Shown: positions 1 to 64,000 of the stretch, in pieces
Layout of the letters: every line of letters starts with the position of its first letter
Position numbering within the stretch: position 1 is the first letter of the stretch
IMG/VR virus record: IMGVR_UViG_3300015607_003363
Location: 32,001 to 96,000 of that record
Strand: one strand, 5' to 3'
From: a virus
Lineage: Duplodnaviria > Caudoviricetes
DNA length: 64,000 bases
Translations under genes and position numbers: made by a program
The notes under the pieces: generated by a model
The model's database searches: none
The model's input: the letters and a program-made list of their open reading frames with translations, nothing else
Told to the model about the DNA's origin: nothing

Positions 1-824
1 TTTTCTAGTTCTATAGTATTAGCAACATCTCCCACAGGCAGAACTTTATTAATAGTAGTAGCCTGAATCAGATCGGCTGCGCCTATAATAGGCAACAGAT
101 ACATACCGAAATCATTCATTCTTGTCTTGAATTCGAACACGTATTGATTCTTGTTCAATTTTATTACTTTAGAAAAGTCTAGGGTGTCATCGACCACCAG
201 AGCCTGATTATATCCTTCTAGATCTATCGAATTTGATTCAAGATGGAGGTAATTTAGGCTCGCGTATTTTATGTCAGACATAGCTCCACATAGAGACGAT
301 AAAATATCAAGCGGAATACAAGAAACAGCCAGATCAAATTCCAATTTATGACCAGAATCAAAAGTGATGATTCTATTGTGTTTGTCAATTCCCGTTACTT
401 TCCCATATTCTAGCCCAGTTCTAATGTCATCTTGATATTTATTATATAGGATGCGATAAATATCAGAACTGGAATGGTTGTAGATGAAGCGATTGTCTGT
501 GGCCATGACCATAACAGCATGATCAGGATAATCGTTGCCTGTTATTTTGGAAAGCCACATTTTCATCAATGTGGTATCTGTGCCACTGATCAGAGCACCA
601 CCATAAGAGAAGCATGTCTTATACATGACGGGAGCTGGTGTCACTCCAAGCTTCATAAAATATTCTGATATGATCGGCTGAACGTGTATGAAATCTTCAT
701 TCAGTGGAATCTTGAATTTATAAAATCTACTATAGCCAAATGGAATGACAATAAAATCTTCTGGCATTATTAGCTTAGCCAATAAGCCGACTAGGCCAGA
801 GCCAAGTATGATATTCTTAGCCAC
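1..824 (-). CDS. FAD/NAD-binding Rossmann-fold oxidoreductase-like protein (runs off the window start)
   Basis: Not in the ORF track; my translation from GTG at 824 gives MAKNIILGSGLVGLLAK (GxGxxG) and later VTGIDKHNRIITFDSGHKLEFDLAVSCIPL, typical of FAD-dependent oxidoreductase folds; AAGGA upstream. Confidence 0.6.
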   Translation of the reverse strand, partial: MAKNIILGSGLVGLLAKLIMPEDFIVIPFGYSRFYKFKIPLNEDFIHVQPIISEYFMKLGVTPAPVMYKTCFSYGGALISGTDTTLMKMWLSKITGNDYPDHAVMVMATDNRFIYNHSSSDIYRILYNKYQDDIRTGLEYGKVTGIDKHNRIITFDSGHKLEFDLAVSCIPLDILSSLCGAMSDIKYASLNYLHLESNSIDLEGYNQALVVDDTLDFSKVIKLNKNQYVFEFKTRMNDFGMYLLPIIGAADLIQATTINKVLPVGDVANTIELE

Positions 825-835
825 TATTCATTTCC

Positions 836-1405
836 TTACTCATCAGATATTTGAATCTGCAATGCTTCAACCAGCCCCAATTCTGCATGTCCCATCAGGC
901 CGCAGCTTAGTGGCTCGACTACCATCATTTCCTTTTCCATTATTACGCCCTTTTTACCAAGGCCGCATTCATTGCATTGCAAACTATCATCACTTGGGAA
1001 TTTGACTTCAATTCTGCTATTACATACCGGACATTGGCACACTAGGGTGTCAGCCATGCCAAGCTCATTGGCTTCGGTGGTCATCATCCTGCCTTGCGTC
1101 TCAATGTCGCCAATTTTGACAGTGATCAATTGATCGATGGGCGTATCTGGGACGATGGTGGGCTGTTGGACGCGATTCTGACGATCTATTCTAGTGCGAT
1201 TGCCGCTGAAAGGTGATTTGCTGACGGTGGACTGATCGTTGTCTGGAGCAGCCGAATCTGGCATGTTTATTTTAATGTTGGCAATACCAGATTGAACAGG
1301 GGCAGTAACAGTTTCTGCAATAACTTCGTTCTGTCCTCTGATGAGTGTCTTAGTTGTTTTAGTGCCATCCAGCTTGATGCGCGTAACTTTAATCGACCGA
1401 CTCAT
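836..1405 (-). CDS. hypothetical protein with C-terminal Zn-ribbon
   Basis: CPVC...CNEC motifs; overlaps its neighbour within the minus-strand operon. Confidence 0.6.
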   Translation of the reverse strand: MSRSIKVTRIKLDGTKTTKTLIRGQNEVIAETVTAPVQSGIANIKINMPDSAAPDNDQSTVSKSPFSGNRTRIDRQNRVQQPTIVPDTPIDQLITVKIGDIETQGRMMTTEANELGMADTLVCQCPVCNSRIEVKFPSDDSLQCNECGLGKKGVIMEKEMMVVEPLSCGLMGHAELGLVEALQIQISDE

Positions 1406-1809
1406 ATAATACCCCTCGATAATCTAGTATAGCACTCGGTGCACGATATCATATCTAACAAGTTTTCAGTGATAGTGTTATTGACAATAGTACTTTGAGT
1501 TTTTGGATTCACCTCTATATTGATTTTGGCCTCAGCGACATTGGTGCTGTAAATCTTGTTAGCTATACTACGACCACACCAGTCGCAGGAAACCAGCCTA
1601 GTCGGCCTATAATTAGTAATCGCTAGATTACTGAATTTTTTAAAGCATGCGGGACACCAGTCAAAGCTTTTAACCTTGACTGGCAAGCCTTGTCTTATAC
1701 CATCAACCATCGACTGTTCTAGAAAATCGGCAGAATAATATGTGAATACGAATTGGCACTTTGCATTACATGCATCACAAGATATTCCAGTCTTATCTGG
1801 TAGAAGCAT
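1402..1809 (-). CDS. Cys-rich putative double Zn-finger protein
   Basis: CDAC, CPAC, CDWC, CTEC motifs. Confidence 0.6.
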   Translation of the reverse strand: MLLPDKTGISCDACNAKCQFVFTYYSADFLEQSMVDGIRQGLPVKVKSFDWCPACFKKFSNLAITNYRPTRLVSCDWCGRSIANKIYSTNVAEAKINIEVNPKTQSTIVNNTITENLLDMISCTECYTRLSRGII

Positions 1810-2203
1810 ATTCGATCACTCCATGACTAAAAAACAACAGACCGAATTTATTTATTGTATATATCGAATCGACTTGGAATAAGAACTCGAAGCATGGTTG
1901 TCTGTTCAGCCTCTTTGGTGCTTCGAGCCTCTTGGTAATTAGACTGCCGTCAATATAGAACAGAACTTCAATTCTATTGCGATAAGCCATAGAAACACTT
2001 ATTGGCTGTTTATTACTATCCAGTACATGTTGATTCCTATTGACATAGCAGTCATGAAATCGATATGTTTCAGCATAGTAACTGAAAATGCATTCAGCTA
2101 CCGCGCCATAAGGTTGTAAGATGACATCCTGATTGTGGGCGATGTCTATAATTGAACGATCTAAACCATCTTCGTCCGTAACTGATTGAATGTCTGCGAA
2201 CAT
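1793..2203 (-). CDS. hypothetical protein
   Basis: 136 aa ORF overlapping both neighbours. Confidence 0.55.
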   Translation of the reverse strand: MFADIQSVTDEDGLDRSIIDIAHNQDVILQPYGAVAECIFSYYAETYRFHDCYVNRNQHVLDSNKQPISVSMAYRNRIEVLFYIDGSLITKRLEAPKRLNRQPCFEFLFQVDSIYTINKFGLLFFSHGVIEYASTR

Positions 2204-3414
2204 TATATGCCGCCCACTACATCTCGCCAGTTTTTGGCTTCCTTTTTCTTCAACAGCATCACTGACGACTGCTTGGCTAGAGATGTCTGGTTTCGGTTTT
2301 CATTATATGATATGGGCAACCTTAAGCCGACACCCGGTTTCAAAACAGCTGTATCCATGAATTTCATATTGTCATTCCAGATGTAGACGTTTGTTGTCTC
2401 AATCCCGTCAGTCACATTTAGCATGATATATGGCTTGCTTTCTTGTCTGTCGGTCGCCTTTGTCATTTTACGAGTGGCGCTGACTAGTACGCAGTCCAAT
2501 GTGTCAGAAAAGCCGATGTTTGATATACAGTAATCATCATTATATTCGAACAGCCACATCGGAGAATGAATAGTCAGGCCAAGAAATTCCTTTTCTAGCT
2601 CCAGAATTTCATTGTAAGTATAGTCATCATATAGTTCATTGAAGAGGTCGATGCTTTTGGTGTCAATCGGAGGAAGCCAGTTCATTATTTTGGCTGGTAT
2701 TTTCTTTTTCTTAGGGTTCAGCATTTTATACTGCTGAATCTGCTCGTCTCGCTCTATCAGAATCGACTCTTCAGTGCGATTTGTCATTTGATAGTAAAGG
2801 TGTCTCACTTGTGCTTTCAGGTCCTTTACTTCTTGGCCAGAGCAATAGTTGTATTGGTACCACATCCATAATGCTTTTCGATTGTAATAGAACTCATCGA
2901 ATGCCCCTAGATTGATCAGGCATTCCATGGAGACTTTGCTTTTTCCATGGATTTCAATGAATTCATGGATGTTTTCATATTTCTTATTGGTCGCAGCGAT
3001 CTCACTGATCGACTTGGCTTTTTTCTTGTCAAAGCCCTTGATGCCGACCATGCCCGGAACGATGTAGCCAGAATACTCATCGTCGTGGTTGATGCGGACA
3101 TTGCTGACAGCTAGGAATTTTTCGCTTAGTTCATTGACTGACAGCTCTTTGATGACGATTCCATCTTTCCGAGCGGAAGAGATATATCTGACGCGATTTT
3201 CATGGCTTGAACCACTAAATACAGCCTCCCAGAATTCGAGCGGGAAATAGTTCTTGAGCCAACAGCATGTATAGGCAACTAGACAATAGGCAAGAGCGTG
3301 AGAGTTTCTGTGAATCGCTGACGATGAGTCAGTGACATAGTTATGTTCTGGACTAGCCATTTCTGGTGAGTATGTTTGACGCATACCTAGAGGTCTGAGC
3401 GATTTGATTTTCAT
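2203..3414 (-). CDS. dnaE: DNA polymerase III alpha, C-terminal part (IntC + fingers/HhH/OB)
   Basis: SHALAYCLVAYTCCWLKNYFPLEF, GIKGF, LINLGAFD, LELEKEFLG; begins with a 37 aa C-intein. Confidence 0.92.
   Translation of the reverse strand: MKIKSLRPLGMRQTYSPEMASPEHNYVTDSSSAIHRNSHALAYCLVAYTCCWLKNYFPLEFWEAVFSGSSHENRVRYISSARKDGIVIKELSVNELSEKFLAVSNVRINHDDEYSGYIVPGMVGIKGFDKKKAKSISEIAATNKKYENIHEFIEIHGKSKVSMECLINLGAFDEFYYNRKALWMWYQYNYCSGQEVKDLKAQVRHLYYQMTNRTEESILIERDEQIQQYKMLNPKKKKIPAKIMNWLPPIDTKSIDLFNELYDDYTYNEILELEKEFLGLTIHSPMWLFEYNDDYCISNIGFSDTLDCVLVSATRKMTKATDRQESKPYIMLNVTDGIETTNVYIWNDNMKFMDTAVLKPGVGLRLPISYNENRNQTSLAKQSSVMLLKKKEAKNWRDVVGGI
3304..3414 (-). other. split intein C-terminal half (IntC)
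   Basis: MKIKSLRPLGMRQTYSPEMASPEHNYVTDSSSAIHRN/S: block F with HNY, terminal Asn and +1 Ser. Confidence 0.88.
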
Positions 3415-5063
3415 ATGGTTGTTGATACCTGTTGTGTATATATCAGTCTGTGATGCCCAGCATCCCAGATTCTACGATATCCGTTATTGAACATGTTTTG
3501 TGATTCTGACAATTTATCATCAAATACATCAAGAAGCTTAGCCAGTTTGTGCTTTTGAAATCTATTCCGTGAATATAACCGATTGGCCTTAAAGTATTTG
3601 TATCCCGGTGGTGTTATTCCAAGGTGAGTAAACCCTACTGTTTTGTAGGCCGATGCTTGCGAATATCGCCGATCAGCGAAAGTAAATATCTCTTTAATAC
3701 CAAGTCGATTGACTGCTGTTTTAATCAGTTTGCTTAATCCGCCAATGACAGTGTGGTTAAGTAAATTGGCGAATCTGATAATTTCGATGCGACCATGGTC
3801 AACGCCTAGTGATATGGCGCAAAATATGCGATTGTTATCTGATAAGCCGTAATAGCTAGCAGTTTGGCGATGGCCTTGTAGATGATTGGTGTTGAAGAAA
3901 TCTCTGGCTTCAGTTTCGCTCAATTCGACTATCTTGAATTTTCTAGCATACAATCTAGTTGTTTTGCCTAGTTTGCTTGCTATCATCGATTTGACAATGT
4001 CATTTTGTTTTAACCACTCAATATCATATATCTGAAACAGTTGAACGCCATGGCGTTCTGCCAGAGTTGATTTGAAATGATGTTTGTATCTCTGTGGCCC
4101 AGTCTCTGGTGTATCAAATGAATGCCAGTATACACCATGATATTCTATGCCGAACTTGAATGGTTCGATATAAATGTCGATCTCGCATCCGCCCAATATT
4201 GTTCGATTTGATTTTGTTATACCTGTTACACCTATTTCTTCAAGCCATTTGATTATATCGTCTTCTTGTTTTGATGATCTTGTTTCGAACGAGCATTGTG
4301 GACATCCGTTAGCGAAATGAATATGATGACTTGGCAGTTGTACAAATTCACCATGTTGTTTGCAAATGATTATAATCTTATTTTTAAAGTTGCGATAATT
4401 AGCTTTGGTGTAGTCGTACTTTGGCCCATGTACTTTAGTAGCTTCGGCGATGAAACGATCCGCTGACCATCTTTTTGCAACAGCGTATTCTGGATTTAGC
4501 CAATATGCTTTTCTAGCTTCTGATATTCTTTGGGTGTATTCTTGATCGGTTGCGAATTTTTGTTTTATCGATCGACTCAGTTTCTGCTTTGTTTGGCTAG
4601 TGTGTCTATTGGTACAACGTGATCGATACTCTGGATTATCCCACAAGGCACGTGATCTTTCTGATGAACCTGCCGTGATGTCAGATAATGCAGCCAATGA
4701 TTTTTGGCGATTGATATTACGATAAGTTTCAAGACTTCTAAAACACTGCGGGCAATGGTATGATTGAGCTTGATAAAGAATCTGCTTATTGATAGTTCTG
4801 ATCAATTCTGCATATACGACACTTCGTTCGCCTTTACACTTTGTACATCGAACTCGCACGACTGACTTACTTTTCGGTTGCTCGACAACATCGATCATCA
4901 TCAAGGCTGATGACATCCAATCCTTGGTTGAATATTTCTTGGACTGTGTGATATTGTCCATCGGCGCATTTAAATTTGTGTTGCAATGTGACTCGTTCAA
5001 CTTGTCCGTTGTCGAATTCAACTTCAAACACCTCTTGAACGCCCGTATCATGAATAACCACAC
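3411..5063 (-). mobile_element. free-standing putative homing endonuclease (Zn repeat + Vsr/PD-(D/E)xK nuclease + GNAT-like C-terminus, Hef-like); true start probably ~4900-4960
   Basis: VHGPKYDY...ICKQHGEF...GCPQC; EIDIYIEPFKFGIEYHGVYWH; NHLQG...EIIRFA...FADRRYS...RIWDAG; sits between the intein halves; its stop overlaps the IntC ATG. Confidence 0.8.
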
Positions 5064-5199
5064 ATCTATCTGATACTATATTATTGTATGCATCGACTGA
5101 TTTGATTGCCTGTGGTAGCACTGGAGAATTAAACCAAGACTCGACGGTCTTAGTCTCGTTTGTCGCCAAATCAGTTATAGGAGTATCTTTATCAAGGCA
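4867..5199 (-). other. split intein N-terminal half (IntN, 110 aa)
   Basis: K/CLDKDTPI (block A), DTGVQEVFEV, VTLQHKF (TxxH block B), then a stop codon. Confidence 0.88.
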
Positions 5200-6855
5200 T
5201 TTGTTAAACGCATACCTTCCGAACGTCACCATCTTACTCCACCATTCGGCTGCTTCTTCTTGCCCGATGGATCTGCCAGCGCCGACCATCCACATTTCTT
5301 CGATAGGCCGAAGTTTATCAACCCATTTCTTGGCGACAGCTTTTCTTGATTCTTGGGCCTGAACTGATGTGAAATTGGCAATGTTCTGCCAGAGAGCAGC
5401 TAGCTGTTCCTGAAAGACAATGCAGTTATAGGTGTCGCCGATCACTTTCATGAATTCTGGCGTAACGTTCTTCTCCCAAGTTCTAGCCGTGTCTTCTCTA
5501 TTCTTAATAAAATCCGGGATCATGGCCATAGGGCCGGGGTGCCCTAAAGCATTGATAGACAATAAATCATTGATGGTACGGACGGCATTTCCATTAGATA
5601 GACTGTTGCATTGCTTTAGAATATTCTGTGCTACTGGTGTGTCAAATTGAAAGATTCCATCTGTCCGAACGGAGTTGATAATATTAAGTGCGCCGGGGTC
5701 ATTGAGTGAGATTTTGACTCTTTCGCCTGTTGGCTTGATATACCAACCTAGCCTGTCGTCTGTAGGATCGGTATCAAACAGTTCAAGCAGGTTTTCGCCA
5801 AAGCTGATTCCGTGATTTCTATGAATCGCTTTACAGCATTCATAGATATATTGCAGGTTTAAAAGACCAAGAATATCCCATTTGATGAAGCCATATTTGG
5901 AAAGCTGGGTGATTCTCCCTTCTGTCCAGAGGCTCATCCAGTCGCCCTCTGATCTTCGATAGAGAGGCAGATTGCCATAAAGCTGCTCATTGGAAATAAT
6001 GACAGCACCGGCATGTTTGCCCTGACCCTGAATTTTTCCTACTAGTCGTGATGCTATATCTATCAGTTTTGGATATTTTGCATTCAGGTCGGCTAGAGGC
6101 TTGATTTCTTCAATAAGCTTGCCGAGCGTCGGCGTTTCGGTGTCTGTGCCTCCGCATTTTGGGCATTTGCTTTCCCTGAATGTGTTCTTGCATGCTACTT
6201 TGGATTTGGTAACTGGATCGATAATCGAACCACGGCAGAAGCCGAATCCACCCTCTTTCATGTCATCAACGTCATTGGGAAATTCTTTTGTTAACCGTTC
6301 CACATCAAAGGACTGTGGCCAGTTATCCATTCCACGATGTGCCTTGGCTACATCTGCTAGGGCTGACTTGAATTTGTAGGTTGTCCATGATGAAACTCCA
6401 CAAACCTTTCCAAAATCATCAGTCGAATCAGCTGAGTATTTCTGTACCGCATAACTTTCAATTAGCGGCTTGCTTTCCGGGAGGAAGTCGATGTCGATAT
6501 CCGGCTTGTCAGTGTCTAGCTTGATGCCGACTGGATATTTTGAATGTTCTTTATGATAAGCTATAATGTCAGCATATTTGCTTGTAGTCGTTATGTCCGA
6601 TATGTCTTCGACTGTAGCTATTGGGTCTTCTTCTACCATATTGAAGAGCCATGGTAGAACTAGTTTGGCTGGGTTGGTCTTATATTTGGCCTGATCGTTT
6701 ATTAAATTGGCCCAATAACCTTCTGCTCCCTGCTTCTTGATTTCCTGCAATTCAAATTTTAGACGTTGCTGATAGATCTCTGGCAATGAGGCCACTGCGG
6801 ATTTGGCTTGTTCGGCTATGTCTTCAAAGCTAAGCATGGTGCGTACCCGAACCAA
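4867..6855 (-). CDS. dnaE: DNA polymerase III alpha, middle part (palm DxD, thumb, fingers) ending in IntN; likely start 6837
   Basis: PDIDIDF, GKHAGAVII, KWDILGL, GIFQF, VFQEQ, FGRYAFNK followed by the intein. Confidence 0.92.
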   Translation of the reverse strand: MVRVRTMLSFEDIAEQAKSAVASLPEIYQQRLKFELQEIKKQGAEGYWANLINDQAKYKTNPAKLVLPWLFNMVEEDPIATVEDISDITTTSKYADIIAYHKEHSKYPVGIKLDTDKPDIDIDFLPESKPLIESYAVQKYSADSTDDFGKVCGVSSWTTYKFKSALADVAKAHRGMDNWPQSFDVERLTKEFPNDVDDMKEGGFGFCRGSIIDPVTKSKVACKNTFRESKCPKCGGTDTETPTLGKLIEEIKPLADLNAKYPKLIDIASRLVGKIQGQGKHAGAVIISNEQLYGNLPLYRRSEGDWMSLWTEGRITQLSKYGFIKWDILGLLNLQYIYECCKAIHRNHGISFGENLLELFDTDPTDDRLGWYIKPTGERVKISLNDPGALNIINSVRTDGIFQFDTPVAQNILKQCNSLSNGNAVRTINDLLSINALGHPGPMAMIPDFIKNREDTARTWEKNVTPEFMKVIGDTYNCIVFQEQLAALWQNIANFTSVQAQESRKAVAKKWVDKLRPIEEMWMVGAGRSIGQEEAAEWWSKMVTFGRYAFNKCLDKDTPITDLATNETKTVESWFNSPVLPQAIKSVDAYNNIVSDRCVVIHDTGVQEVFEVEFDNGQVERVTLQHKFKCADGQYHTVQEIFNQGLDVISLDDDRCCRATEK

Positions 6856-7259
6856 CAGAGTTTATAATTAATAGCCGCTTGCTCAGCGACACTATGACAG
6901 ACTTCTACAATACTATTGTCAGGCTTTTCAATCTTTAAATTAGGGACTCTGGTCCTTAAATCATTGACTTCCTGTGCATAAGTCTTTGGATCGACTTTAT
7001 ACTTGCCATCGACTTTTTCAAATAGATCGACAATGTATTTGACATTGCACTTTATGACTAAATCTTTGGGGACAGGCTGAAGTATGCCGATAGCATATTT
7101 CAGAGCCACTAGAATGGCTTTCTGATAAGTAGAAAGCATAGTAGGAAAGCCAACAGCGAAATTGTCTTTGCCGTCTATTTCTCCGGCGATACCGCAGGCA
7201 AATGTTACGGCATTTGCCTCATTCTTCATAGACTTATAAGCAATGGTCAAAACGGTCAT
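6816..7259 (-). CDS. RNase H-like fold protein, apparently catalytically degenerate
   Basis: STYQKAILVALKYAI...LVIKCNVKYIV resembles RNase HI TNNxAELxA...IxxDSxYV but lacks the acidic residues. Confidence 0.45.
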   Translation of the reverse strand: MTVLTIAYKSMKNEANAVTFACGIAGEIDGKDNFAVGFPTMLSTYQKAILVALKYAIGILQPVPKDLVIKCNVKYIVDLFEKVDGKYKVDPKTYAQEVNDLRTRVPNLKIEKPDNSIVEVCHSVAEQAAINYKLCWFGYAPCLALKT

Positions 7260-7280
7260 GGTAGCCTCCGATTATAATTA

Positions 7281-8678
7281 TTACATTTTCACTCTAGACG
7301 ACTCATCCATAATAGTATTGAGCATAAATCCGCCTCGGCTCTCACTGAGAAATCTGTCAAAACTCAATGACCAAGGAAGAGGGTCGGTGCGAGATATACC
7401 AAGTAGCCAGCAGACCAATGAACCACCAGCAGAACCACGCGCGTTATGGATATAACCGCGACGATAGCTCTCTTGCGTCAAGTCTTCCGTGATGAGAAAG
7501 TAGCTGGAAAAGCCTTTATCTATAATTCGTTTTAGCTCTATACCAGCCTGCTGAAGATGGGTAACTTCTCTACCGTCGATGACGTATTTTCGTTCATCCT
7601 TCAATAGATTCCGGTCTTTCAGAGCCTGTGTAACAAGCCTGATCAGTCGTGCATCAGAGTCTTCACCGACATAGGGTGTTTTGGGAGCATCATCGACTTT
7701 GATATGTTCGCATTTATCTCTGACTTCCAAGGTATTATCGCAAGCTTCCTCAAAGAGCCTGTCGTCTATTCCCTTTGAGTAGCCATTGTTCTTGAATCTT
7801 TCCCATAGCTCTGCTCTGGTCTTAAAATATTGTTCCGAACTATTAACGTGGAACAGGTTCTCCGTGTCCCACACTGGTACATCCTGATCGATAGCCATCA
7901 TAATCATCTGCAGTTCTGAGTCATCGCGTGTCAAATAGTGGGCATCGTTGGTTATCAGTGGTTTGATCTTTAAATGGTCAGCCATAGCAACAAGCTGCCG
8001 GAATACCAAATCATCACCTTCAATGCCCGGCATCTGTAACTCGACGTAAAAGTCTTCTCCAAATGCGGCTTTAAATTTCTTCAGCCAGTCGATGGCCCCT
8101 CGTTTGTCAGGGCTAGTAAGCCGTGGTTTTTCCTTTTGATCAGTCAGTCGTAATTCGTGTGGGACTGGCCCATTTAGACAGCCGGAAGTGATAATTAGAC
8201 CTTCTTTATGCTTACATAGAAGGTCGAACCATACTTTATTGCGATAGTAATAACCATACTTGAATGAGTCGGTATATAGCCTCATGAGATTGTGATAGCC
8301 GGTTTTGTTTTTGGCGATGACTGTCAGGTGTCTGTCGCGTCGATATCGGCTATAGGTGACTGGGTCGGTTTCTCTTAGGTCATTGAGTTTCCCGCCGTTA
8401 GCGGCAAATTCCTTTCGTTCTGGCTCGTAATCGTTGAAATATATCTCACAAGCATAAATTGCTTTCAACTTGTGTTTTTTGCATTGTTCATATAAATCAG
8501 GCCAAGAACCTAGATTGCCATGTTCAGAAAGAGCTACCGCGCTCCATTTTCGATCAACGCACGCCTTTGCATATTGTTCTGGAGTGGCTACGCCATCGAG
8601 CGTGGAAAAAATAGAGTGGCTATGTAAATGGGTAAAATCAGTATTACCAGAATAATCAGCGGAGTTCACAATGGCCAT
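7281..8678 (-). CDS. dnaE: DNA polymerase III alpha, N-terminal part (PHP domain + GS motif); ORF extendable to 8717
   Basis: FTHLHSHSIFSTLDG, SEHGN, CEIY, RHL, SGCLNG, TNDAHY, RGSAGGSLV, FDRFLSESR. Confidence 0.93.
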   Translation of the reverse strand: MAIVNSADYSGNTDFTHLHSHSIFSTLDGVATPEQYAKACVDRKWSAVALSEHGNLGSWPDLYEQCKKHKLKAIYACEIYFNDYEPERKEFAANGGKLNDLRETDPVTYSRYRRDRHLTVIAKNKTGYHNLMRLYTDSFKYGYYYRNKVWFDLLCKHKEGLIITSGCLNGPVPHELRLTDQKEKPRLTSPDKRGAIDWLKKFKAAFGEDFYVELQMPGIEGDDLVFRQLVAMADHLKIKPLITNDAHYLTRDDSELQMIMMAIDQDVPVWDTENLFHVNSSEQYFKTRAELWERFKNNGYSKGIDDRLFEEACDNTLEVRDKCEHIKVDDAPKTPYVGEDSDARLIRLVTQALKDRNLLKDERKYVIDGREVTHLQQAGIELKRIIDKGFSSYFLITEDLTQESYRRGYIHNARGSAGGSLVCWLLGISRTDPLPWSLSFDRFLSESRGGFMLNTIMDESSRVKM

Positions 8679-10500
8679 ACGAAAAACTAGCCTCCAAGTC
8701 ATAAAAGACTTCATCAATGTCCACCATAATCGATACGATTATAGCAAAGTCGAATATGTAAATTCTAGCGCTCATATTACGATAATTTGCAAAACCCATG
8801 GACCATTTCGGCAAATGCCGAGAGCACATCTTTCTGGTCAAGGATGCAGTAAATGCACACAATCAGAAAATTGGCGATCTGGCAAAAGCACACTAGATCG
8901 TTTCATTCAACGTGCTGTATCTATACATGGCGATCGATACTCCTATTATAATTCTAATTATAAAGGAAGTAATCAAAAAATCACTGTTACCTGTAAAATC
9001 CATGGTGATTTCTCTGTCAAAGCAAATGCTCATCTGAATGGCAATGGGTGTCCAAAATGCTCTAATAATAAATTGAAAACAAATGCCCAATTTATATCAG
9101 AATCACAAGCTAAACACGGTTTTAAATACGATTATAGCTTAGTGCAATATCTTTCATCTACCACTCCAGTTTTGATCATTTGCCCGTCACATGGTAAATT
9201 CAAACAACGACCAGTTAATCATATTGCTGGTCAAGGATGTAAGAAATGTGGAGTTGATCGATCTGCAAGCATTATAACTGGTTCATGTGATGATTTCATA
9301 GCCAAATCTATTAAAGTACATGGTAATTTATATGATTATACAGATGTCGAATATGTCAGGGCAACCATCCCAGTCAAAATAAAATGTAGAAAGCATGGCG
9401 TTTTTTTACAAAGACCACGTGATCACGTTAATAGTAGTAACGGTTGTCCTAAATGTAGTAATAATCAAACTAAAACCACTGGGGAATTTATTACTGAGGC
9501 AAATCTTCGTTGGAGTGGTCGATATATTTATGATCACACAGACTATAAAAACAGCAAGACGAATGTCACAATAACTTGTAGAAAACACGGTGATTTTAAT
9601 ATTGCGGCTGGTTATCATTTAGCCAGAGGCGGATGCCCGACGTGCTCTCTATCATCTGACCAATATGATCTTAGTGAATTTATTAAATCTGCTAAACCAT
9701 GCTCAATTATACTCAATGATCGCACAACAATAAAACCGTTTGAACTAGATATCTACATTCCTGATCATAAATTGGCTATAGAGTTGAATGGAAATTATTG
9801 GCATTCATACGAGTCACCGGAAACGCACGAACAACGCATGAGACACAGTTTAAAATGCGACAAATGTTCGAGTATCGGGATTAAATTATTACAATTTACA
9901 GACGCAGAATGGTCTAATAAAAAAGAGATAGTAAAATCTATGATATTAAACAACTTACAGTTATCATCTAAAATTCATGCAAGAAAATGTGCCGTCGATG
10001 ATGAGCCGCCCAATCAACAGTCATTTTTTAATACAAATCACCTTTACGGTCACAGACCGGGATCGGTATCTATTAATTTAAATTATAAAGACGAAACGGT
10101 CGCAGCAATCAATTTTATCGATTATAAAGATGGTCGTTGGGAAATCTGCCGTTTCGCTACTAAATTGAACCATTGTGTTGTTGGTGGCCTAAGTAGATTA
10201 TTACAGGCATTTATTAAAATCCATAAGCCAAAAACTATTATGACCTATGCTGACAGAAGATTTTCATCTGGAATAGGTTATATGTCCTGCGGATTCAAAT
10301 TAATTAAAATCACTAAACCGAATTATTGTTATCTAGATTGTAGAATGAATGTACTTTCTCGCCAGAAATGTCAAAAACACAAGTTGCCCAAATTACTACC
10401 TGTCTGCGATCCTGACTTATCAGAATCGCAGAATATGTTTAACAATGGGTATCGTAGGCTATGGGATGCTGGGCATTTCAAATTCATATTGAATATCTAA
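8671..10500 (+). mobile_element. free-standing putative homing endonuclease with five CxxHG...GCxxC repeats, Vsr-like nuclease and GNAT-like C-terminus
   Basis: Repeated YDYS...ICxxHGxF...HLxGxGCxxC; ELDIYIPDHKLAIELNGNYWH; EICRFA...YADRRFS...RLWDAG; AT-rich and opposite in strand to its neighbours. Confidence 0.8.
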
Positions 10501-10507
10501 TAGTAAA

Positions 10508-10729
10508 CTAATCCTTCTTCAGTTCCAGATAGTCGCTTATCGTCTTCATTAACATGAATGTTGTCGTACTAATAGTATTCAAAGTCTCATCTTCTGTTTC
10601 ACCCATGGCTTTAATCAGTTTTCTAACTTCGACATTCAGTTCATTTACCAGTCTCTTTAACTCTGTTAGATGCGTGTCGATCTTTTCCGGATTATTCATG
10701 TTTGCTCCTAAGCAGTGCCGTCTGTACAT
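10508..10729 (-). CDS. small helical hypothetical protein
   Basis: Likely start MNNPEKID with GGAG upstream. Confidence 0.45.
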   Translation of the reverse strand: MYRRHCLGANMNNPEKIDTHLTELKRLVNELNVEVRKLIKAMGETEDETLNTISTTTFMLMKTISDYLELKKD

Positions 10730-12024
10730 GGGTTACAATCTTGTTCAGCTGGACGGTCAGAGTTCATTATAACCCATGGATACTTAATACTTCTTGTGCC
10801 ATCCGGTGTAGCCCATACTCCATTAGTCGATTCGATATCACTATAGCCAATCCAGTCGAAATTATACTCATTATAAAAATCGCCGACTTGACAACCGGCA
10901 ATAGGAGTCCACTGAGGCAACTCTAATGTCGCCCTAACGTTGGTTTCGTCTTCCAGCTTCCATCGCCTGAATCTCTTACAGGAATTAAATGTTTTCTCTA
11001 CAGCCAGCAGGTTCGACTTATAAGGATGGTCTGGGGCGATATCAGGTATGCCGGGAACGGTAATTCTACTAATGCATTGGGCGTTTGGAATTTCTGACCT
11101 TGTGAACGCTATAGCATCCCTTAACTCGTCTACTCGCAATTCGATAACTGGTTGGGCGTAACTGACACGTGGCGGAAGAACTGTCTTTATGACATTGATA
11201 TAGCTCTTGCCAGCGGTTCCGGGATCGCCTTTTTCGCCTTTCTGTAGTGCTCTGAAATACCATCGATCATTGAAGGACCCGCTAAGCAGGTTAATAGTGG
11301 CAGTCAGATATCCGTCTGCATAGATGGCTGATGAATTAGGGTTGAGTTTGAATGATAGGCTGGTGGATTTCAGCTGAGTAGGCGATGTTCCATCGACTGG
11401 AACGTCTGCAGATATTATTACTCCATCATCGGTATACTCTGGTGGTCGGACGGAAAACAGTCTTAGGCTTATATCTTCACCATTTATGTTCTTAACTGGT
11501 ATTTTGATGACTATCTGTTTTTCTGTAAATGATGAAAAACGGCTAGTGATATTGTGAGTAGGCTCGCCACAGATGACGGCATCTGGGATAGCGTCGTATC
11601 CGGGATCTCCTCTGTCGCCTACGTCGCCTCTATCGCCTTTTCTCGCCATTGAGATGAAATGTCTGAGTATCTCATGGATGTTTATTTCTAATCGTAGTGA
11701 TTCGTCGCCTTCTATGATGAAGTTGATTGTGTTGTTGCTTGATTTCAGGATGTAGTAGTATACATCGGTTATTGGGCTTAATTTGAAGAATGCTGGTAGG
11801 TTTGTTAGGGTCGGTCCGAATTTTTCTTTGAGTTCATTAATTTCTGTCTGGATTGCTGGCGTTGCTAGACCGTCTTGTTCTTCGTTGACTTCGGGAAGGG
11901 TTTGTACTATTCCTGTCTGTCTAAAGTTGTTGGTTTCTTTGTCATATTCCCAGATTATACCTAAATAATCTATATATTTGGTACCTTCTACTATGTTCGT
12001 TTTGGGAAGAAATGGTATGTTCAT
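10708..12024 (-). CDS. putative virion protein with short collagen-like GXY runs
   Basis: KGDRGDVGDRGDPG and KGEKGDPGTAG. Confidence 0.55.
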   Translation of the reverse strand: MNIPFLPKTNIVEGTKYIDYLGIIWEYDKETNNFRQTGIVQTLPEVNEEQDGLATPAIQTEINELKEKFGPTLTNLPAFFKLSPITDVYYYILKSSNNTINFIIEGDESLRLEINIHEILRHFISMARKGDRGDVGDRGDPGYDAIPDAVICGEPTHNITSRFSSFTEKQIVIKIPVKNINGEDISLRLFSVRPPEYTDDGVIISADVPVDGTSPTQLKSTSLSFKLNPNSSAIYADGYLTATINLLSGSFNDRWYFRALQKGEKGDPGTAGKSYINVIKTVLPPRVSYAQPVIELRVDELRDAIAFTRSEIPNAQCISRITVPGIPDIAPDHPYKSNLLAVEKTFNSCKRFRRWKLEDETNVRATLELPQWTPIAGCQVGDFYNEYNFDWIGYSDIESTNGVWATPDGTRSIKYPWVIMNSDRPAEQDCNPCTDGTA

Positions 12025-12039
12025 AGTTTATGTATACTT

Positions 12040-12430
12040 AAAGGGCTTCCCCCGTCATACAAATAACTTGCAAGACGAGAAGCTATATTATTTTTAAATT
12101 TCTTACAGTCTTTGTACGATTGTGGTCAATGTGTATTGGCCTTACCCTGTTTGTTCGTATGACATCTGACCGGGACGCAGCCCTAATGTTAGATCAAATA
12201 CTAACTCGTTGCCCGGAGAAAAACCCAAGTTTCCTTGGTAAACGTGGTTGACCGAATACGTAGCCCCCGTTACGACTCATTGACACAAGTGGAGGTTAAA
12301 ACACTCGTTCGTATGTTCAGTTCTTCTTATCGCGGGTAAGAACTTCTGAATAAGATAGACCCGTCTGTTATATGAACAGAAGTTGACTATAATCATCCTC
12401 AACGAACCGCATTCGCACACAGTTCGCCGA
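12040..12430 (-). ncRNA. candidate structured non-coding RNA or long 5' leader
   Basis: ORF-free gap with several hairpins; GNRA tetraloops (GCGA at 12404-12425, GAAA at 12225-12238) read on the minus strand. Confidence 0.35.
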
Positions 12431-12563
12431 ACATAAATACGTCATCACTAGCCATGACACTAATGGTATTATATGAGCATTAGATTCTCAGAATGACAGA
12501 ATCGCTTTTAATCAATAGTATCATCAGACAGTTCCAATTCACATCTATCGCAGGAAACAGCTA

Positions 12564-13523
12564 ATGCCTAAGTTTGTAGAACCACAAGTGCACTTTATTG
12601 GTGCAACCAAACTCGACACCAAAGCCGTTGAGCGATATCTAATGGCTAGCGGAAATGAAGACTTTATCCATTCAATGATAGCTGCCGAAGATCAAGGGAT
12701 CGACAGTGCAGAAATCTTGTGTAGCATGCTGGCCAAACTCTGCTATAAGAGCCTGTCACTTGGCCATAATGCCAATATTAGTCGAACCAGAGACATCAAA
12801 GAAAACATCGAGCATTGTTTTGAGACAGGTCACAATAGCGTCTTCAGACATGCCACCTTCAATTTCATAGTTTCTGGTTCACGTGTTTTCACACATGAAC
12901 TGGTTCGCCATGGTATCGGAACAGCATTTAGTCAGAATAGTGGCCGCTACATCAGAATCGAAGAAATCGAATATGTCGCCGATCCAATTTTGAGCGACTG
13001 CGTCGATGAACAGATGGCCGTTCTTCAGCACATAGAGAAGGCCATCTATGATATCGAATGCAAGAAAAACATGCGGGTTCCCAATCCGGAATATCCCGGC
13101 GACAAGGATGCCTATCTGACACAGGGAAAATTCTACAAGTGGATTCCAAACAAAGCTTTTCCCATGGATTTGAAGAAACAATTAACTTCTGCCATTCGTC
13201 GTATTGCCCCTGATGGCAGAAATAATGAGATCGGTGTGACGTTCAATATTACGGCGGTTCGACATATGATGATGCAACGCACATCACGATATGCCGAGTG
13301 GGAAATTCGATTCGTTTTTGACAAGATCTATCGGATTCTCAAAGAGAAGTATAAGATGCTTTTCTACGGGGCAAGGGAGTTCGTTTGTCCTGATGGATTG
13401 ATTGAAGTGTCCAATATGACCATGCAGCCTTATGATCGCCCAACCAAGGAACAGGTTCTGAAGTCTCTAACTGATGAAGAGGTTCAGAAACTGGCTCAAG
13501 AACGCGGTGTCATCAGCTTGTAG
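12564..13523 (+). CDS. thyX: flavin-dependent thymidylate synthase
   Basis: GHNSVFRH, SRVFTHELVRHG...SQNSGRY, AEWEIR. Confidence 0.9.
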   Translation: MPKFVEPQVHFIGATKLDTKAVERYLMASGNEDFIHSMIAAEDQGIDSAEILCSMLAKLCYKSLSLGHNANISRTRDIKENIEHCFETGHNSVFRHATFNFIVSGSRVFTHELVRHGIGTAFSQNSGRYIRIEEIEYVADPILSDCVDEQMAVLQHIEKAIYDIECKKNMRVPNPEYPGDKDAYLTQGKFYKWIPNKAFPMDLKKQLTSAIRRIAPDGRNNEIGVTFNITAVRHMMMQRTSRYAEWEIRFVFDKIYRILKEKYKMLFYGAREFVCPDGLIEVSNMTMQPYDRPTKEQVLKSLTDEEVQKLAQERGVISL

Positions 13524-13543
13524 TGGTAGTCCAGATGGCCGAC

Positions 13544-14635
13544 TTAAAGATCGCTTAGGTCGGCTTCTTTTTCGGCGATTATTGCCATTGTTTCTTCCAC
13601 TATTTCGTTGTTTAGTTCGTTTAGTCTGGCAAGATTGTATTCGTTAGTTTCTATTTTTCGTGTCGTCAGGAATTTTGAGAAAATGTCGCGTACGTTGGTA
13701 TGCTTGAGTTCAAGATTATTAGAGCTGATGATTTCTTTTTGTTTTCTTTCTGTATATCGTACTGATAATGCACCTTCGTGGTTCATTAGTCTTTCTCTAA
13801 TGATTGATTTTTCAGCATCTGATATTGGTTCTTCCAGTAGGATTCTGATGTGATTTTTGGCGACATTCTGTGACTGTTCCAGTTCGTCGTATTTGATCAT
13901 GACATAGTCGGCTGGCCGGTCTTTGTCGTTGAGGGCCATCAGGTTTACGAATTGGTGTGTTCTTTTGATGGTATCATAGACGATGATGCCATGTGGTACT
14001 CCTCCTTCTTCTGAGCGCAGTGGAATAGGACTGCCAATATACCATGTGTTATCACCTACTTGCTGGTGGATGTGGTAGTGGCCTGTATAGATTCTTTTGA
14101 ATTTGGTTGCCGTCAGGTCTGTGTCTGACCAGTTTTTGGCCATGAAGCAGCTATTTAGTCTTGCTTTGTTGGTGCCGACGTGAGTCAGCAATATGGTGTT
14201 TTCTAGGTTCGGCTCTGCTTTTTGTTCCATTTCTGTCAGAACCATGTTATATCCGGCGTGGTCGTGGATGTAGGGTAGAATCATGAAGTCGATTCCATCC
14301 ATTTTCAGTGTGGCTGTTTTGTTGATGACTTCCACGTTTTTATTGATGCTGAGCAGGCTGTTTTTGTTCCAGTTGTGTTTCATGTGCATGTCGTGGTTGC
14401 CGGGGAACCACATCCAGTCTATTCCCATGCTTTTTGATTCTTGGAATATTTCATGAGCCATGTAGAGCGATTCTAGGGAAATAGCGTCTCGGTTGTCGAA
14501 TAGATCGCCGAGTCCGAAGATCATATCGCAGTTGATTTGCTTGGCTATTTTCAGTGTCTTTCTTGCGGACCAGAGTACGTCTTTTGATTTGCTTCCGAAT
14601 CCGAGGTGGTAGTCGGCGACTTGTATGATTCGCAT
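13544..14635 (-). CDS. Mre11/SbcD/gp47-like recombination nuclease
   Basis: DYHLG, GDLFD, GNHD, GHYH metallophosphoesterase motifs. Confidence 0.9.
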   Translation of the reverse strand: MRIIQVADYHLGFGSKSKDVLWSARKTLKIAKQINCDMIFGLGDLFDNRDAISLESLYMAHEIFQESKSMGIDWMWFPGNHDMHMKHNWNKNSLLSINKNVEVINKTATLKMDGIDFMILPYIHDHAGYNMVLTEMEQKAEPNLENTILLTHVGTNKARLNSCFMAKNWSDTDLTATKFKRIYTGHYHIHQQVGDNTWYIGSPIPLRSEEGGVPHGIIVYDTIKRTHQFVNLMALNDKDRPADYVMIKYDELEQSQNVAKNHIRILLEEPISDAEKSIIRERLMNHEGALSVRYTERKQKEIISSNNLELKHTNVRDIFSKFLTTRKIETNEYNLARLNELNNEIVEETMAIIAEKEADLSDL

Positions 14636-16424
14636 TATTCGTCCTTTTGTTAGTATTACTAGGTGTTATTGTGATACCATGAAGGAGTTCATTAACGTGA
14701 CAGTGGCAACCGACTTATCAAGTATTCGTGAAGAAGCTATAAGGACCTTTCCATATCAGTCTTCTAGACCGGGACAGATAGAGGCTATTTCCCAGATCGT
14801 ATATCAATTCAGATCCGGCAAGAAGCATGTGATTCTCGATGCTCCCACCGGGCAGGGCAAATCGATTATAGCTATCACTACCGCTATGATGATGGAGTCT
14901 AGCTTTTATCTGACTTCCAGCAAGATTCTGCAGTCACAGATTTCTTCTGAATTTGGTAGAGAGGGAACTGTCAATCAGGTCTATTCAGATCTGAAGGGCA
15001 GGAATGCCTATCCTTGTACTTTCTATGATGTTCATGGGCCTGATCTCTTAAAGCAGCAGAAGGTGAAAGAGTCGCGTCTGTTAGAGTTGCAGCAGGTCAA
15101 ACGTGACTGCGGATCTACTAGCCATTGCAGAAAGCAATTAGGGCGTGGTCGCTGTACTCAGTGTTTCTTTCCTGAGAAACTGGACGATCAGGCACAGCAG
15201 AGGTGGCGTGAGAAGTTCGGCATGGTTGATACTACATGCCCTTATTATGAGCGTGTCTTTGAAGCCTCGTCTAACAAGCATGCCTCTATGAATTATCATA
15301 GTTTCCTATATCAGACGGCCTATACGGACAATTTCGTAATGCCTAGGGACCTCATGATTCTAGATGAGGCTCATGGGGCTTTCAAATCGATTTTAGATTT
15401 TACCCAAGTAAATATGTCCCAAGCTGTGTTTGGCAAGATTGTCATTCCGCGATTCGGGTCTTACATAGAATATGCAGAGTGGGCTATCGAGAATGATATT
15501 GCCGGTAAGTTGACTATTTTAGCCGCTGCTGCTTACGAGCAGCGGAAGTTGGAAGAGTCTGAGCGTCTTACAGAGGTAATCGGCAGACTTCAGATATTTA
15601 TAGAGAGTGCCACCGGTGGCAATGAATGGGTTATGGTGATAGAGGATAATCCTACTGTCAGAGGACAGATCGACACTGTTAGATTGAAGCCTGTGATGGC
15701 TTGCGATTTTTCAGATAGGCTCTTTTTTAATCGGGCCAATCATTTTCTGCACATGAGTGCGACGATTTTAAGCCCTAAGCTGTTCGCTAAGAATCTTGGT
15801 ATAACCGACTATCATTATATCAAGATGGGTTGCGATTTTCCTGTGGAGAATCGCCCTATTTTCCTGATGCCAGCTTACAGGGCTTCTGGTGGCAAGGCCA
15901 ATCAGGGTGGGTGGGAGCCTAAGCTCATCAAGGCTGTCGATGCGATTTTGGAGCGTCATGCTGATGACCGTGGGATCGTTCATACTCATAATTTTTCGAT
16001 TTCTAAGGCCATCTTGGACAAGTCTAAGTTCAGAAATCGGATTACCTATCAGCATAACTTCCCGTCTAAGGAAGAAATGCTAGAGGCTCATGCTAATAAA
16101 CATGCTTCGGTGATTGTCGCGCCTGCTATGCATGAAGGCCTTGATTTGAAGGATGATCTGGCTCGTTTTCAGATTATCGCCAAGTGTCCTTATCCGAACC
16201 CATATGATGATGAGCAGTTAAAGAGGTTAATCGATGCATTTGATGGCATGTGGGATTACATCACTGCTCTGAAGCTCATTCAGGGTATTGGTCGTGGAGT
16301 GCGGCATAATCAGGATTGGGCTAAGACGTATGTTCTTGATCAGGTTGCCTGTGACTTCCTTACTGGCAAGGGCAAGGTCTTCGTTCCTAACTGGATTTCC
16401 AGTGCTATCAAGAAGATCAACTAA
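14625..16424 (+). CDS. DinG/XPD-family SF2 helicase (likely start 14679)
   Basis: APTGQGKS, LKGRNAYPC, CPYY, DEAH, MSAT, EGLD, QGIGRGVRH. Confidence 0.88.
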   Translation: MIRIIRPFVSITRCYCDTMKEFINVTVATDLSSIREEAIRTFPYQSSRPGQIEAISQIVYQFRSGKKHVILDAPTGQGKSIIAITTAMMMESSFYLTSSKILQSQISSEFGREGTVNQVYSDLKGRNAYPCTFYDVHGPDLLKQQKVKESRLLELQQVKRDCGSTSHCRKQLGRGRCTQCFFPEKLDDQAQQRWREKFGMVDTTCPYYERVFEASSNKHASMNYHSFLYQTAYTDNFVMPRDLMILDEAHGAFKSILDFTQVNMSQAVFGKIVIPRFGSYIEYAEWAIENDIAGKLTILAAAAYEQRKLEESERLTEVIGRLQIFIESATGGNEWVMVIEDNPTVRGQIDTVRLKPVMACDFSDRLFFNRANHFLHMSATILSPKLFAKNLGITDYHYIKMGCDFPVENRPIFLMPAYRASGGKANQGGWEPKLIKAVDAILERHADDRGIVHTHNFSISKAILDKSKFRNRITYQHNFPSKEEMLEAHANKHASVIVAPAMHEGLDLKDDLARFQIIAKCPYPNPYDDEQLKRLIDAFDGMWDYITALKLIQGIGRGVRHNQDWAKTYVLDQVACDFLTGKGKVFVPNWISSAIKKIN

Positions 16425-16442
16425 CAACAGGAGATAGAGATC

Positions 16443-16844
16443 ATGGCGGCGACTATTATAGGCGGGGACGATGTGGAAGCTCTTCGAAGGCGCGATGTGC
16501 CTTTCGAATCCCGTGATGAGATGGCCGAGATGCTGGAAGATTTCTATATGCATTTGCGTGAGTTGTGTGAGCAGTACCATATTGCGCATATGTATTCCGT
16601 CATCAAGGTCGGCTACAAATGCAAGGATGAGAATGGTCAGGATGCCGTGGAAGGCGGAATGATGGTTAGTATGATTGGCGACACTTCAAGGGCTTTGGAT
16701 TTCGCCGCTTTTGGTTATGGATTTGAGAAATCGTCTCATGATGAGCGTATTAAGCGTATGCTGGACAATGGTGCAGATATTGCTAAACAGCCGATAGTTT
16801 CTAATGAGGATGATGTTGATGCCAGATCAAGTACCAAATCTTAA
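16443..16844 (+). CDS. hypothetical protein
   Basis: 133 aa ORF with AGGAG RBS. Confidence 0.6.
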   Translation: MAATIIGGDDVEALRRRDVPFESRDEMAEMLEDFYMHLRELCEQYHIAHMYSVIKVGYKCKDENGQDAVEGGMMVSMIGDTSRALDFAAFGYGFEKSSHDERIKRMLDNGADIAKQPIVSNEDDVDARSSTKS

Positions 16845-18609
16845 TGCAGTTGATGCACAGACTCTTATTATTAGAGGGTTTCAGTCATTTGGTGATTACG
16901 ACACTTCGATAGACATTGGGGCATTAGGTCCGTGTCTGATCATAGGTAGCACTAACGGTGATTTTGAGCGCAGTAATGGCTCTGGAAAGAGTTCTATTAT
17001 CAATGCTATGCTGTGGTGCCTGTTTGGTCGGACTATGCATGCTGACCAGCCCGGCGACAGGATTATCAATAAATTCTGCAATCAGGTTTCAGTGACTATT
17101 GTCATGAAGAATGGGACTGTGGTCACTAGAACACGTGCCAAAGGCGGGGAGACTGAGTTATCGATTAATGGCGAAGTGTATGGCACTACCAGCATTCAGA
17201 ATAAGTATATGGTTAAAATGATCGGGTCTGACTGGAAGCAGTTTACTAGCTCGGCTGTTATTACCCAATCGCACAAGGCATGGTTATCTTTACCTGCTCC
17301 TACTCGTCGTAAGGAATTTGAACGCCTTTTTAAGCTTGATATTATTAACGATCTGGCACAGACAGCTAAGCGTCGCATAGTCACTATGAATACGAGTGTG
17401 ACTACGGTCAAGGATGAAATCTCTAAGCTGAAGAGTGAATTGACTGCCAATGCCAGCAGGCTGGTGTCTTTACGAGCTTCTGCTGAAAATTTCAGTGCTA
17501 ATGTTGATGCAGAGGTCAAAGCTCTGAATGACAAGGCTGATGAGTATGATGCGCTGGCTGATTCGCAGCCGGTTATCGATGTGGATAAGATAAAGAAGAA
17601 ATGGGAGAATTATCAGGCTGCAGTGAAAGTAGTTGATCAGTTGAAGCAGAAGAAGGCCGGATTAGATGCTGAACTGAGGGCGGCGAAACTGCAGATAGCT
17701 TCTATAGAGAATAAGATCAAGTCTGCCAACACTATGTCAGGCACCACATGCTCTCTATGTAATCAGGAGATTTCTGGTGATCATATTGCGAATGAGATCG
17801 CTGCTCTGACCGCCTCTAAGGATGAGTCTATTGCCGTCCGCGATGGTCTGATAGATCAGATTCAAAAGCACTCTGTTAAGATAGCTGAAGTTGATCAGAT
17901 GCTGATCGACAAGAAGCCACAGTATACACAGCAGGAGGCTGTCAATATAGCCAACTCCATTGTTCAATATAGGAAGTTCGCGCAGCGTGACCGTCTAGCT
18001 GCTGAGAATAAGGCGAAATCGACTAATGCTTATCATTCTTTGATTCAGGAGGCAGAAACCAAAGCTTCTGAATTGGAAGAATCTATTAAGCTAAAGGAAT
18101 CTGAATTGACTGTGAGGGTGGATGACATAAGGCATGCCAATTTGATTTACAAGAGTTATAACGACAAGGACAAGATCAAGTCTGACTTAGTTGGTGATCT
18201 AGTCAAGTCCTTTAATAGTTATCTGCTGCATTTTACTGAGTTATTTGATTCTGACATAGGCATTGCTATTGACCGGGCGTTGAATATTATCACGTCTTGT
18301 GGTCATAGTTTCGATTTTTGCTCTGGTGGTGAGCATCAGAGGGTTGATCTGGCGATTGATTTGAGCATATTTTTGACTAATGTGTCATTGTATGGTAAGT
18401 ACAGCAATATTATGGTATTGGATGAGGTTGATTCTAAGATGGATACTGCTGGTGTTCAGGCTCTGGTGACGGCTGTTAATGATGATTTGTCACAGCGGTT
18501 TGATTCGATCATGGTAGTTTCGCATATGTACAGGATGCGTGATTCTTTTCCTTCTAGGATTATTGTGGATAAGAGAGATGGTTTTAGTTATGCGACTGTT
18601 GAGCAATAG
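16804..18609 (+). CDS. Rad50/SbcC/gp46-like ABC ATPase
   Basis: NGSGKSS, coiled coil with CSLC zinc hook, CSGGE signature, VLDEVD Walker B. Confidence 0.92.
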   Translation: MRMMLMPDQVPNLNAVDAQTLIIRGFQSFGDYDTSIDIGALGPCLIIGSTNGDFERSNGSGKSSIINAMLWCLFGRTMHADQPGDRIINKFCNQVSVTIVMKNGTVVTRTRAKGGETELSINGEVYGTTSIQNKYMVKMIGSDWKQFTSSAVITQSHKAWLSLPAPTRRKEFERLFKLDIINDLAQTAKRRIVTMNTSVTTVKDEISKLKSELTANASRLVSLRASAENFSANVDAEVKALNDKADEYDALADSQPVIDVDKIKKKWENYQAAVKVVDQLKQKKAGLDAELRAAKLQIASIENKIKSANTMSGTTCSLCNQEISGDHIANEIAALTASKDESIAVRDGLIDQIQKHSVKIAEVDQMLIDKKPQYTQQEAVNIANSIVQYRKFAQRDRLAAENKAKSTNAYHSLIQEAETKASELEESIKLKESELTVRVDDIRHANLIYKSYNDKDKIKSDLVGDLVKSFNSYLLHFTELFDSDIGIAIDRALNIITSCGHSFDFCSGGEHQRVDLAIDLSIFLTNVSLYGKYSNIMVLDEVDSKMDTAGVQALVTAVNDDLSQRFDSIMVVSHMYRMRDSFPSRIIVDKRDGFSYATVEQ

Positions 18610-18611
18610 TA

Positions 18612-18650
18612 TAAAAGAAACCCCACGAACTCTTGCGGTATTCGTGGGGT
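18612..18650 (-). terminator. intrinsic terminator between convergent genes
   Basis: ACCCCACGAA/TTCGTGGGGT 10 bp stem with a U-rich tail on the minus strand. Confidence 0.7.
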
Positions 18651-18671
18651 CGGGTTATAGCGGTATTTTGT

Positions 18672-19889
18672 TTATATTTCGGTTCTACTCAATCCTGATG
18701 AGTAGCATAATTTCCTGATGAGGTGCAGCGATGATTTTACGGTGTTCGCATTGCATCCGAGGAAGTCGCTGATTTTGTTAAGGTGTGGCTTTTCGTTCTC
18801 TCCATATCTTGCTTGGAATTTCTCCCATGCACTTCCTTCGTTATGGAAGATTTCGAAGATAGCTAGTGCCTGTGGTGTCAGCTGTCCCTTGATGAAGTCT
18901 ATTGCTTCGTTCAGTTCGATGGAGTGTGGATCGAGCACACTGCCATTGGAGTTGAAGAGGATAGAATCTGAGTTGGCAGAGTCTGGATCATTGGAGATTG
19001 TCGTTATTTTGACTACCTCCGATTTCTTGACTACTGCGTTTACTATGGGCAGGTCAGGATCGACGGTAATAGTCAGGTATTTGTCGTCGATGTTGGTGAT
19101 GACTCCGTGTGCTTCATAGCCTAGTCGCAACGATTTTAATTCCTCGACAATTTTGTATGGCGTGGTGTTCTTTATATTGTGGATTATTCTGATTGTCTTT
19201 TCGTCTTTGATGACGGAGACATTGTGGTTTTGCTTGGCCATGGCGTATTCGATATGGCTGGCTAAGGCGACATCGGCTGTGGCTGTGTCGATTGGGTATT
19301 CGATTTCTGTACGAGTTATCTTGCTTTCTTTCAGCGTCTGTCGGATGTAGTTCTTGATGACTTTCGTTATGAATTTGGCCATCCGCAGGCGATCACTCAT
19401 GATAGTCTGTGATTTTTTGACGGCTTTGTTGTTTGATGGTGTGGCTATGAACGGTGATGAGCATAGCTTTGGATCGGCTTTGATCTTTGATATTGGGACG
19501 TATTTGTTCTTGTATTTGGTATGCTGGCATTGTGGACAGACCAGCAGTAGTCTCTGGTATTTCTTGCCATCTGATGCTTTACTGTTGCAGTGGCCACATT
19601 TAATGGAGTACGTTGTATGGTACATCAAATAGCACAGGCTTTTTGTCAGTGCGATTTGAAATTCTCCAAACGCCTTATCAGGGTCTGCGTATTCGCCGCC
19701 AATGGTCGATCTGAGTTGGTGTTTAAATCCTTCTCTGATGCTTTCGAGTTCAGGGGCTGAACTCCATTCGATTATTGCGTCTTCTAGCTTCCTACGCTGT
19801 TCTGATGTAAGGTTTACGAGAGTTATATTGAATAAGGCCCCTCGTAGGTATAATTTTGGTAGTTGATCAACCTTCGTGGTTACGGTCAT
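18672..19889 (-). CDS. sigma-factor-like protein with Zn-ribbon insertion
   Basis: C-terminal region-4-like HTH (LTPQALAIF...KISDFLGCNANTVKSSLHLIRK); FITKVIKNYIR resembles region 2; CGHC/CPQC. Confidence 0.5.
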   Translation of the reverse strand: MTVTTKVDQLPKLYLRGALFNITLVNLTSEQRRKLEDAIIEWSSAPELESIREGFKHQLRSTIGGEYADPDKAFGEFQIALTKSLCYLMYHTTYSIKCGHCNSKASDGKKYQRLLLVCPQCQHTKYKNKYVPISKIKADPKLCSSPFIATPSNNKAVKKSQTIMSDRLRMAKFITKVIKNYIRQTLKESKITRTEIEYPIDTATADVALASHIEYAMAKQNHNVSVIKDEKTIRIIHNIKNTTPYKIVEELKSLRLGYEAHGVITNIDDKYLTITVDPDLPIVNAVVKKSEVVKITTISNDPDSANSDSILFNSNGSVLDPHSIELNEAIDFIKGQLTPQALAIFEIFHNEGSAWEKFQARYGENEKPHLNKISDFLGCNANTVKSSLHLIRKLCYSSGLSRTEI

Positions 19890-20620
19890 TGTCTACTCCG
19901 TTGTGCATGGTGAGGGAAGTTAGTATGGCTAAGTCCAAGGGCAATTATTGCGATTCGGAGAAGCTGGAAGCAACGTGGTATGATTACGCCATTGCTTTAC
20001 AATATCCTCAGCTAGAATCCTATCGCAAATCAGGGTTGATATGGTCCAGACCGAAGACAGATGTCCGGTCGGTGCAGAAGAATGGAACGATAATCCATGA
20101 TCCGTATGTCAATGATGGCATTGACTATATCGTGTATGATGGAAAAACGTTTCGCTCTTTTTCGTGTATTACGATCGACAAACTGATTAATTTCTGCAAT
20201 TCTGGCAAAAGTATAGCAATATCGGAGTTGCCGAATAATACTAAGTATGCTGGCTTTCGTCGTGAAGTACCACTTAATCATTCTTGGACAGAATTGGCCA
20301 ATCAGGTCTATTCTATCTGTTCTGGTATAGCTAAAAAGTTTGCAAACATTAATGATCCGAAGTATGATGATATAGTGTCCACTACTAATCTGGCGATCAT
20401 TACCAAACTTAAGAATAAGAAACTCAAGTTCACTCCCGGACTTGCCCCGGTCTTCAGTTTGATGACTATGGCTATCCATCGTGAAACTTTCACAATATTC
20501 AATAGTGACAAAAGACAAGACCGACTGATTGCGACCGCCAAGATCAAGACCAATCAGACTATCGTTCGGTCATTGTCACGAAATAGATCAGCGAGAAGGG
20601 CGTTAGTCCCGATGATGTGA
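19856..20620 (+). CDS. T4 gp55-like late sigma factor (likely start 19925)
   Basis: MAKSKGNYCDSEKL; ICSGIAKKF...DDIVS...FTPG...VFSLMTMAIHR resembles the gp55 region-2 pattern. Confidence 0.55.
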   Translation: MVVDQPSWLRSLSTPLCMVREVSMAKSKGNYCDSEKLEATWYDYAIALQYPQLESYRKSGLIWSRPKTDVRSVQKNGTIIHDPYVNDGIDYIVYDGKTFRSFSCITIDKLINFCNSGKSIAISELPNNTKYAGFRREVPLNHSWTELANQVYSICSGIAKKFANINDPKYDDIVSTTNLAIITKLKNKKLKFTPGLAPVFSLMTMAIHRETFTIFNSDKRQDRLIATAKIKTNQTIVRSLSRNRSARRALVPMM

Positions 20621-20667
20621 TTATTTTATCACATACAAGGCACCTTGTCAAGATTATCTAGTTTAAT

Positions 20668-21693
20668 ATGGGTCAAATCATCATAAAACCGGCGATCAAC
20701 AGACAACACAGCCAGCAAGCTAGGCGAATTGTCAATGTGAAATCGCCGACGATCACTAGGAAACGAATGCCGCCGACCCAAGTAGCGTCGGCGGCAGATC
20801 GTTTACGCGATTTCGTCAAACCGACAATTATAATCAAGCCACAGCCAAAGCAGCAGGATATAAAAAACAATGGGATTATGATCGATCGGTCGCCACGATC
20901 CATCAGGCCATCACGGCCATCAGTGCCAGTCAACAAGCGCGGCCCTGTGATCAAACGCATCACTAGTGAAGTATCAGAAAAAGACGTTCAGGCGATTGTA
21001 AGATTAAAAGATACCTGCAGAAATAGAATTCTGGTGATAATGGGTAATGGTCCTTCGCTGGCCGAAGTAGATACGTCAAAGCTGGTCGGACTTGAGTATG
21101 TTGACACACTTATAGTCAATAAGCCAGATGAGAGATGCTGGCCGACGAACTATTGGGTCTTTTTTGATGCTTCTCAATATCAGCGCAACAAGGACAAATG
21201 GGAATCCTATAATGGCACTATCTTTACGAGCAATGCTATAAAAGCGGAAAAACCGAAATCAATTAAATTGAAAAATGTTCCTACCGGTGGTTTTCAGCGT
21301 GATCTGTCGAAAGGCATTCATATAGGGCGATCTTCAGTATATGCCAGCATTCAAATAGGTATCTGGCTTGGTTATCAAAGAATATACATCCTTGGGTGTG
21401 ACATGTCTGATGTCGCCGGGAAAGTGCATTATTATGGTGTCAATCCTGATGTAAATCCAGAAGAGCGTAAACGTCGATTTGATGGGGAGGCGAAATTTTA
21501 TTCTGATGCTGTTAAATCATTGTCTGAATCAGAGAGAAACAATATCATTTTCTGCTCGTCCTATCTGAAATATCAATTTGTGAATAAGTATCAAAAGATC
21601 GATCATAAGTTCGCCATCGAATTCATTACGCATGATTCGATTAAGATACGATCGTTACATGAAGCCAGGCAGATAGTGGAGAAGATGCAGTGA
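20668..21693 (+). CDS. MAF/DUF115-like (sialyltransferase-related) protein with basic N-terminal extension
   Basis: ILVIMGNGPSL, SSVYASIQIGIWLGYQRIYILGCD, HYY. Confidence 0.7.
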   Translation: MGQIIIKPAINRQHSQQARRIVNVKSPTITRKRMPPTQVASAADRLRDFVKPTIIIKPQPKQQDIKNNGIMIDRSPRSIRPSRPSVPVNKRGPVIKRITSEVSEKDVQAIVRLKDTCRNRILVIMGNGPSLAEVDTSKLVGLEYVDTLIVNKPDERCWPTNYWVFFDASQYQRNKDKWESYNGTIFTSNAIKAEKPKSIKLKNVPTGGFQRDLSKGIHIGRSSVYASIQIGIWLGYQRIYILGCDMSDVAGKVHYYGVNPDVNPEERKRRFDGEAKFYSDAVKSLSESERNNIIFCSSYLKYQFVNKYQKIDHKFAIEFITHDSIKIRSLHEARQIVEKMQ

Positions 21694-22091
21694 AAATCTA
21701 CACAGCTAGCAAGTTAGCTAATGCCGAAGCAGTCAATGCCTTTAACGGTCTTTTGAAGCAGGCCGGTTTTGAAGTCACTTATGAATGGGCTACTCATGGT
21801 TATATCGACAATTCTGATTCTGAACTGAAGAGGAAAGTCGCCCAGAATGAAATGGAGGGAGTGGCGAAAGCCGATTATCTGGTTGTGCTTCACCCCGGTG
21901 GTTTCGGAACCCATATTGAGATAGGTGTTGCTTTAGCGATGAATATTCCTATTATTATGATTGGTTTCGATAAGACTCAACCAACTCCTTCGTTTTATTA
22001 TTTGGATAGTATTACAATGTTTGATGGTATCACAGAAAGTATAGACTTTCTGTTAGCGTATAAGGACCGACAATGCAAATTGACATCATGA
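21690..22091 (+). CDS. nucleoside 2-deoxyribosyltransferase / dNMP N-glycosidase family protein
   Basis: KIYTAS...EMEGVAKADYLVVL...GTHIEIGVALA (Tyr and catalytic Glu of the NDT/Rcl fold). Confidence 0.8.
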   Translation: MKIYTASKLANAEAVNAFNGLLKQAGFEVTYEWATHGYIDNSDSELKRKVAQNEMEGVAKADYLVVLHPGGFGTHIEIGVALAMNIPIIMIGFDKTQPTPSFYYLDSITMFDGITESIDFLLAYKDRQCKLTS

Positions 22092-22714
22092 ATGATACTG
22101 ACATCAGTATCATCACTCGGTTTTTAAATGATGACAGAATTGATACGGTCGCATGTTCTCCGGGCCTGTCTGGTAGTTTGATGGCTTTGAAACGCAAGCT
22201 TGCAGCTAAATTCAAGATTATAGTTCACACCGATTGGGATAATGGTACCTCCAACGGGATAGACAAGTTTATAGGATTTTCTGCTGATGATCTGAATGCC
22301 GATGGTTTTGAAATTCACACCAAGATTTCCAATGACACGATTCAAAAGAACATCGATAGTATCAATGCGGCTTATGATTTTATTGTAGAACAAATCAATC
22401 CGGAGGCTTCGCTTTGTCTGGCGTTTCGACATGATAATAATCTGATTAATAGTGACTTGCTGCGTAAACTGCCTAGGCCGGAAGAATACAGATTCGGCAT
22501 TGAGCATAAGCCTCCTACAGTATCGTTTAGCTATCGGACTTATGGTTCTGTTATTGAGAAATTGAAGAATATTATCGGGCCAGAGTATTGTATTAAGATT
22601 TGTGGAAATATTGATTCTAAAATCGCCGTATCAACTGTAAACTCCATAGAAGGTAATATTAAGTGTATTTTGAGCGCGAGACAGTTCACAACGTATCTCA
22701 AAGACAAGAGGTGA
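22073..22714 (+). CDS. divergent DeoC (deoxyribose-phosphate aldolase)-like TIM-barrel protein
   Basis: TVACSP, IIVHTDWDNG...K, ADGFEI, IKICGNI parallel DeoC AVCV.P, TVxxFPxG...K, GADEID, VKASGGI; the Schiff-base KTSTG motif is not recognisable. Confidence 0.4.
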   Translation: MQIDIMNDTDISIITRFLNDDRIDTVACSPGLSGSLMALKRKLAAKFKIIVHTDWDNGTSNGIDKFIGFSADDLNADGFEIHTKISNDTIQKNIDSINAAYDFIVEQINPEASLCLAFRHDNNLINSDLLRKLPRPEEYRFGIEHKPPTVSFSYRTYGSVIEKLKNIIGPEYCIKICGNIDSKIAVSTVNSIEGNIKCILSARQFTTYLKDKR

Positions 22715-22718
22715 CACC

Positions 22719-22868
22719 ATGTCGAATAAGACAACTACACCAAGAATCAGATGCCTCATAAAGAATATTAATCGTCTTCACATGGCATCCGAGGATTTGA
22801 AAGCTAGGTCGCTTATCCGGTCTATTCTCAATAAGAGCAGAAGGCCATCTAAGAAATCTGCGAAATAG
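22719..22868 (+). CDS. small basic protein (49 aa)
   Basis: Below the ORF-track cutoff; GAGGTG RBS; MSNKTTTPRIRCLIK...SKKSAK fills the operon gap. Confidence 0.5.
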   Translation: MSNKTTTPRIRCLIKNINRLHMASEDLKARSLIRSILNKSRRPSKKSAK

Positions 22869-22899
22869 GCCACTACCACATAGCCCGGAGAATGTTTCC

Positions 22900-24051
22900 A
22901 TGAAGCAAGGTAAGTTCAATGTTCTGTTTGATTCAGCTTGGGGTAGTAGTGGTAAAGGTGCCGCTGCCGCTAGGCTAGGATCTATTTTTGGGATTGACGC
23001 AGCGTCTTCCAACAATTTCCCAAATGCCGGGCATACTGTCGTAAAAGACGGCGAGAAGTATGTGTTTAAAGTTCTTCCATCGCCAGCCGCCCTATTGAAA
23101 TCGGCTAGGAAAGAAATCAAATTGGTGATCGGACCAACTTCTGGTTTCTTCCTTGATCAATTATTTAAAGAAATCAAGCAGGTATCAAAAGATGGTACTG
23201 GTAATGATGTCAGCCTGATTGTTCACAGTAGAGCGTCTATCGTTTCTGACCGACATACGGAAATGGAGTCGCCTAATGGCGACATGTCCACGCTTCATAT
23301 TTCATCGACTATGAGTGGTAGCGGTGCCGCTGCTGCTGAGAAGATGATGCGAAAGAAATCCGCTGTCATTGTTGCCAGTCTGAGAGACGGCGCAAAGACA
23401 ACGATCTTGGAGCCTATTGACTTTTATTCTTATATTAGAAGTATGATTATAGAAAACCAGAAAATATGGCTTCATGAAGTATCGCAGGGCTGGGCGTTGT
23501 CTCTGAATTGCGGAACTCACTATCCGACATGCACATTCAGAGACTGTACACCACAACAGGCATATGCTGACATGTGCATTACGCCAGATATGATTGGCGA
23601 TGTCTACATGAATATCAGGTCGTTTCCTATTCGAGTGGGAAATAACTATGATGGCCAGAATATAGTTGGATATTCTGGTGATTTTCTCCATGATCAGAAG
23701 GAAATGACGTGGGAGGAAGTCGGCCATGGTGCGGAAATGCCACCAGATTATATAGCGAAGTTGGCCGAAAATGAGAGGACGACTGTGACGAAAAAGATTA
23801 GGCGCGTAGCCACTCAATCGTGGAAGCTAGTGGCGAATAGTGCAAAACTTTCGGGCGCGACTAAATTGATTTTGAATTTCCCTCAATATATCCATTTCTC
23901 GGCACTGAGTGTCAGAGGAGGTATTTCTGACTTTAAGAAAATGCATCATAAAATTCATGAATATGTTGATAAATTACAGACTATTACCAATCTGCCGGTG
24001 GTCATGATCGGTACTGGTGCCGACCATGACGATTTTGTGTGGCTGGTGTAA
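22900..24051 (+). CDS. purZ: N6-succino-2-amino-dAMP synthase (PurZ-type adenylosuccinate synthetase homologue)
   Basis: WGSSGKG (Ser where PurA has Asp), PNAGHT, STMSG, RDCTP..ADM, PIRVG, DQKEMTWE, TTVTKKIRR, LNFPQY (NF instead of PurA TKLD). Confidence 0.85.
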   Translation: MKQGKFNVLFDSAWGSSGKGAAAARLGSIFGIDAASSNNFPNAGHTVVKDGEKYVFKVLPSPAALLKSARKEIKLVIGPTSGFFLDQLFKEIKQVSKDGTGNDVSLIVHSRASIVSDRHTEMESPNGDMSTLHISSTMSGSGAAAAEKMMRKKSAVIVASLRDGAKTTILEPIDFYSYIRSMIIENQKIWLHEVSQGWALSLNCGTHYPTCTFRDCTPQQAYADMCITPDMIGDVYMNIRSFPIRVGNNYDGQNIVGYSGDFLHDQKEMTWEEVGHGAEMPPDYIAKLAENERTTVTKKIRRVATQSWKLVANSAKLSGATKLILNFPQYIHFSALSVRGGISDFKKMHHKIHEYVDKLQTITNLPVVMIGTGADHDDFVWLV

Positions 24052-25717
24052 ATATAGTATAACAACAGTTACAAAGAAGGTGCGTGTAGTGGCAGAAGCT
24101 AAGCGTGATATTGCTTTGTATGTTGGATTTGAAAATGATCCGATAATTATTGATTTTGTCAGTGGTATGACACGTCGTGCATTAGGCGATAAGTATAAGA
24201 AATCACACCGTGCCATAGAGTCTTATATTAGAAGAAGAAGAGTTAATGATGTTGCTGATGTAGTACAGTTACATGATAAAGAATGGTTGACTGGTAAGTT
24301 GTCAGATGGGTGGACTTTAAATCAGATAGCCGAGTCATTAAAAGTTCATAGGGAACATGTTAGAAAGGCTATCAAATCTCATCAAATTGATATTTATAAA
24401 GTGTTTCAGATGAGAGCCAGTAAGATATCAGGCAGGACATTATCATATAGCAGTGTCAAGGAATTATATGATAGTAAAAAGTCAACTATTGATATAGCTA
24501 GATATTTCGGTTTTTCTGGTGACAGTGTTATCCGTGATTTTATGAGGAAGAATGGTATAATTATTAGAAAGAATGGTGAGCACCAAATAAAACATGACAA
24601 TCCAAAACAATTATTAGCTCAATTGTCTGATCGATCTGTCATGCATAGACTGTATGTTGAGCAAGAGTTGTCTTCGACTGATATTGCTGATCGGCTTGGC
24701 TGTAATGGTGTGTTGGTGCAACGATGGTTGCGCAGGCATAAATTTAAGATCAGACACCATTCTGACTATTGGGCTAGGCGTAAGATCGGTGAATTACATC
24801 AATCATTCATAAACTTGTTAAATAATTATTCTGTTAAGCATCAGACGTGTTTCGTATATTCTGGGCGTTATAATGGGAAGAATAGGGTATTTGAAATCGA
24901 TGAATACCTGCCTGATCTGAAAGTTTTCATAGAAGTTAATGGCGATCATTGGCATGGTATTTCTAGAAGACACTGGAAATATCAAAGAGTTAGAAACAAA
25001 TTATGGTCTGATTTGATTAAATATTTATGCGTTACACGAGACTATCCAGATCACAGATTTATATACGTTACAGACAATAACGTAACAGATGCATTCGTTT
25101 CGAGGCTTGCTGGAACTGCGAAATCTGAATATGCCAGTATTGATAGGCAGAATTTTAATATAGACCAATGCTCGTATGCCGATACTGCTCAATTTTTGAT
25201 TGACAATCACTATTTAGGTCCTACTAAAGGTAGAAGATATTATAGATTAATGGTCGGTGGTAGCACGGCGGCTATTGCCGTTGTTGCTTCCCCGACTAGA
25301 GCAGAGATAAAATTGAGTACCGGCCAGGAATGTCTTGAAATAACGCGATTGGCATCTTCAGATATTGGGCAAAATGGTCTGAGTTACTTTTTGGCAAGAG
25401 TGCTTCGTAACGAGGCGCGGATTAATGATGCTGCTGGTATTGTGTCATTTGCCGACCAGAGTCCATTGTACAAACAACAGCATTGGGGGACTATATATAG
25501 AGCGTGTAATTTTAAATTGATTTCAAGAACCGGATGGAATTATCGGTATTATAATTGTGATACTGATGAATTGATTCATAAGAAGACTATTTATAATCGT
25601 GCTGTTAAATTGGATATGACTGAGTCAGAGTTTGTTAAAATTAATAGCCTCCACAAAATTCCTGAATGGCCTAAATTAAAATATGAGTATCTATTTGATC
25701 GATGTGGTCCGCATTAA
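24017..25717 (+). mobile_element. HTH repeats + PD-(D/E)xK/Vsr-like nuclease + Mom-like GNAT fusion (likely start ~24089)
   Basis: Several HTH-like segments; EIDEYLPDLKVFIEVNGDHWHG; NHYLG...LEITRLA...SYFLAR...IVSFAD...HWGTIYRACNF; AT-rich. Confidence 0.7.
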
Positions 25718-25775
25718 TCGGCTGGTCGATAGTATTATACTAGTGTAGGATTGCACTACACTTAGGAGATAGCCG

Positions 25776-26369
25776 ATGTCTGCCGAGATCGTTAATCAGT
25801 ATGATGAGAAGTTGACTGCACTTGGCCTGACACCTGACAAGGTCGTTTTCTTTTTGAATAATGATCTTGTCAAGGTGCCATGCACTGTACATGGGCTTGG
25901 TAAGAATGGATGCTTTTCTGTTCTCTTTGAGGAAGGAAGCGAATTGCAGGAAGTGCACTCTTCGCGAATCGTCTTCGATGCCTCTGCCATATATGTAAAG
26001 CCAAAGGTGGTCAAGGAGGCACAAGAGCCGAAGGCCAAGCATGCCCCTGTCAAGGTGGTTTGCCAGTTTAGCATCGATGATTTCGTTTTGGCTTTTCCTA
26101 AGGCTCGGTTGTATAGCCGAGTTGCTGAGAAATTCGATCACGAAGGCTTCAGTGTTTTGTCGCATGTGGCCATTCTCGACGATAATACCAAGGCCAATTT
26201 CAATTCGTACAACGGCATTATCTATGGTAAGCTTAGTGCCGATGAACATACCAGACTTACCAACGGCGAATGGATTAAATTGACCTCGTCAATTAAGGAT
26301 CTTGCCAAGTTAGAGAACAAGCTCGTTGAGGGGCAATATGTCAGACATGGTGAAAAGTCAAAATCCTGA
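25776..26369 (+). CDS. hypothetical protein
   Basis: 197 aa ORF with AGGAG RBS. Confidence 0.6.
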   Translation: MSAEIVNQYDEKLTALGLTPDKVVFFLNNDLVKVPCTVHGLGKNGCFSVLFEEGSELQEVHSSRIVFDASAIYVKPKVVKEAQEPKAKHAPVKVVCQFSIDDFVLAFPKARLYSRVAEKFDHEGFSVLSHVAILDDNTKANFNSYNGIIYGKLSADEHTRLTNGEWIKLTSSIKDLAKLENKLVEGQYVRHGEKSKS

Positions 26370-26613
26370 GCCGATTATAAAGGCTTCTCTGGATTTCATG
26401 ACTAGACTGAATGTGATTTCCAATAAGGAATTAAGGAAATCACTTCAGTCTGAGTTCGTTAAGATATTAGATATGGCATTGGCTAACTTCTCACAATATA
26501 TAGAAATTATACAACGAGCCGATGATCTTATGGCGGATTTGTCATTAGAATCGACTAAGACTGCATTTGATATAGAGTGCCAAGTGCGAGAAATCGAGAG
26601 TGACAGTAAATAA
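26326..26613 (+). CDS. hypothetical coiled-coil protein
   Basis: Operonic ORF. Confidence 0.5.
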   Translation: MRGNMSDMVKSQNPEPIIKASLDFMTRLNVISNKELRKSLQSEFVKILDMALANFSQYIEIIQRADDLMADLSLESTKTAFDIECQVREIESDSK

Positions 26614-26634
26614 TCCGTCTATTGGAGTTAGTAG

Positions 26635-27705
26635 ATGGATTATGCAAAGTACAAGGCCATTCAGGCCGGTGGTGCTACAGATCGTTTCAATCTGATGAAA
26701 GCAACACTCTGCGAATCTGGACGGGTTAGCACAATCAAGAATAATAAAGTGGTTGTGTTTGGTGGGCATGGTTTCGTTGGAAAGAACCTTCTTAATTACC
26801 TATCCGGAAGATTTTATTTATCCGGAAGATATCGGGTTTTCGCTCCATCTAGAATTGAGTGCGACTGTTTTTCCTTGGATGAGTGTGTCGAATATATTTC
26901 AACGATCCAGCCCGGTTATGTCGTCAATTTAGCTGCTTTTGTCGGCGGGATTGGTTTAAATAAAGCTTACCCGTTCACTATGGGTATGACCAACGCCAGT
27001 ATTTGTTTGAATGTTTTGAATGCTATTATGCAACAGAGTCATGGTAGTCCAAAGCTGATTCAAGTCGGTACTGTGTGCATGTATCCTTGTGTGCCGACGA
27101 CTATTCCCTTCAAGGAAGAAGAAATCTGGAATGGAATTCCGGAGATCACCAATGCTCCTTATGGACTGGCGAAGAAGTTCGTCGGGTATCTTGCCAAATG
27201 TGCTAACATGGAACACGGATTAAATGTAGTCAATTTGATTCCAACTAATATGTATGGTGAGCATGATGACTTCAGTGATAACGCAAGCCATGTTATTCCA
27301 GCAATGATAAAGAAAATCTATCTGGCCAATCGGGACAAGACCGAGCTTGTCTTATGGGGTGATGGTTCGCCGACTAGGGAATTCCTTTTTGTCGATGATT
27401 TTTGCCATGCGATTCTGGCGGCAATTGAGACTGATGATGCTGTGGCTAATTCTGGCGAGTTTATCAATATTGGAAGTGGATATGAAGTGCGTATGAACGA
27501 TCTGGTAAAAATGATTATTGATGAATTTGGCTATGATGATATGGTTGTGCAATGGGATAAGTCAAAGCCTAATGGCCAGCCAAGAAGAGCCATCGATACG
27601 AGTCGGGCTAAGGAGCTATTGAATTTTCAGGCCCGGACGGAATTTAAAGCTGGATTAAATCAGACTATCAACTGGTTTAAGCACAATATAGCCCCTTTGC
27701 TTTAA
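26635..27705 (+). CDS. fcl: GDP-L-fucose synthase
   Basis: GGHGFVG, LAAFVGGI, GTVCMYP, YGLAK, PTNMYG, SHVIPAMI, WGDGSPTREF, KPNGQPRR. Confidence 0.92.
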   Translation: MDYAKYKAIQAGGATDRFNLMKATLCESGRVSTIKNNKVVVFGGHGFVGKNLLNYLSGRFYLSGRYRVFAPSRIECDCFSLDECVEYISTIQPGYVVNLAAFVGGIGLNKAYPFTMGMTNASICLNVLNAIMQQSHGSPKLIQVGTVCMYPCVPTTIPFKEEEIWNGIPEITNAPYGLAKKFVGYLAKCANMEHGLNVVNLIPTNMYGEHDDFSDNASHVIPAMIKKIYLANRDKTELVLWGDGSPTREFLFVDDFCHAILAAIETDDAVANSGEFINIGSGYEVRMNDLVKMIIDEFGYDDMVVQWDKSKPNGQPRRAIDTSRAKELLNFQARTEFKAGLNQTINWFKHNIAPLL

Positions 27706-27756
27706 TGTTAATTCGAATGTTAATTTAAAATTACGATTAACATTCAAAGGTGATAG

Positions 27757-28545
27757 ATGCACACACCGCTTTTTCGATCGCTAGCATTCAAGAATAGATC
27801 ATTCTGGTCTGTGTTTGCTATTCGAATGCTTTCTCCTATGAGTCTTCCTGTCGGGTGTCGTGATTTGACATCTGTTATCTATGATTCCTCGAAGCAATTA
27901 TCTCCGGCGTATTTTAATCAGAATGCCGACCAGATCAATTATGATAAAATAGTCCGGTATGCACTAGATGTATCCAAGACTTTACTTGTTGATTTTTTGG
28001 ATGGCGAATCGTTGAGTTACTATGAATACTTTGAGATCAATGAGAGCCTGATTGAATTTTTTGTGAAGATTCATATTGCCAATGCTAATGTATGGGACAA
28101 TGAAGATCCGTGTCGCCAGTATACTGGCACCGGTGATCTGAGTCATATTCCTAAATGCAAACAGGGAATTGATATAGCTAATCAGAGACGAAATGATCTG
28201 GTCGAAAAATGTGATGATGTATTTTGTGCGTCAATTGCCACTTATGGGCTTCCGATAGATCGAAATGCCCGTCTGGCATCTGAAGGCCTTGGATCGCTCT
28301 TAGATCGTATGAGCATAAATTCATTAAAGTTGTATCATACGACACTCTTAACACACGAAAAACAAGGTGATATGAGAGACAAGTTAATAGGGAAAATCGG
28401 TGCGATTATAAATCAAAATATGATGCTTGCCACTCAATGCGATAATATGATCTATGATATGCTACATGGCAACTTGACATATATCAAGTTCAAGCAATAT
28501 AAGCTGTATAATTCGGCAGATACTAATTCACATTATCAGCGATAG
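27757..28545 (+). CDS. DUF4254-like protein
   Basis: HIANANVWDNED...IDIANQRRNDLVE...SEGLGSLLDRMSINSLKLYH...KQYKLYN. Confidence 0.7.
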   Translation: MHTPLFRSLAFKNRSFWSVFAIRMLSPMSLPVGCRDLTSVIYDSSKQLSPAYFNQNADQINYDKIVRYALDVSKTLLVDFLDGESLSYYEYFEINESLIEFFVKIHIANANVWDNEDPCRQYTGTGDLSHIPKCKQGIDIANQRRNDLVEKCDDVFCASIATYGLPIDRNARLASEGLGSLLDRMSINSLKLYHTTLLTHEKQGDMRDKLIGKIGAIINQNMMLATQCDNMIYDMLHGNLTYIKFKQYKLYNSADTNSHYQR

Positions 28546-28547
28546 TA

Positions 28548-29462
28548 TTGTCTCATTTTCTACGGAGACAGAATGTGAAACTGGCATTTATTCAGGTGGC
28601 TTCGTGGGGTGACTGCTGTAATTCGACGATGATGTTCCGCCCGTTGCTGAACAAATACGTTGGTGCTCAGCTGCATGTTTTCACATCTATTCCATATCAG
28701 TCGGCTTTTCTCAATAATCCGCTTATTACGGCTATTCATGCTTCGCCTGCTGCTGGTAAGCATGAAGCATTTAGCTTATACGATACTCTACCTGATCAAG
28801 TTCGTAAAATGGGCATATTTGACAAGATCTATTGCCCGGCTCCGATTTTGATGGGAGGTCGTCGTAATAGCCTTAGACATCCAGAAGTAGGAGAGAATCT
28901 ATGGTGCTCATTCTGGAGAGCCTTGGAGGAAGATGATGTGCCATATGAGATTCCGTTGTTGGCCGAGATCACGCTGACTGTTATGGAGCAGGCCTCAGCT
29001 AAATACTTTCTTAGTCAGATGCAGAAGCCAAAGGCTGGTAAAAAGAGAGTGTTAATGGAATGCTATGCCGAAAGCGGTCAGACATATTGGAATGAGCAGT
29101 GGATGGATCAGGTCGCCAGACTATTATTAGATCAGGGTCATCAGGTTATCTTGAGCAATAAAAGCTCCACTAAGGCTATCAGTGCCTTAGTCAAAGCAGG
29201 GGCGATCTTGGTGACTCTACCACTTCGTGAGTGCATTGAGATCTTTAATCACTCTGATATGTTTATTAGTATTAGTAGTGGATTCTGCAATGCATGTCGG
29301 TCAACTGCGGCTACTAAATCTGATGGTATATGGCTTGAGGCTGTTAATAGCCCGACAGTATCTAGTCGGACTCTGGTGAGAAAGGGTGCGACCGGAGTCA
29401 ACGAATTCTATTATGAAAACGACTTAAAGGGCTTTCTTAGGCTAGTCAGGAAACATGTCTAA
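28548..29462 (+). CDS. GT9 (heptosyltransferase-like) glycosyltransferase
   Basis: QVASWGDCCNST, FLNNPLI, SDMFISISSG. Confidence 0.6.
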   Translation: MSHFLRRQNVKLAFIQVASWGDCCNSTMMFRPLLNKYVGAQLHVFTSIPYQSAFLNNPLITAIHASPAAGKHEAFSLYDTLPDQVRKMGIFDKIYCPAPILMGGRRNSLRHPEVGENLWCSFWRALEEDDVPYEIPLLAEITLTVMEQASAKYFLSQMQKPKAGKKRVLMECYAESGQTYWNEQWMDQVARLLLDQGHQVILSNKSSTKAISALVKAGAILVTLPLRECIEIFNHSDMFISISSGFCNACRSTAATKSDGIWLEAVNSPTVSSRTLVRKGATGVNEFYYENDLKGFLRLVRKHV

Positions 29463-29659
29463 TGAGAACTTATTTCAATCGTGCTGGTCTTATTTGTTTT
29501 TGCTGGGGAGAGCATTGTTCTCCTCGTGGCTCTTACAATTTGCACTTTTTTGTGAAACCTGCTCATTGGGTCTGGGGGAAGCGCATAGACTTGTATGGTG
29601 GGTCTTTAACTTTAACGCATTATGGTTGTGGTCCATTGTTTCTTCTGGTCCATTGTTGA
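29462..29659 (+). CDS. small hypothetical protein
   Basis: TAATG coupling to the upstream gene. Confidence 0.35.
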   Translation: MRTYFNRAGLICFCWGEHCSPRGSYNLHFFVKPAHWVWGKRIDLYGGSLTLTHYGCGPLFLLVHC

Positions 29660-29694
29660 GTGCGAAATATTGGTGATGTATTGACGATGCTCGC

Positions 29695-30843
29695 TTAGCC
29701 TATTATGATCTTCCATCTGCAAGTGACGGTAAAAGCACTGTTTTTGCGGATGATTGGTGATGTGATTCTGTGGGCTACTATTTTATGGCCTTCTCTATAG
29801 ACTCCAATAGTTCCACTGATTGGGACGTTACCTAGACTTGTGGGGATTCTATCCAGTGTCAGATCGTGACCTCCGGTCGATTTGCTAATTACCATGTAGA
29901 AGTCATTTGGTTGTGTGCCAATCCCATCGGCATCATTTGTACCACCGGACGCTACTATTTGAATTTGATCGCCTTCTTTTATAATGGTGGCGTAGCTACT
30001 CATCTCTGATGTTAATGAGATAGTGTCGGTGCCGTTGGCAGTTGCTATCAGCGGTATTTGATTGGTTTGGCCTTGTCTGAATATGACTCTAGGGTCGCAT
30101 TCGCAGGCTCCGGGCAGATCTATTTCTCGTGCTGCTACTAGTGCTACTTCCGATATATCAAAGTAGTCGTTGGTCGAATTGCCAAATCCATTATACTCAT
30201 CTAATCTGAGTGTTGTCTCTATGAACATGATGTTATTGATGGCTCGAACATCATCATTGTTCAGTGGATTACCGGCTGGTTGATAACTTGGTTCGAAGAA
30301 TACTCGTTCGATTCTTTTTAGTGGTCTGTCTGGGTCGGCAATGGGAATAGGGTTGATAAGACCGCCGTTGAAAGCAGCACCGGGGCTAAGTTGATTTGGT
30401 TTGAAGGAGTTGGTTGTGCTGTCGTAGTAATAGAAGCGAGTATCGCTGGTTCCTATCGGCTGGTTATTGTCATCGAATGAAGCACCGAACCATATGTATC
30501 TGGGGACGAATTCGTCGATATCAATGCCGATGTCAACCCAGTCTCCTGCACCTGTGCCGCCGATTGGGTCCCATACTCTGGGAGGTGTGATTCTGTGTGG
30601 TATGACTTCTTTCATACCGATTTTGATTATGTTGTGGTCTTCCAGAACATCTATTACATTGCCTAGCTTGTCTTTGATGATGAAGGATACGCTGCCTTTC
30701 ATCTCTTTGGTGTTATGAATTTCTGGTAGTGTTACATTGCTCATATCTGGCACTCTGGTGTTTCTCAGTATGTTTACGTCATTACTATATATGCTGATGA
30801 AGCTAAAGTAACCGTTTGATGGAGATGGAACGATTATGTACAA
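29695..30843 (-). CDS. putative virion (baseplate/tail-associated) protein; likely start ~30744
   Basis: MKGSVSFII...EDHNII, ISEVAL, AHRIT.PI.KN..F...W.I pattern seen in phage tail/baseplate proteins. Confidence 0.5.
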   Translation of the reverse strand: MYIIVPSPSNGYFSFISIYSNDVNILRNTRVPDMSNVTLPEIHNTKEMKGSVSFIIKDKLGNVIDVLEDHNIIKIGMKEVIPHRITPPRVWDPIGGTGAGDWVDIGIDIDEFVPRYIWFGASFDDNNQPIGTSDTRFYYYDSTTNSFKPNQLSPGAAFNGGLINPIPIADPDRPLKRIERVFFEPSYQPAGNPLNNDDVRAINNIMFIETTLRLDEYNGFGNSTNDYFDISEVALVAAREIDLPGACECDPRVIFRQGQTNQIPLIATANGTDTISLTSEMSSYATIIKEGDQIQIVASGGTNDADGIGTQPNDFYMVISKSTGGHDLTLDRIPTSLGNVPISGTIGVYREGHKIVAHRITSPIIRKNSAFTVTCRWKIIIG

Positions 30844-31072
30844 TATTTCAACAGTTGATGGTGAAGGGATTCAGGTATATCGCCAATATCCTGTAATCGC
30901 AGGATATGTTCAGGTTCCGCCTGTTCTTATAAAGGATAGAAACAGGTTGACACTTAGTCAGGTCTTGGCTGATTATCCTGAGGCTGAAACGATAAAATTG
31001 GGGAATCGATCAAACACTTATGTTCGAATCCCGCTGGCAATAATTGATCCTGATGGGACTCTGAGTCTATAG
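30836..31072 (+). CDS. hypothetical protein
   Basis: 78 aa ORF with GGAG upstream. Confidence 0.45.
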   Translation: MYNISTVDGEGIQVYRQYPVIAGYVQVPPVLIKDRNRLTLSQVLADYPEAETIKLGNRSNTYVRIPLAIIDPDGTLSL

Positions 31073-31101
31073 GCACTGCCACTTGATTGGCTGATAGAGA
31101 T

Positions 31102-31578
31102 TCACGAGCCTGAACTCCCAAATCCATTTAACCCTCTTGTACTAGGAGGTAGTTCATCGACTTCGACACATGGAAAATTATATGTTTTAGAAATTATTAG
31201 TTGTGCTAATCTTTGTCCGTGTTTTATGATAACGGGAAATGAATTTGAATTATGGACTTGAATTAATAATTCTGCGCGGTACTCATCTATTATCCCTTCA
31301 ATTACTCGCAATCTGTATTTTTTCTCAGTGCTGCTTCTATGTACTATTCTACCCCAATAGCCAGCGGGGAACGCTGCGCAAATACCTGTATGCAATATAA
31401 CGCGGTTATCTGGGAAAATAGACAAACCACCTTCGAGTTCCTCTGATTTTGATAAGACTATTGGTAAGTCGATACCAGCGTCGCCGTCGTAGGCGCGTTT
31501 TATCAGGCCCAGTTTTTTAGCCGATCTACCATACTCATCGTCTGTGTATTTGATAAGTATGCTGTTGTTGATATCCAT
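31102..31578 (-). CDS. dut: trimeric dUTPase
   Basis: AGIDL, RSS, GIIDEYR, QRLAQL, RGLNGFGSSG. Confidence 0.93.
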   Translation of the reverse strand: MDINNSILIKYTDDEYGRSAKKLGLIKRAYDGDAGIDLPIVLSKSEELEGGLSIFPDNRVILHTGICAAFPAGYWGRIVHRSSTEKKYRLRVIEGIIDEYRAELLIQVHNSNSFPVIIKHGQRLAQLIISKTYNFPCVEVDELPPSTRGLNGFGSSGS

Positions 31579-31657
31579 AGCATCTCCAGTTGATTAGCAA
31601 CTTAATACTGGTCTAGTATTCCGTGATAAAATATAGTAAGTTTTAACATGGTGAGCT

Positions 31658-32317
31658 ATGCGTTTATCGACTATTCATACTCCTGACCGTTTGATGCTGA
31701 TGATTGAACAGTCTATCGGTACGACGACCTATCATCAGCATCGCAGTCTTCCCGATCCGAACGCTGAAACTTATAAACATGTCGGTCCGACTCAAAAGGA
31801 CAACGGTCGTCAACAGCGTCCGCATAAGACCGTGACTGCTAAGGAATTGCACGATAATGCCCCTAGGACCAGCACTGAATCGCGAGATCAGCAGACTATT
31901 GATGATGAGTTCTTGGCCAAGAAGGATGTCAAGTTATGGTCTGAGTTGGTGAGTCGTGCCAAAGACATAGCCTCATCCATTTCTAGCTCAGGCCAGAATA
32001 AACTACAGAACGCAGCCAATGTTATTCGTTCGATTTTAACCATAGCTTCTCCACCCGGTAAGAGGTGGAAGATGCGTCTAAAGGAAGCTGTGGAGCCTAG
32101 AACTAGTATTTCCGATTTTGTGGGACTATTGACCAAGACCGGCATATCACCATATACAATGGGTGTTGCTCTCCATGCGTTCATAAAGGGCATAATTAAG
32201 AGTTCTGGACTTTCGGTCGGTCAAGTAATTAATTATATGAACAACGCATACGGTGGGAACAAAAATGCACAGCCAAAACAGAACGCAGACATCAAGACGC
32301 AACCAGCAAAAGCTTAA
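31658..32317 (+). CDS. hypothetical protein
   Basis: 219 aa ORF. Confidence 0.55.
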   Translation: MRLSTIHTPDRLMLMIEQSIGTTTYHQHRSLPDPNAETYKHVGPTQKDNGRQQRPHKTVTAKELHDNAPRTSTESRDQQTIDDEFLAKKDVKLWSELVSRAKDIASSISSSGQNKLQNAANVIRSILTIASPPGKRWKMRLKEAVEPRTSISDFVGLLTKTGISPYTMGVALHAFIKGIIKSSGLSVGQVINYMNNAYGGNKNAQPKQNADIKTQPAKA

Positions 32318-32534
32318 ATCGAGATTCACCAAGCTGGGTGATAATCGAATGCCCACCCCTGCAGAGTACATGTCGCAAGTTATTAGAATTCACTGTTCTG
32401 ATATAGTTTCTAATTTGATTGATGACAATGCTGATAAATTGAAACCAGTTGTGACCACACAAAAATTATTTAATGGCAATAGTGATTCTACTAGCTGATT
32501 TGGACGCATCGCCTATCTCTAATCTGGGCTTACG

Positions 32535-33077
32535 ATGGGTGGTGAGAAATCAGAAAAATTAATTGATCTTTTGACTAGGTTTCTCGGTGATAGCCTGATG
32601 GACGGGGCTACATTAAAATCAGACGAGAAATCTACTGTCATTATGATTCCTAGACGCACAGAGAATGCGTCATGGAATATGGCTTTAGGAATGTTTGAAG
32701 AGTCGAGTCTGGTCACTATCGTTAGCACTGCAGTAGAGGTCGTCAGAGATAGATTAAAAGACGCTAGAGACTTAGTGTCATATATCAATGGTTCTTCATT
32801 TATGACTTCTTGGGTTATAGACGAAGATGAATTGACTATCAATGCTAACAGTTATTATGTTGTACCATCAAATAATTTTTCTGGTTTGCCTCTAGTCATA
32901 GACGATCATACCAAGCAAGTTGATCAGTGGTTGCCAGCATTGCATAGATTGAATAGTACTAATCATCATCCTAAACGAATATTTATGGCTAGTTTAAAAC
33001 AGTATTATTCAAGAACCGGTGTTGATTTGAGCATTGAGGACAAGGAGGGGGATGATGAAGACACGCAGACAACTTGA
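32535..33077 (+). CDS. hypothetical protein
   Basis: 180 aa ORF. Confidence 0.55.
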   Translation: MGGEKSEKLIDLLTRFLGDSLMDGATLKSDEKSTVIMIPRRTENASWNMALGMFEESSLVTIVSTAVEVVRDRLKDARDLVSYINGSSFMTSWVIDEDELTINANSYYVVPSNNFSGLPLVIDDHTKQVDQWLPALHRLNSTNHHPKRIFMASLKQYYSRTGVDLSIEDKEGDDEDTQTT

Positions 33078-33822
33078 TATTGTCATTCCTGCCAGAATGA
33101 GTTCGACAAGACTGCCTAATAAGATAATAATGCCTCTGGGCAATATGCCGTTGATTTTGAGAACGTATCAATCTGCCTGTCAGGTTAAGAGCGAGTTGAA
33201 GGAGCATCAAATTGAAGCGAATATTATCGTTGCTGTAGAATCAGACAAAACCAAGGAAGCCATTCTGAAACATGATAGCGATGTCAATGTAGTGATTTGT
33301 CCAGATGCTAACAGTGGCACAGAGCGTGCTATGCAGGCCTGTACATCCAATTTCCTGCTGGTCTGGCAGGCTGATTGGCCTTTGATCAATAGAAGTGATC
33401 TGGTCGATATGATCGTGAATTCGCATGGTGATATCGCTAATATTTGGACTATGGCCATCAGGGTCAGGAACACGACTCCTATAGCTAATAATAAGAACCT
33501 TGTTAAAGTGGTTGTGTCTGATAGTGGTCGAGCGATTTATTTTAGCAGATCGCCTGTGCCATACAATTCTAGTGAGTTATTAATTCATTCTGGAATCTAT
33601 TTGATGCACAATGTTGAAGACATTAAAACATTGGATGTCGTCAAATTGGATCAGTTTGCCAAATTAGAGGATCTGGAGCAGTTAAAATATTTGAGCTGTG
33701 GTATAACTATAAATTGTCGAGTGTATGACCGTGGGATTTACCATGGAGTCGACACAAGGCCTGAATATGAATATTATTCGCAGATTGTCGATAAAATAGA
33801 AGGTATTATTGAGCATGATTAG
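33034..33822 (+). CDS. kdsB: KdsB-like CMP-Kdo / acylneuraminate cytidylyltransferase
   Basis: VIPARMSSTRLPNK, SGTER, VKVV, AIYFSRSPVP, HSGIY, LEQL, GVDT. Confidence 0.82.
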   Translation: MRTRRGMMKTRRQLDIVIPARMSSTRLPNKIIMPLGNMPLILRTYQSACQVKSELKEHQIEANIIVAVESDKTKEAILKHDSDVNVVICPDANSGTERAMQACTSNFLLVWQADWPLINRSDLVDMIVNSHGDIANIWTMAIRVRNTTPIANNKNLVKVVVSDSGRAIYFSRSPVPYNSSELLIHSGIYLMHNVEDIKTLDVVKLDQFAKLEDLEQLKYLSCGITINCRVYDRGIYHGVDTRPEYEYYSQIVDKIEGIIEHD

Positions 33823-34420
33823 CCAGAATAAAACAGAGATTTATTTGTCTAGCCTGGCATTGGCCATAAGAAAGTGCAGATTATGTTCGTATGGCATGGA
33901 AAATGTCAAACCATCCGGGTCAAGGATCGAGTTCGATCCGCATGTGTTCAGCAGTGTAGATTGTGCGCAATATATGATTATCTATCAGAGTCCCGGTGAC
34001 GCTGAAGTAGCAGAATCACAGCCTTTTGTTGGCGAGGCGGGTCTGATATTCGACAGGGAAATAGAATCTCATGGCTTGAGCAGACTCGATTTCTATATAA
34101 CGAGTTTGGTCAAGTGCCATATACGTAATGACAATGTTCCTGATCAGAATTCAATTGCAGCGTGTTCGCCAGTATTGGCTTTGGAGTTGGCGGCTATAAA
34201 ACCAAAGTTGATTATTACACTTGGGCGATTTGTTTTTGACTTTATGTGTTTGGAATCTAACTACGATGAATCGTTAGGTAGGTTACGAATGTCTCGTGAG
34301 CTATTTGGCCAATCTTATAATCTATTTCCAATATGCTGGCCCGACACAGATGAGTCCATGATTTTATTTCAGAAGCATATTGGAATTGTAGCCAAGGCGA
34401 TTAAGTCTGTGAAGAAATAA
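33809..34420 (+). CDS. family-4 uracil-DNA glycosylase-like protein (degenerate motifs)
   Basis: CRLC, QSPG..E...PFVG.AG, VKCH, C..L..E..IKPKLIITLG; the HP motif is replaced by WP. Confidence 0.8.
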   Translation: MSMISQNKTEIYLSSLALAIRKCRLCSYGMENVKPSGSRIEFDPHVFSSVDCAQYMIIYQSPGDAEVAESQPFVGEAGLIFDREIESHGLSRLDFYITSLVKCHIRNDNVPDQNSIAACSPVLALELAAIKPKLIITLGRFVFDFMCLESNYDESLGRLRMSRELFGQSYNLFPICWPDTDESMILFQKHIGIVAKAIKSVKK

Positions 34421-34859
34421 TTTTATAAAATACGATTCCGTCGATGATCTTTTTCTCTATTTTGTCATTTTTGTTTATTGACAGCATAACGGCTCTTATC
34501 CTTGGAATGGCTGATGCTATTTTTAGGCCGGTAGTTGACATTATTTCATCGTCGCTGGCACCGTCTTCGCTCTTCATGAGATCGTATGCTTCTTCTATTT
34601 TAGTTCTTTCCTTTTGTAGTAGTTCTAATTTTTTCTCTACTACCATCTGTTCAGCCATGGCTACTGCTTTGGCTTCCTGTGCTCGTTGTATAATAATATT
34701 CTTATCGGCATGAATTTGTTCATGTAGATATTGTTGGATGTTCTCGTTTAATTCGACTTCGATCACGGTGAATTTAGCCATGGCTGATTTAGAGCGATTA
34801 TTAGGTGGTGTTGATGAGTCCGAACCACTTATGATACTAACTCTCAGCATTCCAAACAC
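34401..34859 (-). CDS. hypothetical protein, possible winged helix
   Basis: Likely start MAKFTVIE (~34779). Confidence 0.45.
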   Translation of the reverse strand: MFGMLRVSIISGSDSSTPPNNRSKSAMAKFTVIEVELNENIQQYLHEQIHADKNIIIQRAQEAKAVAMAEQMVVEKKLELLQKERTKIEEAYDLMKSEDGASDDEIMSTTGLKIASAIPRIRAVMLSINKNDKIEKKIIDGIVFYKIISSQT

Positions 34860-35589
34860 TGATACTGAGATTACTGGTGTCGTTCATAAGGGTGATCTGG
34901 AAAAGCCTATTGAGGAGCTGTTTAATGTCGTGAAGGAAATTCACGATGCGGCTCAGAAACTGAAGAGGTTCGCCAAGGCCAAACCAGCACCTGTTGTTGC
35001 CTCCAGTCGAGTAGTGATGGCTACCGAAGATGACATACCACCAGTGGAAGACGTTCAAAATACCACGCCGATCAAGCAGTTCATTAGTCGGCAACCACAA
35101 AACTTACAAGGAGAAGCCTCTAAAGGCAAGTCTTTTCGACCAAACGCAGTTAGAAACATTGTCGTCAGTAAGGATGGCGCACAAAAACAAGATGGCACAG
35201 TCATTGCTGAAGGAAATATTGCTCAAGATGAATCTTGGTCTGATGTCGGTGACCAATCTGGGTCGGCGTATAAAGATGTCAATGACGATAACGATCTTGC
35301 AGATCAGGAAGATCTGCCTCTACCTCCTCCGCCACCTAGACGAAATCAGAAAGCTTCGAAAATAGACAGCAATAAAAATGTCAGCGTCGATGATATTAGA
35401 AGGCAGATGAAGCCAAAGGCACTCCTGCAAGAAACTGAATCCATGCAAGGTGTTACGTCGGTTCAAATACCACGTAGAATAGTCGATGAATTCGGTCAGA
35501 CCGATATTACTATCCAGAAATTCGATGATAGCAAGTTGCAGGCGAGAATACGCCGCGATCCGAATTTTTCTAGGGGTAATGAAGACTAG
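34738..35589 (+). CDS. hypothetical low-complexity protein
   Basis: 283 aa ORF with a poly-Pro tract. Confidence 0.55.
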   Translation: MFSFNSTSITVNLAMADLERLLGGVDESEPLMILTLSIPNTDTEITGVVHKGDLEKPIEELFNVVKEIHDAAQKLKRFAKAKPAPVVASSRVVMATEDDIPPVEDVQNTTPIKQFISRQPQNLQGEASKGKSFRPNAVRNIVVSKDGAQKQDGTVIAEGNIAQDESWSDVGDQSGSAYKDVNDDNDLADQEDLPLPPPPPRRNQKASKIDSNKNVSVDDIRRQMKPKALLQETESMQGVTSVQIPRRIVDEFGQTDITIQKFDDSKLQARIRRDPNFSRGNED

Positions 35590-36029
35590 TCGGGAATGCC
35601 GGTGCCATCATCATAGATTTCTTTGTATTTCTCTGTGATGATTTTCGAAACCTTTGGCCATAATTCTTTTGGCGGTTTGTATCTAGCCAGATCCTGCATG
35701 ACTCTGTGTATTAGTGACGAGCCGGTGCAGCAGTAATCGTTTTTGTAATCCGGAATGAACGAATCGATCATTCGATCCAGAGAGCCAGTTATTAGATCTA
35801 TATATTGTTGGCCAATATCACTATTGATAAGGCTGTCCTTCACCTCTTGGATAAATAATGTGCGTCTTAATTCATTGCTGCTCAATCTGGAATTGAGCGT
35901 GTCTTTTGCTTTTTTGGCAGCATGCTTCTGTGGCATCCCATGATTCTGGATGAATTGAGACAATGCACTTGTTATGGCGGCTTCATTCATGATTAATACA
36001 CCTTCTCCTGTAGGTAAATTTTTCGACAT
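35586..36029 (-). CDS. hypothetical protein
   Basis: 147 aa ORF. Confidence 0.5.
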   Translation of the reverse strand: MSKNLPTGEGVLIMNEAAITSALSQFIQNHGMPQKHAAKKAKDTLNSRLSSNELRRTLFIQEVKDSLINSDIGQQYIDLITGSLDRMIDSFIPDYKNDYCCTGSSLIHRVMQDLARYKPPKELWPKVSKIITEKYKEIYDDGTGIPD

Positions 36030-36276
36030 TGTTAAGTTGAAGAACTATTCTATGGTTGGTGTTCTTAATGGGACAGTTGAGAACGATAGTGAATGGTACG
36101 TTATTGGTGTTCAGAATAAAATCGCTCTTCTGGTGAATCCAAAAGGATGTATAAAAACACCAGTATCTAATTTGGACGTGTTAGCGTCATTCGATCCCCA
36201 ACAGGTACTACAAGATGTCTTCGAAATCAAAGATCAAAATCCACAAAGACCTTCTGGCAATTCAGAAAAGCGTTAA
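35974..36276 (+). CDS. hypothetical protein
   Basis: ORF preceding recA. Confidence 0.4.
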   Translation: MAASFMINTPSPVGKFFDIVKLKNYSMVGVLNGTVENDSEWYVIGVQNKIALLVNPKGCIKTPVSNLDVLASFDPQQVLQDVFEIKDQNPQRPSGNSEKR

Positions 36277-37438
36277 TAGCAAAATAAAAGGCGGTATTGT
36301 AACCGGTGCTAGTTATGATCCTATCCAGTGCTATTCTACTGGCATTAAGACGCTTGATAAACAATTGGGTGGTGGTCTGCCTAAGGGTAAGATAGTTGAA
36401 ATATTCGGGCCGGAATCTAGCGGCAAGACTACCCTGATGATCGCCTGCATAGCGGCGATTCAAGCTGCTCATAAGGACAATCTGGCTGCGTTTATTGATG
36501 TTGAACATGCTCTGGACATAAATTGGGCCGTCAGGAATGGCGTTGACCAGTCCAGACTGGCTGTTTCGCAGCCCAATAGTGGCGATGAGGCCTTCCAGAT
36601 AGCGGAAGAGCTTATCAAGCATGAAGGTGTCAAAATAGTCGTTGTTGATTCGGTGCCTTCTCTTCAGCCACAGGAAGCTATCGACAAGATTGAGAAAGCC
36701 GGTGAGGACAATACGATGGGTGCTCAGGCTCGTCTGATGTCCAAGGGTCTGCGATCATTGAATAATAAGCTGGCCACTACTAAGACTAATGCATGCATCG
36801 TCTTTGTCAATCAGATCAGGCAGAAGATAGGCATCATGTTTGGCAACAATGAGACTACGCCCGGTGGGTTTGCTCTCAAGTTCTATACTGCTATTCGCAT
36901 GAACATTAAAAAGAAGAGCACAGGCGATCCTAGTAAGCCCAATGCTAATCGACGGGAAGGAGCCATTTTTTCATCTATCAACATTATCAAGAATAAGATC
37001 GCTCCTCCATTCAAGAATTGTGAAATTCACATTCATGCTGGCTCTCCTGTTTATGATGGCGGACCCAAAGTCTTCGGTGTTGATAAGATGACACCGCTCA
37101 TCGAATCGGCGCTGGATTTTGGTATTATTACAATGAGAGGTAGCACATTCTATATGGGTGATCAAAAGATCTCCGCAGGCAAACTGAAATTGTACCAGTT
37201 CCTAAATAGCAATCCTGAAATAGTTGAGAAAATATCTGGGCAGATCGCATCTTGCATTGATGCTATGCGGCTTAGCCAAGATGACACAATGCAAAGTGTC
37301 ATAGATTCGCCTCTTGATGATGAAGACGAGGTCGATTCAAGCGTCACTGATATTAGTGATCTGGTCGAAATCGATAATAAACCCGAAGAGGATGACACGA
37401 CCGATGTAAAAACAGATAGTACCATTGCGGAAGAGTAA
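36215..37438 (+). CDS. recA: RecA/UvsX recombinase
   Basis: GGGLPKGKIVEIFGPESSGKTT, FIDVEHALD, VVVDSV, GAQARLMS, NQIR, ETTPGG. Confidence 0.96.
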   Translation: MSSKSKIKIHKDLLAIQKSVNSKIKGGIVTGASYDPIQCYSTGIKTLDKQLGGGLPKGKIVEIFGPESSGKTTLMIACIAAIQAAHKDNLAAFIDVEHALDINWAVRNGVDQSRLAVSQPNSGDEAFQIAEELIKHEGVKIVVVDSVPSLQPQEAIDKIEKAGEDNTMGAQARLMSKGLRSLNNKLATTKTNACIVFVNQIRQKIGIMFGNNETTPGGFALKFYTAIRMNIKKKSTGDPSKPNANRREGAIFSSINIIKNKIAPPFKNCEIHIHAGSPVYDGGPKVFGVDKMTPLIESALDFGIITMRGSTFYMGDQKISAGKLKLYQFLNSNPEIVEKISGQIASCIDAMRLSQDDTMQSVIDSPLDDEDEVDSSVTDISDLVEIDNKPEEDDTTDVKTDSTIAEE

Positions 37439-37488
37439 TAGTAAGATCAGAAACACCAAAGAACTCGTAGAAAAACGGAGGGTATAGC

Positions 37489-37815
37489 ATGGAAATCACG
37501 ATTAAGCTTTGGCATCTTGCAATCGGAATTATTGCTTTGATAGTGGTTTTTCTTTTTGTTAAGTTTAGAAAGAAAGTAACAGTCATCCTGCTATATCTAA
37601 TCATATTGTTAATTCTTATGTCGCCATTGATCTTGATAACGTTAATGGTTATTACAGAACGACATCATGAAGATCTTGGATTAAGCCAAGAAGAATTGAG
37701 ATATATAACGTTCTATGAAAAATTAACTTGTCAAACTGTTCCATATAAAACAATTTTGGAACGAAAAACTGCTGAGCAAAATAAAATAGAGCAGTACAAA
37801 AAAGGGAGTCAGTGA
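37489..37815 (+). CDS. membrane protein (two transmembrane segments)
   Basis: Two hydrophobic segments; GGAGG RBS. Confidence 0.55.
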   Translation: MEITIKLWHLAIGIIALIVVFLFVKFRKKVTVILLYLIILLILMSPLILITLMVITERHHEDLGLSQEELRYITFYEKLTCQTVPYKTILERKTAEQNKIEQYKKGSQ

Positions 37816-38150
37816 TGAGTCTTCCGGCGATGAAATTTGATGTGCCCGGTCAGGCGTATGTTAAACAATCTGCTATGCGTGGGCAGATTACTCCGGTGCA
37901 CCTTTATAGTGCGTCGTATGCGACTGAATGGGTCTATAGCATAGGGACGATGAAGCCGACTGTAGACCCAGCTCATTATGGTGAACGTAGAGGTTTCACC
38001 ATGCAGAGTGTTAGAGTCTTTGCTGAATCAGAATTGTTGTCGTATTGCGATGCTCTGACGATAGCGATAGAATACCACCAGACGCAATTGGCGACTTTGG
38101 AGAGATTCAAAGCGTCGGCGGGATGTGACAATGAGTCAACAGCAGGTTAA
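37812..38150 (+). CDS. hypothetical protein
   Basis: Operonic ORF. Confidence 0.5.
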   Translation: MMSLPAMKFDVPGQAYVKQSAMRGQITPVHLYSASYATEWVYSIGTMKPTVDPAHYGERRGFTMQSVRVFAESELLSYCDALTIAIEYHQTQLATLERFKASAGCDNESTAG

Positions 38151-39408
38151 AGAATTTGGCGACTATGAAGAAGTGGCTTTGGTTTCGTTATTCATAGACT
38201 ATCCAGAAGTGTATCAGGGCGTATACGAATATATCAAGCCAGAGACGATGTCGAAACCGGAAGTCTCTTATATTCTTGCTATTCTGAATGAAGAACAGAT
38301 AAAACACGGTCAGATTCCAACTAGGGCTTTACTAAGAGACAGAATTATCAGAACATTGACTGCCGATGATGTTCACCAACAAGTCCTTGATATCATCGAT
38401 ACGCCAGTCAATGAACGTGACGTTGCCTCTCTGAGAGACAGAATTTTTTCGTGGTCTAAGAACAAGGCCTATGGTCAGCTTTATGCTCCAGAGACGATTC
38501 AGGCTTATCAGGCTGGTGAATTGGATAAAATAGCGAAAATCGTAGACGATGCTAACAAGATAACTAATGTCACTTCAGAGCCACTATGGGTGTTGGATAG
38601 AGCAGAAGATATCATAAAACCTCAAGCTATAGAGAAATTACAGACTGGCAATCCAAGACTGGATTTGGTTCTTAATGACGGTGGGCCTTCTCCCGGTGAA
38701 GTCCTTTGTTATATGGCACCACCTAATGTCGGTAAATCGGCTGTTCTGGTCAATTCTGCTGTGAATTCGACCATGCTCGGATATAACACGCTGATGTTTG
38801 CTTTGGAAATGACTGATATCAAGACCGCCATTCGAACTCTGGGAGCGATGACTGAAATACCGACTCGTGAATTAGGTTATAGGCAAGAGGAAGTATTGAG
38901 CCAGATCAACTTGATCAAGGCCGGTTTAAAGTCGAAGCTGGGCATCTTTGAAACTGGTGAGATAAGCACGTCACATATCAGGCATCTAGTGAATTATTTA
39001 AAACGAACAAAGAACTTCGTGCCGAAAGTTATAGTCATAGATTACCTTGAGCTAATGATTAGCACCGATCCTTATGCTAATCGTGACGAATATCAGAGGC
39101 AGAAGCGGGTTGCAAAGGAACTTCTAGATCTAGCCAAAGAATTACGGGTTCTGATCTATACGGCTTCACAAGGCAATCGTGGGTCTACTAAACTAGAGAC
39201 TCGCACCATGGAAGACATGGCAGAAAGCTTTGGTAAGAATATGCCATTGACTTATATCGTGACCTTGAATCAGACTGATGTGGAATACGCACAAACACCA
39301 CCACATATCAGATTGTTTGTGGCCAAGAATCGTGAAGGTCCGAAGAACATCACTATTTCATGTACTATGGATTATACTATGATGAAAATGAAGGAAATCA
39401 TGACGTAG
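38125..39408 (+). CDS. dnaB: DnaB/gp41-like replicative helicase
   Basis: APPNVGKS, FALEM, VIDYLEL, TASQGNR, AESFGK, KNREG. Confidence 0.92.
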   Translation: MTMSQQQVKEFGDYEEVALVSLFIDYPEVYQGVYEYIKPETMSKPEVSYILAILNEEQIKHGQIPTRALLRDRIIRTLTADDVHQQVLDIIDTPVNERDVASLRDRIFSWSKNKAYGQLYAPETIQAYQAGELDKIAKIVDDANKITNVTSEPLWVLDRAEDIIKPQAIEKLQTGNPRLDLVLNDGGPSPGEVLCYMAPPNVGKSAVLVNSAVNSTMLGYNTLMFALEMTDIKTAIRTLGAMTEIPTRELGYRQEEVLSQINLIKAGLKSKLGIFETGEISTSHIRHLVNYLKRTKNFVPKVIVIDYLELMISTDPYANRDEYQRQKRVAKELLDLAKELRVLIYTASQGNRGSTKLETRTMEDMAESFGKNMPLTYIVTLNQTDVEYAQTPPHIRLFVAKNREGPKNITISCTMDYTMMKMKEIMT

Positions 39409-39452
39409 TACATAGTGCAGTCCATTAATTCCAAATCCGAGACGGTGATCTG

Positions 39453-39866
39453 ATGAGTGCGAAAATTCCTATGGCAAAGTCGGTTGGTGCCGGTGAACCC
39501 GGAAATGCCTTCACCAACTACTCTGCTCTTGGACAAGCCGCTGGTGAAGTTGACTATAGCAAGATTCCTCATGTCGCGACTCGTTTAAATTGGCTGATAG
39601 TGGTGCCTTTTAGATCACAGAAGCCATCTACGATAGCCTTACCAGATCAGACTGTAGAAAAAGGCGACAGCTATCTAGTAGTCGGGTCTAATCCGTCGAT
39701 CGATGTTCATGTTGGCGATATTGTCAAGATCGTTGAGACTTCCAAGAGAAAAATTCCTCTTGAAACCGATTTGGCTAGTCGCTTCCAGAATCAGATTGCG
39801 TTTGCTGTTCCGGCAGATTCGATAATTTGGGTTCTTAGTGATGAGCTTGCTAAACTAGTGGTGTAA
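39453..39866 (+). CDS. GroES/gp31-like co-chaperonin
   Basis: WLIVVP...STIALPDQTVEK...VVG...VHVGDIV matches the GroES mobile-loop pattern. Confidence 0.5.
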   Translation: MSAKIPMAKSVGAGEPGNAFTNYSALGQAAGEVDYSKIPHVATRLNWLIVVPFRSQKPSTIALPDQTVEKGDSYLVVGSNPSIDVHVGDIVKIVETSKRKIPLETDLASRFQNQIAFAVPADSIIWVLSDELAKLVV

Positions 39867-39867
39867 A

Positions 39868-40290
39868 ATGCCGATTTATAATTATATCTGCCTGTCCTGT
39901 GAGAGTGCCTTTAAGAAGGCACATAAGCGTGAGCCTGATCAGGATAATGAGGACGAAATGGCTTTGGTTGTTTATGGGACTAAACATCCTATGAATCCAA
40001 CGCCAGAAGACCTCAAAGAGGCGCTGGTTTGTCCGCGATGCCAGAGTGGCAAGGCAGTTAGGACATTTTATGGTTCTAACATCGTCTGCTATACGAAATG
40101 GAGAGGTTGGAAAGACAAGTCCGGTGTTAAACGTGATATTGACATGCATAGATTGGCTAATAATGAGGACCCATATGCGCAATATCGTGTGCCCGGTGAA
40201 GTAGAGCATTTGAAAAAGAAAATCAAGAATAGTGGTAAAAGAAATCCTAAAACGAGGTATTACACTAGCAAGAAGAAGAGTGATAAATAG
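39868..40290 (+). CDS. FmdB-family zinc ribbon protein
   Basis: MPIYNYICLSC...CPRC. Confidence 0.7.
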   Translation: MPIYNYICLSCESAFKKAHKREPDQDNEDEMALVVYGTKHPMNPTPEDLKEALVCPRCQSGKAVRTFYGSNIVCYTKWRGWKDKSGVKRDIDMHRLANNEDPYAQYRVPGEVEHLKKKIKNSGKRNPKTRYYTSKKKSDK

Positions 40291-40299
40291 GATGAAAAT

Positions 40300-41478
40300 G
40301 TGCAGTGCATCAGAGTCATTCCGATAATTGCGGATAATATAGTCCAAAAGATACACATTCTGACTAGGGACAGGCGAATAGATTTTAATGTCTTTGCTCG
40401 TGGTTACAAGACTACAATTTATGATGCAGAAAAGGCCATTAAGAAAGTTATATCTGTCATTGAATCAGCTGTGGCCGGTGGATGCCAGCTAGTATTCTAT
40501 AACTGGCGAGGGTGGCTTAGGGCCACTCGGAAGTATGCTAATTCCAGTTTCTGGCATAACCATAGCGTCTTTGATACCGTCGAACGGTTTGATGAATCGG
40601 ATGTTGAAGCTTTAATTCAGCATGTTTCTTCTATAGATCCCAAGCCATGGATGAACGTTTACGCCAATGCAGCCATTGCCTATGAGCGGTTAGAACAATC
40701 GCCTATATTAGTTGATGGTTTCAGATATTCGTCTGTGTGGGATTACGATTCATATTCAGGACGTTCGAAGTCGCACAATCGACCGCTACAGAATCTGGAA
40801 GACGGCGTGTTTCTGGCTGATCCCAATAATATCACTAGAACGAAAATCATAACTGTTGACTGGAAGGCGGCTGATTTAATCATCGCCGCTTATTTGTCTG
40901 GCGACTCCGAGTTAGTTAAGAGAATATCTGAGACTGATATTTATACAGAACCTGAATTCGCAGGTATAGCCGAGACAAGGCAGGGTGTTAAAACGGCCAT
41001 TCTGTCAGCGTTATATAAGGCTGATAGCGATGCTTTAGCTGCGTTGTCTTTTAAGCTGGCGGAATGGGTGCAACGCCAGATGACCTTGGTGAAAGAAAAC
41101 GCTAAAATTGAGTCCTGTTTTGGGCGTGTGTTTCATAAGCATGCCGGTCGATCCGAGTTGTCTATTTTTAACGCACAGATACAGGGCTGCATAGCTTTGG
41201 CTATGATGAATAGTGTGCCTAAGGTTCAGATGGTTAGTGGTTCATCTATGCTCTTTGAGACACATGATGCTATAACTGTGGCAGCTTCGCCCGATATGGC
41301 TGCGCAGGTGTTAAAGAATATATGCAAAATCATGTATACGCCATTCGGTGATCTTATGACTATTAATGGGATGGATGTTATTATGCCGGTATCATTTATG
41401 TGTGGTGATAGATATGGTTCAAAAACAGCCAGCGGCACTTTCGATGATGGCAAAATCAAATTGAAGAAGATACCATGA
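40300..41478 (+). CDS. minimal, divergent family A DNA polymerase-like protein
   Basis: SGR; motif A VDWKAADL; motif B RQGVKTAILSALY; NAQIQG; motif C THDAI; no exonuclease or thumb recognised. Confidence 0.7.
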   Translation: MQCIRVIPIIADNIVQKIHILTRDRRIDFNVFARGYKTTIYDAEKAIKKVISVIESAVAGGCQLVFYNWRGWLRATRKYANSSFWHNHSVFDTVERFDESDVEALIQHVSSIDPKPWMNVYANAAIAYERLEQSPILVDGFRYSSVWDYDSYSGRSKSHNRPLQNLEDGVFLADPNNITRTKIITVDWKAADLIIAAYLSGDSELVKRISETDIYTEPEFAGIAETRQGVKTAILSALYKADSDALAALSFKLAEWVQRQMTLVKENAKIESCFGRVFHKHAGRSELSIFNAQIQGCIALAMMNSVPKVQMVSGSSMLFETHDAITVAASPDMAAQVLKNICKIMYTPFGDLMTINGMDVIMPVSFMCGDRYGSKTASGTFDDGKIKLKKIP

Positions 41479-41960
41479 CACCAGCCAATCCTTCCGTTCT
41501 TGATGAGAGACTAGCCAATTTGATTTTTAAAATCAAATGCACTCTGTCTACGGGTGATAAGATTGAAGTAGATGCCAGAGCACAACTGGCTATTGATTAT
41601 GAAAATGTCTTAGGTGAATTGATGTCCTGTGTGACAGTATATTCTGAGTGGGCGAATTTGTATGCTGAGGCTAAGTTTGTATTTGATTCTGTTGATTCGG
41701 CTGTGGAAGCCAGACGTGGAGTTATCTTGAATGAGTTGCTTGATTCATTCAGCGAGGGTGAGAAAAAGGTCAAATTGACTGATAAAATATTGACGCATAT
41801 GATTAATGCCGATGAACAATTGACTAAGCTGATTCATAAGCGTAATCTGGCGAATAGAGCAGTTATAAAATTATATCACACTACTAAAGCTTTGGAGCAT
41901 AAGATTGAAGTCTGTAGGTCTATCGCCGGATTCAAGAAGAAGGCTCAGGAAATTGTATAG
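41475..41960 (+). CDS. UvsY-like recombination mediator
   Basis: Helical protein, KLTDKIL..MINAD..L pattern, position next to the SSB gene. Confidence 0.55.
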   Translation: MTPANPSVLDERLANLIFKIKCTLSTGDKIEVDARAQLAIDYENVLGELMSCVTVYSEWANLYAEAKFVFDSVDSAVEARRGVILNELLDSFSEGEKKVKLTDKILTHMINADEQLTKLIHKRNLANRAVIKLYHTTKALEHKIEVCRSIAGFKKKAQEIV

Positions 41961-42079
41961 AATATATTGCGATATTGATTGGAAATGTATTATAAGATGG
42001 ATATTGGGCGTTTTTTGCCACTCGTGCCTTTTGGCTTAACGGCGTTTCCTGTGCCCGAAATATCCATGAGAGGTGTAGT

Positions 42080-43264
42080 ATGACTACTAGTAGACGTGTC
42101 TACAATAAGGATGAGGCTCTCGCCCGTCTGAAGAAGCTGAAATCAGCTACCAATGTCGATCCTGACCGGTTTGTTCCGGGCAAGGCAACAGCCACAAAGA
42201 CATACAAATATGTCTTTCTCATTCTCGCACCGCTCGAAGAAGGCGATGCTTGCTATGATTCCAAGACCAAGACTGCTGGCGGCAAGATCGCCACTATTGG
42301 TATGGATGGCAATTTCACCATCAAGAGTGGAGTCCACTGGTATTCGTCTCGACCATATGGCTGTCCACGCATTCAGCTGAATGAAGATTGCAAGCTGTGC
42401 GATGAGGGATTTGAATTGCTTAAGCAATATCCCAAAGATGGCACTGAAGAAAACAAGAAGATCAGAAGTGCCATTGGCAAGAATTATCTCGGAAAAGAGC
42501 AGTTCTTCGCGAACATCTATTTTCCGATTGAATTCGCCAAATACAATCCGCCAGAACTAACTGGCCGGGTGATGTTTGCCGAGCTTCCACAGGCAGCTTT
42601 GACACGTTGCGAGGAGGTTCTTGACAGCGATCCGGAACTGAAGGGTAAGGCAGCTGGTATCTTCTTTGATCCGACTTGTTCTTATCCTTTCGAAATGGTT
42701 GTGAAGCTGGTGAACGGCTACAACAACTATGAAAGCTCTTCATTCCTTAGCAGCCCCATGCCACTGGCTGCAACTGATGAAGAAATCGATGAGATCCTGT
42801 CGCGTCGTCATTACCTGTATGAAAAGATCGAGCCAGTAAAGCCTAGCGAGATCTTGAGAATCAGGGATGCATTGCTGGCTAGTACGACCGATTCCGCTTC
42901 CGATACCGGAGCCAGCAGCGAGACTTCTCTGATCAGTGAGCAGACACAGGTTGTGGAGGCTGCGGAAACAGTCGTGGAAGAATCAGAACCAGAGCCAGCA
43001 CCGGCACCAGTACCGGTCAAACAGCCAGCTGGTCTGCCTTCTGCTAAGGCTCCTACTGCTGCACCTGCCGCTTCAAAAGCACCTGCCCCTGCTCCGGCAG
43101 CGAAAACTGCTGTAGCCCAGAAGCCGACACAGCCTGCCAAGCCAGCACAGGTCGCTAAGCCAGCGCAAGCTGTCAAGCCTGTGTCAAAGCCAGCTGTTCA
43201 GGCTCCTGTTACAGATGACGATGAACAACAACTCACTAGCATCTTACAGGGATTAGATGAGTAA
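42080..43264 (+). CDS. gp32-like single-stranded DNA-binding protein
   Basis: HW...CP...CKLC Zn site, FFDP...F, NYESSSF, Ala/Pro/Lys linker and acidic tail. Confidence 0.72.
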   Translation: MTTSRRVYNKDEALARLKKLKSATNVDPDRFVPGKATATKTYKYVFLILAPLEEGDACYDSKTKTAGGKIATIGMDGNFTIKSGVHWYSSRPYGCPRIQLNEDCKLCDEGFELLKQYPKDGTEENKKIRSAIGKNYLGKEQFFANIYFPIEFAKYNPPELTGRVMFAELPQAALTRCEEVLDSDPELKGKAAGIFFDPTCSYPFEMVVKLVNGYNNYESSSFLSSPMPLAATDEEIDEILSRRHYLYEKIEPVKPSEILRIRDALLASTTDSASDTGASSETSLISEQTQVVEAAETVVEESEPEPAPAPVPVKQPAGLPSAKAPTAAPAASKAPAPAPAAKTAVAQKPTQPAKPAQVAKPAQAVKPVSKPAVQAPVTDDDEQQLTSILQGLDE

Positions 43265-44150
43265 GGCTAAATTGTCAGTTGATGAACTGAAACAGGTCGC
43301 CTCTGGCTATGCCGGGGCGACCTTAGTTATTGATGGCAAGAATCTAGCCCATAGGTCTGCTCACGCTGTCAAGGACGATGCCTCTATTGCATTTAATAGA
43401 GCAGTTCAATCATTATGCTTTATGATTAACACTTTCAATCCAGCTAGGGTGGTCATAGCATGGGACGATACAACAGAGAATCTGTGGCGTACGGCGATCT
43501 ATTCAGCCTATAAGGAAAGACGCAAGTCTGATGAAGTCCATAAGGCCATTATTCATAAGATACAAGACATCCTGATTCATACGGCAGAGCATTTTGGAAT
43601 TCATTCTCTTTGGGTGTCTACTCAAGAGGCTGATGATCTGATAGCCGCTATCTGCAATTGCTCCACTAACAATGTCGTGATAGCCAGCAATGATGGCGAT
43701 TTGAGACAACTGTTGACCATTGATGGCGTTGTGATTTATGATCCTCTGAACAGACGGATCATAGACCAAGAGTATGTTGGGCGTTTCGCTCTGGAGAATC
43801 ATGTCAAATTGAGAGCGTTAGAAGGTGATAGCTCTGATAATATTATTGGCTATATGGGCATCGGCCCTGTCAATGCCGCTAAAATTATCAGAGAGAATAC
43901 GCTCGATAGCTTTCTGGAGTCAGTTGGTCGCGAGAAATACGATTTAAATGTGCAGCTGATCGATTTGATGAATTCGCCTTATATAAATGGCAATATTGAT
44001 ATAGTTCAGAATGAGTTGAGCAGAGAATTGAAATTTGATATTGCCAGTGCCGTAAAAATAGCTATAGCCAAACGTGCAGGTTCATATATTAATTGGACCA
44101 GAGATTTATCGCAGGCTATGAGGAGGGTTAGACAATGGCGACTAGAGTAG
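43257..44150 (+). CDS. 5'-3' exonuclease / flap endonuclease (T4 RNase H-like)
   Basis: IDGKN, AWD, WR..Y..YK..R, EADDLIA, SNDGDL.QL, GDSSDNIIG..GIG. Confidence 0.92.
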   Translation: MSKAKLSVDELKQVASGYAGATLVIDGKNLAHRSAHAVKDDASIAFNRAVQSLCFMINTFNPARVVIAWDDTTENLWRTAIYSAYKERRKSDEVHKAIIHKIQDILIHTAEHFGIHSLWVSTQEADDLIAAICNCSTNNVVIASNDGDLRQLLTIDGVVIYDPLNRRIIDQEYVGRFALENHVKLRALEGDSSDNIIGYMGIGPVNAAKIIRENTLDSFLESVGREKYDLNVQLIDLMNSPYINGNIDIVQNELSRELKFDIASAVKIAIAKRAGSYINWTRDLSQAMRRVRQWRLE

Positions 44151-44386
44151 CTTATATTTCACCAATGATGATTGCCAGTGATGGATCGGTCATTGATCGA
44201 ACTAACAAAACGACGACTTATAATGATGTGATGGCTAATGTAGCCACCGAAATGCGTATTGTAGCCGATCCTAATAATTCTAACTCATTAAGCAATCCGA
44301 CCATCGATAGTTATATACAAGCGGAAGCAACTGCAGGACGTTTGCCTGTTACGCTTACTAACACGATGATAATCACATCTACATGA
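44135..44386 (+). CDS. hypothetical protein
   Basis: Operonic ORF. Confidence 0.5.
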   Translation: MATRVAYISPMMIASDGSVIDRTNKTTTYNDVMANVATEMRIVADPNNSNSLSNPTIDSYIQAEATAGRLPVTLTNTMIITST

Positions 44387-45054
44387 TCAATATTCATCCG
44401 CTTCCCGGTTTCACTTCTGATCTGATGCCGATTGTACCACCGCCACACAAGGGCTGGTGGCAGGACAATGTAAAAACTAGAAATCACGCTCAGCACTGCT
44501 TGCCTCTTGCCATGGCCAATAGCCTTGGATATTATATTCTGTCACCGGTTACGTTTTCAGTCGAATGGAATGGTGATATTCAGGCTGATGCTGTAGTAAA
44601 GACACTGACCGACACCAACGGATTCATAACGGCTGACGCTCATGCGACTCATGGTGGTTTTACTATTCAACCCGGTTTCATAGCCACTACGGATGTGCCG
44701 GGCGATTTCATTATGATAAAGAACCTTCCGAATGAGCGGTTTCAGTTCTTTACGTGCATGGAAGCACTGATAGAGGGGTGGTGGAGTAAGGCTAGGTTCG
44801 GTCTTGTGTGTCTAATGACTAGGCCGGGCAAGTTTTTGATTAATCGTGGCGATCCTGTTGCTCAGTTATGTGTTTACAGGCAGGAAGCTGCATTGCATGA
44901 TATTGTTATGAAGGATATGCCTCCAGAATACACACAATGGGAAGAAAAACGGAAGAACACCGAATATAAGAAGCTTTTCGATTATTTCAAAGGATTGCAT
45001 CCAGACGGTACGCCAGAACCAACGCATGTCCAATATTGGCCAAAAAGGAAATAA
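44383..45054 (+). CDS. DUF6065-like protein
   Basis: HAQHCLPLAMANSLGY.ILSP..F...WNG, PN, LIEGWW, GDPVAQ. Confidence 0.65.
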   Translation: MINIHPLPGFTSDLMPIVPPPHKGWWQDNVKTRNHAQHCLPLAMANSLGYYILSPVTFSVEWNGDIQADAVVKTLTDTNGFITADAHATHGGFTIQPGFIATTDVPGDFIMIKNLPNERFQFFTCMEALIEGWWSKARFGLVCLMTRPGKFLINRGDPVAQLCVYRQEAALHDIVMKDMPPEYTQWEEKRKNTEYKKLFDYFKGLHPDGTPEPTHVQYWPKRK

Positions 45055-45850
45055 CGAGATGTCTCTATTAGCTGAGTGGATAAACCCTAAATATCTATCG
45101 CAGGATGGGATTTTCGACATACGCGAGTCCATCAAGGCTAAACCTGACATTAAGTATTGTGTTTTAGATGATTTCTTCCTACCGCATAAAATCGAGGAGA
45201 TGGTAAAGCATCATGCTACCTTGACTTTTAGTGAAGCTGCTGATAGAACTAGCGGTATTGAAATTCTTCCATATGATGGCGCTGTCAAGTGGGCGGATCA
45301 GACTGATGTCGGGCATCAGTTCTATTTTTCCGAGGAGACACAGGTCTATTTCTGCCATCTTCTGAATAAATTCAGGCCACAGAATGTCGGTATAGAGTTG
45401 AAATTGCGATGGCATAAACCATATGCTAATGGATTTTGGATTCATAGCGATTCGGTCTGGCGTTCGGTTGTAGCTATTGTTTACTTCAACAAACATTGGT
45501 CTGCATCACACGGTGGTCTGTTGCAGCTTTGGCGACCTGATGAATCTTCTTCGCCTCTGGCAGTTGAGATTAATGGTGTCAAGCCAGATCAGCGGCTTGA
45601 TTGTCTGGTGGGACCAAGGAGGATCAGAACTGACACGCCGGGCGGCGGATGGCCCAAGGAATGGACATACCAGTCTAGGGACATGATTTTAGTTGATCAG
45701 ATAGTTCCTGCTTATAATAGATTGTTTCTTTGCGATCTTGATGCTAATCCGACTTTCCATTCAGTTACGCCTAGTCTTGGTCGTGAACGCACTGGATTTG
45801 TTTACTGGTTAAATAATAAATCGCATCCATCCTTAAGAGATAGAAAATGA
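45026..45850 (+). CDS. 2OG-Fe(II) oxygenase (prolyl-hydroxylase-like)
   Basis: WIHSD (HxD), YFN..W...GGLLQLW, PAYNRL, FHSV, R. Confidence 0.82.
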   Translation: MSNIGQKGNNEMSLLAEWINPKYLSQDGIFDIRESIKAKPDIKYCVLDDFFLPHKIEEMVKHHATLTFSEAADRTSGIEILPYDGAVKWADQTDVGHQFYFSEETQVYFCHLLNKFRPQNVGIELKLRWHKPYANGFWIHSDSVWRSVVAIVYFNKHWSASHGGLLQLWRPDESSSPLAVEINGVKPDQRLDCLVGPRRIRTDTPGGGWPKEWTYQSRDMILVDQIVPAYNRLFLCDLDANPTFHSVTPSLGRERTGFVYWLNNKSHPSLRDRK

Positions 45851-46395
45851 GTGCTAGTAATGTTCGTCGTGGTAAGGCTTATGAGCGTAAAATAGTCAAC
45901 GCATTGAATGGTATTTCGCAGCATTTCAAGTATAGGCGGCGAATAGTCACAGGGCATTCTGCGTCTATTGTTGATGTCGAATCGGTTGGTGATATTATTT
46001 CTATAAATGGCAAATTACGTTTTGTACTTGAAATGAAAAATCAGGCAGGATTTAGTCTGGAAGCCATTTTAAATCTTGGAGACAAATCCAAATTCTTTTC
46101 TTGGTGGACTCAATGTCTGCGTGATGTCGGCATAGCCAAGAATCCAGATTTAGAACCTATGGTCTTCTTTACTAGTCGCACTACGAATATGGTAGCTATG
46201 TCCTATGAGGGTTTTTCGCGTCTTTTTCTTCAGCCTGTGCCGCATCTAATTATTGGGTCTGGTGTTTTTTCTAGCTATGGTAAACCAATAATAATAGTGA
46301 CCTTGAATGAGTTTTTAAGTAAATGTGATGTAGATGCTTTGTGTGTTCAATCTGATGGTGATGCATGTGTTGCAACAATGCCCCAAGGACAATAG
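45847..46395 (+). CDS. Hjc-type PD-(D/E)xK Holliday junction resolvase
   Basis: RGKAYER, GDII, LEMKN, WWTQC..D. Confidence 0.75.
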   Translation: MSASNVRRGKAYERKIVNALNGISQHFKYRRRIVTGHSASIVDVESVGDIISINGKLRFVLEMKNQAGFSLEAILNLGDKSKFFSWWTQCLRDVGIAKNPDLEPMVFFTSRTTNMVAMSYEGFSRLFLQPVPHLIIGSGVFSSYGKPIIIVTLNEFLSKCDVDALCVQSDGDACVATMPQGQ

Positions 46396-46508
46396 TTGTT
46401 AAGCCCGTTAACAGGGTCAGTAAGGCAGTACCGCAATCTGTCGCCGTTCGTAGGACTACGAACAAATCCAGAGCTAATAAACACCTTATAGACAGGCATA
46501 GATCATAA
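46365..46508 (+). CDS. small basic protein starting MCC (47 aa)
   Basis: My translation MCCNNAPRTIVVKPVNRVSK...RHRS; its stop overlaps the next ATG (TAATG). Confidence 0.5.
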   Translation: MCCNNAPRTIVVKPVNRVSKAVPQSVAVRRTTNKSRANKHLIDRHRS

Positions 46509-46699
46509 TGTGCTGCGGAAAGCCAGCTAGACCTGTGAGATCGAGGGCGGTCAAAAAGGCTCCCAAGAAGGCCACTGTGTCTAAATCATCGAGTTTGAGC
46601 ATTACCAGTCAGAAATGCAAATGGTGCGATTTGCGAGTATATATTGTATACACTTCTAATATGGAACGTCTACAATGCTCGAAATGTGGATTGCAGTAA
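46508..46699 (+). CDS. small basic Zn-ribbon protein starting MCC
   Basis: MCCGK...CKWC...CSKC. Confidence 0.55.
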   Translation: MCCGKPARPVRSRAVKKAPKKATVSKSSSLSITSQKCKWCDLRVYIVYTSNMERLQCSKCGLQ

Positions 46700-47166
46700 A
46701 GATTCTGCTGTGCATCATTGCCGTTGAATCGCTTGTTGAGTTGATAACCGATTCAAGATTGATGAAAGGCGCACGCAGGCTTATAAAGTCCAGTTATAGG
46801 AATATCAGTTATACAGTAGCGGCGTTGCCTATGGGAGTTAGAGGCGATGAGTCTTTCATTCTTTCTGCTATAAAGACGATTCTCTATTTTCCTTATTGGT
46901 GGGTTAAATGCGGTTACTGTTGTAGCTATATTGTTTCATTATGTGTTGTATCTATTGTCGATTTGAAACTTGAGATTGTTAATTCTACGTTATTGAATTT
47001 GGCTTTTCAGACTGTTATACTAGGAAGGCTATCCAATTGGCTCCATGATTTATTGCAAGTTGTGCTGCGTGGACGAGTGAAGTACGTAGATTTGACGACC
47101 CATATAGTTTTTGATGGCGAACAGGACAATGCTGGCACAAAATCCATCCAGACCGGAGAATCATAA
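46675..47166 (+). CDS. DUF1360-like membrane protein
   Basis: ELITDS, CGYCCSY, transmembrane segments. Confidence 0.55.
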   Translation: MLEMWIAVKILLCIIAVESLVELITDSRLMKGARRLIKSSYRNISYTVAALPMGVRGDESFILSAIKTILYFPYWWVKCGYCCSYIVSLCVVSIVDLKLEIVNSTLLNLAFQTVILGRLSNWLHDLLQVVLRGRVKYVDLTTHIVFDGEQDNAGTKSIQTGES

Positions 47167-47674
47167 GAACAGCTCTATGCTTGATGACGAGGCTGCTCGT
47201 AGGCAGAAAGCAGAGGAGAACAAGCGGAAATTCAATCTGGACAGAAAGTCAAGATTTAAACCGCCAGTTGTTAGAGATATCAATGATATAAAGCGAATCT
47301 TGCATGATTTGGGAACTGGAATGCCCGGTTCTAACATCAGTGCTGTTGTGGATATTGTTGATGATGATGGCAAATCGGCTAAGGTCAAAGTGGCCAGTAC
47401 ATCACCCAACAAGACCAGATATGCAATGATCAGAGACGGTCTGGCGATTTTCAAGAATAGATTTGATGTTAACAAGGCTGATTCTGAATTGGTCATTAAT
47501 AAGAAAAAGATGAAGCAGCCTGCTATTATGGGTAATCCTACACACTCATGGATTGATTCTGTCATTGAAAGATGGACCGGGGGTAAAAGAAGTGGTTTTT
47601 TAATTATGTGGGAAATAGGTTCCCGTAAGTATTATTTTGACATCTTTGAGATGAAATTGTTTGGAGATGAATGA
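47111..47674 (+). CDS. hypothetical protein
   Basis: Operonic ORF. Confidence 0.55.
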   Translation: MMANRTMLAQNPSRPENHKNSSMLDDEAARRQKAEENKRKFNLDRKSRFKPPVVRDINDIKRILHDLGTGMPGSNISAVVDIVDDDGKSAKVKVASTSPNKTRYAMIRDGLAIFKNRFDVNKADSELVINKKKMKQPAIMGNPTHSWIDSVIERWTGGKRSGFLIMWEIGSRKYYFDIFEMKLFGDE

Positions 47675-47997
47675 TGCCTGAGATACAACCGAATCGCGAT
47701 GCAACACTTGATCTTATTAGATATAAGAATATCACTGAGTATATACCAGTCATAGGCGATTTAGTGATCCATGTAGGATGGTTCAGAACGAAATTCGGTG
47801 TCATATCTGGTATCTCTGGCCATACTATTTCGATTATTTATTCTGGTACCTTCTTCTCCTTATGCAACATGTTACAGTCTGACATGCCTAAAAACACGAT
47901 CCAGATGCATGTTGGAGACATGGTAAGATCAAGAGTCGGTGAGTATACTGTGCTTAGCGTTGATCCGGAGACTGGAATCCAAGTCACTTACGTTTAG
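47671..47997 (+). CDS. hypothetical protein
   Basis: Operonic ORF. Confidence 0.5.
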   Translation: MMPEIQPNRDATLDLIRYKNITEYIPVIGDLVIHVGWFRTKFGVISGISGHTISIIYSGTFFSLCNMLQSDMPKNTIQMHVGDMVRSRVGEYTVLSVDPETGIQVTYV

Positions 47998-48517
47998 GTG
48001 TAACATGCAGTATCCCAGATTTCCGAAGTACGTCAGCGGAATGTATGCTAAGGATTCGACAGTTTATGTCTTTCCATCGTATGCGGAATCTGACCTGTTT
48101 TCTCTGGAGATCTTTGTTGATGCTGATAAGGCTGGTAAGACTTTTAAATGTACAGCGTGCGATCATGACAATAAGCCTATTATCATCCCTAATGATAAAA
48201 TAGTAAGCAGTATCATAATGAATGATTTTGCCAAGATTGTGGAAATAATTTCTCAGATCAGATTGCCATCGTGTTATCTCTTTTATAGTCGAGTTACGGC
48301 CCAATTAGTCGAAGTAGCAGACGATAAGCAGCGTCTGATATCACCCGGATTTATGAGCGATTTATTCAGTAAAGCAGTTAATGTGTTAAAGCCGCTTGAG
48401 CTAGTAGTAATTAAGGAGCCGACCGATCTGGACAAATTTCAGAATGTAATATTTAAACCGGCATTGATGTCTAGGGCATTCGGTGTAACTAAGATAACAT
48501 ATACTAGGAAAGACTAA
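47939..48517 (+). CDS. hypothetical protein (likely start 48005)
   Basis: AGGTG RBS before ATG 48005. Confidence 0.5.
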   Translation: MSILCLALIRRLESKSLTFRCNMQYPRFPKYVSGMYAKDSTVYVFPSYAESDLFSLEIFVDADKAGKTFKCTACDHDNKPIIIPNDKIVSSIIMNDFAKIVEIISQIRLPSCYLFYSRVTAQLVEVADDKQRLISPGFMSDLFSKAVNVLKPLELVVIKEPTDLDKFQNVIFKPALMSRAFGVTKITYTRKD

Positions 48518-50449
48518 GTGCATCAATACATTAATAATGGATCTAGAACTATATACCTAATTGGCCCTGCTGGTGAACGTGTCGCTATGGTTCCCGGCAA
48601 GCCAGAGACTTTGCCTGAATTTTTCGAAATATACGTTAGACGACATAAGATAGCCAAACTAAATCAGCCAGTTCAACAAAAGCAAGCGATTCAGCCCATG
48701 AGTAAGAGAAGAGTCCAGCCGGTACAGCCAAGACACATTGTGACCGTAAAGCCGAATCGCATTTCTGCTAATCGGTTAGTGGAAGAGGCACCCAGACAAA
48801 CAATTGTTCCACAGGATCGTCAGAACAGAGTCAGATCGACAATAGTTAGTAGGCCAAAATCTGCTACTCCTGTGACCGCTGTGCGTAGGCCTTCTAATCG
48901 TTCCAGACGACCGGTGGTGGGTAGGACGCTTGATGTCAATGCTATAAAGCATCTTAATGAAATACTGACTATTGATCAATATCCGATTAGCAATGGAATA
49001 GGTGTCGGTATTTTGTCGTATAATCGGCCATTAGCACTTAAGAGGCTTGTAGAATCAATTCGACGATTCACTAGATTGAATAATACGACCATTTTCATTT
49101 CTGATGATGCTTCTACTAATCCGGAATTGCTTGAGTACTTACGAGAGCTAAAACGCCAGAGTGATTTTATAATCATAACCAACAGTACTAGGCTTGGAAT
49201 TGCCGGAAATTCCAATCGTCTGTTGCAATGCCTACAGAGATTCGATCATTGTCTGTTGTTGAATGATGATGTAGAGGTAAAGGCAAATGGTTGGGATGTT
49301 TGGTACAGGGATTCGTGCCTCAAGACTGGCATGCATCATTTCTGTTACCGAGAGCCGGGTGTATATGGAGCCGTTTCTGGCAATTCAATAAAAATGAACG
49401 GGCTGGAGTTGCGAGTCGTATTAGATAAGCCGCATGGGGCAGTTCTAGCTTTTACTAATTATGCTTTTAAGCAAGTTGGCTATTTTGATGAGTCCTTTGG
49501 CGTTTACGGCTTTGAGCATGTTGATTGGTCATCTAGACTTCAGGCATCCAATTCCATACCCGGCTTTTTCGATGTTTCTGGATCTAACAATTTTTTCAAG
49601 ATTCATCCAGAAGTCTCTGCTGTAGAAAATAGGCATGAGAATTATGCCAAGGCCAAGGCGATATGGTCCAGCAAGAAACTGTCCAGCCGATATCTAGAAT
49701 GTCCCTCTGCTCCTCTGGACAGCATCTCTTATGTTATTCCCTATCGTGATATTGGTAGAGTTGGTTCGATTGTGGATGTTGTTGATAATATAAGAGCGCA
49801 ACGGTTTCCTGTTATCGATATCGTTGTGTCTGAACATGATACAGTTAGAAAATGTCCTGATGTGGCGGCTAGGCATATTTTAGAGACACGTAATGGCCAT
49901 TTGCCATTTAATAAGTCTATTGCGTTTAATAAGGGCGTTTATTCTGCATTGAATAATAAGATCGTTTTGCATGATGCAGACATGCTGGTGCCTGTGAATT
50001 ATACAGCTAAGGTCTATAATCTACTCGATTCTTACGAATCATGTCATATTGGTAAAACTGTTGCATATTTGGAGCAGGAGTCGTCGGAATTTGTTCATAA
50101 GAATAAGCTAGTCGTACATGGAATGTCTACGGGTAGAGTTATTGGGTATTTTGAGGGCGGCTCTCTGGCATGTACCAAGTCTGCTTATTCCAAGGTTGGC
50201 GGATTTAACGAGTCATTTGTCGGTTATGGAGTGGAGGATTGTGAATTCTATGAGCGATTGTCATCGAGCACGAAATGGCACGGCGATCGAACAGAGAACC
50301 TAATCCACTTATGGCATCCCAGATCGGCAGAATGGAACAGTTGTCACATCAAGAACACAGAGATATATAATGGATTGAAGAAGCTATCGCTCGATCAGCG
50401 CATAGCTGCTCTGAGACGGTCTTTGATGGACAACGGATTCATTTCATGA
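48518..50449 (+). CDS. double GT-A (GT2/GT7-like) glycosyltransferase with basic N-terminal extension
   Basis: ILSYNRP...SDDAS...LLNDD...VGYFDESF..YGFEH; second domain IPYRD...FNKS.AFNKG...HDAD...GGFNESF.GYG.ED. Confidence 0.85.
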   Translation: MHQYINNGSRTIYLIGPAGERVAMVPGKPETLPEFFEIYVRRHKIAKLNQPVQQKQAIQPMSKRRVQPVQPRHIVTVKPNRISANRLVEEAPRQTIVPQDRQNRVRSTIVSRPKSATPVTAVRRPSNRSRRPVVGRTLDVNAIKHLNEILTIDQYPISNGIGVGILSYNRPLALKRLVESIRRFTRLNNTTIFISDDASTNPELLEYLRELKRQSDFIIITNSTRLGIAGNSNRLLQCLQRFDHCLLLNDDVEVKANGWDVWYRDSCLKTGMHHFCYREPGVYGAVSGNSIKMNGLELRVVLDKPHGAVLAFTNYAFKQVGYFDESFGVYGFEHVDWSSRLQASNSIPGFFDVSGSNNFFKIHPEVSAVENRHENYAKAKAIWSSKKLSSRYLECPSAPLDSISYVIPYRDIGRVGSIVDVVDNIRAQRFPVIDIVVSEHDTVRKCPDVAARHILETRNGHLPFNKSIAFNKGVYSALNNKIVLHDADMLVPVNYTAKVYNLLDSYESCHIGKTVAYLEQESSEFVHKNKLVVHGMSTGRVIGYFEGGSLACTKSAYSKVGGFNESFVGYGVEDCEFYERLSSSTKWHGDRTENLIHLWHPRSAEWNSCHIKNTEIYNGLKKLSLDQRIAALRRSLMDNGFIS

Positions 50450-51411
50450 GATTATTATTGACACATAAGCCCGGTGGCGCTTATGGAATTATTTCCGAGT
50501 CGTGGGCGAACGCTGCCAAGGACATGGGAATAACAGTAGCCAGATGGAATGGCGATATTCATTCTTGGTTCTCTTTCAAACCGGATGTCTATATTGGCTG
50601 CAGTGGTCACAGACAACCTATTCCTGTCAATCATGGCGCTAAGATCGCTATCCATGTCAATCCTATTGACAAGAAGTGTGGATTTGATGATTCCTCAGAA
50701 GCAGCCGAGTGGGTCGTAAGACATAAGCCAGATGTTGTTTTCGGATATGCTTTACCTTGTGATGCTCATTGGTGGGACAGATGGACTGGTAGATACAATA
50801 TTCCTTTTGTCCCCATGGCGACTGCCGGGGACATCACGCTTTATAAGCCAGATTATGCGATTCCTGATTCGATCGATCTGGCTTATGTTGGCGGCTACTG
50901 GCCTTATAAGGCCAAATCAATCGATAAATTCTTGATTCCTGCGATTAAGCAATTTAACTCTCAGGTCTATGGGTGGGGTAACTGGCCAGTCGCTGCTGGT
51001 CAAATTGAGGACAGTCAAATACCTGTTTTGTTGAATAAGGCAAAAGTCGGTCCTTGTATTTCCGAGCCGCATACGCATTCGTTGGGATTTGATTTGCCGG
51101 AGCGTGTGTTTAAAGTTATTCTTTCTGGTGCTATTCCTGTGCACGATCCTGCTTTAAACATAAACAAGATTGTTGATGGGATACCATCGGCAAAGTCACC
51201 TGATGATTTCGTTCATTTGTGTCGTGTCTGGATTGAAGCTCAGGAAACGGTGCGTAAGAAATTGTCATTCAAATTGGTTAAGAGTCTGGTGGAGAATGGT
51301 CATACTTACCACCATAGATTAGCTAATCTGCTGCGATTTCTTGGTTTTGAATACGTAAATATTGCTAAGGAGAAATGCGACGCATATCTCTCTAGCATTG
51401 GGAATCCTTGA
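50446..51411 (+). CDS. CgeB-like GT-B glycosyltransferase
   Basis: DLAYVGG, ERVFKVILSG, HTYHHRL. Confidence 0.7.
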   Translation: MRLLLTHKPGGAYGIISESWANAAKDMGITVARWNGDIHSWFSFKPDVYIGCSGHRQPIPVNHGAKIAIHVNPIDKKCGFDDSSEAAEWVVRHKPDVVFGYALPCDAHWWDRWTGRYNIPFVPMATAGDITLYKPDYAIPDSIDLAYVGGYWPYKAKSIDKFLIPAIKQFNSQVYGWGNWPVAAGQIEDSQIPVLLNKAKVGPCISEPHTHSLGFDLPERVFKVILSGAIPVHDPALNINKIVDGIPSAKSPDDFVHLCRVWIEAQETVRKKLSFKLVKSLVENGHTYHHRLANLLRFLGFEYVNIAKEKCDAYLSSIGNP

Positions 51412-52415
51412 TAACAAGCTGTTTAGGAAGAAACATGAGTAAGTGTGCATTGATTACTGGCATATCTGGCCAGACTGGTTCGTATCTCGCTGAGCTTCTC
51501 TTGTCTAAGGGTTATGAAGTTCATGGAATCGTAAGGAGAACCACAGCGAACGATAAGTTTCATAGGCTGACTACGATTCTTCATGATTTGGTCATTCATG
51601 ATGGCGATCTGCTCGACCAAGGCTCTTTAGAAAAAGCAATAAAGGCAGCTAACCCCGACGAGATTTACAATTTGGCTGCTCAGAGTTTCGTTGGCACAAG
51701 CTGGACGCAACCGGGTCTGACAGCTATGACGACTGGCCTTGGTACTCTTAATGTTCTGGAGGCAATGAGGAAATATGCGAAGGATGCTCGATTTTATCAG
51801 GCTTCAACTAGCGAGTTGTTTGGTGAGGTCAAGGAGACACCACAGGACGAGGATACTCCTTTCTACCCGCGAAGCCCCTACGGTGCTGCAAAGGCGTATG
51901 CTCACTACATCACGGTGAATTATCGTGAATCGCACGGTCTTTTCGCTTCTTGTGGCATTGCCTATAATCATGAATCGCCACGAAGAGGCACTGAGTTCGT
52001 TACCAGAAAGATTACAAAGGCTGTGGCCGACATTGTCGCTAAGAAACAGTCAGAGGTCAGGCTTGGCAACTTAGAAGCAAAGCGTGACTGGATGTCTGCC
52101 AAATGTGCTGCGCGGGCCATGTGGATGATTCTACAGCATGATAAGCCGGATGATTTCGTCATTGGTACAGGCGAGACGTGGTCAGTCAGGCAGTTCGCTG
52201 AGGCGGCTTTCAATTATGTTGATTTGGATTATAGAGATTATGTCGTTGAAGATGCTTCTCTGATTCGTCCTGCTGAAGTTGACATCTTATTGGCCGATCC
52301 TACCAAGATTAGGGCTGTTCTAGGATGGAAACCTGAGATGTCGTTTGCACAGCTGGTGGAATGGATGGTACAAAGTGATTTGAAATTGAATGGTGTATGT
52401 TGTAATCAAAAATAA
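51408..52415 (+). CDS. gmd: GDP-mannose 4,6-dehydratase (likely start 51435)
   Basis: ALITGISGQ.GSYLAE, YNLAAQSFV, QASTSELFG, PRSPYGAAK, NHESPRRG.EFVTRKI, LGNL.AKRDW, RPAEVD.L. Confidence 0.95.
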   Translation: MITSCLGRNMSKCALITGISGQTGSYLAELLLSKGYEVHGIVRRTTANDKFHRLTTILHDLVIHDGDLLDQGSLEKAIKAANPDEIYNLAAQSFVGTSWTQPGLTAMTTGLGTLNVLEAMRKYAKDARFYQASTSELFGEVKETPQDEDTPFYPRSPYGAAKAYAHYITVNYRESHGLFASCGIAYNHESPRRGTEFVTRKITKAVADIVAKKQSEVRLGNLEAKRDWMSAKCAARAMWMILQHDKPDDFVIGTGETWSVRQFAEAAFNYVDLDYRDYVVEDASLIRPAEVDILLADPTKIRAVLGWKPEMSFAQLVEWMVQSDLKLNGVCCNQK

Positions 52416-52445
52416 TGTGAATAGTTCTCGTAAGGAATAAAAACC

Positions 52446-52835
52446 ATGGCTGCTCAACCACTCAATGCGGACATTTCTGTTCGTTACAACATCAGATCGT
52501 ATCGCTCCGTTAAGAGGTCCGATACTGTTGCCGCTGGCATCTACCGTCTGCGACCATTGAATGTGGCAGTGCCCGGTATTGATGGTATCAAGGCTGAAGT
52601 TCAGACCCGCGATACCTCCAAGGCCGATTTCTCGCCATATGCTTCCGCTGGCTTCCCAATTGTCTACGGCCTTCATGGCGAGACTTCCTTCAAGGATATG
52701 GTGGACAATATCGCTGGTGCTGGGTTCGCCTTCAAGATTGGCACTGATAAGTTCATCCCACAAGCTGATAGTGCTTTGGAAGATGATATGTACGGCAGTG
52801 CTAAGACTGTGGATGCCACCTACGCCGCGGTATAA
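52446..52835 (+). CDS. hypothetical, probably virion protein
   Basis: Strong AAGGA RBS, own terminator, precedes the neck genes. Confidence 0.55.
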   Translation: MAAQPLNADISVRYNIRSYRSVKRSDTVAAGIYRLRPLNVAVPGIDGIKAEVQTRDTSKADFSPYASAGFPIVYGLHGETSFKDMVDNIAGAGFAFKIGTDKFIPQADSALEDDMYGSAKTVDATYAAV

Positions 52836-52849
52836 TTAATTCGATCTTG

Positions 52850-52878
52850 AAATAGCCCAGAGTAATCTGGGCTATTTT
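52850..52878 (+). terminator. intrinsic terminator
   Basis: AAATAGCCCAGA-GTAA-TCTGGGCTATTTT. Confidence 0.85.
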
Positions 52879-52916
52879 CGTATACAAAATTACAAAGAAT
52901 CATAGAGGTACATGAT

Positions 52917-53453
52917 ATGTCGTTTGTTCAATTCACTGCTGAGATAAGCTTCGCTGAAACTGGAGACAGTAGAACTGCAAGATACGCTAGAATGAAAAAG
53001 CTTTCCATGAATTTATACAATCTGCTGTCAGCTGAGAGCAGTATCAACATGCCTAGGCCAGCTAGTGGGCATGATGTCAAGGCTAACGGCTGGTCATTAT
53101 CGCGATTAATATCGGGAATGAAATATGTTCCACAGTTTGGCGATTCACCGGCTAAATTGACTATGGTAGCTATTCATGATCTTGATCGTGAATTGCCGAA
53201 CCCTTATGAAGACACGTTGGTTTTGGCTCATGGTGAATACTATGAGGGCTATCTGGCTACTGTACAAAAAGCAGCTGTAGGCAATCTGCAGGCCAGTTTC
53301 ATGGCTTGTGTTAAAGAGGTCTACGATATACTGGTCACTGCTGTCAATTCATTGAATAGTGACCATGACGCTGGTGCATCTGTCTTCAGGCTTGAGTATG
53401 CCGGAATCAATTTTGGTGGTCTGGTAAGAGGCTATCATTTCCCAAGAGATTAA
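52917..53453 (+). CDS. hypothetical protein (structural region)
   Basis: GAGG RBS, 178 aa. Confidence 0.55.
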   Translation: MSFVQFTAEISFAETGDSRTARYARMKKLSMNLYNLLSAESSINMPRPASGHDVKANGWSLSRLISGMKYVPQFGDSPAKLTMVAIHDLDRELPNPYEDTLVLAHGEYYEGYLATVQKAAVGNLQASFMACVKEVYDILVTAVNSLNSDHDAGASVFRLEYAGINFGGLVRGYHFPRD

Positions 53454-53455
53454 TC

Positions 53456-54229
53456 ATGGCCATCATTGGACCACCAGACCTGCCGGTCGTAGTCAAATTG
53501 CCCGGCAGGGAAAACAACCAGATGAAGAGATGGGTTTGTGCCAAGCTCGGATTCCCTGTTACCTTACCAGAATTAACAGAAGACCAGTTTGAAATTGCCG
53601 AGAAATCAGCGCTTGATTTCATAGCTGGATATTTTCCTCGCGAACAGAAACTGGCGGTCTTTTATACTAAGCCGATGCAGAATACCTATCCTATGCCAGA
53701 TGATGCATATTGGATAGAGACTGTCTCTTGGGACCCTGCTCTAACCAATCTATTTGACATTTTTAATGCTGAAACGTTCCTGTTCAATTCGGGCTATCTG
53801 GCCGGTGTGAACGGTATGCTTCTTGATTACCACTTATTGCAGGCCTATCAGAAGTTTTCGAGGCGAGTCTTGTCTGTAGAAGGAAAATGGGAAGTAATAA
53901 ATGAAGGAGGTCCGGACGGACCCGGTAAGCAGCTGATTAGACTCTATCCGACTCCAAGAGGGGCGTTTCCTGTCCTTGTGCTGTACTATCCTGTAGTCAC
54001 TTACTTCAGAAGTCCGCAGGCCAGAGCGATAGCTTATGACTATATGCTAGCAGAATGTAAAGAAATGCTTGCTGCCAGTCGTAGGAAGATAGCAAACATG
54101 CCCGGTCCGAATGGTGGCAATATTTCATTGGATGGTGACCAGCTGATGCAGGAAGCCATAGCGATGAAGGCCGATCTCGTAACAAGGGCTATAAATCAAG
54201 GCGAGCCAATGCAGTTTATCATCTACTAA
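53456..54229 (+). CDS. neck protein (T4 gp13-like)
   Basis: KLGFPV...EL..DQ...AL; Y.LAECKEML...RRK...PGPNGG.I.LDG..L..EA. Confidence 0.75.
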   Translation: MAIIGPPDLPVVVKLPGRENNQMKRWVCAKLGFPVTLPELTEDQFEIAEKSALDFIAGYFPREQKLAVFYTKPMQNTYPMPDDAYWIETVSWDPALTNLFDIFNAETFLFNSGYLAGVNGMLLDYHLLQAYQKFSRRVLSVEGKWEVINEGGPDGPGKQLIRLYPTPRGAFPVLVLYYPVVTYFRSPQARAIAYDYMLAECKEMLAASRRKIANMPGPNGGNISLDGDQLMQEAIAMKADLVTRAINQGEPMQFIIY

Positions 54230-54244
54230 CGAAGAGTAGTCATA

Positions 54245-54697
54245 ATGCCCAATGATGCGACTTATTCTTTGAAGATTTCCATTCTAGCCAATGATACTAT
54301 TATCATTCCCGGCTGTGAATTTGCTACTTCTGTCACTTCTACTACTTATAATGCTAACGACATGCAAGGTTGTACTGTTCCAACCTTGAGTGTAAAGAAG
54401 GTTCTTGCTGCCATTCCCGGTAGCAAAGTAGTCAGGTTGTCCAATGGTACCGGAATTCCGACCAACAGGTTTTTACAGCTTCCTGAATCGTATGCTGGTT
54501 TGTGTTGTCTAAACCCAACTGACTGGTACAAGATATTACGTGATTTGGCGGCGATTCCTGATGATCTTGCGCCCGATTATGATAGCTGTCGGGTTGTCAA
54601 TTACGATCCCGCTTATGATAATTATTGTGCAACCGGTGCGAAACGTCCAAGCAGTCCATATATCACTGACCCTAGTTCCATATTTTCTGTCAATTAA
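54245..54697 (+). CDS. hypothetical virion protein
   Basis: Within the structural module. Confidence 0.5.
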   Translation: MPNDATYSLKISILANDTIIIPGCEFATSVTSTTYNANDMQGCTVPTLSVKKVLAAIPGSKVVRLSNGTGIPTNRFLQLPESYAGLCCLNPTDWYKILRDLAAIPDDLAPDYDSCRVVNYDPAYDNYCATGAKRPSSPYITDPSSIFSVN

Positions 54698-54705
54698 TAT
54701 AATAT

Positions 54706-55317
54706 ATGCTCCATGAATTCGCCGGTCAAACTACAAACCCTGATGTCGCTGCTATTTTACCAAGATCATTGGTTGATTATAGGACTGATATACAACAGAA
54801 GTACTCGATAATATCACAGCAGAATGAAAATTCGCCCGATATTGATATGGTCGGCTGTGTCAGTAAGGAAGTAGTGAGAATCAGCGGTGCTGAGATTCAG
54901 GTTTTCAGTCGCACTGACAATAACGACATTGACCATGTTTATCAAGAAGATCAGAACCCGACTTTTTATGCACCTATCCCGATCAAGGCGGTCTACAATG
55001 TACCGACTATAGCTGTTTCTAGTGAGACATGGGGTCCGGATGCGAAGGTGTCTTTTGATGTGTTCTTCTCATATCAGGAACTTCTTGAGGTGTTTGGTGA
55101 GAGAATGATCAGAATGGGCGACGTATTTAAGCTTCCATTGAATTTCGTCAAACCCGTAAAGATCAGGAACTTTGAGGTCACCTCTTCTTCTCCGCATCTT
55201 GTTTATATGAATCACTATGTATGGTGGAAATGCACAGTAATTAATATAACTGGCGATCCAGCCATTCGACCGGAGAAACGAGAGACTATTAGTATTGGTG
55301 ATCATGAACGCGAATGA
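54706..55317 (+). CDS. neck/head-closure protein (T4 gp14-like)
   Basis: D.VY.ED..P.F, WG, MGDVF pattern; position after the gp13-like gene. Confidence 0.55.
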   Translation: MLHEFAGQTTNPDVAAILPRSLVDYRTDIQQKYSIISQQNENSPDIDMVGCVSKEVVRISGAEIQVFSRTDNNDIDHVYQEDQNPTFYAPIPIKAVYNVPTIAVSSETWGPDAKVSFDVFFSYQELLEVFGERMIRMGDVFKLPLNFVKPVKIRNFEVTSSSPHLVYMNHYVWWKCTVINITGDPAIRPEKRETISIGDHERE

Positions 55318-55582
55318 GTTAATAGCTGCTATCGGTAGCGATGTCAACACTGTTTACGGTGATTTGACTGATGATGTCGTATGCCGAATTGAAGAACTCA
55401 TTATGTTGAGACTCGGCGATCATAGGAATTCTGTACGTGTAAAATGCGGAATTAATTGTCAGCAGGAAGGGCGATATGGGATTGATCTAGAGATTTCTGC
55501 TGACAATGAAGATTCTCTAGCCTTAGCTGAAATGGTTTCCAATGATGTTTTGAATTTATTGGAGGCGGAAAATGATTCATGA
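55295..55582 (+). CDS. hypothetical protein
   Basis: Operonic ORF. Confidence 0.45.
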   Translation: MVIMNANELIAAIGSDVNTVYGDLTDDVVCRIEELIMLRLGDHRNSVRVKCGINCQQEGRYGIDLEISADNEDSLALAEMVSNDVLNLLEAENDS

Positions 55583-56414
55583 TTTCAATAACTCTGTTAC
55601 ACAATTTAATAACGGCATATCTACTATGCCAACGCCGAATCACCCAATAGGTCTGACTCAGTTGTCTGATCTTAATACGCCAGTTATTGGCAGTATTTCG
55701 ATGCCTAAGCCCGGTCAGACTGATATATTGACCGGCAATCAAATGTGGACTGCTCCTTCTGATATTCATGATTTTACGGAGCCTGCTCTAAGACCGCTGG
55801 AAGAATCGATGAAGATGTTCTTTTCTGGCATTAGAGTCCCTTATAAGGACGGATATCGGATGCTGAGGATCAGGATTGCTAATCCTCAGCGTGCTCTAGC
55901 GATTTGGCGTGATGAGTTGCTGGATGGTCGTGCTACTATTCCGGTCGGAGCTATTATTCGTGGCGGGTTCGACTATGACCGGACTAGGTATGCTCCTCCA
56001 TACCATCCTATGGCCTATCGATATAATAATCGATCAGGATCTTCTGTATCCATGGTGTATAAGCCCACTCCGATCAATGTGACTTATAGCTTGTCTGTGA
56101 TGACTGAATCGAAGACCGATGAAGGCCATTGTATGACTTCGATCATGCGTCGATTTCAGTCTGGTATTGCCGAATTTGTTGTCAATAGTGCTTACTCTCA
56201 ATGGGTTGCTCGTGCCAATTATTCTGGCTCTGACACTCAAACTGAGCAGAGAGTTGATGATGGAGCTAAATCATTTGTTGTAACTGTATATAAGATGTCT
56301 GTGGAAGCTTGGCTTCCTCTGCCAGAGAGGTCAGTGCCTACTACTTTGGCCATCAACAGACAAATAGAGGCTGCAGACGGCACTACATTATTGCAGCAGA
56401 ACGCATGGGGCTAA
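55572..56414 (+). CDS. tail terminator/completion protein (T4 gp15-like)
   Basis: IP...I.R.GFDYD.TR, PTPINVTYSL, VEAWLP; lies upstream of the sheath gene. Confidence 0.55.
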   Translation: MIHDFNNSVTQFNNGISTMPTPNHPIGLTQLSDLNTPVIGSISMPKPGQTDILTGNQMWTAPSDIHDFTEPALRPLEESMKMFFSGIRVPYKDGYRMLRIRIANPQRALAIWRDELLDGRATIPVGAIIRGGFDYDRTRYAPPYHPMAYRYNNRSGSSVSMVYKPTPINVTYSLSVMTESKTDEGHCMTSIMRRFQSGIAEFVVNSAYSQWVARANYSGSDTQTEQRVDDGAKSFVVTVYKMSVEAWLPLPERSVPTTLAINRQIEAADGTTLLQQNAWG

Positions 56415-56415
56415 G

Positions 56416-56637
56416 ATGATTCGGAAAATCGATGAACAGGAAGAAGTTACCGTCTACAATAAATCTGGACAACTTATTTCGCTGCAATTGTCCGATGTTG
56501 GAGCTGATTTCTACCAGCAACAACAAGCTCATTTGATGGCCAATAAGACAATGACCATTCCCACTAAGTATCTTAATATCAATCAGATTAATAACTTGTT
56601 GATGAAAGGGTTTTTGTTGCTTGTGGCATCCAAATAG
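56416..56637 (+). CDS. hypothetical protein
   Basis: 73 aa ORF. Confidence 0.5.
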   Translation: MIRKIDEQEEVTVYNKSGQLISLQLSDVGADFYQQQQAHLMANKTMTIPTKYLNINQINNLLMKGFLLLVASK

Positions 56638-56648
56638 CTTTTATGTCT

Positions 56649-56698
56649 ATCACCCTGCTTTAGGCAAATTTGTAGTAGTTTCATGACAGCAGGGTGAT
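56649..56698 (+). promoter_or_regulatory. RBS-sequestering hairpin upstream of the tail sheath gene
   Basis: Perfect 11 bp inverted repeat ATCACCCTGCT / AGCAGGGTGAT; the 3' arm contains the SD and ends 3 nt before ATG 56702. Confidence 0.6.
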
Positions 56699-56701
56699 CA
56701 A

Positions 56702-59545
56702 ATGTCTTCAATTTTCCTGTCGCCGGGTGTTTACCTTTTTGAGCAAGACCTTAGCCCACTGCCATCAGTGGCCGGTGCATTGCGCATCGCATTTGTCGGC
56801 ACTGCTCAAAAAGGTCCGTTCAATACTCCGGTTTTACTCACTTCAGCTAAACAAGCAATCGACACTTTTGGCGAACCGATTCCTGAAGCATATATGATGT
56901 ATGCCATTTTGGAATATTTCCAAGAAGGCAATCAATGTTATGCAGTCCGTGTTGGCGTTGAATGCGAAGACGGCCAAGATGCGGAACTGGATGCGATTTG
57001 TGTTGACCAGTCCGGTGCAAAGGTCGAAGGCTGGGGAAGAATTCCAGTCTTCACTGGTATCGATAAAGGTCGAATCGCATTACGCAACATCACTGCTGAA
57101 AACCCGATCACCTTTCAGGCGGCAGCGCTCTCTACACCAGAATACTCTGATGCTGATTTGAGTTCCACTGACGGGGCGACGAATGCAGCTGCCGTTCTAA
57201 CAGGTACTTATACTGGCTCTATCTTTGAGAGCTATACCCTCATCATCACTGGCGAACCGAATCTGTCCAGTGCTGAAGCCATGGCCGGTGCGACTTACGA
57301 GATAGTTAGGTCGAGTGATGGTGAAATAGTCACATCCGGTATCTTAGCCGACCCTCTTCATACTGATGTCAGTCAGGTTATTGCGGTTGAGGAAGGCGTT
57401 AGCATTCAGATTACTGTCAATTCTGGCCGACTTGATATTAATGACACGTTCACTTGGAACGCAACCCCGGACAACCGCACATTCCAATTCTCTGTAGAAG
57501 GTGTTGCTGGAGCGTCCTATCAGATGCCATCGGCAACCTATACTACAAATGCAACATTCGTGGCAGCTATCAATGCCCTAGTGGCTTCTGAAGACTATGC
57601 AGCCATTGAATACACTGTGGATGGTGACACCATTCCACAGATTACGACCAATTTAGTTGGTCGATGGATTCAGCTACTCGGTTCTGAAGCATTTGCCACC
57701 TCAGTGGGCGTTGATCAGTACAAGTTTGATATTCCCAGAAGCTATCTGATTGGTACTGATGAAGAGCCATTCAACATCAATTCTGGCAACAACAAGCTAG
57801 TCATGAAGGTAGTGGGTTCCACTGAAACCTTGTCCGTCTCATTCTCTGTGGCGACAGGAACAAACTTCACTGCTAGTCAAGTCGCTGCCCTCTTTGACCC
57901 ATCTGGTGTGATCAGCGGTAACAACGTTTACGATGTTATAACTATCACCGGAACAGATGGCAATGAGCATGTGGTCTTCATCGTCACCACCGATTACATG
58001 CTGTACACTCTCAAGATGATGGCTGATTTCACCAATCTTAAGACTATGAAATTGGCCCAGACTCTTGGAATCAACGCACCATACCAACTGAGCTATCGCG
58101 GATTCTTTGATTCGAGAGTCAGCTTGCCAGCTGGTAGCATTGCCGATCCTGCTATCCCAGAATCTTGCAGCGATGATCCGCTGAGTGCTGCCTGTAATGC
58201 CGATTCTGACTACTACAACAGTATTGTGGGCTGGTTGGTTGCTCCATCGGCTGGTACTTGGGTTGATCAGTATACAGTATCGCTTGATCTCTACACTGGT
58301 GGTCTGGGCAGTCCATCTGGGCGTTACCAGATTACCATCAGGGATCAGTCTGGTGTTACGATCAGTTCCATTAGGGATGTGACCTTTGACAAGACCAGCG
58401 ACCGATATATCGGCAATGTGCTCAATCCGGGTCAGGCTTTGGCTGGTGCTGCTGGCAATCCATTTGTCAATTGGGAACCACGTCCTGATTACCTTGAGTT
58501 CGATGTGAATGCTGCTGATTACGAAGTCAGACAGCCTTCGACATTCAATGGACGTGTCTTTGCTGGTACTGCTAATGGCATCCCAACCGATTCGGCATAC
58601 TCAAGCTTGCTTGATGCCGCTGTCATTGGGAATTCCGCCAATGGAACCGGCATTTTCGCTTTCCAGAATAGCGAAACATACGACATCAATTTGTTGGCCA
58701 CTCCCGGTTTCAGTTCTGGATCGGTGATTGGTCAGGCCTTGCAGCTGTGCGAGACACGTGGAGATACCATTTATCTGGTCGATCCACCATTTGGTCTTCG
58801 ACCTTCCGAAGTGGTCGATTGGCACAATGGCATTCTTACTAGCTCGCTGTCCTCGGCCATCAATTCGTCATACGGTGCTCTGTATGGTACTTGGGTCAAG
58901 GTCTTCGATCAGTTCAACCGCATCGAGATCTGGATTCCACCATCAGGCCCGGTGTCTTCGGTCTTTGCCAGAACCGCTCGTACCACGGAACTATGGTTTG
59001 CTCCAGCCGGTCTGAACCGTGGTCGCCTGCTCACGGCATTGGATGTCGAATTCAATCCGACCGCTGGCGAACGAGACTTGATGTACGGGAATGAGAATGC
59101 AGTTAATGCTATTGTCAAGTTCCCTAACATCGGCACTGTGGTCTACGGCAATAAGACTCTTCAGCGAGCAGATACGCTGCTGAATCGAATCAGCACGAGA
59201 ATGCTGGTATCTTACTTGAAGAAGAATTCCACTCAGTCGCTTCGGCAGTTCCTGTTTGAGCCGATTGATGAGGTGTTGTTCGCTCAGGTGATTTCTGTGC
59301 TTGATCCTCTGGTAGGCAATGTTCTGGCCAAGCGTGGTGTTCGTGGATATAAGATTATCTGCGATAATACCAATAATACGCCGGATTCCATTGCACAGAA
59401 TATTCTGAATGTGGCAATTCTGGTTGCCCCATCCAGCCCAGCGGAATTCATCGCAGTCACAGTCGGTATCGTCAGAAGTGATGCAAGCTTCAGCATCGCA
59501 GAAGCTCTGATCGCCGGAAACTTTATCACTGGCCTAGCAGCCTAG
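56702..59545 (+). CDS. contractile tail sheath protein (gp18-like)
   Basis: FLSPGVY..E.D, FVG.AQKGP, SSYGALY..W, IPPSG, WFAPAGLNRG, YGNKTL, RISTR, FLFEP, AEFI. Confidence 0.95.
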   Translation: MSSIFLSPGVYLFEQDLSPLPSVAGALRIAFVGTAQKGPFNTPVLLTSAKQAIDTFGEPIPEAYMMYAILEYFQEGNQCYAVRVGVECEDGQDAELDAICVDQSGAKVEGWGRIPVFTGIDKGRIALRNITAENPITFQAAALSTPEYSDADLSSTDGATNAAAVLTGTYTGSIFESYTLIITGEPNLSSAEAMAGATYEIVRSSDGEIVTSGILADPLHTDVSQVIAVEEGVSIQITVNSGRLDINDTFTWNATPDNRTFQFSVEGVAGASYQMPSATYTTNATFVAAINALVASEDYAAIEYTVDGDTIPQITTNLVGRWIQLLGSEAFATSVGVDQYKFDIPRSYLIGTDEEPFNINSGNNKLVMKVVGSTETLSVSFSVATGTNFTASQVAALFDPSGVISGNNVYDVITITGTDGNEHVVFIVTTDYMLYTLKMMADFTNLKTMKLAQTLGINAPYQLSYRGFFDSRVSLPAGSIADPAIPESCSDDPLSAACNADSDYYNSIVGWLVAPSAGTWVDQYTVSLDLYTGGLGSPSGRYQITIRDQSGVTISSIRDVTFDKTSDRYIGNVLNPGQALAGAAGNPFVNWEPRPDYLEFDVNAADYEVRQPSTFNGRVFAGTANGIPTDSAYSSLLDAAVIGNSANGTGIFAFQNSETYDINLLATPGFSSGSVIGQALQLCETRGDTIYLVDPPFGLRPSEVVDWHNGILTSSLSSAINSSYGALYGTWVKVFDQFNRIEIWIPPSGPVSSVFARTARTTELWFAPAGLNRGRLLTALDVEFNPTAGERDLMYGNENAVNAIVKFPNIGTVVYGNKTLQRADTLLNRISTRMLVSYLKKNSTQSLRQFLFEPIDEVLFAQVISVLDPLVGNVLAKRGVRGYKIICDNTNNTPDSIAQNILNVAILVAPSSPAEFIAVTVGIVRSDASFSIAEALIAGNFITGLAA

Positions 59546-59577
59546 TCAGAAAGGTATTTCCTGACCCAGAAGAGGAC

Positions 59578-62500
59578 TTAATCGTCCTCTTCTGGCGTTT
59601 CTGGGGCTGGTGGGATAGTAATATCCAAGTCTTGGACTTTCTTTAACAATTTAGCGCAGTCCTTTTCGAATCTGCTGCATGAAGCAAACCGTGAATCTCC
59701 ATCTACCATTTTTAGAATCTTGTCGAGCCTGATGCAGTGTTTGCATTCCGAGTTGCGATGCATTTCTTCTGTGGGATTGTTGTTCTTTATTCTGAATAGT
59801 TTGATCATCTTTTTGATGAAATGGTTTAATTTCATTCCGACAATGTCGATATTTCTAAGTGATGCCATGTTTAGGAAGTTTCGAAGAGTAGTGAATTCAT
59901 CATCTCTTCTGTTCATGGAGTGTACGGGTCGATTTTTGATCCATTCATTCCACAGGTCTTCGTTCCAGATGCCGCCGTATTCAGTGTCGAATCTGGTTCT
60001 TCTAGCGATCATGGCCTGCTCTTTGGCTATATGGATTATATGGTCGATGATATAGCTATATCTGTTGGTAATTGCTTTTTGGGCAGCAACTAATTCTGCC
60101 TGATTCTTTTTGTAGATCTTCATCATTTTATCGAATATTTTGGTGTCATATTTGATCGCACAGACTCCCTCGTTCCGTCTGGAGACGTATGTGCTTGGAT
60201 ATTTGCTTAGTGTGCAGGTGATGCCGTTATTATTTCGGCCTATGTTGTGTGCGTCTGCTTTTTTGATTTGTGGTTCGGACAGTGATTGGCAGAGCGGATT
60301 TTTGTTTCTATCGAATTTGATTTTGCCGCTTATCTCGACATACCAAGCAGAGGCATGCATACCATCTTCATAGACAACGATAGAGTCAGGGTATTTACTT
60401 CGCTCTCTTAATTGTCGATCTATTTCGTCGATGTGGTCTTGAGTGACAAGTTTATAATAGTTGGCGTTTCGCGGCCAGTCAGCCCATTTTGGGCTTTCAT
60501 AAGAAATGAGCCATCTGATATGGCGATTGTCTACCACGGTTTCTTTTTTGTCTTTGGCCAGAGAGGCGATACCGGCATCGACTGTCCATTCCTTTTCGTC
60601 TACTAGGACAGAACTCCATGGGTGACAGATTTCATAGGTCACGTAAATGTCGTGCTGGCCTTTTTTAGCAATAAGCAGGGCTTCCTTCTTCAATTCCTTC
60701 TTGATTGTTTCAATTGCATCATGATTTATAGAAGTGTCTTGGCGTTTTAGTAATTGTTTGTATTCGCTTATGATCATTCTATAGGCCTTAGAATCATCTG
60801 ATAACAGGGCACGATGGGTCTTATTTTTCAGTTTCCACCATTTGATCAATTGGTCGATTTCTTTTTCGACTTTTTCTGGATTGACTTTGTATTTCTTGGC
60901 GATTTCTGCTACCAGTAGTGTTCTGAATGGCTTTTCGTCCTGCTGCTCTTCTAGGCGTATCTTGAGCACCTTCTGCATGACTGGTATCATCTGGTTATAC
61001 CTGTTATTATTTCTTTCCTTTCGGCTTCTCAGGTAATACTGAATATCTGCAATTTCGCAGTTATCAACATCAATGATGAACCAGTCAGAGCGTTCTACTG
61101 TACAGCGAGCTTTTGCTTTTGGTCTGCGTTTTTCATATTTATAGCCTTCTCTTCGTCTCTGGCTTCCCCATGAAGCTTCGTAATAGTTTTCTTCTATTCT
61201 GTCATAAGTAAAGAAAAATTTCGGTTCTTTGGCGTAGTCTGTTTTGGTGAGCAGATAGATATTATCATTGGATGGAGCTTCTGCACTTGGTGGATATATC
61301 TGGTTGTCTTCGCGATTTCTACTATATCGGCTGACTCCATTGAAATAACCACAGATACGATGGCCGACATCTAATGCTGAGTTGACCTTGGCCAGCCAAG
61401 TGTTATAAGGAAGCTTATCTTCTTCAAGTAGCTTGTTGGCATTAGCGTCATCAATTAATGTTATATGTTCGTCGAAGTCGACATAGCTGCAGATGTTGAT
61501 GTGGTCGCCCTTGAATGGACGGAATACTTCTGTGCGATCAAAGAGTCCCTGCAAGACGAGCAGAATACGCATATAGTGTTTAGTATTACCATTGGCTTTT
61601 TCCATAGCATCGGCGAATTCTTTTGATTTTGGGTCTAATGGTTCGGAAGTCCAGCGATTCCTTTCTTTGTCATAGATTCGTTTACTGAGGTTTTTTTCGA
61701 AATCGTCTGGAGTAGGAAACATTTTGCCGCCAAAATGAATGTCGGCATAGATGCGATAAAGAGCGTCACCATTCTTGATTAATAGGAAACTGGTTCTGAG
61801 ATTCTTTTCATTCTTTTGGGCGGCTGTATATGAATCTGAATCTTTATATTCTTTAAATGATTTGCGAATGCACAGGCCCACTATGCCTTTCTGTTCAGGA
61901 ATGAGTTTTTGGACAGCCGCTGGATTGTCTAGTAGCCATTTGTCAAATTTGTGCAGGTTTTCACAATCTATACTGTCTGGCATGGAATAGAACTCTTCTG
62001 CTGCTTCTTCATCCATCGCCAGAACTCTTTGACGTAGATGAAGCTTTACATCAGCTGGTGCATGAACGCCATCACGAATGACAGTAGTCTGCTGGTTGAC
62101 ACCAAGATAGAGGTTGACTGTCCATAGAGCTTCCTCTGCTTTGGCGAGCATAGTACCCGTGTCTTTCATTTTCTGTTCAATTTCTTCACTCATGTTTTTG
62201 GCTTTGAGAGCCAGTTCTCTAGCCAGTTCTTTTGCCTTGAGTGAGTATAATTTTTTAATGTTCTCAACGTATCGTTTTGCCTGTATGCTATAGGATAAGG
62301 CATTGGCCGTCATTTTGGCGGCTTCGAGCTTAAAGTCTTTGGCTGCATTGACGATATCTGTTGAGCTTGCTTGTTTGGTTTCTGCTGAGGCAGAAGCGAG
62401 AAGGTTCTGGATTGAGGCTTGTTTTAAGCTGATTTCAGGGTCTTTGGGTGCATTGGTTTGCACATGATTGATGGCTTCATCTACGGTGTCAAAGTCAGCG

Positions 62501-62697
62501 ATAGTTTCAATGGGATGGTCGAATTTGCCATCTTTGTAATAGTAGTTTTCGTAATCAACGTTCAACATGCCCCAGCGCGAGTCTTCTATGCCGAGTTCAT
62601 CATCGTAGCTTTCAAGGACTAAATAAACAATATCGCCTGCGACGTATGATGACGATGAGCGTTTGAAACCAGTTACGACTCTGCACTTTCTGATCAT
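59578..62697 (-). CDS. large hypothetical protein (1039 aa) with N-terminal coiled coil
   Basis: Long ORF; no motif recognised. Confidence 0.7.
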   Translation of the reverse strand: MIRKCRVVTGFKRSSSSYVAGDIVYLVLESYDDELGIEDSRWGMLNVDYENYYYKDGKFDHPIETIADFDTVDEAINHVQTNAPKDPEISLKQASIQNLLASASAETKQASSTDIVNAAKDFKLEAAKMTANALSYSIQAKRYVENIKKLYSLKAKELARELALKAKNMSEEIEQKMKDTGTMLAKAEEALWTVNLYLGVNQQTTVIRDGVHAPADVKLHLRQRVLAMDEEAAEEFYSMPDSIDCENLHKFDKWLLDNPAAVQKLIPEQKGIVGLCIRKSFKEYKDSDSYTAAQKNEKNLRTSFLLIKNGDALYRIYADIHFGGKMFPTPDDFEKNLSKRIYDKERNRWTSEPLDPKSKEFADAMEKANGNTKHYMRILLVLQGLFDRTEVFRPFKGDHINICSYVDFDEHITLIDDANANKLLEEDKLPYNTWLAKVNSALDVGHRICGYFNGVSRYSRNREDNQIYPPSAEAPSNDNIYLLTKTDYAKEPKFFFTYDRIEENYYEASWGSQRRREGYKYEKRRPKAKARCTVERSDWFIIDVDNCEIADIQYYLRSRKERNNNRYNQMIPVMQKVLKIRLEEQQDEKPFRTLLVAEIAKKYKVNPEKVEKEIDQLIKWWKLKNKTHRALLSDDSKAYRMIISEYKQLLKRQDTSINHDAIETIKKELKKEALLIAKKGQHDIYVTYEICHPWSSVLVDEKEWTVDAGIASLAKDKKETVVDNRHIRWLISYESPKWADWPRNANYYKLVTQDHIDEIDRQLRERSKYPDSIVVYEDGMHASAWYVEISGKIKFDRNKNPLCQSLSEPQIKKADAHNIGRNNNGITCTLSKYPSTYVSRRNEGVCAIKYDTKIFDKMMKIYKKNQAELVAAQKAITNRYSYIIDHIIHIAKEQAMIARRTRFDTEYGGIWNEDLWNEWIKNRPVHSMNRRDDEFTTLRNFLNMASLRNIDIVGMKLNHFIKKMIKLFRIKNNNPTEEMHRNSECKHCIRLDKILKMVDGDSRFASCSRFEKDCAKLLKKVQDLDITIPPAPETPEEDD

Positions 62698-62870
62698 TGC
62701 CTATTCCAGTGGTTCGATGTGTATGAACGTACTACCGTAGACAATACTATTAATTGCAATCTAGCGAGTTGGTCCGGTGACTTTATTTTGGTTAATATAA
62801 TATATAGTATTACGAAGATCCTGAACGGCCCATCAGGATGGATCGATTCTTTGTTCAAGAGGAACGTACA

Positions 62871-64000
62871 ATGCTTGCTTTGTTGTTGCTCCTATGTATG
62901 CCAGACGATGTTAGCCCAGCCGATCTCATAAAACCAGAGCCAGTCAGAGTGATCGATGGCGAAACGCCAGATAAATTAGTTCGTACTTTGAAATATAGAC
63001 GACCTGCTGCACCAGCAGGATATGTCGATCCCAATATTAGATATATGAGTGTCGAGGAAGAGGATAAATGGTTGGCCGTCTTACCAGTCCTGACTACTGA
63101 TTTAGAACTGAGAGAGATTTTGAATCGGCCTATGATTCCTTATAATCACACTGTTCTTCCAAGAGTATCCCAACAGACTCTTGGTGATGTGATGGATGGC
63201 GACTACAATATGTCTGCTGGTAAGGACGATCCTAATAACAGGGTTGCCCAAGTTGGCTCTATGACTCTTGATCGACAGTGGCGGCATACCGCTGGCACCA
63301 AAGAGGACCATATAGTCTGCCATTATATGGTCTGGCCGGACACAGGTGATATTCAAGTTTACGCCACTAGTATTCCATCGACCTATATTGAAGAATCAGT
63401 TCTAAGTGAGTATGTGCCTTATTTTGTTCGACATAAGTTTCCTGTAGGCATGCAGTTTCTGGAAGCAATCTGCAACAAGATTGATGGCGAGATCATAGCA
63501 TGCGAGATCAGAGTGTGGTCTAAAATCTCTGACGGTATCGGTCATAAGCACTGGTCTATGAATGCCTATGCTCCTTTTCCTACTCCAGAGGATTATGTCG
63601 CTGCCGTGTCGAGGTACCATCAGCCACAGCCCGGATTGCTGGCTCGACTGTCCAATCGATCAGAGTATCAGCGCAGCAAGCTAGTATTCGATTTTCCTCG
63701 ATATCCGTGGCAAGTCTTCAAATCTACTGGCCGAGTCGTTAAGCTAGATAAGTTGCCAGCCAAGACGGTGGCGACCATGATCAGAAACACCCCATTCAAA
63801 TCAATCAAAAATTCGGCTTGGTTGACTTTTGATGATGGGACACATTCTTTTGCTCCGGTGACTGATGATCCTGAGCAGATCTATCCTGCTGGATACGACA
63901 GGTCTGCTATTCCTACCACTATGGCTTCCTGTATCAGATGCCATAAGGATGATGCTTTGGGAGCATCTGCGGTTGCTCGTGGTGAATGGTATGGTTTCAG
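62871..64000 (+). CDS. putative exported protein with a CxxCH haem-c binding motif (runs off the window end)
   Basis: Not in the ORF track; open from ATG 62871 (AGAGGA RBS) to the window end; MLALLLLLC N-terminus; CIRCH at 63930-63944. Confidence 0.6.
   Translation, partial: MLALLLLLCMPDDVSPADLIKPEPVRVIDGETPDKLVRTLKYRRPAAPAGYVDPNIRYMSVEEEDKWLAVLPVLTTDLELREILNRPMIPYNHTVLPRVSQQTLGDVMDGDYNMSAGKDDPNNRVAQVGSMTLDRQWRHTAGTKEDHIVCHYMVWPDTGDIQVYATSIPSTYIEESVLSEYVPYFVRHKFPVGMQFLEAICNKIDGEIIACEIRVWSKISDGIGHKHWSMNAYAPFPTPEDYVAAVSRYHQPQPGLLARLSNRSEYQRSKLVFDFPRYPWQVFKSTGRVVKLDKLPAKTVATMIRNTPFKSIKNSAWLTFDDGTHSFAPVTDDPEQIYPAGYDRSAIPTTMASCIRCHKDDALGASAVARGEWYGF

Follow-up and report, generated by a model that had tools for sequence, protein, structure and literature searches.

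In single-chain DnaE polymerases, the GS loop and the arginine helices hold the dNTP triphosphate, and the E. coli proofreader epsilon is separately encoded. A split 'minimal' DNA polymerase III alpha has been described in group 2.2 jumbo phages (Iyer, Anantharaman, Krishnan, Burroughs, Aravind 2021, Viruses 13:63; PMC7824862). In these phages an N-terminal NTP-binding subdomain is separated from a C-terminal subdomain that binds Mg2+ and the DNA template; the genes occur at distant loci, accompany a family B polymerase and lack PHP and all further domains of Pol III (PMC7824862). A second precedent is NrdA of Aeromonas phage Aeh1, an enzyme encoded in pieces (Crona et al. 2011, NAR 39:1381; PMC3045599). 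Its active site resides in two polypeptides that come together with neither RNA nor protein splicing, and assembly requires the short tails at the termini flanking the break. That break was made by the homing endonuclease gene mobE, which is still inside; it is a recent event, limited to a single phage. In fractured genes, finally, a free-standing homing endonuclease accompanies a split intein (Dassa et al. 2009, NAR 37:2560; PMC2677866); DnaE is among the host genes of that study, with three DnaE sites.

The window analyzed here (the whole stretch of DNA from a large uncultured phage, 64,000 nucleotides) had been predicted to encode a DnaE in three pieces, with its polymerase motifs divided between two polypeptides. 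All of the elements were found, on the minus strand (Table 1): RGSAGGS and FDRFLSESR are in piece 1, PDIDIDF and KWD in piece 2. The catalytic residues are cleanly divided, with R414, G415, S416, R442 and R448 in piece 1 and D115, D117, K319 and D321 in piece 2. Of the 260 positions of Pfam DNA_pol3_alpha, piece 1 covers 17-98 and piece 2 covers 100-260. The structural models complement each other in the same way; residues 10-450 of piece 1 correspond to E. coli alpha 1-398, and pieces 2+3 continue from residue 397/398 onward.

Table 1. Features of the divided DnaE locus (positions in the window)
Feature	Position	Strand	Remark
Second free-standing endonuclease, same family	8671..10500	+	divergent from piece 1
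Piece 1, PHP exonuclease domain and N-terminal nucleotide-binding palm half	7281..8678	-	465 aa plus stop; alternative TTG start at 8717
GS unit (residues 374-450): helices, strand 1, RGSAGGS loop, FDRFLSESR	7329..7559	-	
RGSAGGS	7419-7439	-	
FDRFLSESR	7335-7361	-	
C-terminal tail of piece 1, GGFMLNTIM...	7284..7334	-	family consensus RGGYMLNVxMP; proposed docking strand
Small RNase H-like protein encoded at the break	6816..7259	-	147 aa
Piece 2, whole ORF	4867-6837	-	
N-domain of piece 2 (residues 1-107), diverged palm-segment copy	6517..6837	-	
Extein core of piece 2: strand 2, HAGAV, fingers	5200..6516	-	ends ...YAFNK
PDIDIDF, strand 2	6484-6504	-	
Cys4 zinc ribbon, family-specific	6148-6237	-	
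KWDILGL	5863-5883	-	third Asp (KWD)
N-intein	4870..5199	-	110 aa; Cys1 (CLDKD), block B TLQH
Free-standing homing endonuclease between the intein halves	3411..4961	-	ORF open from 5063
C-intein	3304..3414	-	37 aa; ends ...AIHRN, then Ser+1
Piece 3 extein: end of fingers (SHALAY...), HhH domain, C-terminal OB fold	2203..3303	-	

As in the jumbo-phage Pol III alpha, the Pol-beta-like catalytic module is found in two proteins with the same logical boundary, and in both cases one reconstituted enzyme is predicted (PMC7824862). However, the enzyme encoded here is full-size (PHP, thumb, fingers, HhH, OB) and its genes lie together in one operon. A degenerate extra copy of the first protein's palm segment is also retained in the second; such an overlap or duplication is not described in PMC7824862. 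The 108-kb fragment yielded no family B polymerase; it belongs to a record that is ~30% complete (CheckV), and the remainder of the genome may encode another polymerase. Compared with single-chain DnaE (E. coli 2HNH, T. aquaticus 2HPI/3E0D, M. tuberculosis 5LEW/7PU7), the domains, their order and the catalytic motifs are the same. The differences are two predicted mature polypeptides, a duplicated overlap of ~95 residues, the zinc ribbon in the palm/thumb region and an identity of ≤35%.

The PHP domain of piece 1 is recognized by Pfam (PHP, E 3e-36) and 9/9 of its metal ligands are invariant in 116 relatives; by sequence, this proofreading domain is intact and active-looking. An AF2 model of piece 1 (pLDDT 91.2) aligns with its residues 10-450 to residues 1-398 of 2hnh (Z 34) and also to Taq 5-461 (Z 35). 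The best conserved region is the GS unit, with a mean top-residue frequency of 0.82 versus 0.73 for PHP. The unit matches the canonical DnaE segment (hhalign, 8e-33), and throughout the piece 1 family R414, G415, S416, G419, R442, F443, R448, G449 and G450 do not vary. Some relatives carry a split intein in the GS unit, exactly at RG|S416, and two further inteins of piece 1 relatives are at PHP metal-ligand sites; according to one account, inteins occupy conserved functional sites (PMC2814812). As predicted, piece 1 stops 17 residues past FDRFLSESR with the tandem stop TAA TAA, and the break has no intein. The core of its tail is conserved (0.81), yet residues 449-457 have a pLDDT <50 in the monomer model, i.e. 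they are disordered when folded alone. This combination is what regions that acquire their fold on a binding partner typically show.

In piece 2 the Pfam DNA_pol3_alpha match begins only at residue 116. D113, D115, D117, K319 and D321 are invariant in the family, and the fingers are recognized as DNA_pol3_finger (1.2e-26). Piece 3 contains HHH_6 (3.8e-10), and its extein is 79% identical to residues 547-912 of P0002, an intein-less relative in which pieces 2 and 3 are one protein. The alignment of the P0002 model to E. coli alpha begins at 107/108 = Ec 397/398 (Z ~20), and residues 802-900 of the model match OB folds (Z ~10).

Judged by their sequences, pieces 2 and 3 (the latter at 2203-3414) are a textbook fractured gene with a split intein at FNK|SH. 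We take the C-intein pattern to be the same as that of known C-inteins of 35-37 aa. FNK|SHALAY is uninterrupted in P0002, and a relative that is 92% identical is contiguous at this site. Many members of the family have N-pieces of ~640 aa that end in this same extension, and in the relative P0016 there is a full intein with LAGLIDADG. The endonuclease between the intein halves probably starts near 4961; it matches the PHROG families homing endonuclease (2.5e-85) and HNH endonuclease (5e-84), and its stop overlaps the start of piece 3 as ATGA. The second endonuclease is a paralogue of the 3411-5063 ORF, with the C-terminal ~250 residues in common. It contains Pfam DUF723 and a treble-clef zinc finger, its 5' end overlaps that of piece 1 by 8 nt, and it is absent at the same position in L001, the 92% relative. 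The order of N-intein, endonuclease gene and C-intein is exactly the pattern of Dassa et al. (PMC2677866), but this pattern covers only the FNK|SH break and not the one between pieces 1 and 2.

The prediction that piece 2 begins with a degenerate second palm copy was confirmed by profile comparison. With PDIDID excluded, the N-terminal profile aligns in register to canonical DnaE (hhalign P 1.5e-7, probability 94%); at the strand-GS loop, 11 residues are deleted. BLASTP places residues 392-461 of piece 1 and residues 12-~105 of piece 2 on one and the same stretch, 339-424, of an intact phage DnaE. The stand-alone N-domain of a relative matches Pfam DNA_pol3_alpha at positions 13-86 with an E of 0.0035, which is below threshold; when the two copies are compared directly, BLASTP is not significant and hhalign is weak (P 0.028). 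The interpretation of the overlap as a genuine diverged duplication is supported. The N-domain has no strand 1, no GS loop and no FxRF..R motif, and its model has no strand between residues 47 and 60. It has conserved motifs of its own (Y22, R25, L26, E29, Q36, G37, W42, N55, L59, P62, D71, P72). Because these residues are invariant and the domain is under purifying selection (dN/dS ~0.06), it is not a mere relic. A search of 1.8 billion proteins found it only at protein N-termini or as stand-alone proteins of ~130 aa. The universal core of the NT fold includes strand 1 and the GS/GG glycine (PMC11646218). Since both are missing, piece 2+3 alone does not have a core element that is present in piece 1.

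The gene at the break had been considered unrelated; this view did not hold, as the gene encodes a small RNase H-like protein that adjoins piece 2 across the family. Its nearest ESM Atlas clusters are labeled 'Ribonuclease H' (score 0.94), the first catalytic Asp is missing, and Pfam and PHROG searches gave no match. A GGAGG is located 5 nt ahead of its ATG and its stop overlaps the start of piece 2 by 22 nt. L001 and L002 have orthologues at the equivalent place, with 64% and 50% identity, and a related small-protein family occurs directly upstream of piece 2 in L003, L004, L005, L008, L014 and L018. The homologues keep this place even where piece 1 is absent. The dN/dS of ~0.13, with dS saturated, indicates purifying selection. 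The RNase H-like protein is probably an accessory or assembly subunit.

Comparison with related phages supports a piece 1 / piece 2 break that is real, intein-free and old; it is not peculiar to one phage but clade-wide. Proteins like piece 1 (~470 aa) gave 561 matches at 51-59% identity, and the partner family is large, with proteins of ~900 aa without PHP. A search for longer proteins found no fused form, only intein-bearing forms of piece 1, beyond which the matches drop to canonical DnaE with ≤35% identity. In 17/18 assessable relatives piece 1 is 0.45-2.9 kb upstream of piece 2 on the same strand, with 1-3 genes in this interval. A sister subclade encodes the degenerate copy as a protein of its own (~130 aa), and the protein with the aspartates is there devoid of any N-terminal palm half in cis; assembly of the palm in trans is therefore unavoidable in that subclade.

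A three-piece gene near two endonuclease genes appears damaged at first sight, as if the locus were decaying into a pseudogene or had been misassembled. Misassembly does not explain the break, however, because DNA contigs obtained independently in other studies (activated sludge, sludge, marine) match 6300-7800 with zero indels. Furthermore, hundreds of relatives share the ORF boundaries, the catalytic residues are all intact and dN/dS is far below 1 for every part of the locus, which leaves this explanation with a negligible probability. Unrecognised RNA splicing, bypass, frameshifting or an atypical intein could in principle generate a single mature chain. The terminal MP of the piece 1 tail does align with the sMP before DIDID in canonical DnaE, and a frame discontinuity exactly at PD|IDxD in the sister subclade makes recoding conceivable somewhere in the family. 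Still, no Rfam intron was found in 1-12000, and piece 1 ends in a tandem stop, beyond which lie a Shine-Dalgarno sequence and an ORF that is conserved and under selection. The number of intervening genes varies, and in L004/L022 piece 1 was not found within 10 kb of piece 2. For these reasons splicing or ribosome hopping across the break is very unlikely. The 107 conserved N-terminal residues of piece 2 would also have to be removed, and in >100 relatives the junction has no Cys/Ser/Thr nucleophile or terminal Asn; a single chain by any of these routes is thus highly improbable.

A different alternative is that piece 2+3 is a self-sufficient polymerase that works without a GS loop, its own degenerate N-domain occupying the canonical place in the palm, and that piece 1 is a separate PHP proofreading exonuclease whose palm fragment serves only for docking to the polymerase or to DNA; the active site would then not be composite. 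This would be consistent with the conservation of the N-domain under purifying selection and with the AF2 model of P0002, which packs the N-domain confidently (pLDDT 87-95, pTM 0.84). Separate proofreaders are normal in C-family polymerases, e.g. E. coli epsilon (PMC12926913). One of the structural alignments, that to 2hnh, starts at model residue 32 = Ec 327 and places the first long helix of the N-domain approximately at the position of the canonical helix; if this position is native, the homologous helices of piece 1 would be excluded from the same slot. On the other side, strand 1 and the universal glycine are gone from the piece 2 copy, and the N-domain is not even in cis in the sister subclade. 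Moreover, the invariant palm residues of piece 1 are R, G, S, R and R of the catalytic motifs, its palm fragment is better conserved than PHP, and the intein of some relatives lies in the GS motif itself. Together, these results make a self-sufficient piece 2+3 unlikely.

The best-supported reading, which we consider probable, is an obligate two-subunit DnaE that arose by intein-free fission. The fact that the catalytic core is cut without an intein makes it likely that both proteins contribute to one active site. An old fission inside the nucleotidyltransferase core would have left a duplicated ancestral overlap, of which piece 1 keeps the catalytic version while the motif-less copy in piece 2 probably became a scaffold or docking module. 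Subunit A would provide PHP proofreading together with the GS loop, strand 1 and the helices that carry the arginines. Subunit B, predicted to be trans-spliced from pieces 2 and 3 at FNK|SH, would provide strand 2 with two metal aspartates, the third aspartate and the lysine of KWD, as well as thumb, fingers, HhH and OB. Both subunits and the RNase H-like protein would be expressed from the single tightly packed operon and the subunits would associate non-covalently, probably aided by the disordered conserved tail. By analogy with Aeh1 NrdA (PMC3045599), this tail and the N-domain of piece 2 may act as assembly tails, although here the intervening gene is RNase H-like, the break is old and the flanks appear to derive from duplication of the host gene. 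As far as the sequences indicate, such a two-gene DnaE is established in hundreds of metagenomic phages, in which the polymerase active site would be completed across the subunit interface.

The catalytic domain of this DnaE is distributed over two open reading frames. Piece 1 is matched by the Pfam PHP domain (3e-36) and by positions 17-98 of the 260 positions of the DNA_pol3_alpha model; piece 2 is matched by positions 100-260 of the same model, from its residue 116 on, and by the finger domain PF17657 (1.2e-26). The catalytic-domain model is therefore cut between positions 98 and 100, and piece 2 carries about 110 surplus N-terminal residues ahead of the Pfam match. Piece 3 contains the HhH domain PF14579 (3.8e-10). 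Residues 802-900 in the model of P0002, an intein-less protein of a relative that is 92% identical, match OB folds with a Z of about 10. Hence the PHP ligands, the palm motifs and the fingers, HhH and OB domains of the C family are all present, with the palm motifs spread over two ORFs. Pieces 1 and 2 are in differing frames with a gene in between, and the catalytic core is not encoded as a single polypeptide. Piece 1 ends in TAA TAA, 17 residues past FDRFLSESR. A GGAGG is located 5 nt upstream of the ATG of the 147-aa ORF in the break, and the end of this ORF, stop codon included, shares 22 nt with the start of piece 2. Across positions 6300-7800, contigs from independent runs on wastewater, activated sludge, sludge and marine material match the window without indels; among the sequencing runs listed as containing this DNA, none is from RNA. 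The start of a 136-aa ORF overlaps the stop of piece 3; this ORF has 60% identity to an ORF in the same place in the related locus L001 and no family match.

Coordinates of the features discussed; positions are those of the window unless a relative's locus is named.
Feature	Position	Strand	Remark
DNA_pol_A match	41062-41415	plus	sub-threshold, in a 395-aa open frame
Second free-standing endonuclease	8671-10500	plus	head to head with piece 1
Piece 1	7281-8678	minus	frame stays open to TTG at 8717
RGS motif	7419-7439		piece 1
147-aa ORF	6816-7259	minus	between pieces 1 and 2
Piece 2	4867-6837	minus	
PDIDIDF motif	6484-6504		piece 2
Cys4 zinc ribbon	6148-6237	minus	palm/thumb insertion of piece 2
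KWD motif	5863-5883		piece 2
N-intein Cys1 (in CLDKD)	5185-5199	minus	
N-intein block B (TLQH)	4978-4989	minus	
550-aa ORF (endonuclease)	3411-5063	minus	between pieces 2 and 3
N-intein/endonuclease overlap	4867-4961	minus	different frames
Piece 3	2203-3414	minus	
C-intein end (HRN)	3304-3315	minus	
SHALAY after C-intein	3286-3303	minus	piece 3
136-aa ORF	1793-2203	minus	directly downstream of piece 3
Sister locus L012	9923-10660		separate N-domain ORF
Sister locus L013	144-1700		separate N-domain ORF
Sister locus L016	4861-5540		separate N-domain ORF
Sister locus L019	9944-10530		separate N-domain ORF

The structural models place the cut at the same point. The model of piece 1 (pLDDT 91.2) superposes on residues 1-398 of E. 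coli alpha with a Z of 34, and the P0002 model (pLDDT 89.7) superposes from its residue 107/108 onward, which is residue 397/398 of the E. coli protein. Because the superpositions meet at this position, the two proteins are exact complements, and residues 1-107 of piece 2 (the N-domain) are surplus. Among 116 relatives, a set in which the window's protein is counted, the nine PHP metal ligands (H19, H21, D28, H53, E78, H117, C167, D245 and H247) do not vary. Within the piece 1 family, conservation is highest in the GS unit (residues 374-450), with a mean top-residue frequency of 0.82 versus 0.73 for the PHP domain; R414, G415, S416, G419, R442, F443, R448, G449 and G450 are invariant. The same holds for D113, D115, D117, K319 and D321 in the piece 2 family. 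Despite its conservation, the tail of piece 1 (RGGYMLNVxMP) is the sole low-confidence part of the monomer model. Piece 2 also contains a family-specific Cys4 zinc ribbon (C201, C216, C225 and C228, with a nearly invariant H220), which has no counterpart in the alpha subunits of E. coli and Taq in an HMM alignment.

The surplus N-domain is a second copy of the palm segment. In BLASTP, residues 339-424 of the intact DnaE from Rhizobium phage RHph_Y2_11 are matched by residues 392-461 of piece 1 and also by residues 12 to about 105 of piece 2. When only the N-terminus of piece 2 is made into a profile, it aligns in register with the profile of the canonical segment (P 1.5e-7). The aligned motifs, piece 2 versus canonical, are RLxFEL and ERLxxEL, KQGAxxYW and xxGFxxYF, and LLPWLLGMVxxDPI and GSLVAYLLGITxxDPI; strand 1 and GPGRGSA of the canonical enzymes fall in a gap of 11 residues in piece 2. 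In Pfam, the N-domain in its stand-alone form gives a sub-threshold match to positions 13-86 of DNA_pol3_alpha. The direct comparison between the copies in pieces 1 and 2 is weak, and an HMM of the piece 2+3 family searched against PDB sequences aligns only from PDIDID onward, so that the duplicate is not seen by HMMER alone. The overlap is a genuine, diverged duplication.

A search with piece 2 resulted in a large family of ~900-aa PHP-less proteins with 40-50% identity on contigs of up to 408 kb, as well as ~640-aa forms with the same N-intein at the end. The search with piece 1 gave 561 proteins, the best 120 of which are 455-509 aa long and 51-76% identical. Longer relatives of piece 1 are enlarged by inteins only; after these the score falls from 324 to 190 bits, where canonical full-length DnaE with 35% identity or less begins. 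No fused form of pieces 1 and 2 was detected among the longer relatives, which is weak evidence since the search was word-based. Piece 1 is located 0.45-2.9 kb upstream of piece 2 on the same strand in 17 of the 18 assessable relatives, separated by one to three small genes; the remaining one (L004/L022) has no piece 1 within 10 kb. The first break is an old one that the whole clade shares.

An Rfam E-value scan of window positions 1-12000 identified no intron or other RNA at the break, and a gathering scan of four loci from a sister subclade gave nothing. Given this result, the tandem stop, a spacing that varies and an intervening ORF under selection, we regard RNA splicing and ribosomal hopping as very unlikely. 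We also considered a cryptic or atypical split intein at the first break and rejected it, as more than 100 relatives have neither a nucleophile nor a terminal Asn; the piece 1 tail is 10-20 residues long in these proteins and varies downstream of MP. Read-through into the 147-aa ORF was discarded as well: it would be in frame in the window, is out of frame in L001, and piece 1 ends in TAA TAA. The original prediction had described this gene structure, with a degenerate second copy and no intein at the end of piece 1, and had called for a comparison of related phages. The gene structure is real, as judged from the Pfam split, the stops and start signals and the indel-free contigs. The profile comparison upholds the second copy, the relatives agree on the lack of an intein, and the split is shared by the ~900-aa and the 455-509-aa families.

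The same prediction regarded the gene in the break as an unrelated insertion, and this part has to be abandoned. Orthologues of the 147-aa ORF occur in the same place in L001 (64% identity) and L002 (50%), and in relatives further away the gene just upstream of piece 2 belongs to a related family; this includes L004, which has no piece 1 within 10 kb. It is thus a conserved partner gene of piece 2. In the ESM Atlas the protein is found next to 'Ribonuclease H' clusters (0.94), albeit without the first catalytic Asp. In other subclades (L003, L004, L005, L008 and L014) the RNase H-like gene is preceded by a second conserved helical ORF of ~150 aa. Neither protein has a family match in Pfam or PHROG.

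The break between pieces 2 and 3 has a different character. P0002 (914 aa) is uninterrupted through YAFNK/SHALAY, the position at which the window's protein is broken. After FNK follow 110 residues of an N-intein with Cys1 and block B, recognized from sequence only, and piece 3 starts with a 37-residue C-intein that ends in AIHRN and is followed by Ser+1; Pfam has no match to the intein halves. The ORF between the two halves matches PHROG homing-endonuclease families (1e-84 to 1e-85, best 2.5e-85), and its stop overlaps the start of piece 3 as ATGA. An assignment of this endonuclease as Vsr-like found nothing significant in Pfam and PDB sequence searches. Fractured genes with a split intein and a free-standing endonuclease have been described, with DnaE among the hosts (Dassa et al. 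2009, PMC2677866); the N-intein, the C-intein, the contiguous intein-less homologue and the endonuclease between the halves are all found here. These sequence features make the second break a fractured gene of the ordinary kind. With this arrangement, for which splicing is predicted, the mature enzyme is expected as two chains and not three. The penultimate residue of the C-intein is Arg (HRN) in place of the usual HN. The endonuclease gene is likely to start near 4961, where it runs across the final ~30 N-intein codons in a different frame; in the ORF that is open from 5063, residue 36 is the first one covered by the PHROG match. A second free-standing endonuclease, a paralogue of the intein one, has a start codon region that overlaps that of piece 1 by 8 nt; it looks like a recent insertion because it is absent at the same position in the 92% relative L001.

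Inteins are typically found in conserved functional sites (PMC2814812). Relatives of piece 1 have inteins at three sites, namely before C77 (beside the ligand E78), at D245/C..H247, and, as a split intein, exactly at RG/S416 (P0241-P0279; L014:4168-4670; L021:4496-5873). DnaE is thus divided into at least four pieces in some relatives. The sister subclade encodes the N-domain in an ORF of its own (~130 aa), and many such proteins exist. The ~50 residues after this N-domain are similar to the second half of an N-intein, with no Cys1 and no TxxH. The next ORF (~47 codons) has a C-intein-like start, MKIxxI..G...YN..G...IGIPH, with Arg in place of the terminal Asn, and runs on into RIEYxxDxPD and a stop. 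The polymerase resumes at (I)DxDL in another frame, which is +1 in L012 and L016 and -1 (or +2) in L013 and L019; the latter two have no ATG, GTG or TTG ahead of the aspartates. The frame change at PD/IDxDL could reflect recoding, non-AUG re-initiation or a further fission. Whatever the mechanism, the aspartate-bearing chain of these phages has no N-terminal palm half in cis. This sister arrangement supports assembly in trans.

In the palm copy of piece 2, the stretch from residue 47 to 60 contains no strand, and there is no GS loop. The universal core of the NT fold includes strand 1 and the GS/GG glycine (PMC11646218). Since piece 2 lacks both and holds D113/D115/D117 and K319/D321, the core sheet can be complete only if piece 1 contributes strand 1 and the GS loop. 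We consider it probable, from the sequences and models, that the polymerase active site is a composite of pieces 1 and 2. The original prediction is thus partly upheld: the break is old and free of an intein, the duplication is real, the trans-assembled site is probable, and the gene at the break is not an unrelated one. Alternatively, piece 2+3 could be a self-sufficient polymerase without a GS loop, accompanied by a separate PHP proofreader. AF2 confidently packs piece 2 with its own N-domain, and one alignment sets the first long helix of this domain near the canonical helix. Furthermore, the N-domain has its own invariant residues and a low dN/dS, a rough value because dS is saturated in these comparisons; these two properties indicate that it has some function. 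However, such an enzyme would be without two universal elements of its fold, and we judge this explanation improbable. The N-domain may serve in docking or as a scaffold.

A more comprehensive reading, which as a whole we offer tentatively and with considerable doubt, combines these elements. Strand 1 and the GS loop would come from the PHP subunit and strands 2 and 5 from the polymerase subunit, so that the NT core sheet would exist only across the interface. The degenerate duplicate on piece 2 would have turned into an adaptor dedicated to docking its active paralogue, and the family would record the steps by which invasion by mobile elements led to an obligate multi-subunit polymerase. The sister subclade would have this adaptor as a free protein, fused to what is left of an N-intein that has eroded and does not splice, with an eroded C-intein-like peptide ahead of the aspartate-bearing chain; the dead split inteins would be reused as non-covalent clamps.

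For group 2.2 jumbo phages, a minimal Pol III alpha has been predicted in which one protein binds the NTP and another the Mg (Iyer et al. 2021, PMC7824862). The two subdomains are likewise on separate proteins here. However, the present enzyme is not minimal, as PHP, fingers, HhH and OB are all kept, and its halves are 0.45 kb apart in the window, whereas those of the jumbo phages are at distant loci and accompany a family B polymerase. PF00136 (family B) has no match in the source record, a 108-kb IMG/VR fragment that is about 30% complete. The window contains a 395-aa open frame with a sub-threshold Pfam DNA_pol_A match (15 bits, E 3e-4), possibly a diverged family A polymerase-like protein. 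The fragmented active site of Aeh1 NrdA reassembles through terminal tails (Crona et al. 2011, PMC3045599); the piece 1 tail, which is conserved and disordered when modelled alone, may have such a role. Unlike in Aeh1 nrdA-mobE, no endonuclease occupies the first break; the gene there is RNase H-like, has no nuclease-family match and is conserved with piece 2.

We found no published description of the piece 1/piece 2 family, with its full size, operon organization and duplicated overlap. The N-domain was not detected by tblastn in 50,697 deposited phage records, and cultured relatives gave no megablast match. By tblastn, pieces 1 and 2 reach at most 30% identity, and the matches in ECML-117 and Pbunavirus are single-chain; piece 1 is matched over its full length by PHROG families of ~460 residues. 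The catalytic subunit of a C-family polymerase is seen as a single chain, and we know of nobody who expects the palm, of all its parts, to be divisible. If the composite site is true, a large and environmentally widespread clade of big phages from wastewater, sludge, soil, marine and freshwater habitats replicates with a catalytic sheet split between two proteins. The family would then be a natural system for studying how an NT active site can withstand being split, how subunits evolve through duplication and complementary degeneration, and how inteins, homing endonucleases and non-covalent assembly follow one another within a single gene. As a polymerase scaffold that is split by nature, it would also be of practical interest.

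Follow-up and report, generated by a model that had tools for sequence, protein, structure and literature searches.

Can a large phage that replicates with a family C DnaE exchange adenine for 2-aminoadenine (Z), and which helper enzymes would it use? The question is raised by a stretch of 64,000 nt, hereafter the window, which covers positions 32,001 to 96,000 of record IMGVR_UViG_3300015607_003363 (Duplodnaviria; Caudoviricetes) and in which the enzyme serving this exchange in small phages was found intact in a large, uncultured, contractile-tailed phage. The whole contig measures 107.9 kb and its completeness was estimated at about 30% by CheckV, so that the helper set of this phage is known in part. 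An earlier note on the same DNA had described a purZ-centred locus; its observation was confirmed, and its interpretation was partly supported. Judging from the sequences of a large-phage PurZ and its non-standard helpers, large phages probably make Z-DNA too, by a partly undescribed route. The features concerned are, in window coordinates:

20668 to 21693, plus strand: Maf/CstII-like (DUF115) transferase, 341 aa (PF01973 below cut-off, phrog_4603, AF2 fold)
21690 to 22091, plus strand: NDT-superfamily enzyme, 133 aa (PF05014, 2.5e-8)
22073 to 22714, plus strand: DERA-shaped (beta/alpha)8 barrel, 213 aa, no annotation (AF2 model, structure searches)
22900 to 24051, plus strand: purZ, predicted 2-aminoadenylosuccinate (dSMP) synthetase, 383 aa (PF00709, phrog_1211, phiVC8 PurZ 6FM1)
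24017 to 25717, plus strand: fusion of HTH (three motifs), nuclease-like and Mom-like parts, 566 aa as longest ORF (PF25680, HTH hits)
31102 to 31578, minus strand: trimeric dUTPase-family protein, 158 aa (PF00692, 1.6e-18)
2203 to 8717, minus strand: family C DnaE in separate ORFs (PF02811, PF07733, PF17657, PF14579, phrog_405)
7281 to 8717, minus strand: DnaE piece 1, PHP and start of the NTPase domain
4867 to 6855, minus strand: DnaE piece with the remaining NTPase domain and fingers
2203 to 3414, minus strand: DnaE piece with HHH_6
56702 to 59545, plus strand: tail sheath of a contractile tail, 947 aa (phrog_23, 1.4e-72; PF22671, PF17482)

The 383-aa PurA homologue and the three motifs attributed to it by the earlier note were found as placed: GSSGKG (residues 15-20), TTVTKKIRR (294-302) and NFPQY (326-330), all invariant or near-invariant among 14 diverse clade members. 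The ORF matched PF00709 (5.6e-27) and phrog_1211, '2-aminooxy adenylosuccinate synthetase' (8.7e-49), and a PDB search ranked phiVC8 PurZ first (6FM1/6FKO, 3e-32), an archaeal short PurA second (5K7X/2D7U, 4.5e-26) and S-2L PurZ third (7ODX, 2e-24). The catalytic Asp13 of PurA is replaced by Ser and the GTP-specifying TKLD by an ATP-type NFxxY. The claimed PurZ hallmarks were borne out, since all determinants known from phiVC8 were kept: S14 (S16 in the window protein) and T262 (T294), which the literature ties to the pocket for dGMP's 2-amino group, and F295 (F327) and Y298 (Y330), tied to the adenine ring of ATP. The same applied to the metaGPA-discriminating residues W252 (W271), P233 (P243) and G256 (G275), and all three sets were invariant across the large-phage clade. 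By every sequence determinant tested, the product is of the PurZ type.

A bootstrapped tree rooted on one PurA sequence united classic PurZ and the large-phage clade at 99/99, leaving out PurZ0 and E. coli PurA, and the window protein nested within this PurZ radiation, in a 12-member subclade supported at 100/100. The phylogeny proposed earlier as a check thus grouped it with classic PurZ and not with PurA or PurZ0. On this tree, it belongs to a third, "large-phage" clade, sister to classic DatZ-linked PurZ, with PurZ0 further out. The clade is metagenomic, but the PurZ-like protein of the cultured phage MaF61 falls inside. In locus L055, purZ carries a LAGLIDADG intein directly after the NAGHT motif.

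Immediately upstream, the three genes preceding purZ overlap end to start. The GTG start of the NDT gene overlaps the stop codon of the gene before it, and the barrel gene overlaps the NDT gene by 19 nt. The NDT gene, already listed as a neighbour, proved consistently linked to purZ. In an alignment to the solved NDT 8QC0, Glu54 fell on the catalytic Asp and Glu77 on the nucleophile, and Tyr4 sits in a KIYxAS motif; the product is a probable (d)NMP N-glycosidase or deoxyribose 5-phosphate (dR5P) transferase. The participation of an NDT in the Z pathway is already known in principle: DmtZ of PurZ0 phages, a member of the NDT family, hydrolyses dAMP and transfers dR5P (PMC12884076), and NDT (PF05014) genes co-occur with dZ-enriched aquatic contigs, one purified NDT of that study preferring dA as donor (Yang et al., bioRxiv 10.1101/2025.10.22.683976). 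By its sequence, the window NDT is of a lineage distinct from DmtZ. Similarity between the two was not detectable, the adenine-reading Asp12 of DmtZ (P-I-D motif) is missing and the mid-triad residue is Glu where DmtZ has Asn; its substrate is for these reasons a guess. Orthologues were found in L094 (8e-22) and L093 (1e-19), both directly upstream of barrel and purZ.

The barrel had been called DeoC-like, which held for its aldolase-like, DERA-shaped fold but not for its sequence, as neither a sequence or profile link to DeoC nor any Pfam or HHalign match was found. The AF2 model (pLDDT 79.5, pTM 0.81) comprises eight beta-alpha units. Foldseek put DERAs on top (TM 0.63-0.72), and VIA-align against 48,161 chains returned DERAs for all of its top 6 (Z 14.3-15.4; next 13.6), with other phosphate-binding barrels scoring only 1-2 Z units below. 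Strand beta7 carries K175-x-x-G-N-I, like the Lys-x-x-Gly-(Gly/Asn)-Ile of DERA. K146 is invariant. On beta6, an invariant Arg140 takes the place of the Schiff-base Lys, so that the modelled protein does not qualify as a canonical class I aldolase and may be no aldolase at all. It would handle dR5P or a related phosphosugar. Neither the barrel nor the window NDT had a match among 50,697 deposited phage genomes.

In all eight barrel-encoding loci, even where barrel identity falls to 25%, an NDT gene lies upstream of the barrel and purZ follows downstream within about 1.5 kb: the genes for PurZ, the NDT-superfamily enzyme and the DERA-shaped barrel form a conserved trio. The Maf-like gene heads this cluster in 7/8 loci, and L094 keeps the trio without it. 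The product matched PF01973 under the cut-off (2.2e-4) and the sialyltransferase phrog_4603 (1.6e-8), and the AF2 fold of residues 100-341 was nearest to Maf 5MU5 and CstII 1RO7 (E about 1e-3, probability 0.99-1.0). It is most likely part of a phage glycan module and its membership of the purZ module is doubtful.

Downstream of purZ, the gene described earlier as a nuclease-GNAT is present, but it encodes a Mom-like fusion with mobile, homing-type behaviour. PF25680 (Mom) matched residues 380-560 at 2.6e-14 and phrog_1384 the product at 7.9e-19, the C-terminal part also matching the homing-endonuclease phrogs 3339 and 559. Three such paralogues occur in the contig, beside unrelated conserved genes, and homologues adjoin purZ in L002, L029, L032, L052 and L055. 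The sequence points to a mobile homing-type gene, probably no pathway enzyme. Its true start may lie further downstream than that of the longest ORF.

A candidate dNTP pyrophosphatase had been overlooked in the inventory of neighbours, namely the Dut-family gene. Motifs I, II, IV and V of its product are intact, and motif III, GIIDE-YRAEL, lacks one residue and has Ala for Gly. An RSS motif and a short linker between motifs II and III are common to this protein, DutZ and purZ-adjacent Duts. Its gene lies 7 kb from purZ on the opposite strand and, in relatives, shows no linkage to the trio, which leaves room for an ordinary dUTPase; its sequence would fit a plain Dut or, alternatively, a DutZ-like pyrophosphatase for dATP/dGTP.

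The family C replicase reported earlier is present and split into three pieces, a layout shared by G003 and G019. Of the "T4-like contractile-tail" description, the contractile tail stood. T4-likeness found no support, the closest cultured relatives of the sheath, Listeria LIS04 and Bacillus SP-15/HSE3, being 33-39% identical to it along part of the length. The reported lack of datZ and mazZ held for the window and for the entire 107.9-kb contig, in which neither HD, HD_3, YfbR-like, MazG or DUF550 domains nor phmmer matches to real DatZ, MazZ and DUF550-type proteins were found. At about 30% completeness this absence does not extend to the full genome, and HD genes are present in the relatives G019 and L028.

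Taken together, it is fairly probable, on sequence grounds, that this locus works as a module for Z precursor synthesis in a large contractile-tailed phage replicated by DnaE. PurZ, with its ATP-type pocket, would convert dGMP and aspartate to N6-succino-2-amino-dAMP, and host PurB and host kinases would lead on to dZTP, as in the established pathway. The NDT may use deoxynucleoside monophosphates as substrate, with dAMP derived from dATP or host DNA breakdown as the most plausible one, and either split off the base or shift dR5P to the Z base like DmtZ. The barrel would dispose of or otherwise process dR5P, by which dA removal could become irreversible. The Dut-family enzyme could provide dAMP and dGMP by acting on the triphosphates, and the roughly 70% of the genome off the contig may encode a DatZ-type enzyme as well. 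The suggestion that dZTP is made or selected differently needs qualification for selection: by analogy with S-2L PrimPol, which is also non-selective, Z specificity arising from pool editing (PMC8065100), DnaE would need no new selection principle, and pool composition could decide incorporation without discrimination between Z and A.

Relatives in the PurZ clade form a mosaic of helper sets. The classic purZ-mazZ-datZ order is kept in the window's own 100/100 subclade by the complete 118-kb phage L028/G010, where a MazZ-like ORF and a YfbR-like HD gene come after purZ. Complete jumbo genomes (360-436 kb; 363-436 kb for the DTR genomes) combine PurZ of this clade with PolA and dispersed HD proteins, encoded more than 100 kb from purZ and carrying R-Y/F-S-S at DatZ positions 20-22, which matches the Y20-S22 DatZ variant reported from experimentally dZ-enriched contigs. 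In G019, a near relative that shares the DnaE split and the synteny, an HD_3/YfbR-like gene lies beside DnaE. With the 30% completeness of the contig, these cases make a canonical pathway a serious possibility, though on balance an unlikely one: a datZ-type HD gene, and perhaps a mazZ-type gene, would lie in the missing part, the NDT and barrel being an accessory or salvage add-on. Against this, no homologue of the G019 HD gene occurs in the 108-kb contig, where a homing-type gene sits at the corresponding position upstream of DnaE piece 1. The complete 160.7-kb phage G004, of the window's subclade and with DnaE, has no PolA, PolB or HD and carries a DmtZ-like (IYTAGPID) NDT adjoining a Dut gene. 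Finally, the trio and an adjacent datZ occurred together in none of the loci examined.

Partial or conditional Z substitution, DnaE being unable to exclude adenine without a dATP triphosphohydrolase, is possible but rather improbable. No dATPase was recognised in the 108 kb, and dATP made de novo via ribonucleotide reductase would escape a monophosphate-acting enzyme. However, DutZ/DmtZ of PurZ0 phages works through the monophosphate with no DatZ and Z phages are described as completely substituted (PMC12884076), and the window does encode a Dut-family enzyme whose base-selecting hairpin is altered.

It is also doubtful, and indeed quite improbable, that NDT and barrel serve another end than dA depletion, either base exchange (dAMP + Z base giving dZMP + adenine, as by DmtZ) or another nucleotide, for instance towards a further-modified purine. 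DmtZ has exactly such transferase activity (PMC12884076), its adenine-reading Asp is missing from the window NDT, the barrel without the Schiff-base Lys may bind a phosphosugar or nucleotide instead of cleaving dR5P, and Mom-like DNA-modification domains adjoin purZ in six phages. But no enzyme making the free Z base was identified, the DERA fold ranked first in two independent structure searches and the Mom fusions look mobile.

Purine-synthesis genes are often carried by large phages, and an archaeal short PurA came close in the PDB search, but a PurA-type auxiliary metabolic gene boosting (d)AMP supply for canonical DNA is highly improbable given the changes at Asp13 and TKLD, the complete and invariant dGMP 2-amino pocket and the position within the PurZ radiation.

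Compared with phiVC8 and S-2L, the window PurZ shares the enzyme family, the Ser replacing Asp13, the TTVTK Thr and the F/Y pair of ATP type at about 33-36% identity, and its clade carries an insertion of its own, about 12 residues long, before TTVTK. Classic Z phages are 40-kb sipho- or podoviruses, whereas the window stems from a large contractile-tailed phage with a split DnaE and shows neither datZ nor mazZ nor a family A DpoZ near purZ. With the PurZ0, DutZ and DmtZ system of actinophages Ghobes, Wayne and Archimedes (Poubanne et al., NAR 2026, PMC12884076), it has in common that an NDT-superfamily enzyme stands beside the synthetase where DatZ would be expected and that the phage encodes a Dut-family protein. 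PurZ0 has Met/Gln in place of F327/Y330, and the adjacent pair of DmtZ-like (YxAxPID) NDT and Dut is found in G004, while in the window Dut is unlinked and the NDT is unlike DmtZ. The barrel, whose best structural match is DERA/DeoC (TM up to 0.72), is the constant third partner in trio loci and is absent from the PurZ0 system. The NDTs of Yang et al. likewise accompany the Z pathway in environmental phages, but they co-occur with DatZ and PolA and are not co-localised with purZ, in contrast to the window NDT, which lies close upstream of purZ, coupled to the barrel gene, in a DnaE phage whose available sequence yielded no DatZ. The NDT and barrel, whether of window or L094 type, had no match in the phage collection, MaF61 included. 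This Flavobacterium phage (PQ858689), a cultured 168-kb myovirus, nevertheless carries a Ser-type PurZ-like gene with the motifs GSSGKG, TTLTKLPRRV and MNFVNY, the product of which is about 27% identical to the window PurZ and, within the same large-phage clade, the 100/100 sister of that of the trio-bearing L094.

The window covers bases 32001-96000 of a linear viral contig of IMG/VR (107,909 bp) for which CheckV gave a completeness of about 30%, so that the full genome would be roughly 350 kb long. Genes on the plus strand were co-directional from about 19.9 to about 29.7 kb of the window, and the synthetase gene was found among them together with its neighbours.

Genes of the purZ locus and the dUTPase-family gene (window coordinates)
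21690-22091, plus strand: NDT-superfamily protein of 133 aa (PF05014, 2.5e-8)
22073-22714, plus strand: 213-aa protein without a family match
22900-24051, plus strand: PurA homologue of 383 aa (Pfam, solved relatives, PHROGs)
24017-25717, plus strand: 566-aa fusion of three HTH motifs, a nuclease-like middle part and a Mom-like C-terminal domain (PF25680, 2.6e-14; phrog_1384, 7.9e-19)
31102-31578, minus strand: dUTPase-family gene (PF00692, 1.6e-18)

At its start the NDT gene overlapped with the stop codon of the 341-aa gene before it, and it had 19 nt in common with the 213-aa gene. Scans of positions 19500-26500 for promoters (26 found, 21 +/- 4 expected) and terminators (5 found, 4.1 +/- 2.2 expected) remained at chance level, and no transcription unit is therefore claimed. 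A megablast search with 10 kb of the window gave no match among phage records.

Among solved structures, the 383-aa synthetase was closest to PurZ of phage phiVC8 (6FM1/6FKO, 3e-32), followed by an archaeal short PurA (4.5e-26) and by PurZ of S-2L (2e-24), and PHROGs assigned it to the PurZ family (8.7e-49). The three motifs that an earlier note had read in this PurA homologue were located at residues 15-20 (GSSGKG), 294-302 (TTVTKKIRR) and 326-330 (NFPQY). They aligned with GSTGKG, TTVTKKVRR and NFCNY of phiVC8 PurZ, whereas E. coli PurA displays GDEGKG, TTGRRRR and TKLD. In phiVC8 PurZ, residues F12, S14 and T262 have been reported to fit dGMP's 2-amino group and residues F295 and Y298 to stack on the adenine of ATP, and the positions best separating dZ-enriched from canonical contigs have also been provided (bioRxiv 10.1101/2025.10.22.683976). 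With roles taken from the same preprint, the 2-amino pocket of the window enzyme consisted of W14, S16 and T294, Ser16 replacing the catalytic Asp13 of PurA in the P-loop. An ATP-type pocket was formed by F327 and Y330 within LNFPQY, in place of the TKLD of PurA, and the discriminating positions were occupied by W271, P243 and G275. The columns of F327 and Y330 are occupied by Met/Gln in PurZ0 and by Lys/Val in E. coli PurA. No variation was seen at Ser16 or the other S, T, F, Y and W determinants, either among the 12 members of the window's subclade or among 30 further members of the large-phage clade delineated below. By every sequence criterion available, the window synthetase should use dGMP, aspartate and ATP, and it is very probably a functional PurZ.

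Proteins of deposited phages did not exceed 36% identity to the window PurZ. In a collection of 5.8 billion proteins, a large family was found at 43-64% identity, many members of which sit on contigs of 100-430 kb, together with one protein at 90%. A contig scan with a single PurZ protein as query gave no relative; the alignment-based scan that followed it gave five, and alignment-based scans yielded 49 IMG/VR loci, 5 of which were complete 363-436-kb genomes with terminal repeats. On the cellular side, these scans matched two myxobacterial chromosomes and three MAGs. A bootstrapped maximum-likelihood tree of 54 rows was computed under LG+G4 and rooted on E. coli PurA, which as the sole PurA sequence is a weak root. 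The intein-bearing L055, the probably intein-bearing L046, the fragment L064, near-duplicates and the long-branch L066 were left out.

Groups in the PurZ tree, with UFBoot/SH-aLRT support
PurZ0-like: 5 rows, 100/77
Classic DatZ-adjacent PurZ: 11 rows, 95/72
Large-phage clade: 37 rows, 94/82
Classic and large-phage PurZ joined, PurZ0 and E. coli PurA excluded: 48 rows, 99/99
Window's subclade: 12 rows, 100/100

A quick tree was in agreement with this topology. In the comparison with PurA, PurZ and PurZ0 that had been proposed as a check, the window protein fell inside the PurZ radiation and not with the one PurA outgroup sequence. The large-phage clade, the third PurZ clade beside the PurZ0-like and classic groups, comprised almost only uncultured large or jumbo phages of up to 436 kb. 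Apart from these, it had one cultured member, the 168-kb myovirus MaF61 of Flavobacterium, and a small number of copies lay on myxobacterial chromosomes and MAG contigs. At least three different helper sets were encountered among its members. In Chondromyces apiculatus DSM 436 (L018) and on the chromosome of Sorangium sp. So ce131 (L019), a Ser-type purZ was followed directly by a Dut-family gene (approximately 6001-7880 in each locus). The closest viral relatives of these two copies were contigs G021, of IMG/VR class 'provirus', and G023, and they may be Z modules of cellular genomes that are either carried by a prophage or domesticated. Within the window's 100/100 subclade, the complete 41.4-kb contig G005 (locus L023), which has terminal repeats, gave no match for HD, Dut, NDT or DnaE and only a weak one for PolA.

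The earlier note had recognised neither datZ nor mazZ, and this held across the 107.9-kb contig, itself about 30% complete: the Pfam models HD, HD_3, YfbR-like, MazG and DUF550 gave no match, nor did phmmer searches with real DatZ, MazZ, DUF550-type and Preamble accessory proteins. Instead of a family A DpoZ, the window encoded the family C replicase DnaE that had been described, in separate ORFs.

Genes of the DnaE region (window coordinates)
8671-10500: 609-aa homing-endonuclease-type gene, a Mom-like paralogue directly upstream of DnaE (phrog_559, 3.8e-132)
7281-8717, minus strand: DnaE, PHP domain and start of the NTPase domain
6816-7259: 147-aa ORF without a family match, between the first two DnaE pieces
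4867-6855, minus strand: DnaE, rest of the NTPase domain and fingers
2203-3414, minus strand: DnaE, HHH_6

DnaE was split in the same way in the related contigs G003 and G019. A 392-aa ORF of the window (40300-41478, plus strand) displayed a weak PolA match to the C-terminal palm region (1.2e-6, below the Pfam cut-off) and had counterparts of 390-399 aa in the same two relatives; it could represent a shortened PolA-like protein, or an accessory one, in a phage with DnaE as replicase. Another member of the window's subclade, the complete 160.7-kb genome G004, contained an intact DnaE ORF of 1165 aa and gave no match for PolA, PolB or HD. Since this genome is complete, fragmentation cannot account for the combination of PurZ with DnaE as the only replicase, and the combination is real. 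At a distance of about 10 kb from purZ, G004 had a DmtZ-like NDT (IYTAGPID) with a Dut gene as its neighbour. A Z genome can go together with a replicase that is not selective, as exemplified by the PrimPol of S-2L (PMC8065100). A contractile tail was confirmed by a 947-aa tail sheath. The designation 'T4-like' was not supported, as the nearest cultured relatives of the sheath were those of Listeria phage LIS04 and Bacillus phages SP-15 and HSE3 (33-39% identity along part of the sheath); identity to cyanomyophage sheaths was 26-27%.

Whether members of the large-phage clade make Z can be approached along three indirect lines drawn from sequence data, and these say yes. The complete 118-kb phage G010 (locus L028), placed inside the window's 100/100 PurZ subclade, shows the classic layout, with purZ, an ORF matching MazZ proteins and a YfbR-like HD gene in this order. 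Each complete jumbo genome contained an ORF of about 950-1000 aa for a family A polymerase, and the YfbR-like HD genes of jumbo phages (L097-L103, in genomes G030, G008, G017, G011, G013, G033 and G012) were situated about 10 kb from the PolA ORF. Where purZ was located (G008, G011, G013, G017 and G030), more than 100 kb separated it from the HD gene. In giant genomes, the Z genes are dispersed. The jumbo HD proteins displayed R-Y/F-S-S, i.e. Tyr/Phe and Ser at the specificity positions W20 and I22 of S-2L DatZ, and the DatZ combination Y20-S/T22 was prevalent in experimentally dZ-enriched contigs (bioRxiv 10.1101/2025.10.22.683976). In locus L055, on a 315-kb contig, purZ (8573-11005) was interrupted directly after the NAGHT motif by a LAGLIDADG intein (PF14528, 4.9e-18; PF14890 below cut-off), and its ORF, like that of L046 (8597-11059, on a 193-kb contig), reached about 810-820 aa. 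The intein in L055 suits a conserved, important gene. On balance, the virion DNA probably contains Z.

The NDT gene reported beside purZ proved to be present, and in a HMMER alignment to a solved NDT the catalytic Asp corresponded to Glu54 and the nucleophile to Glu77, which ruled out Asn53 as the middle triad residue. Tyr4 was found near the N-terminus, and both Tyr4 and Glu77 were conserved in orthologues. The 213-aa product of the next gene was modelled as an eight-stranded beta/alpha barrel (pLDDT 79.5, pTM 0.81). Deoxyribose-phosphate aldolases (DERAs) came on top in a Foldseek search with this model (TM 0.63-0.72). When 48,161 representative chains were ranked by VIA-align, the six best were again DERAs (Z 14.3-15.4 over alignments of about 200 residues), and the next family reached 13.6. 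Pfam gave no match for the barrel or its seven homologues, PHROGs and a profile search of the PDB gave none for the barrel, and HHalign against E. coli DeoC returned a probability of 0.1%; the resemblance to DERA is therefore one of fold only. DERA is a class I aldolase whose Schiff-base lysine lies on strand beta6. The corresponding strand of the barrel (residues 138-141), assigned from the strand register of the model and not from residue-level superposition, carried an invariant Arg140. Three lysines were invariant: K65, K146, which follows beta6 in a loop, and K175 on beta7, where K175-x-x-G-N-I is DERA-like. With Arg140 on the strand of the Schiff-base lysine, the barrel may be a binding protein and not a cleaving enzyme, or may employ another lysine. 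The 'DeoC-like' label thus stood as regards the DERA-shaped fold and fell as regards any sequence or profile link and the beta6 lysine.

The barrel gene was located between an NDT-family gene and purZ in 8/8 loci, namely the window, the close relatives L005, L021 and L038 and the distant relatives L093, L094, L095 and L096 (about 25% identity). In L094, NDT, barrel and purZ genes stood back to back, without the Maf-like gene with which the cluster otherwise begins, and its PurZ was sister to that of MaF61 at the base of the large-phage clade, so that the distribution of the trio extends across the clade's breadth. Neither NDT nor barrel, in the window or the L094 form, had a match in 50,697 deposited phage genomes, and no cultured phage was found with either type of NDT or barrel gene. 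The L094 locus also contained, at 4110-5843, a uracil-DNA glycosylase gene split by an intein with a LAGLIDADG domain, according to precomputed Pfam annotation; UDG is among the domains associated with dZ contigs (bioRxiv 10.1101/2025.10.22.683976).

In actinophages with PurZ0, DmtZ cleaves dAMP into adenine and deoxyribose 5-phosphate and can also move the sugar phosphate onto the Z base, and its partner DutZ is a Dut-family dATP/dGTP pyrophosphatase (PMC12884076). Since NDT genes were also associated with dZ contigs (bioRxiv 10.1101/2025.10.22.683976), an NDT in a Z pathway has precedent. The window NDT shared with DmtZ the NDT-superfamily fold, the catalytic Tyr and the Glu nucleophile. However, Glu54 stood where DmtZ has Asn at the middle triad position, and the window sequence KIYTASKLAN lacked the P-I-D of DmtZ, whose Asp12 in Y-x-A-x-P-I-D reads adenine N6; phmmer --max found no match between the window NDT and the DmtZ proteins of Archimedes and Preamble even at E = 10. 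In Gordonia phage Archimedes, gp53 (L007:8726-9163), annotated as 'deoxyuridine triphosphatase', was recognised as an NDT-type DmtZ orthologue (LIYYAHPID, Tyr6, Asp12) and not as a Dut, the true Dut-like gene being gp55. By analogy with DmtZ, the window NDT would remove or convert a deoxynucleoside monophosphate, for which dAMP is the most plausible candidate, and the sugar phosphate released would be handled by the barrel. That the pair removes or converts dAMP is conceivable at slightly less than even chances. Its presence both at the base of the large-phage clade and in the window's subclade suggests that the pair is old within the clade.

Other genes of the region were considered for a part in the pathway. 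The Dut-family protein, of the trimeric dUTPase type, had motifs I, II, IV and V intact and an altered motif III (GIIDE-YRAEL), with a one-residue deletion and a Gly to Ala change in the base-selecting hairpin, and its motif II and the length of its linker resembled those of DutZ and of Duts encoded next to purZ. The gene lay 7 kb from the purZ module on the opposite strand and was unlinked to the trio in relatives, so that it may be an ordinary Dut; linkage gave no support to a DutZ assignment. The barrel could alternatively belong to a glycan module and travel with the Maf-like 341-aa gene (20668-21693), whose fold was weakly nearest to Maf and CstII-type nonulosonic-acid transferases and which fits the glycan genes of this phage.

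Glycan genes (window coordinates)
26635-27705: NAD-dependent epimerase/dehydratase
Within 26635-29462: DUF4254 gene beside a 304-aa gene
33034-33822: CMP-sugar-type cytidylyltransferase
48518-50449: double GT2 glycosyltransferase

Membership of such a module was rejected as the main reading because the L094 trio occurs without the 341-aa gene. Mom is an adenine-modifying GNAT-like protein of phage Mu. The downstream neighbour, previously described as a nuclease-GNAT, was indeed a fusion of HTH, nuclease-like and Mom-like parts; the Mom match covered positions 2-183 of the 202 of PF25680, and the C-terminal part also matched homing-endonuclease PHROGs. Three Mom-like paralogues with different DNA-binding heads were situated beside DnaE, beside purZ and beyond the window (G000:C1:98780-100183 of the window's own contig). 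Homologues abutted purZ in five other jumbo contigs (L002, L029, L032, L052 and L055), and in L055 one was present on each side of the intein-bearing purZ. A role of the fusion as a pathway enzyme, e.g. in modifying Z, was set aside, since paralogues beside unrelated conserved genes and the flanking copies and intein of L055 point to mobile homing-type genes. From its sequence relationships, the fusion is read as such a mobile gene favouring conserved loci, although it may have a DNA-modifying role.

Overall, what the earlier note had observed was confirmed, and its interpretation is supported in part. The retained explanation, a Z module combining PurZ with the NDT-barrel pair, is moderately favoured as a whole. 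A wider proposal is more doubtful and is put forward tentatively: the NDT and the lysine-less DERA-shaped barrel might represent an undescribed editing of the pool at the dNMP level for Z-DNA, through irreversible destruction of dAMP or conversion of dAMP to dZMP. Old in the large-phage PurZ clade, it would allow Z genomes to be built without DatZ, MazZ or DpoZ in phages, including jumbo phages, whose family C replicase is not selective.

A recent survey of NCBI viruses described PurZ and PurZ0 only (PMC12884076). No paper tying PurZ to jumbo phages or myoviruses was found by full-text searches, and PurZ and DnaE were found together only in a paper on the E. coli replication origin. The pathway logic itself is already known. 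Relative to this literature, four features appear to be new: the PurZ clade of large phages, the combination of this clade with a family C replicase, the NDT lineage of the window and the DERA-shaped barrel as a constant partner of purZ. The helper set formed by the last two has no counterpart among the deposited phage genomes. Should Z be confirmed chemically, these observations would add to the case for repeated helper recruitment around a single purZ origin and would provide a new enzyme pair for manipulation of the dNMP pool, relevant to the enzymatic making of Z-DNA. Published Z phages are sipho- and podoviruses (PMC8599892), and published Z-genome biology has so far been that of small phages of these types with a family A polymerase or PrimPol; with such confirmation, giant phages and family C replicases would be added to the range of Z-DNA.
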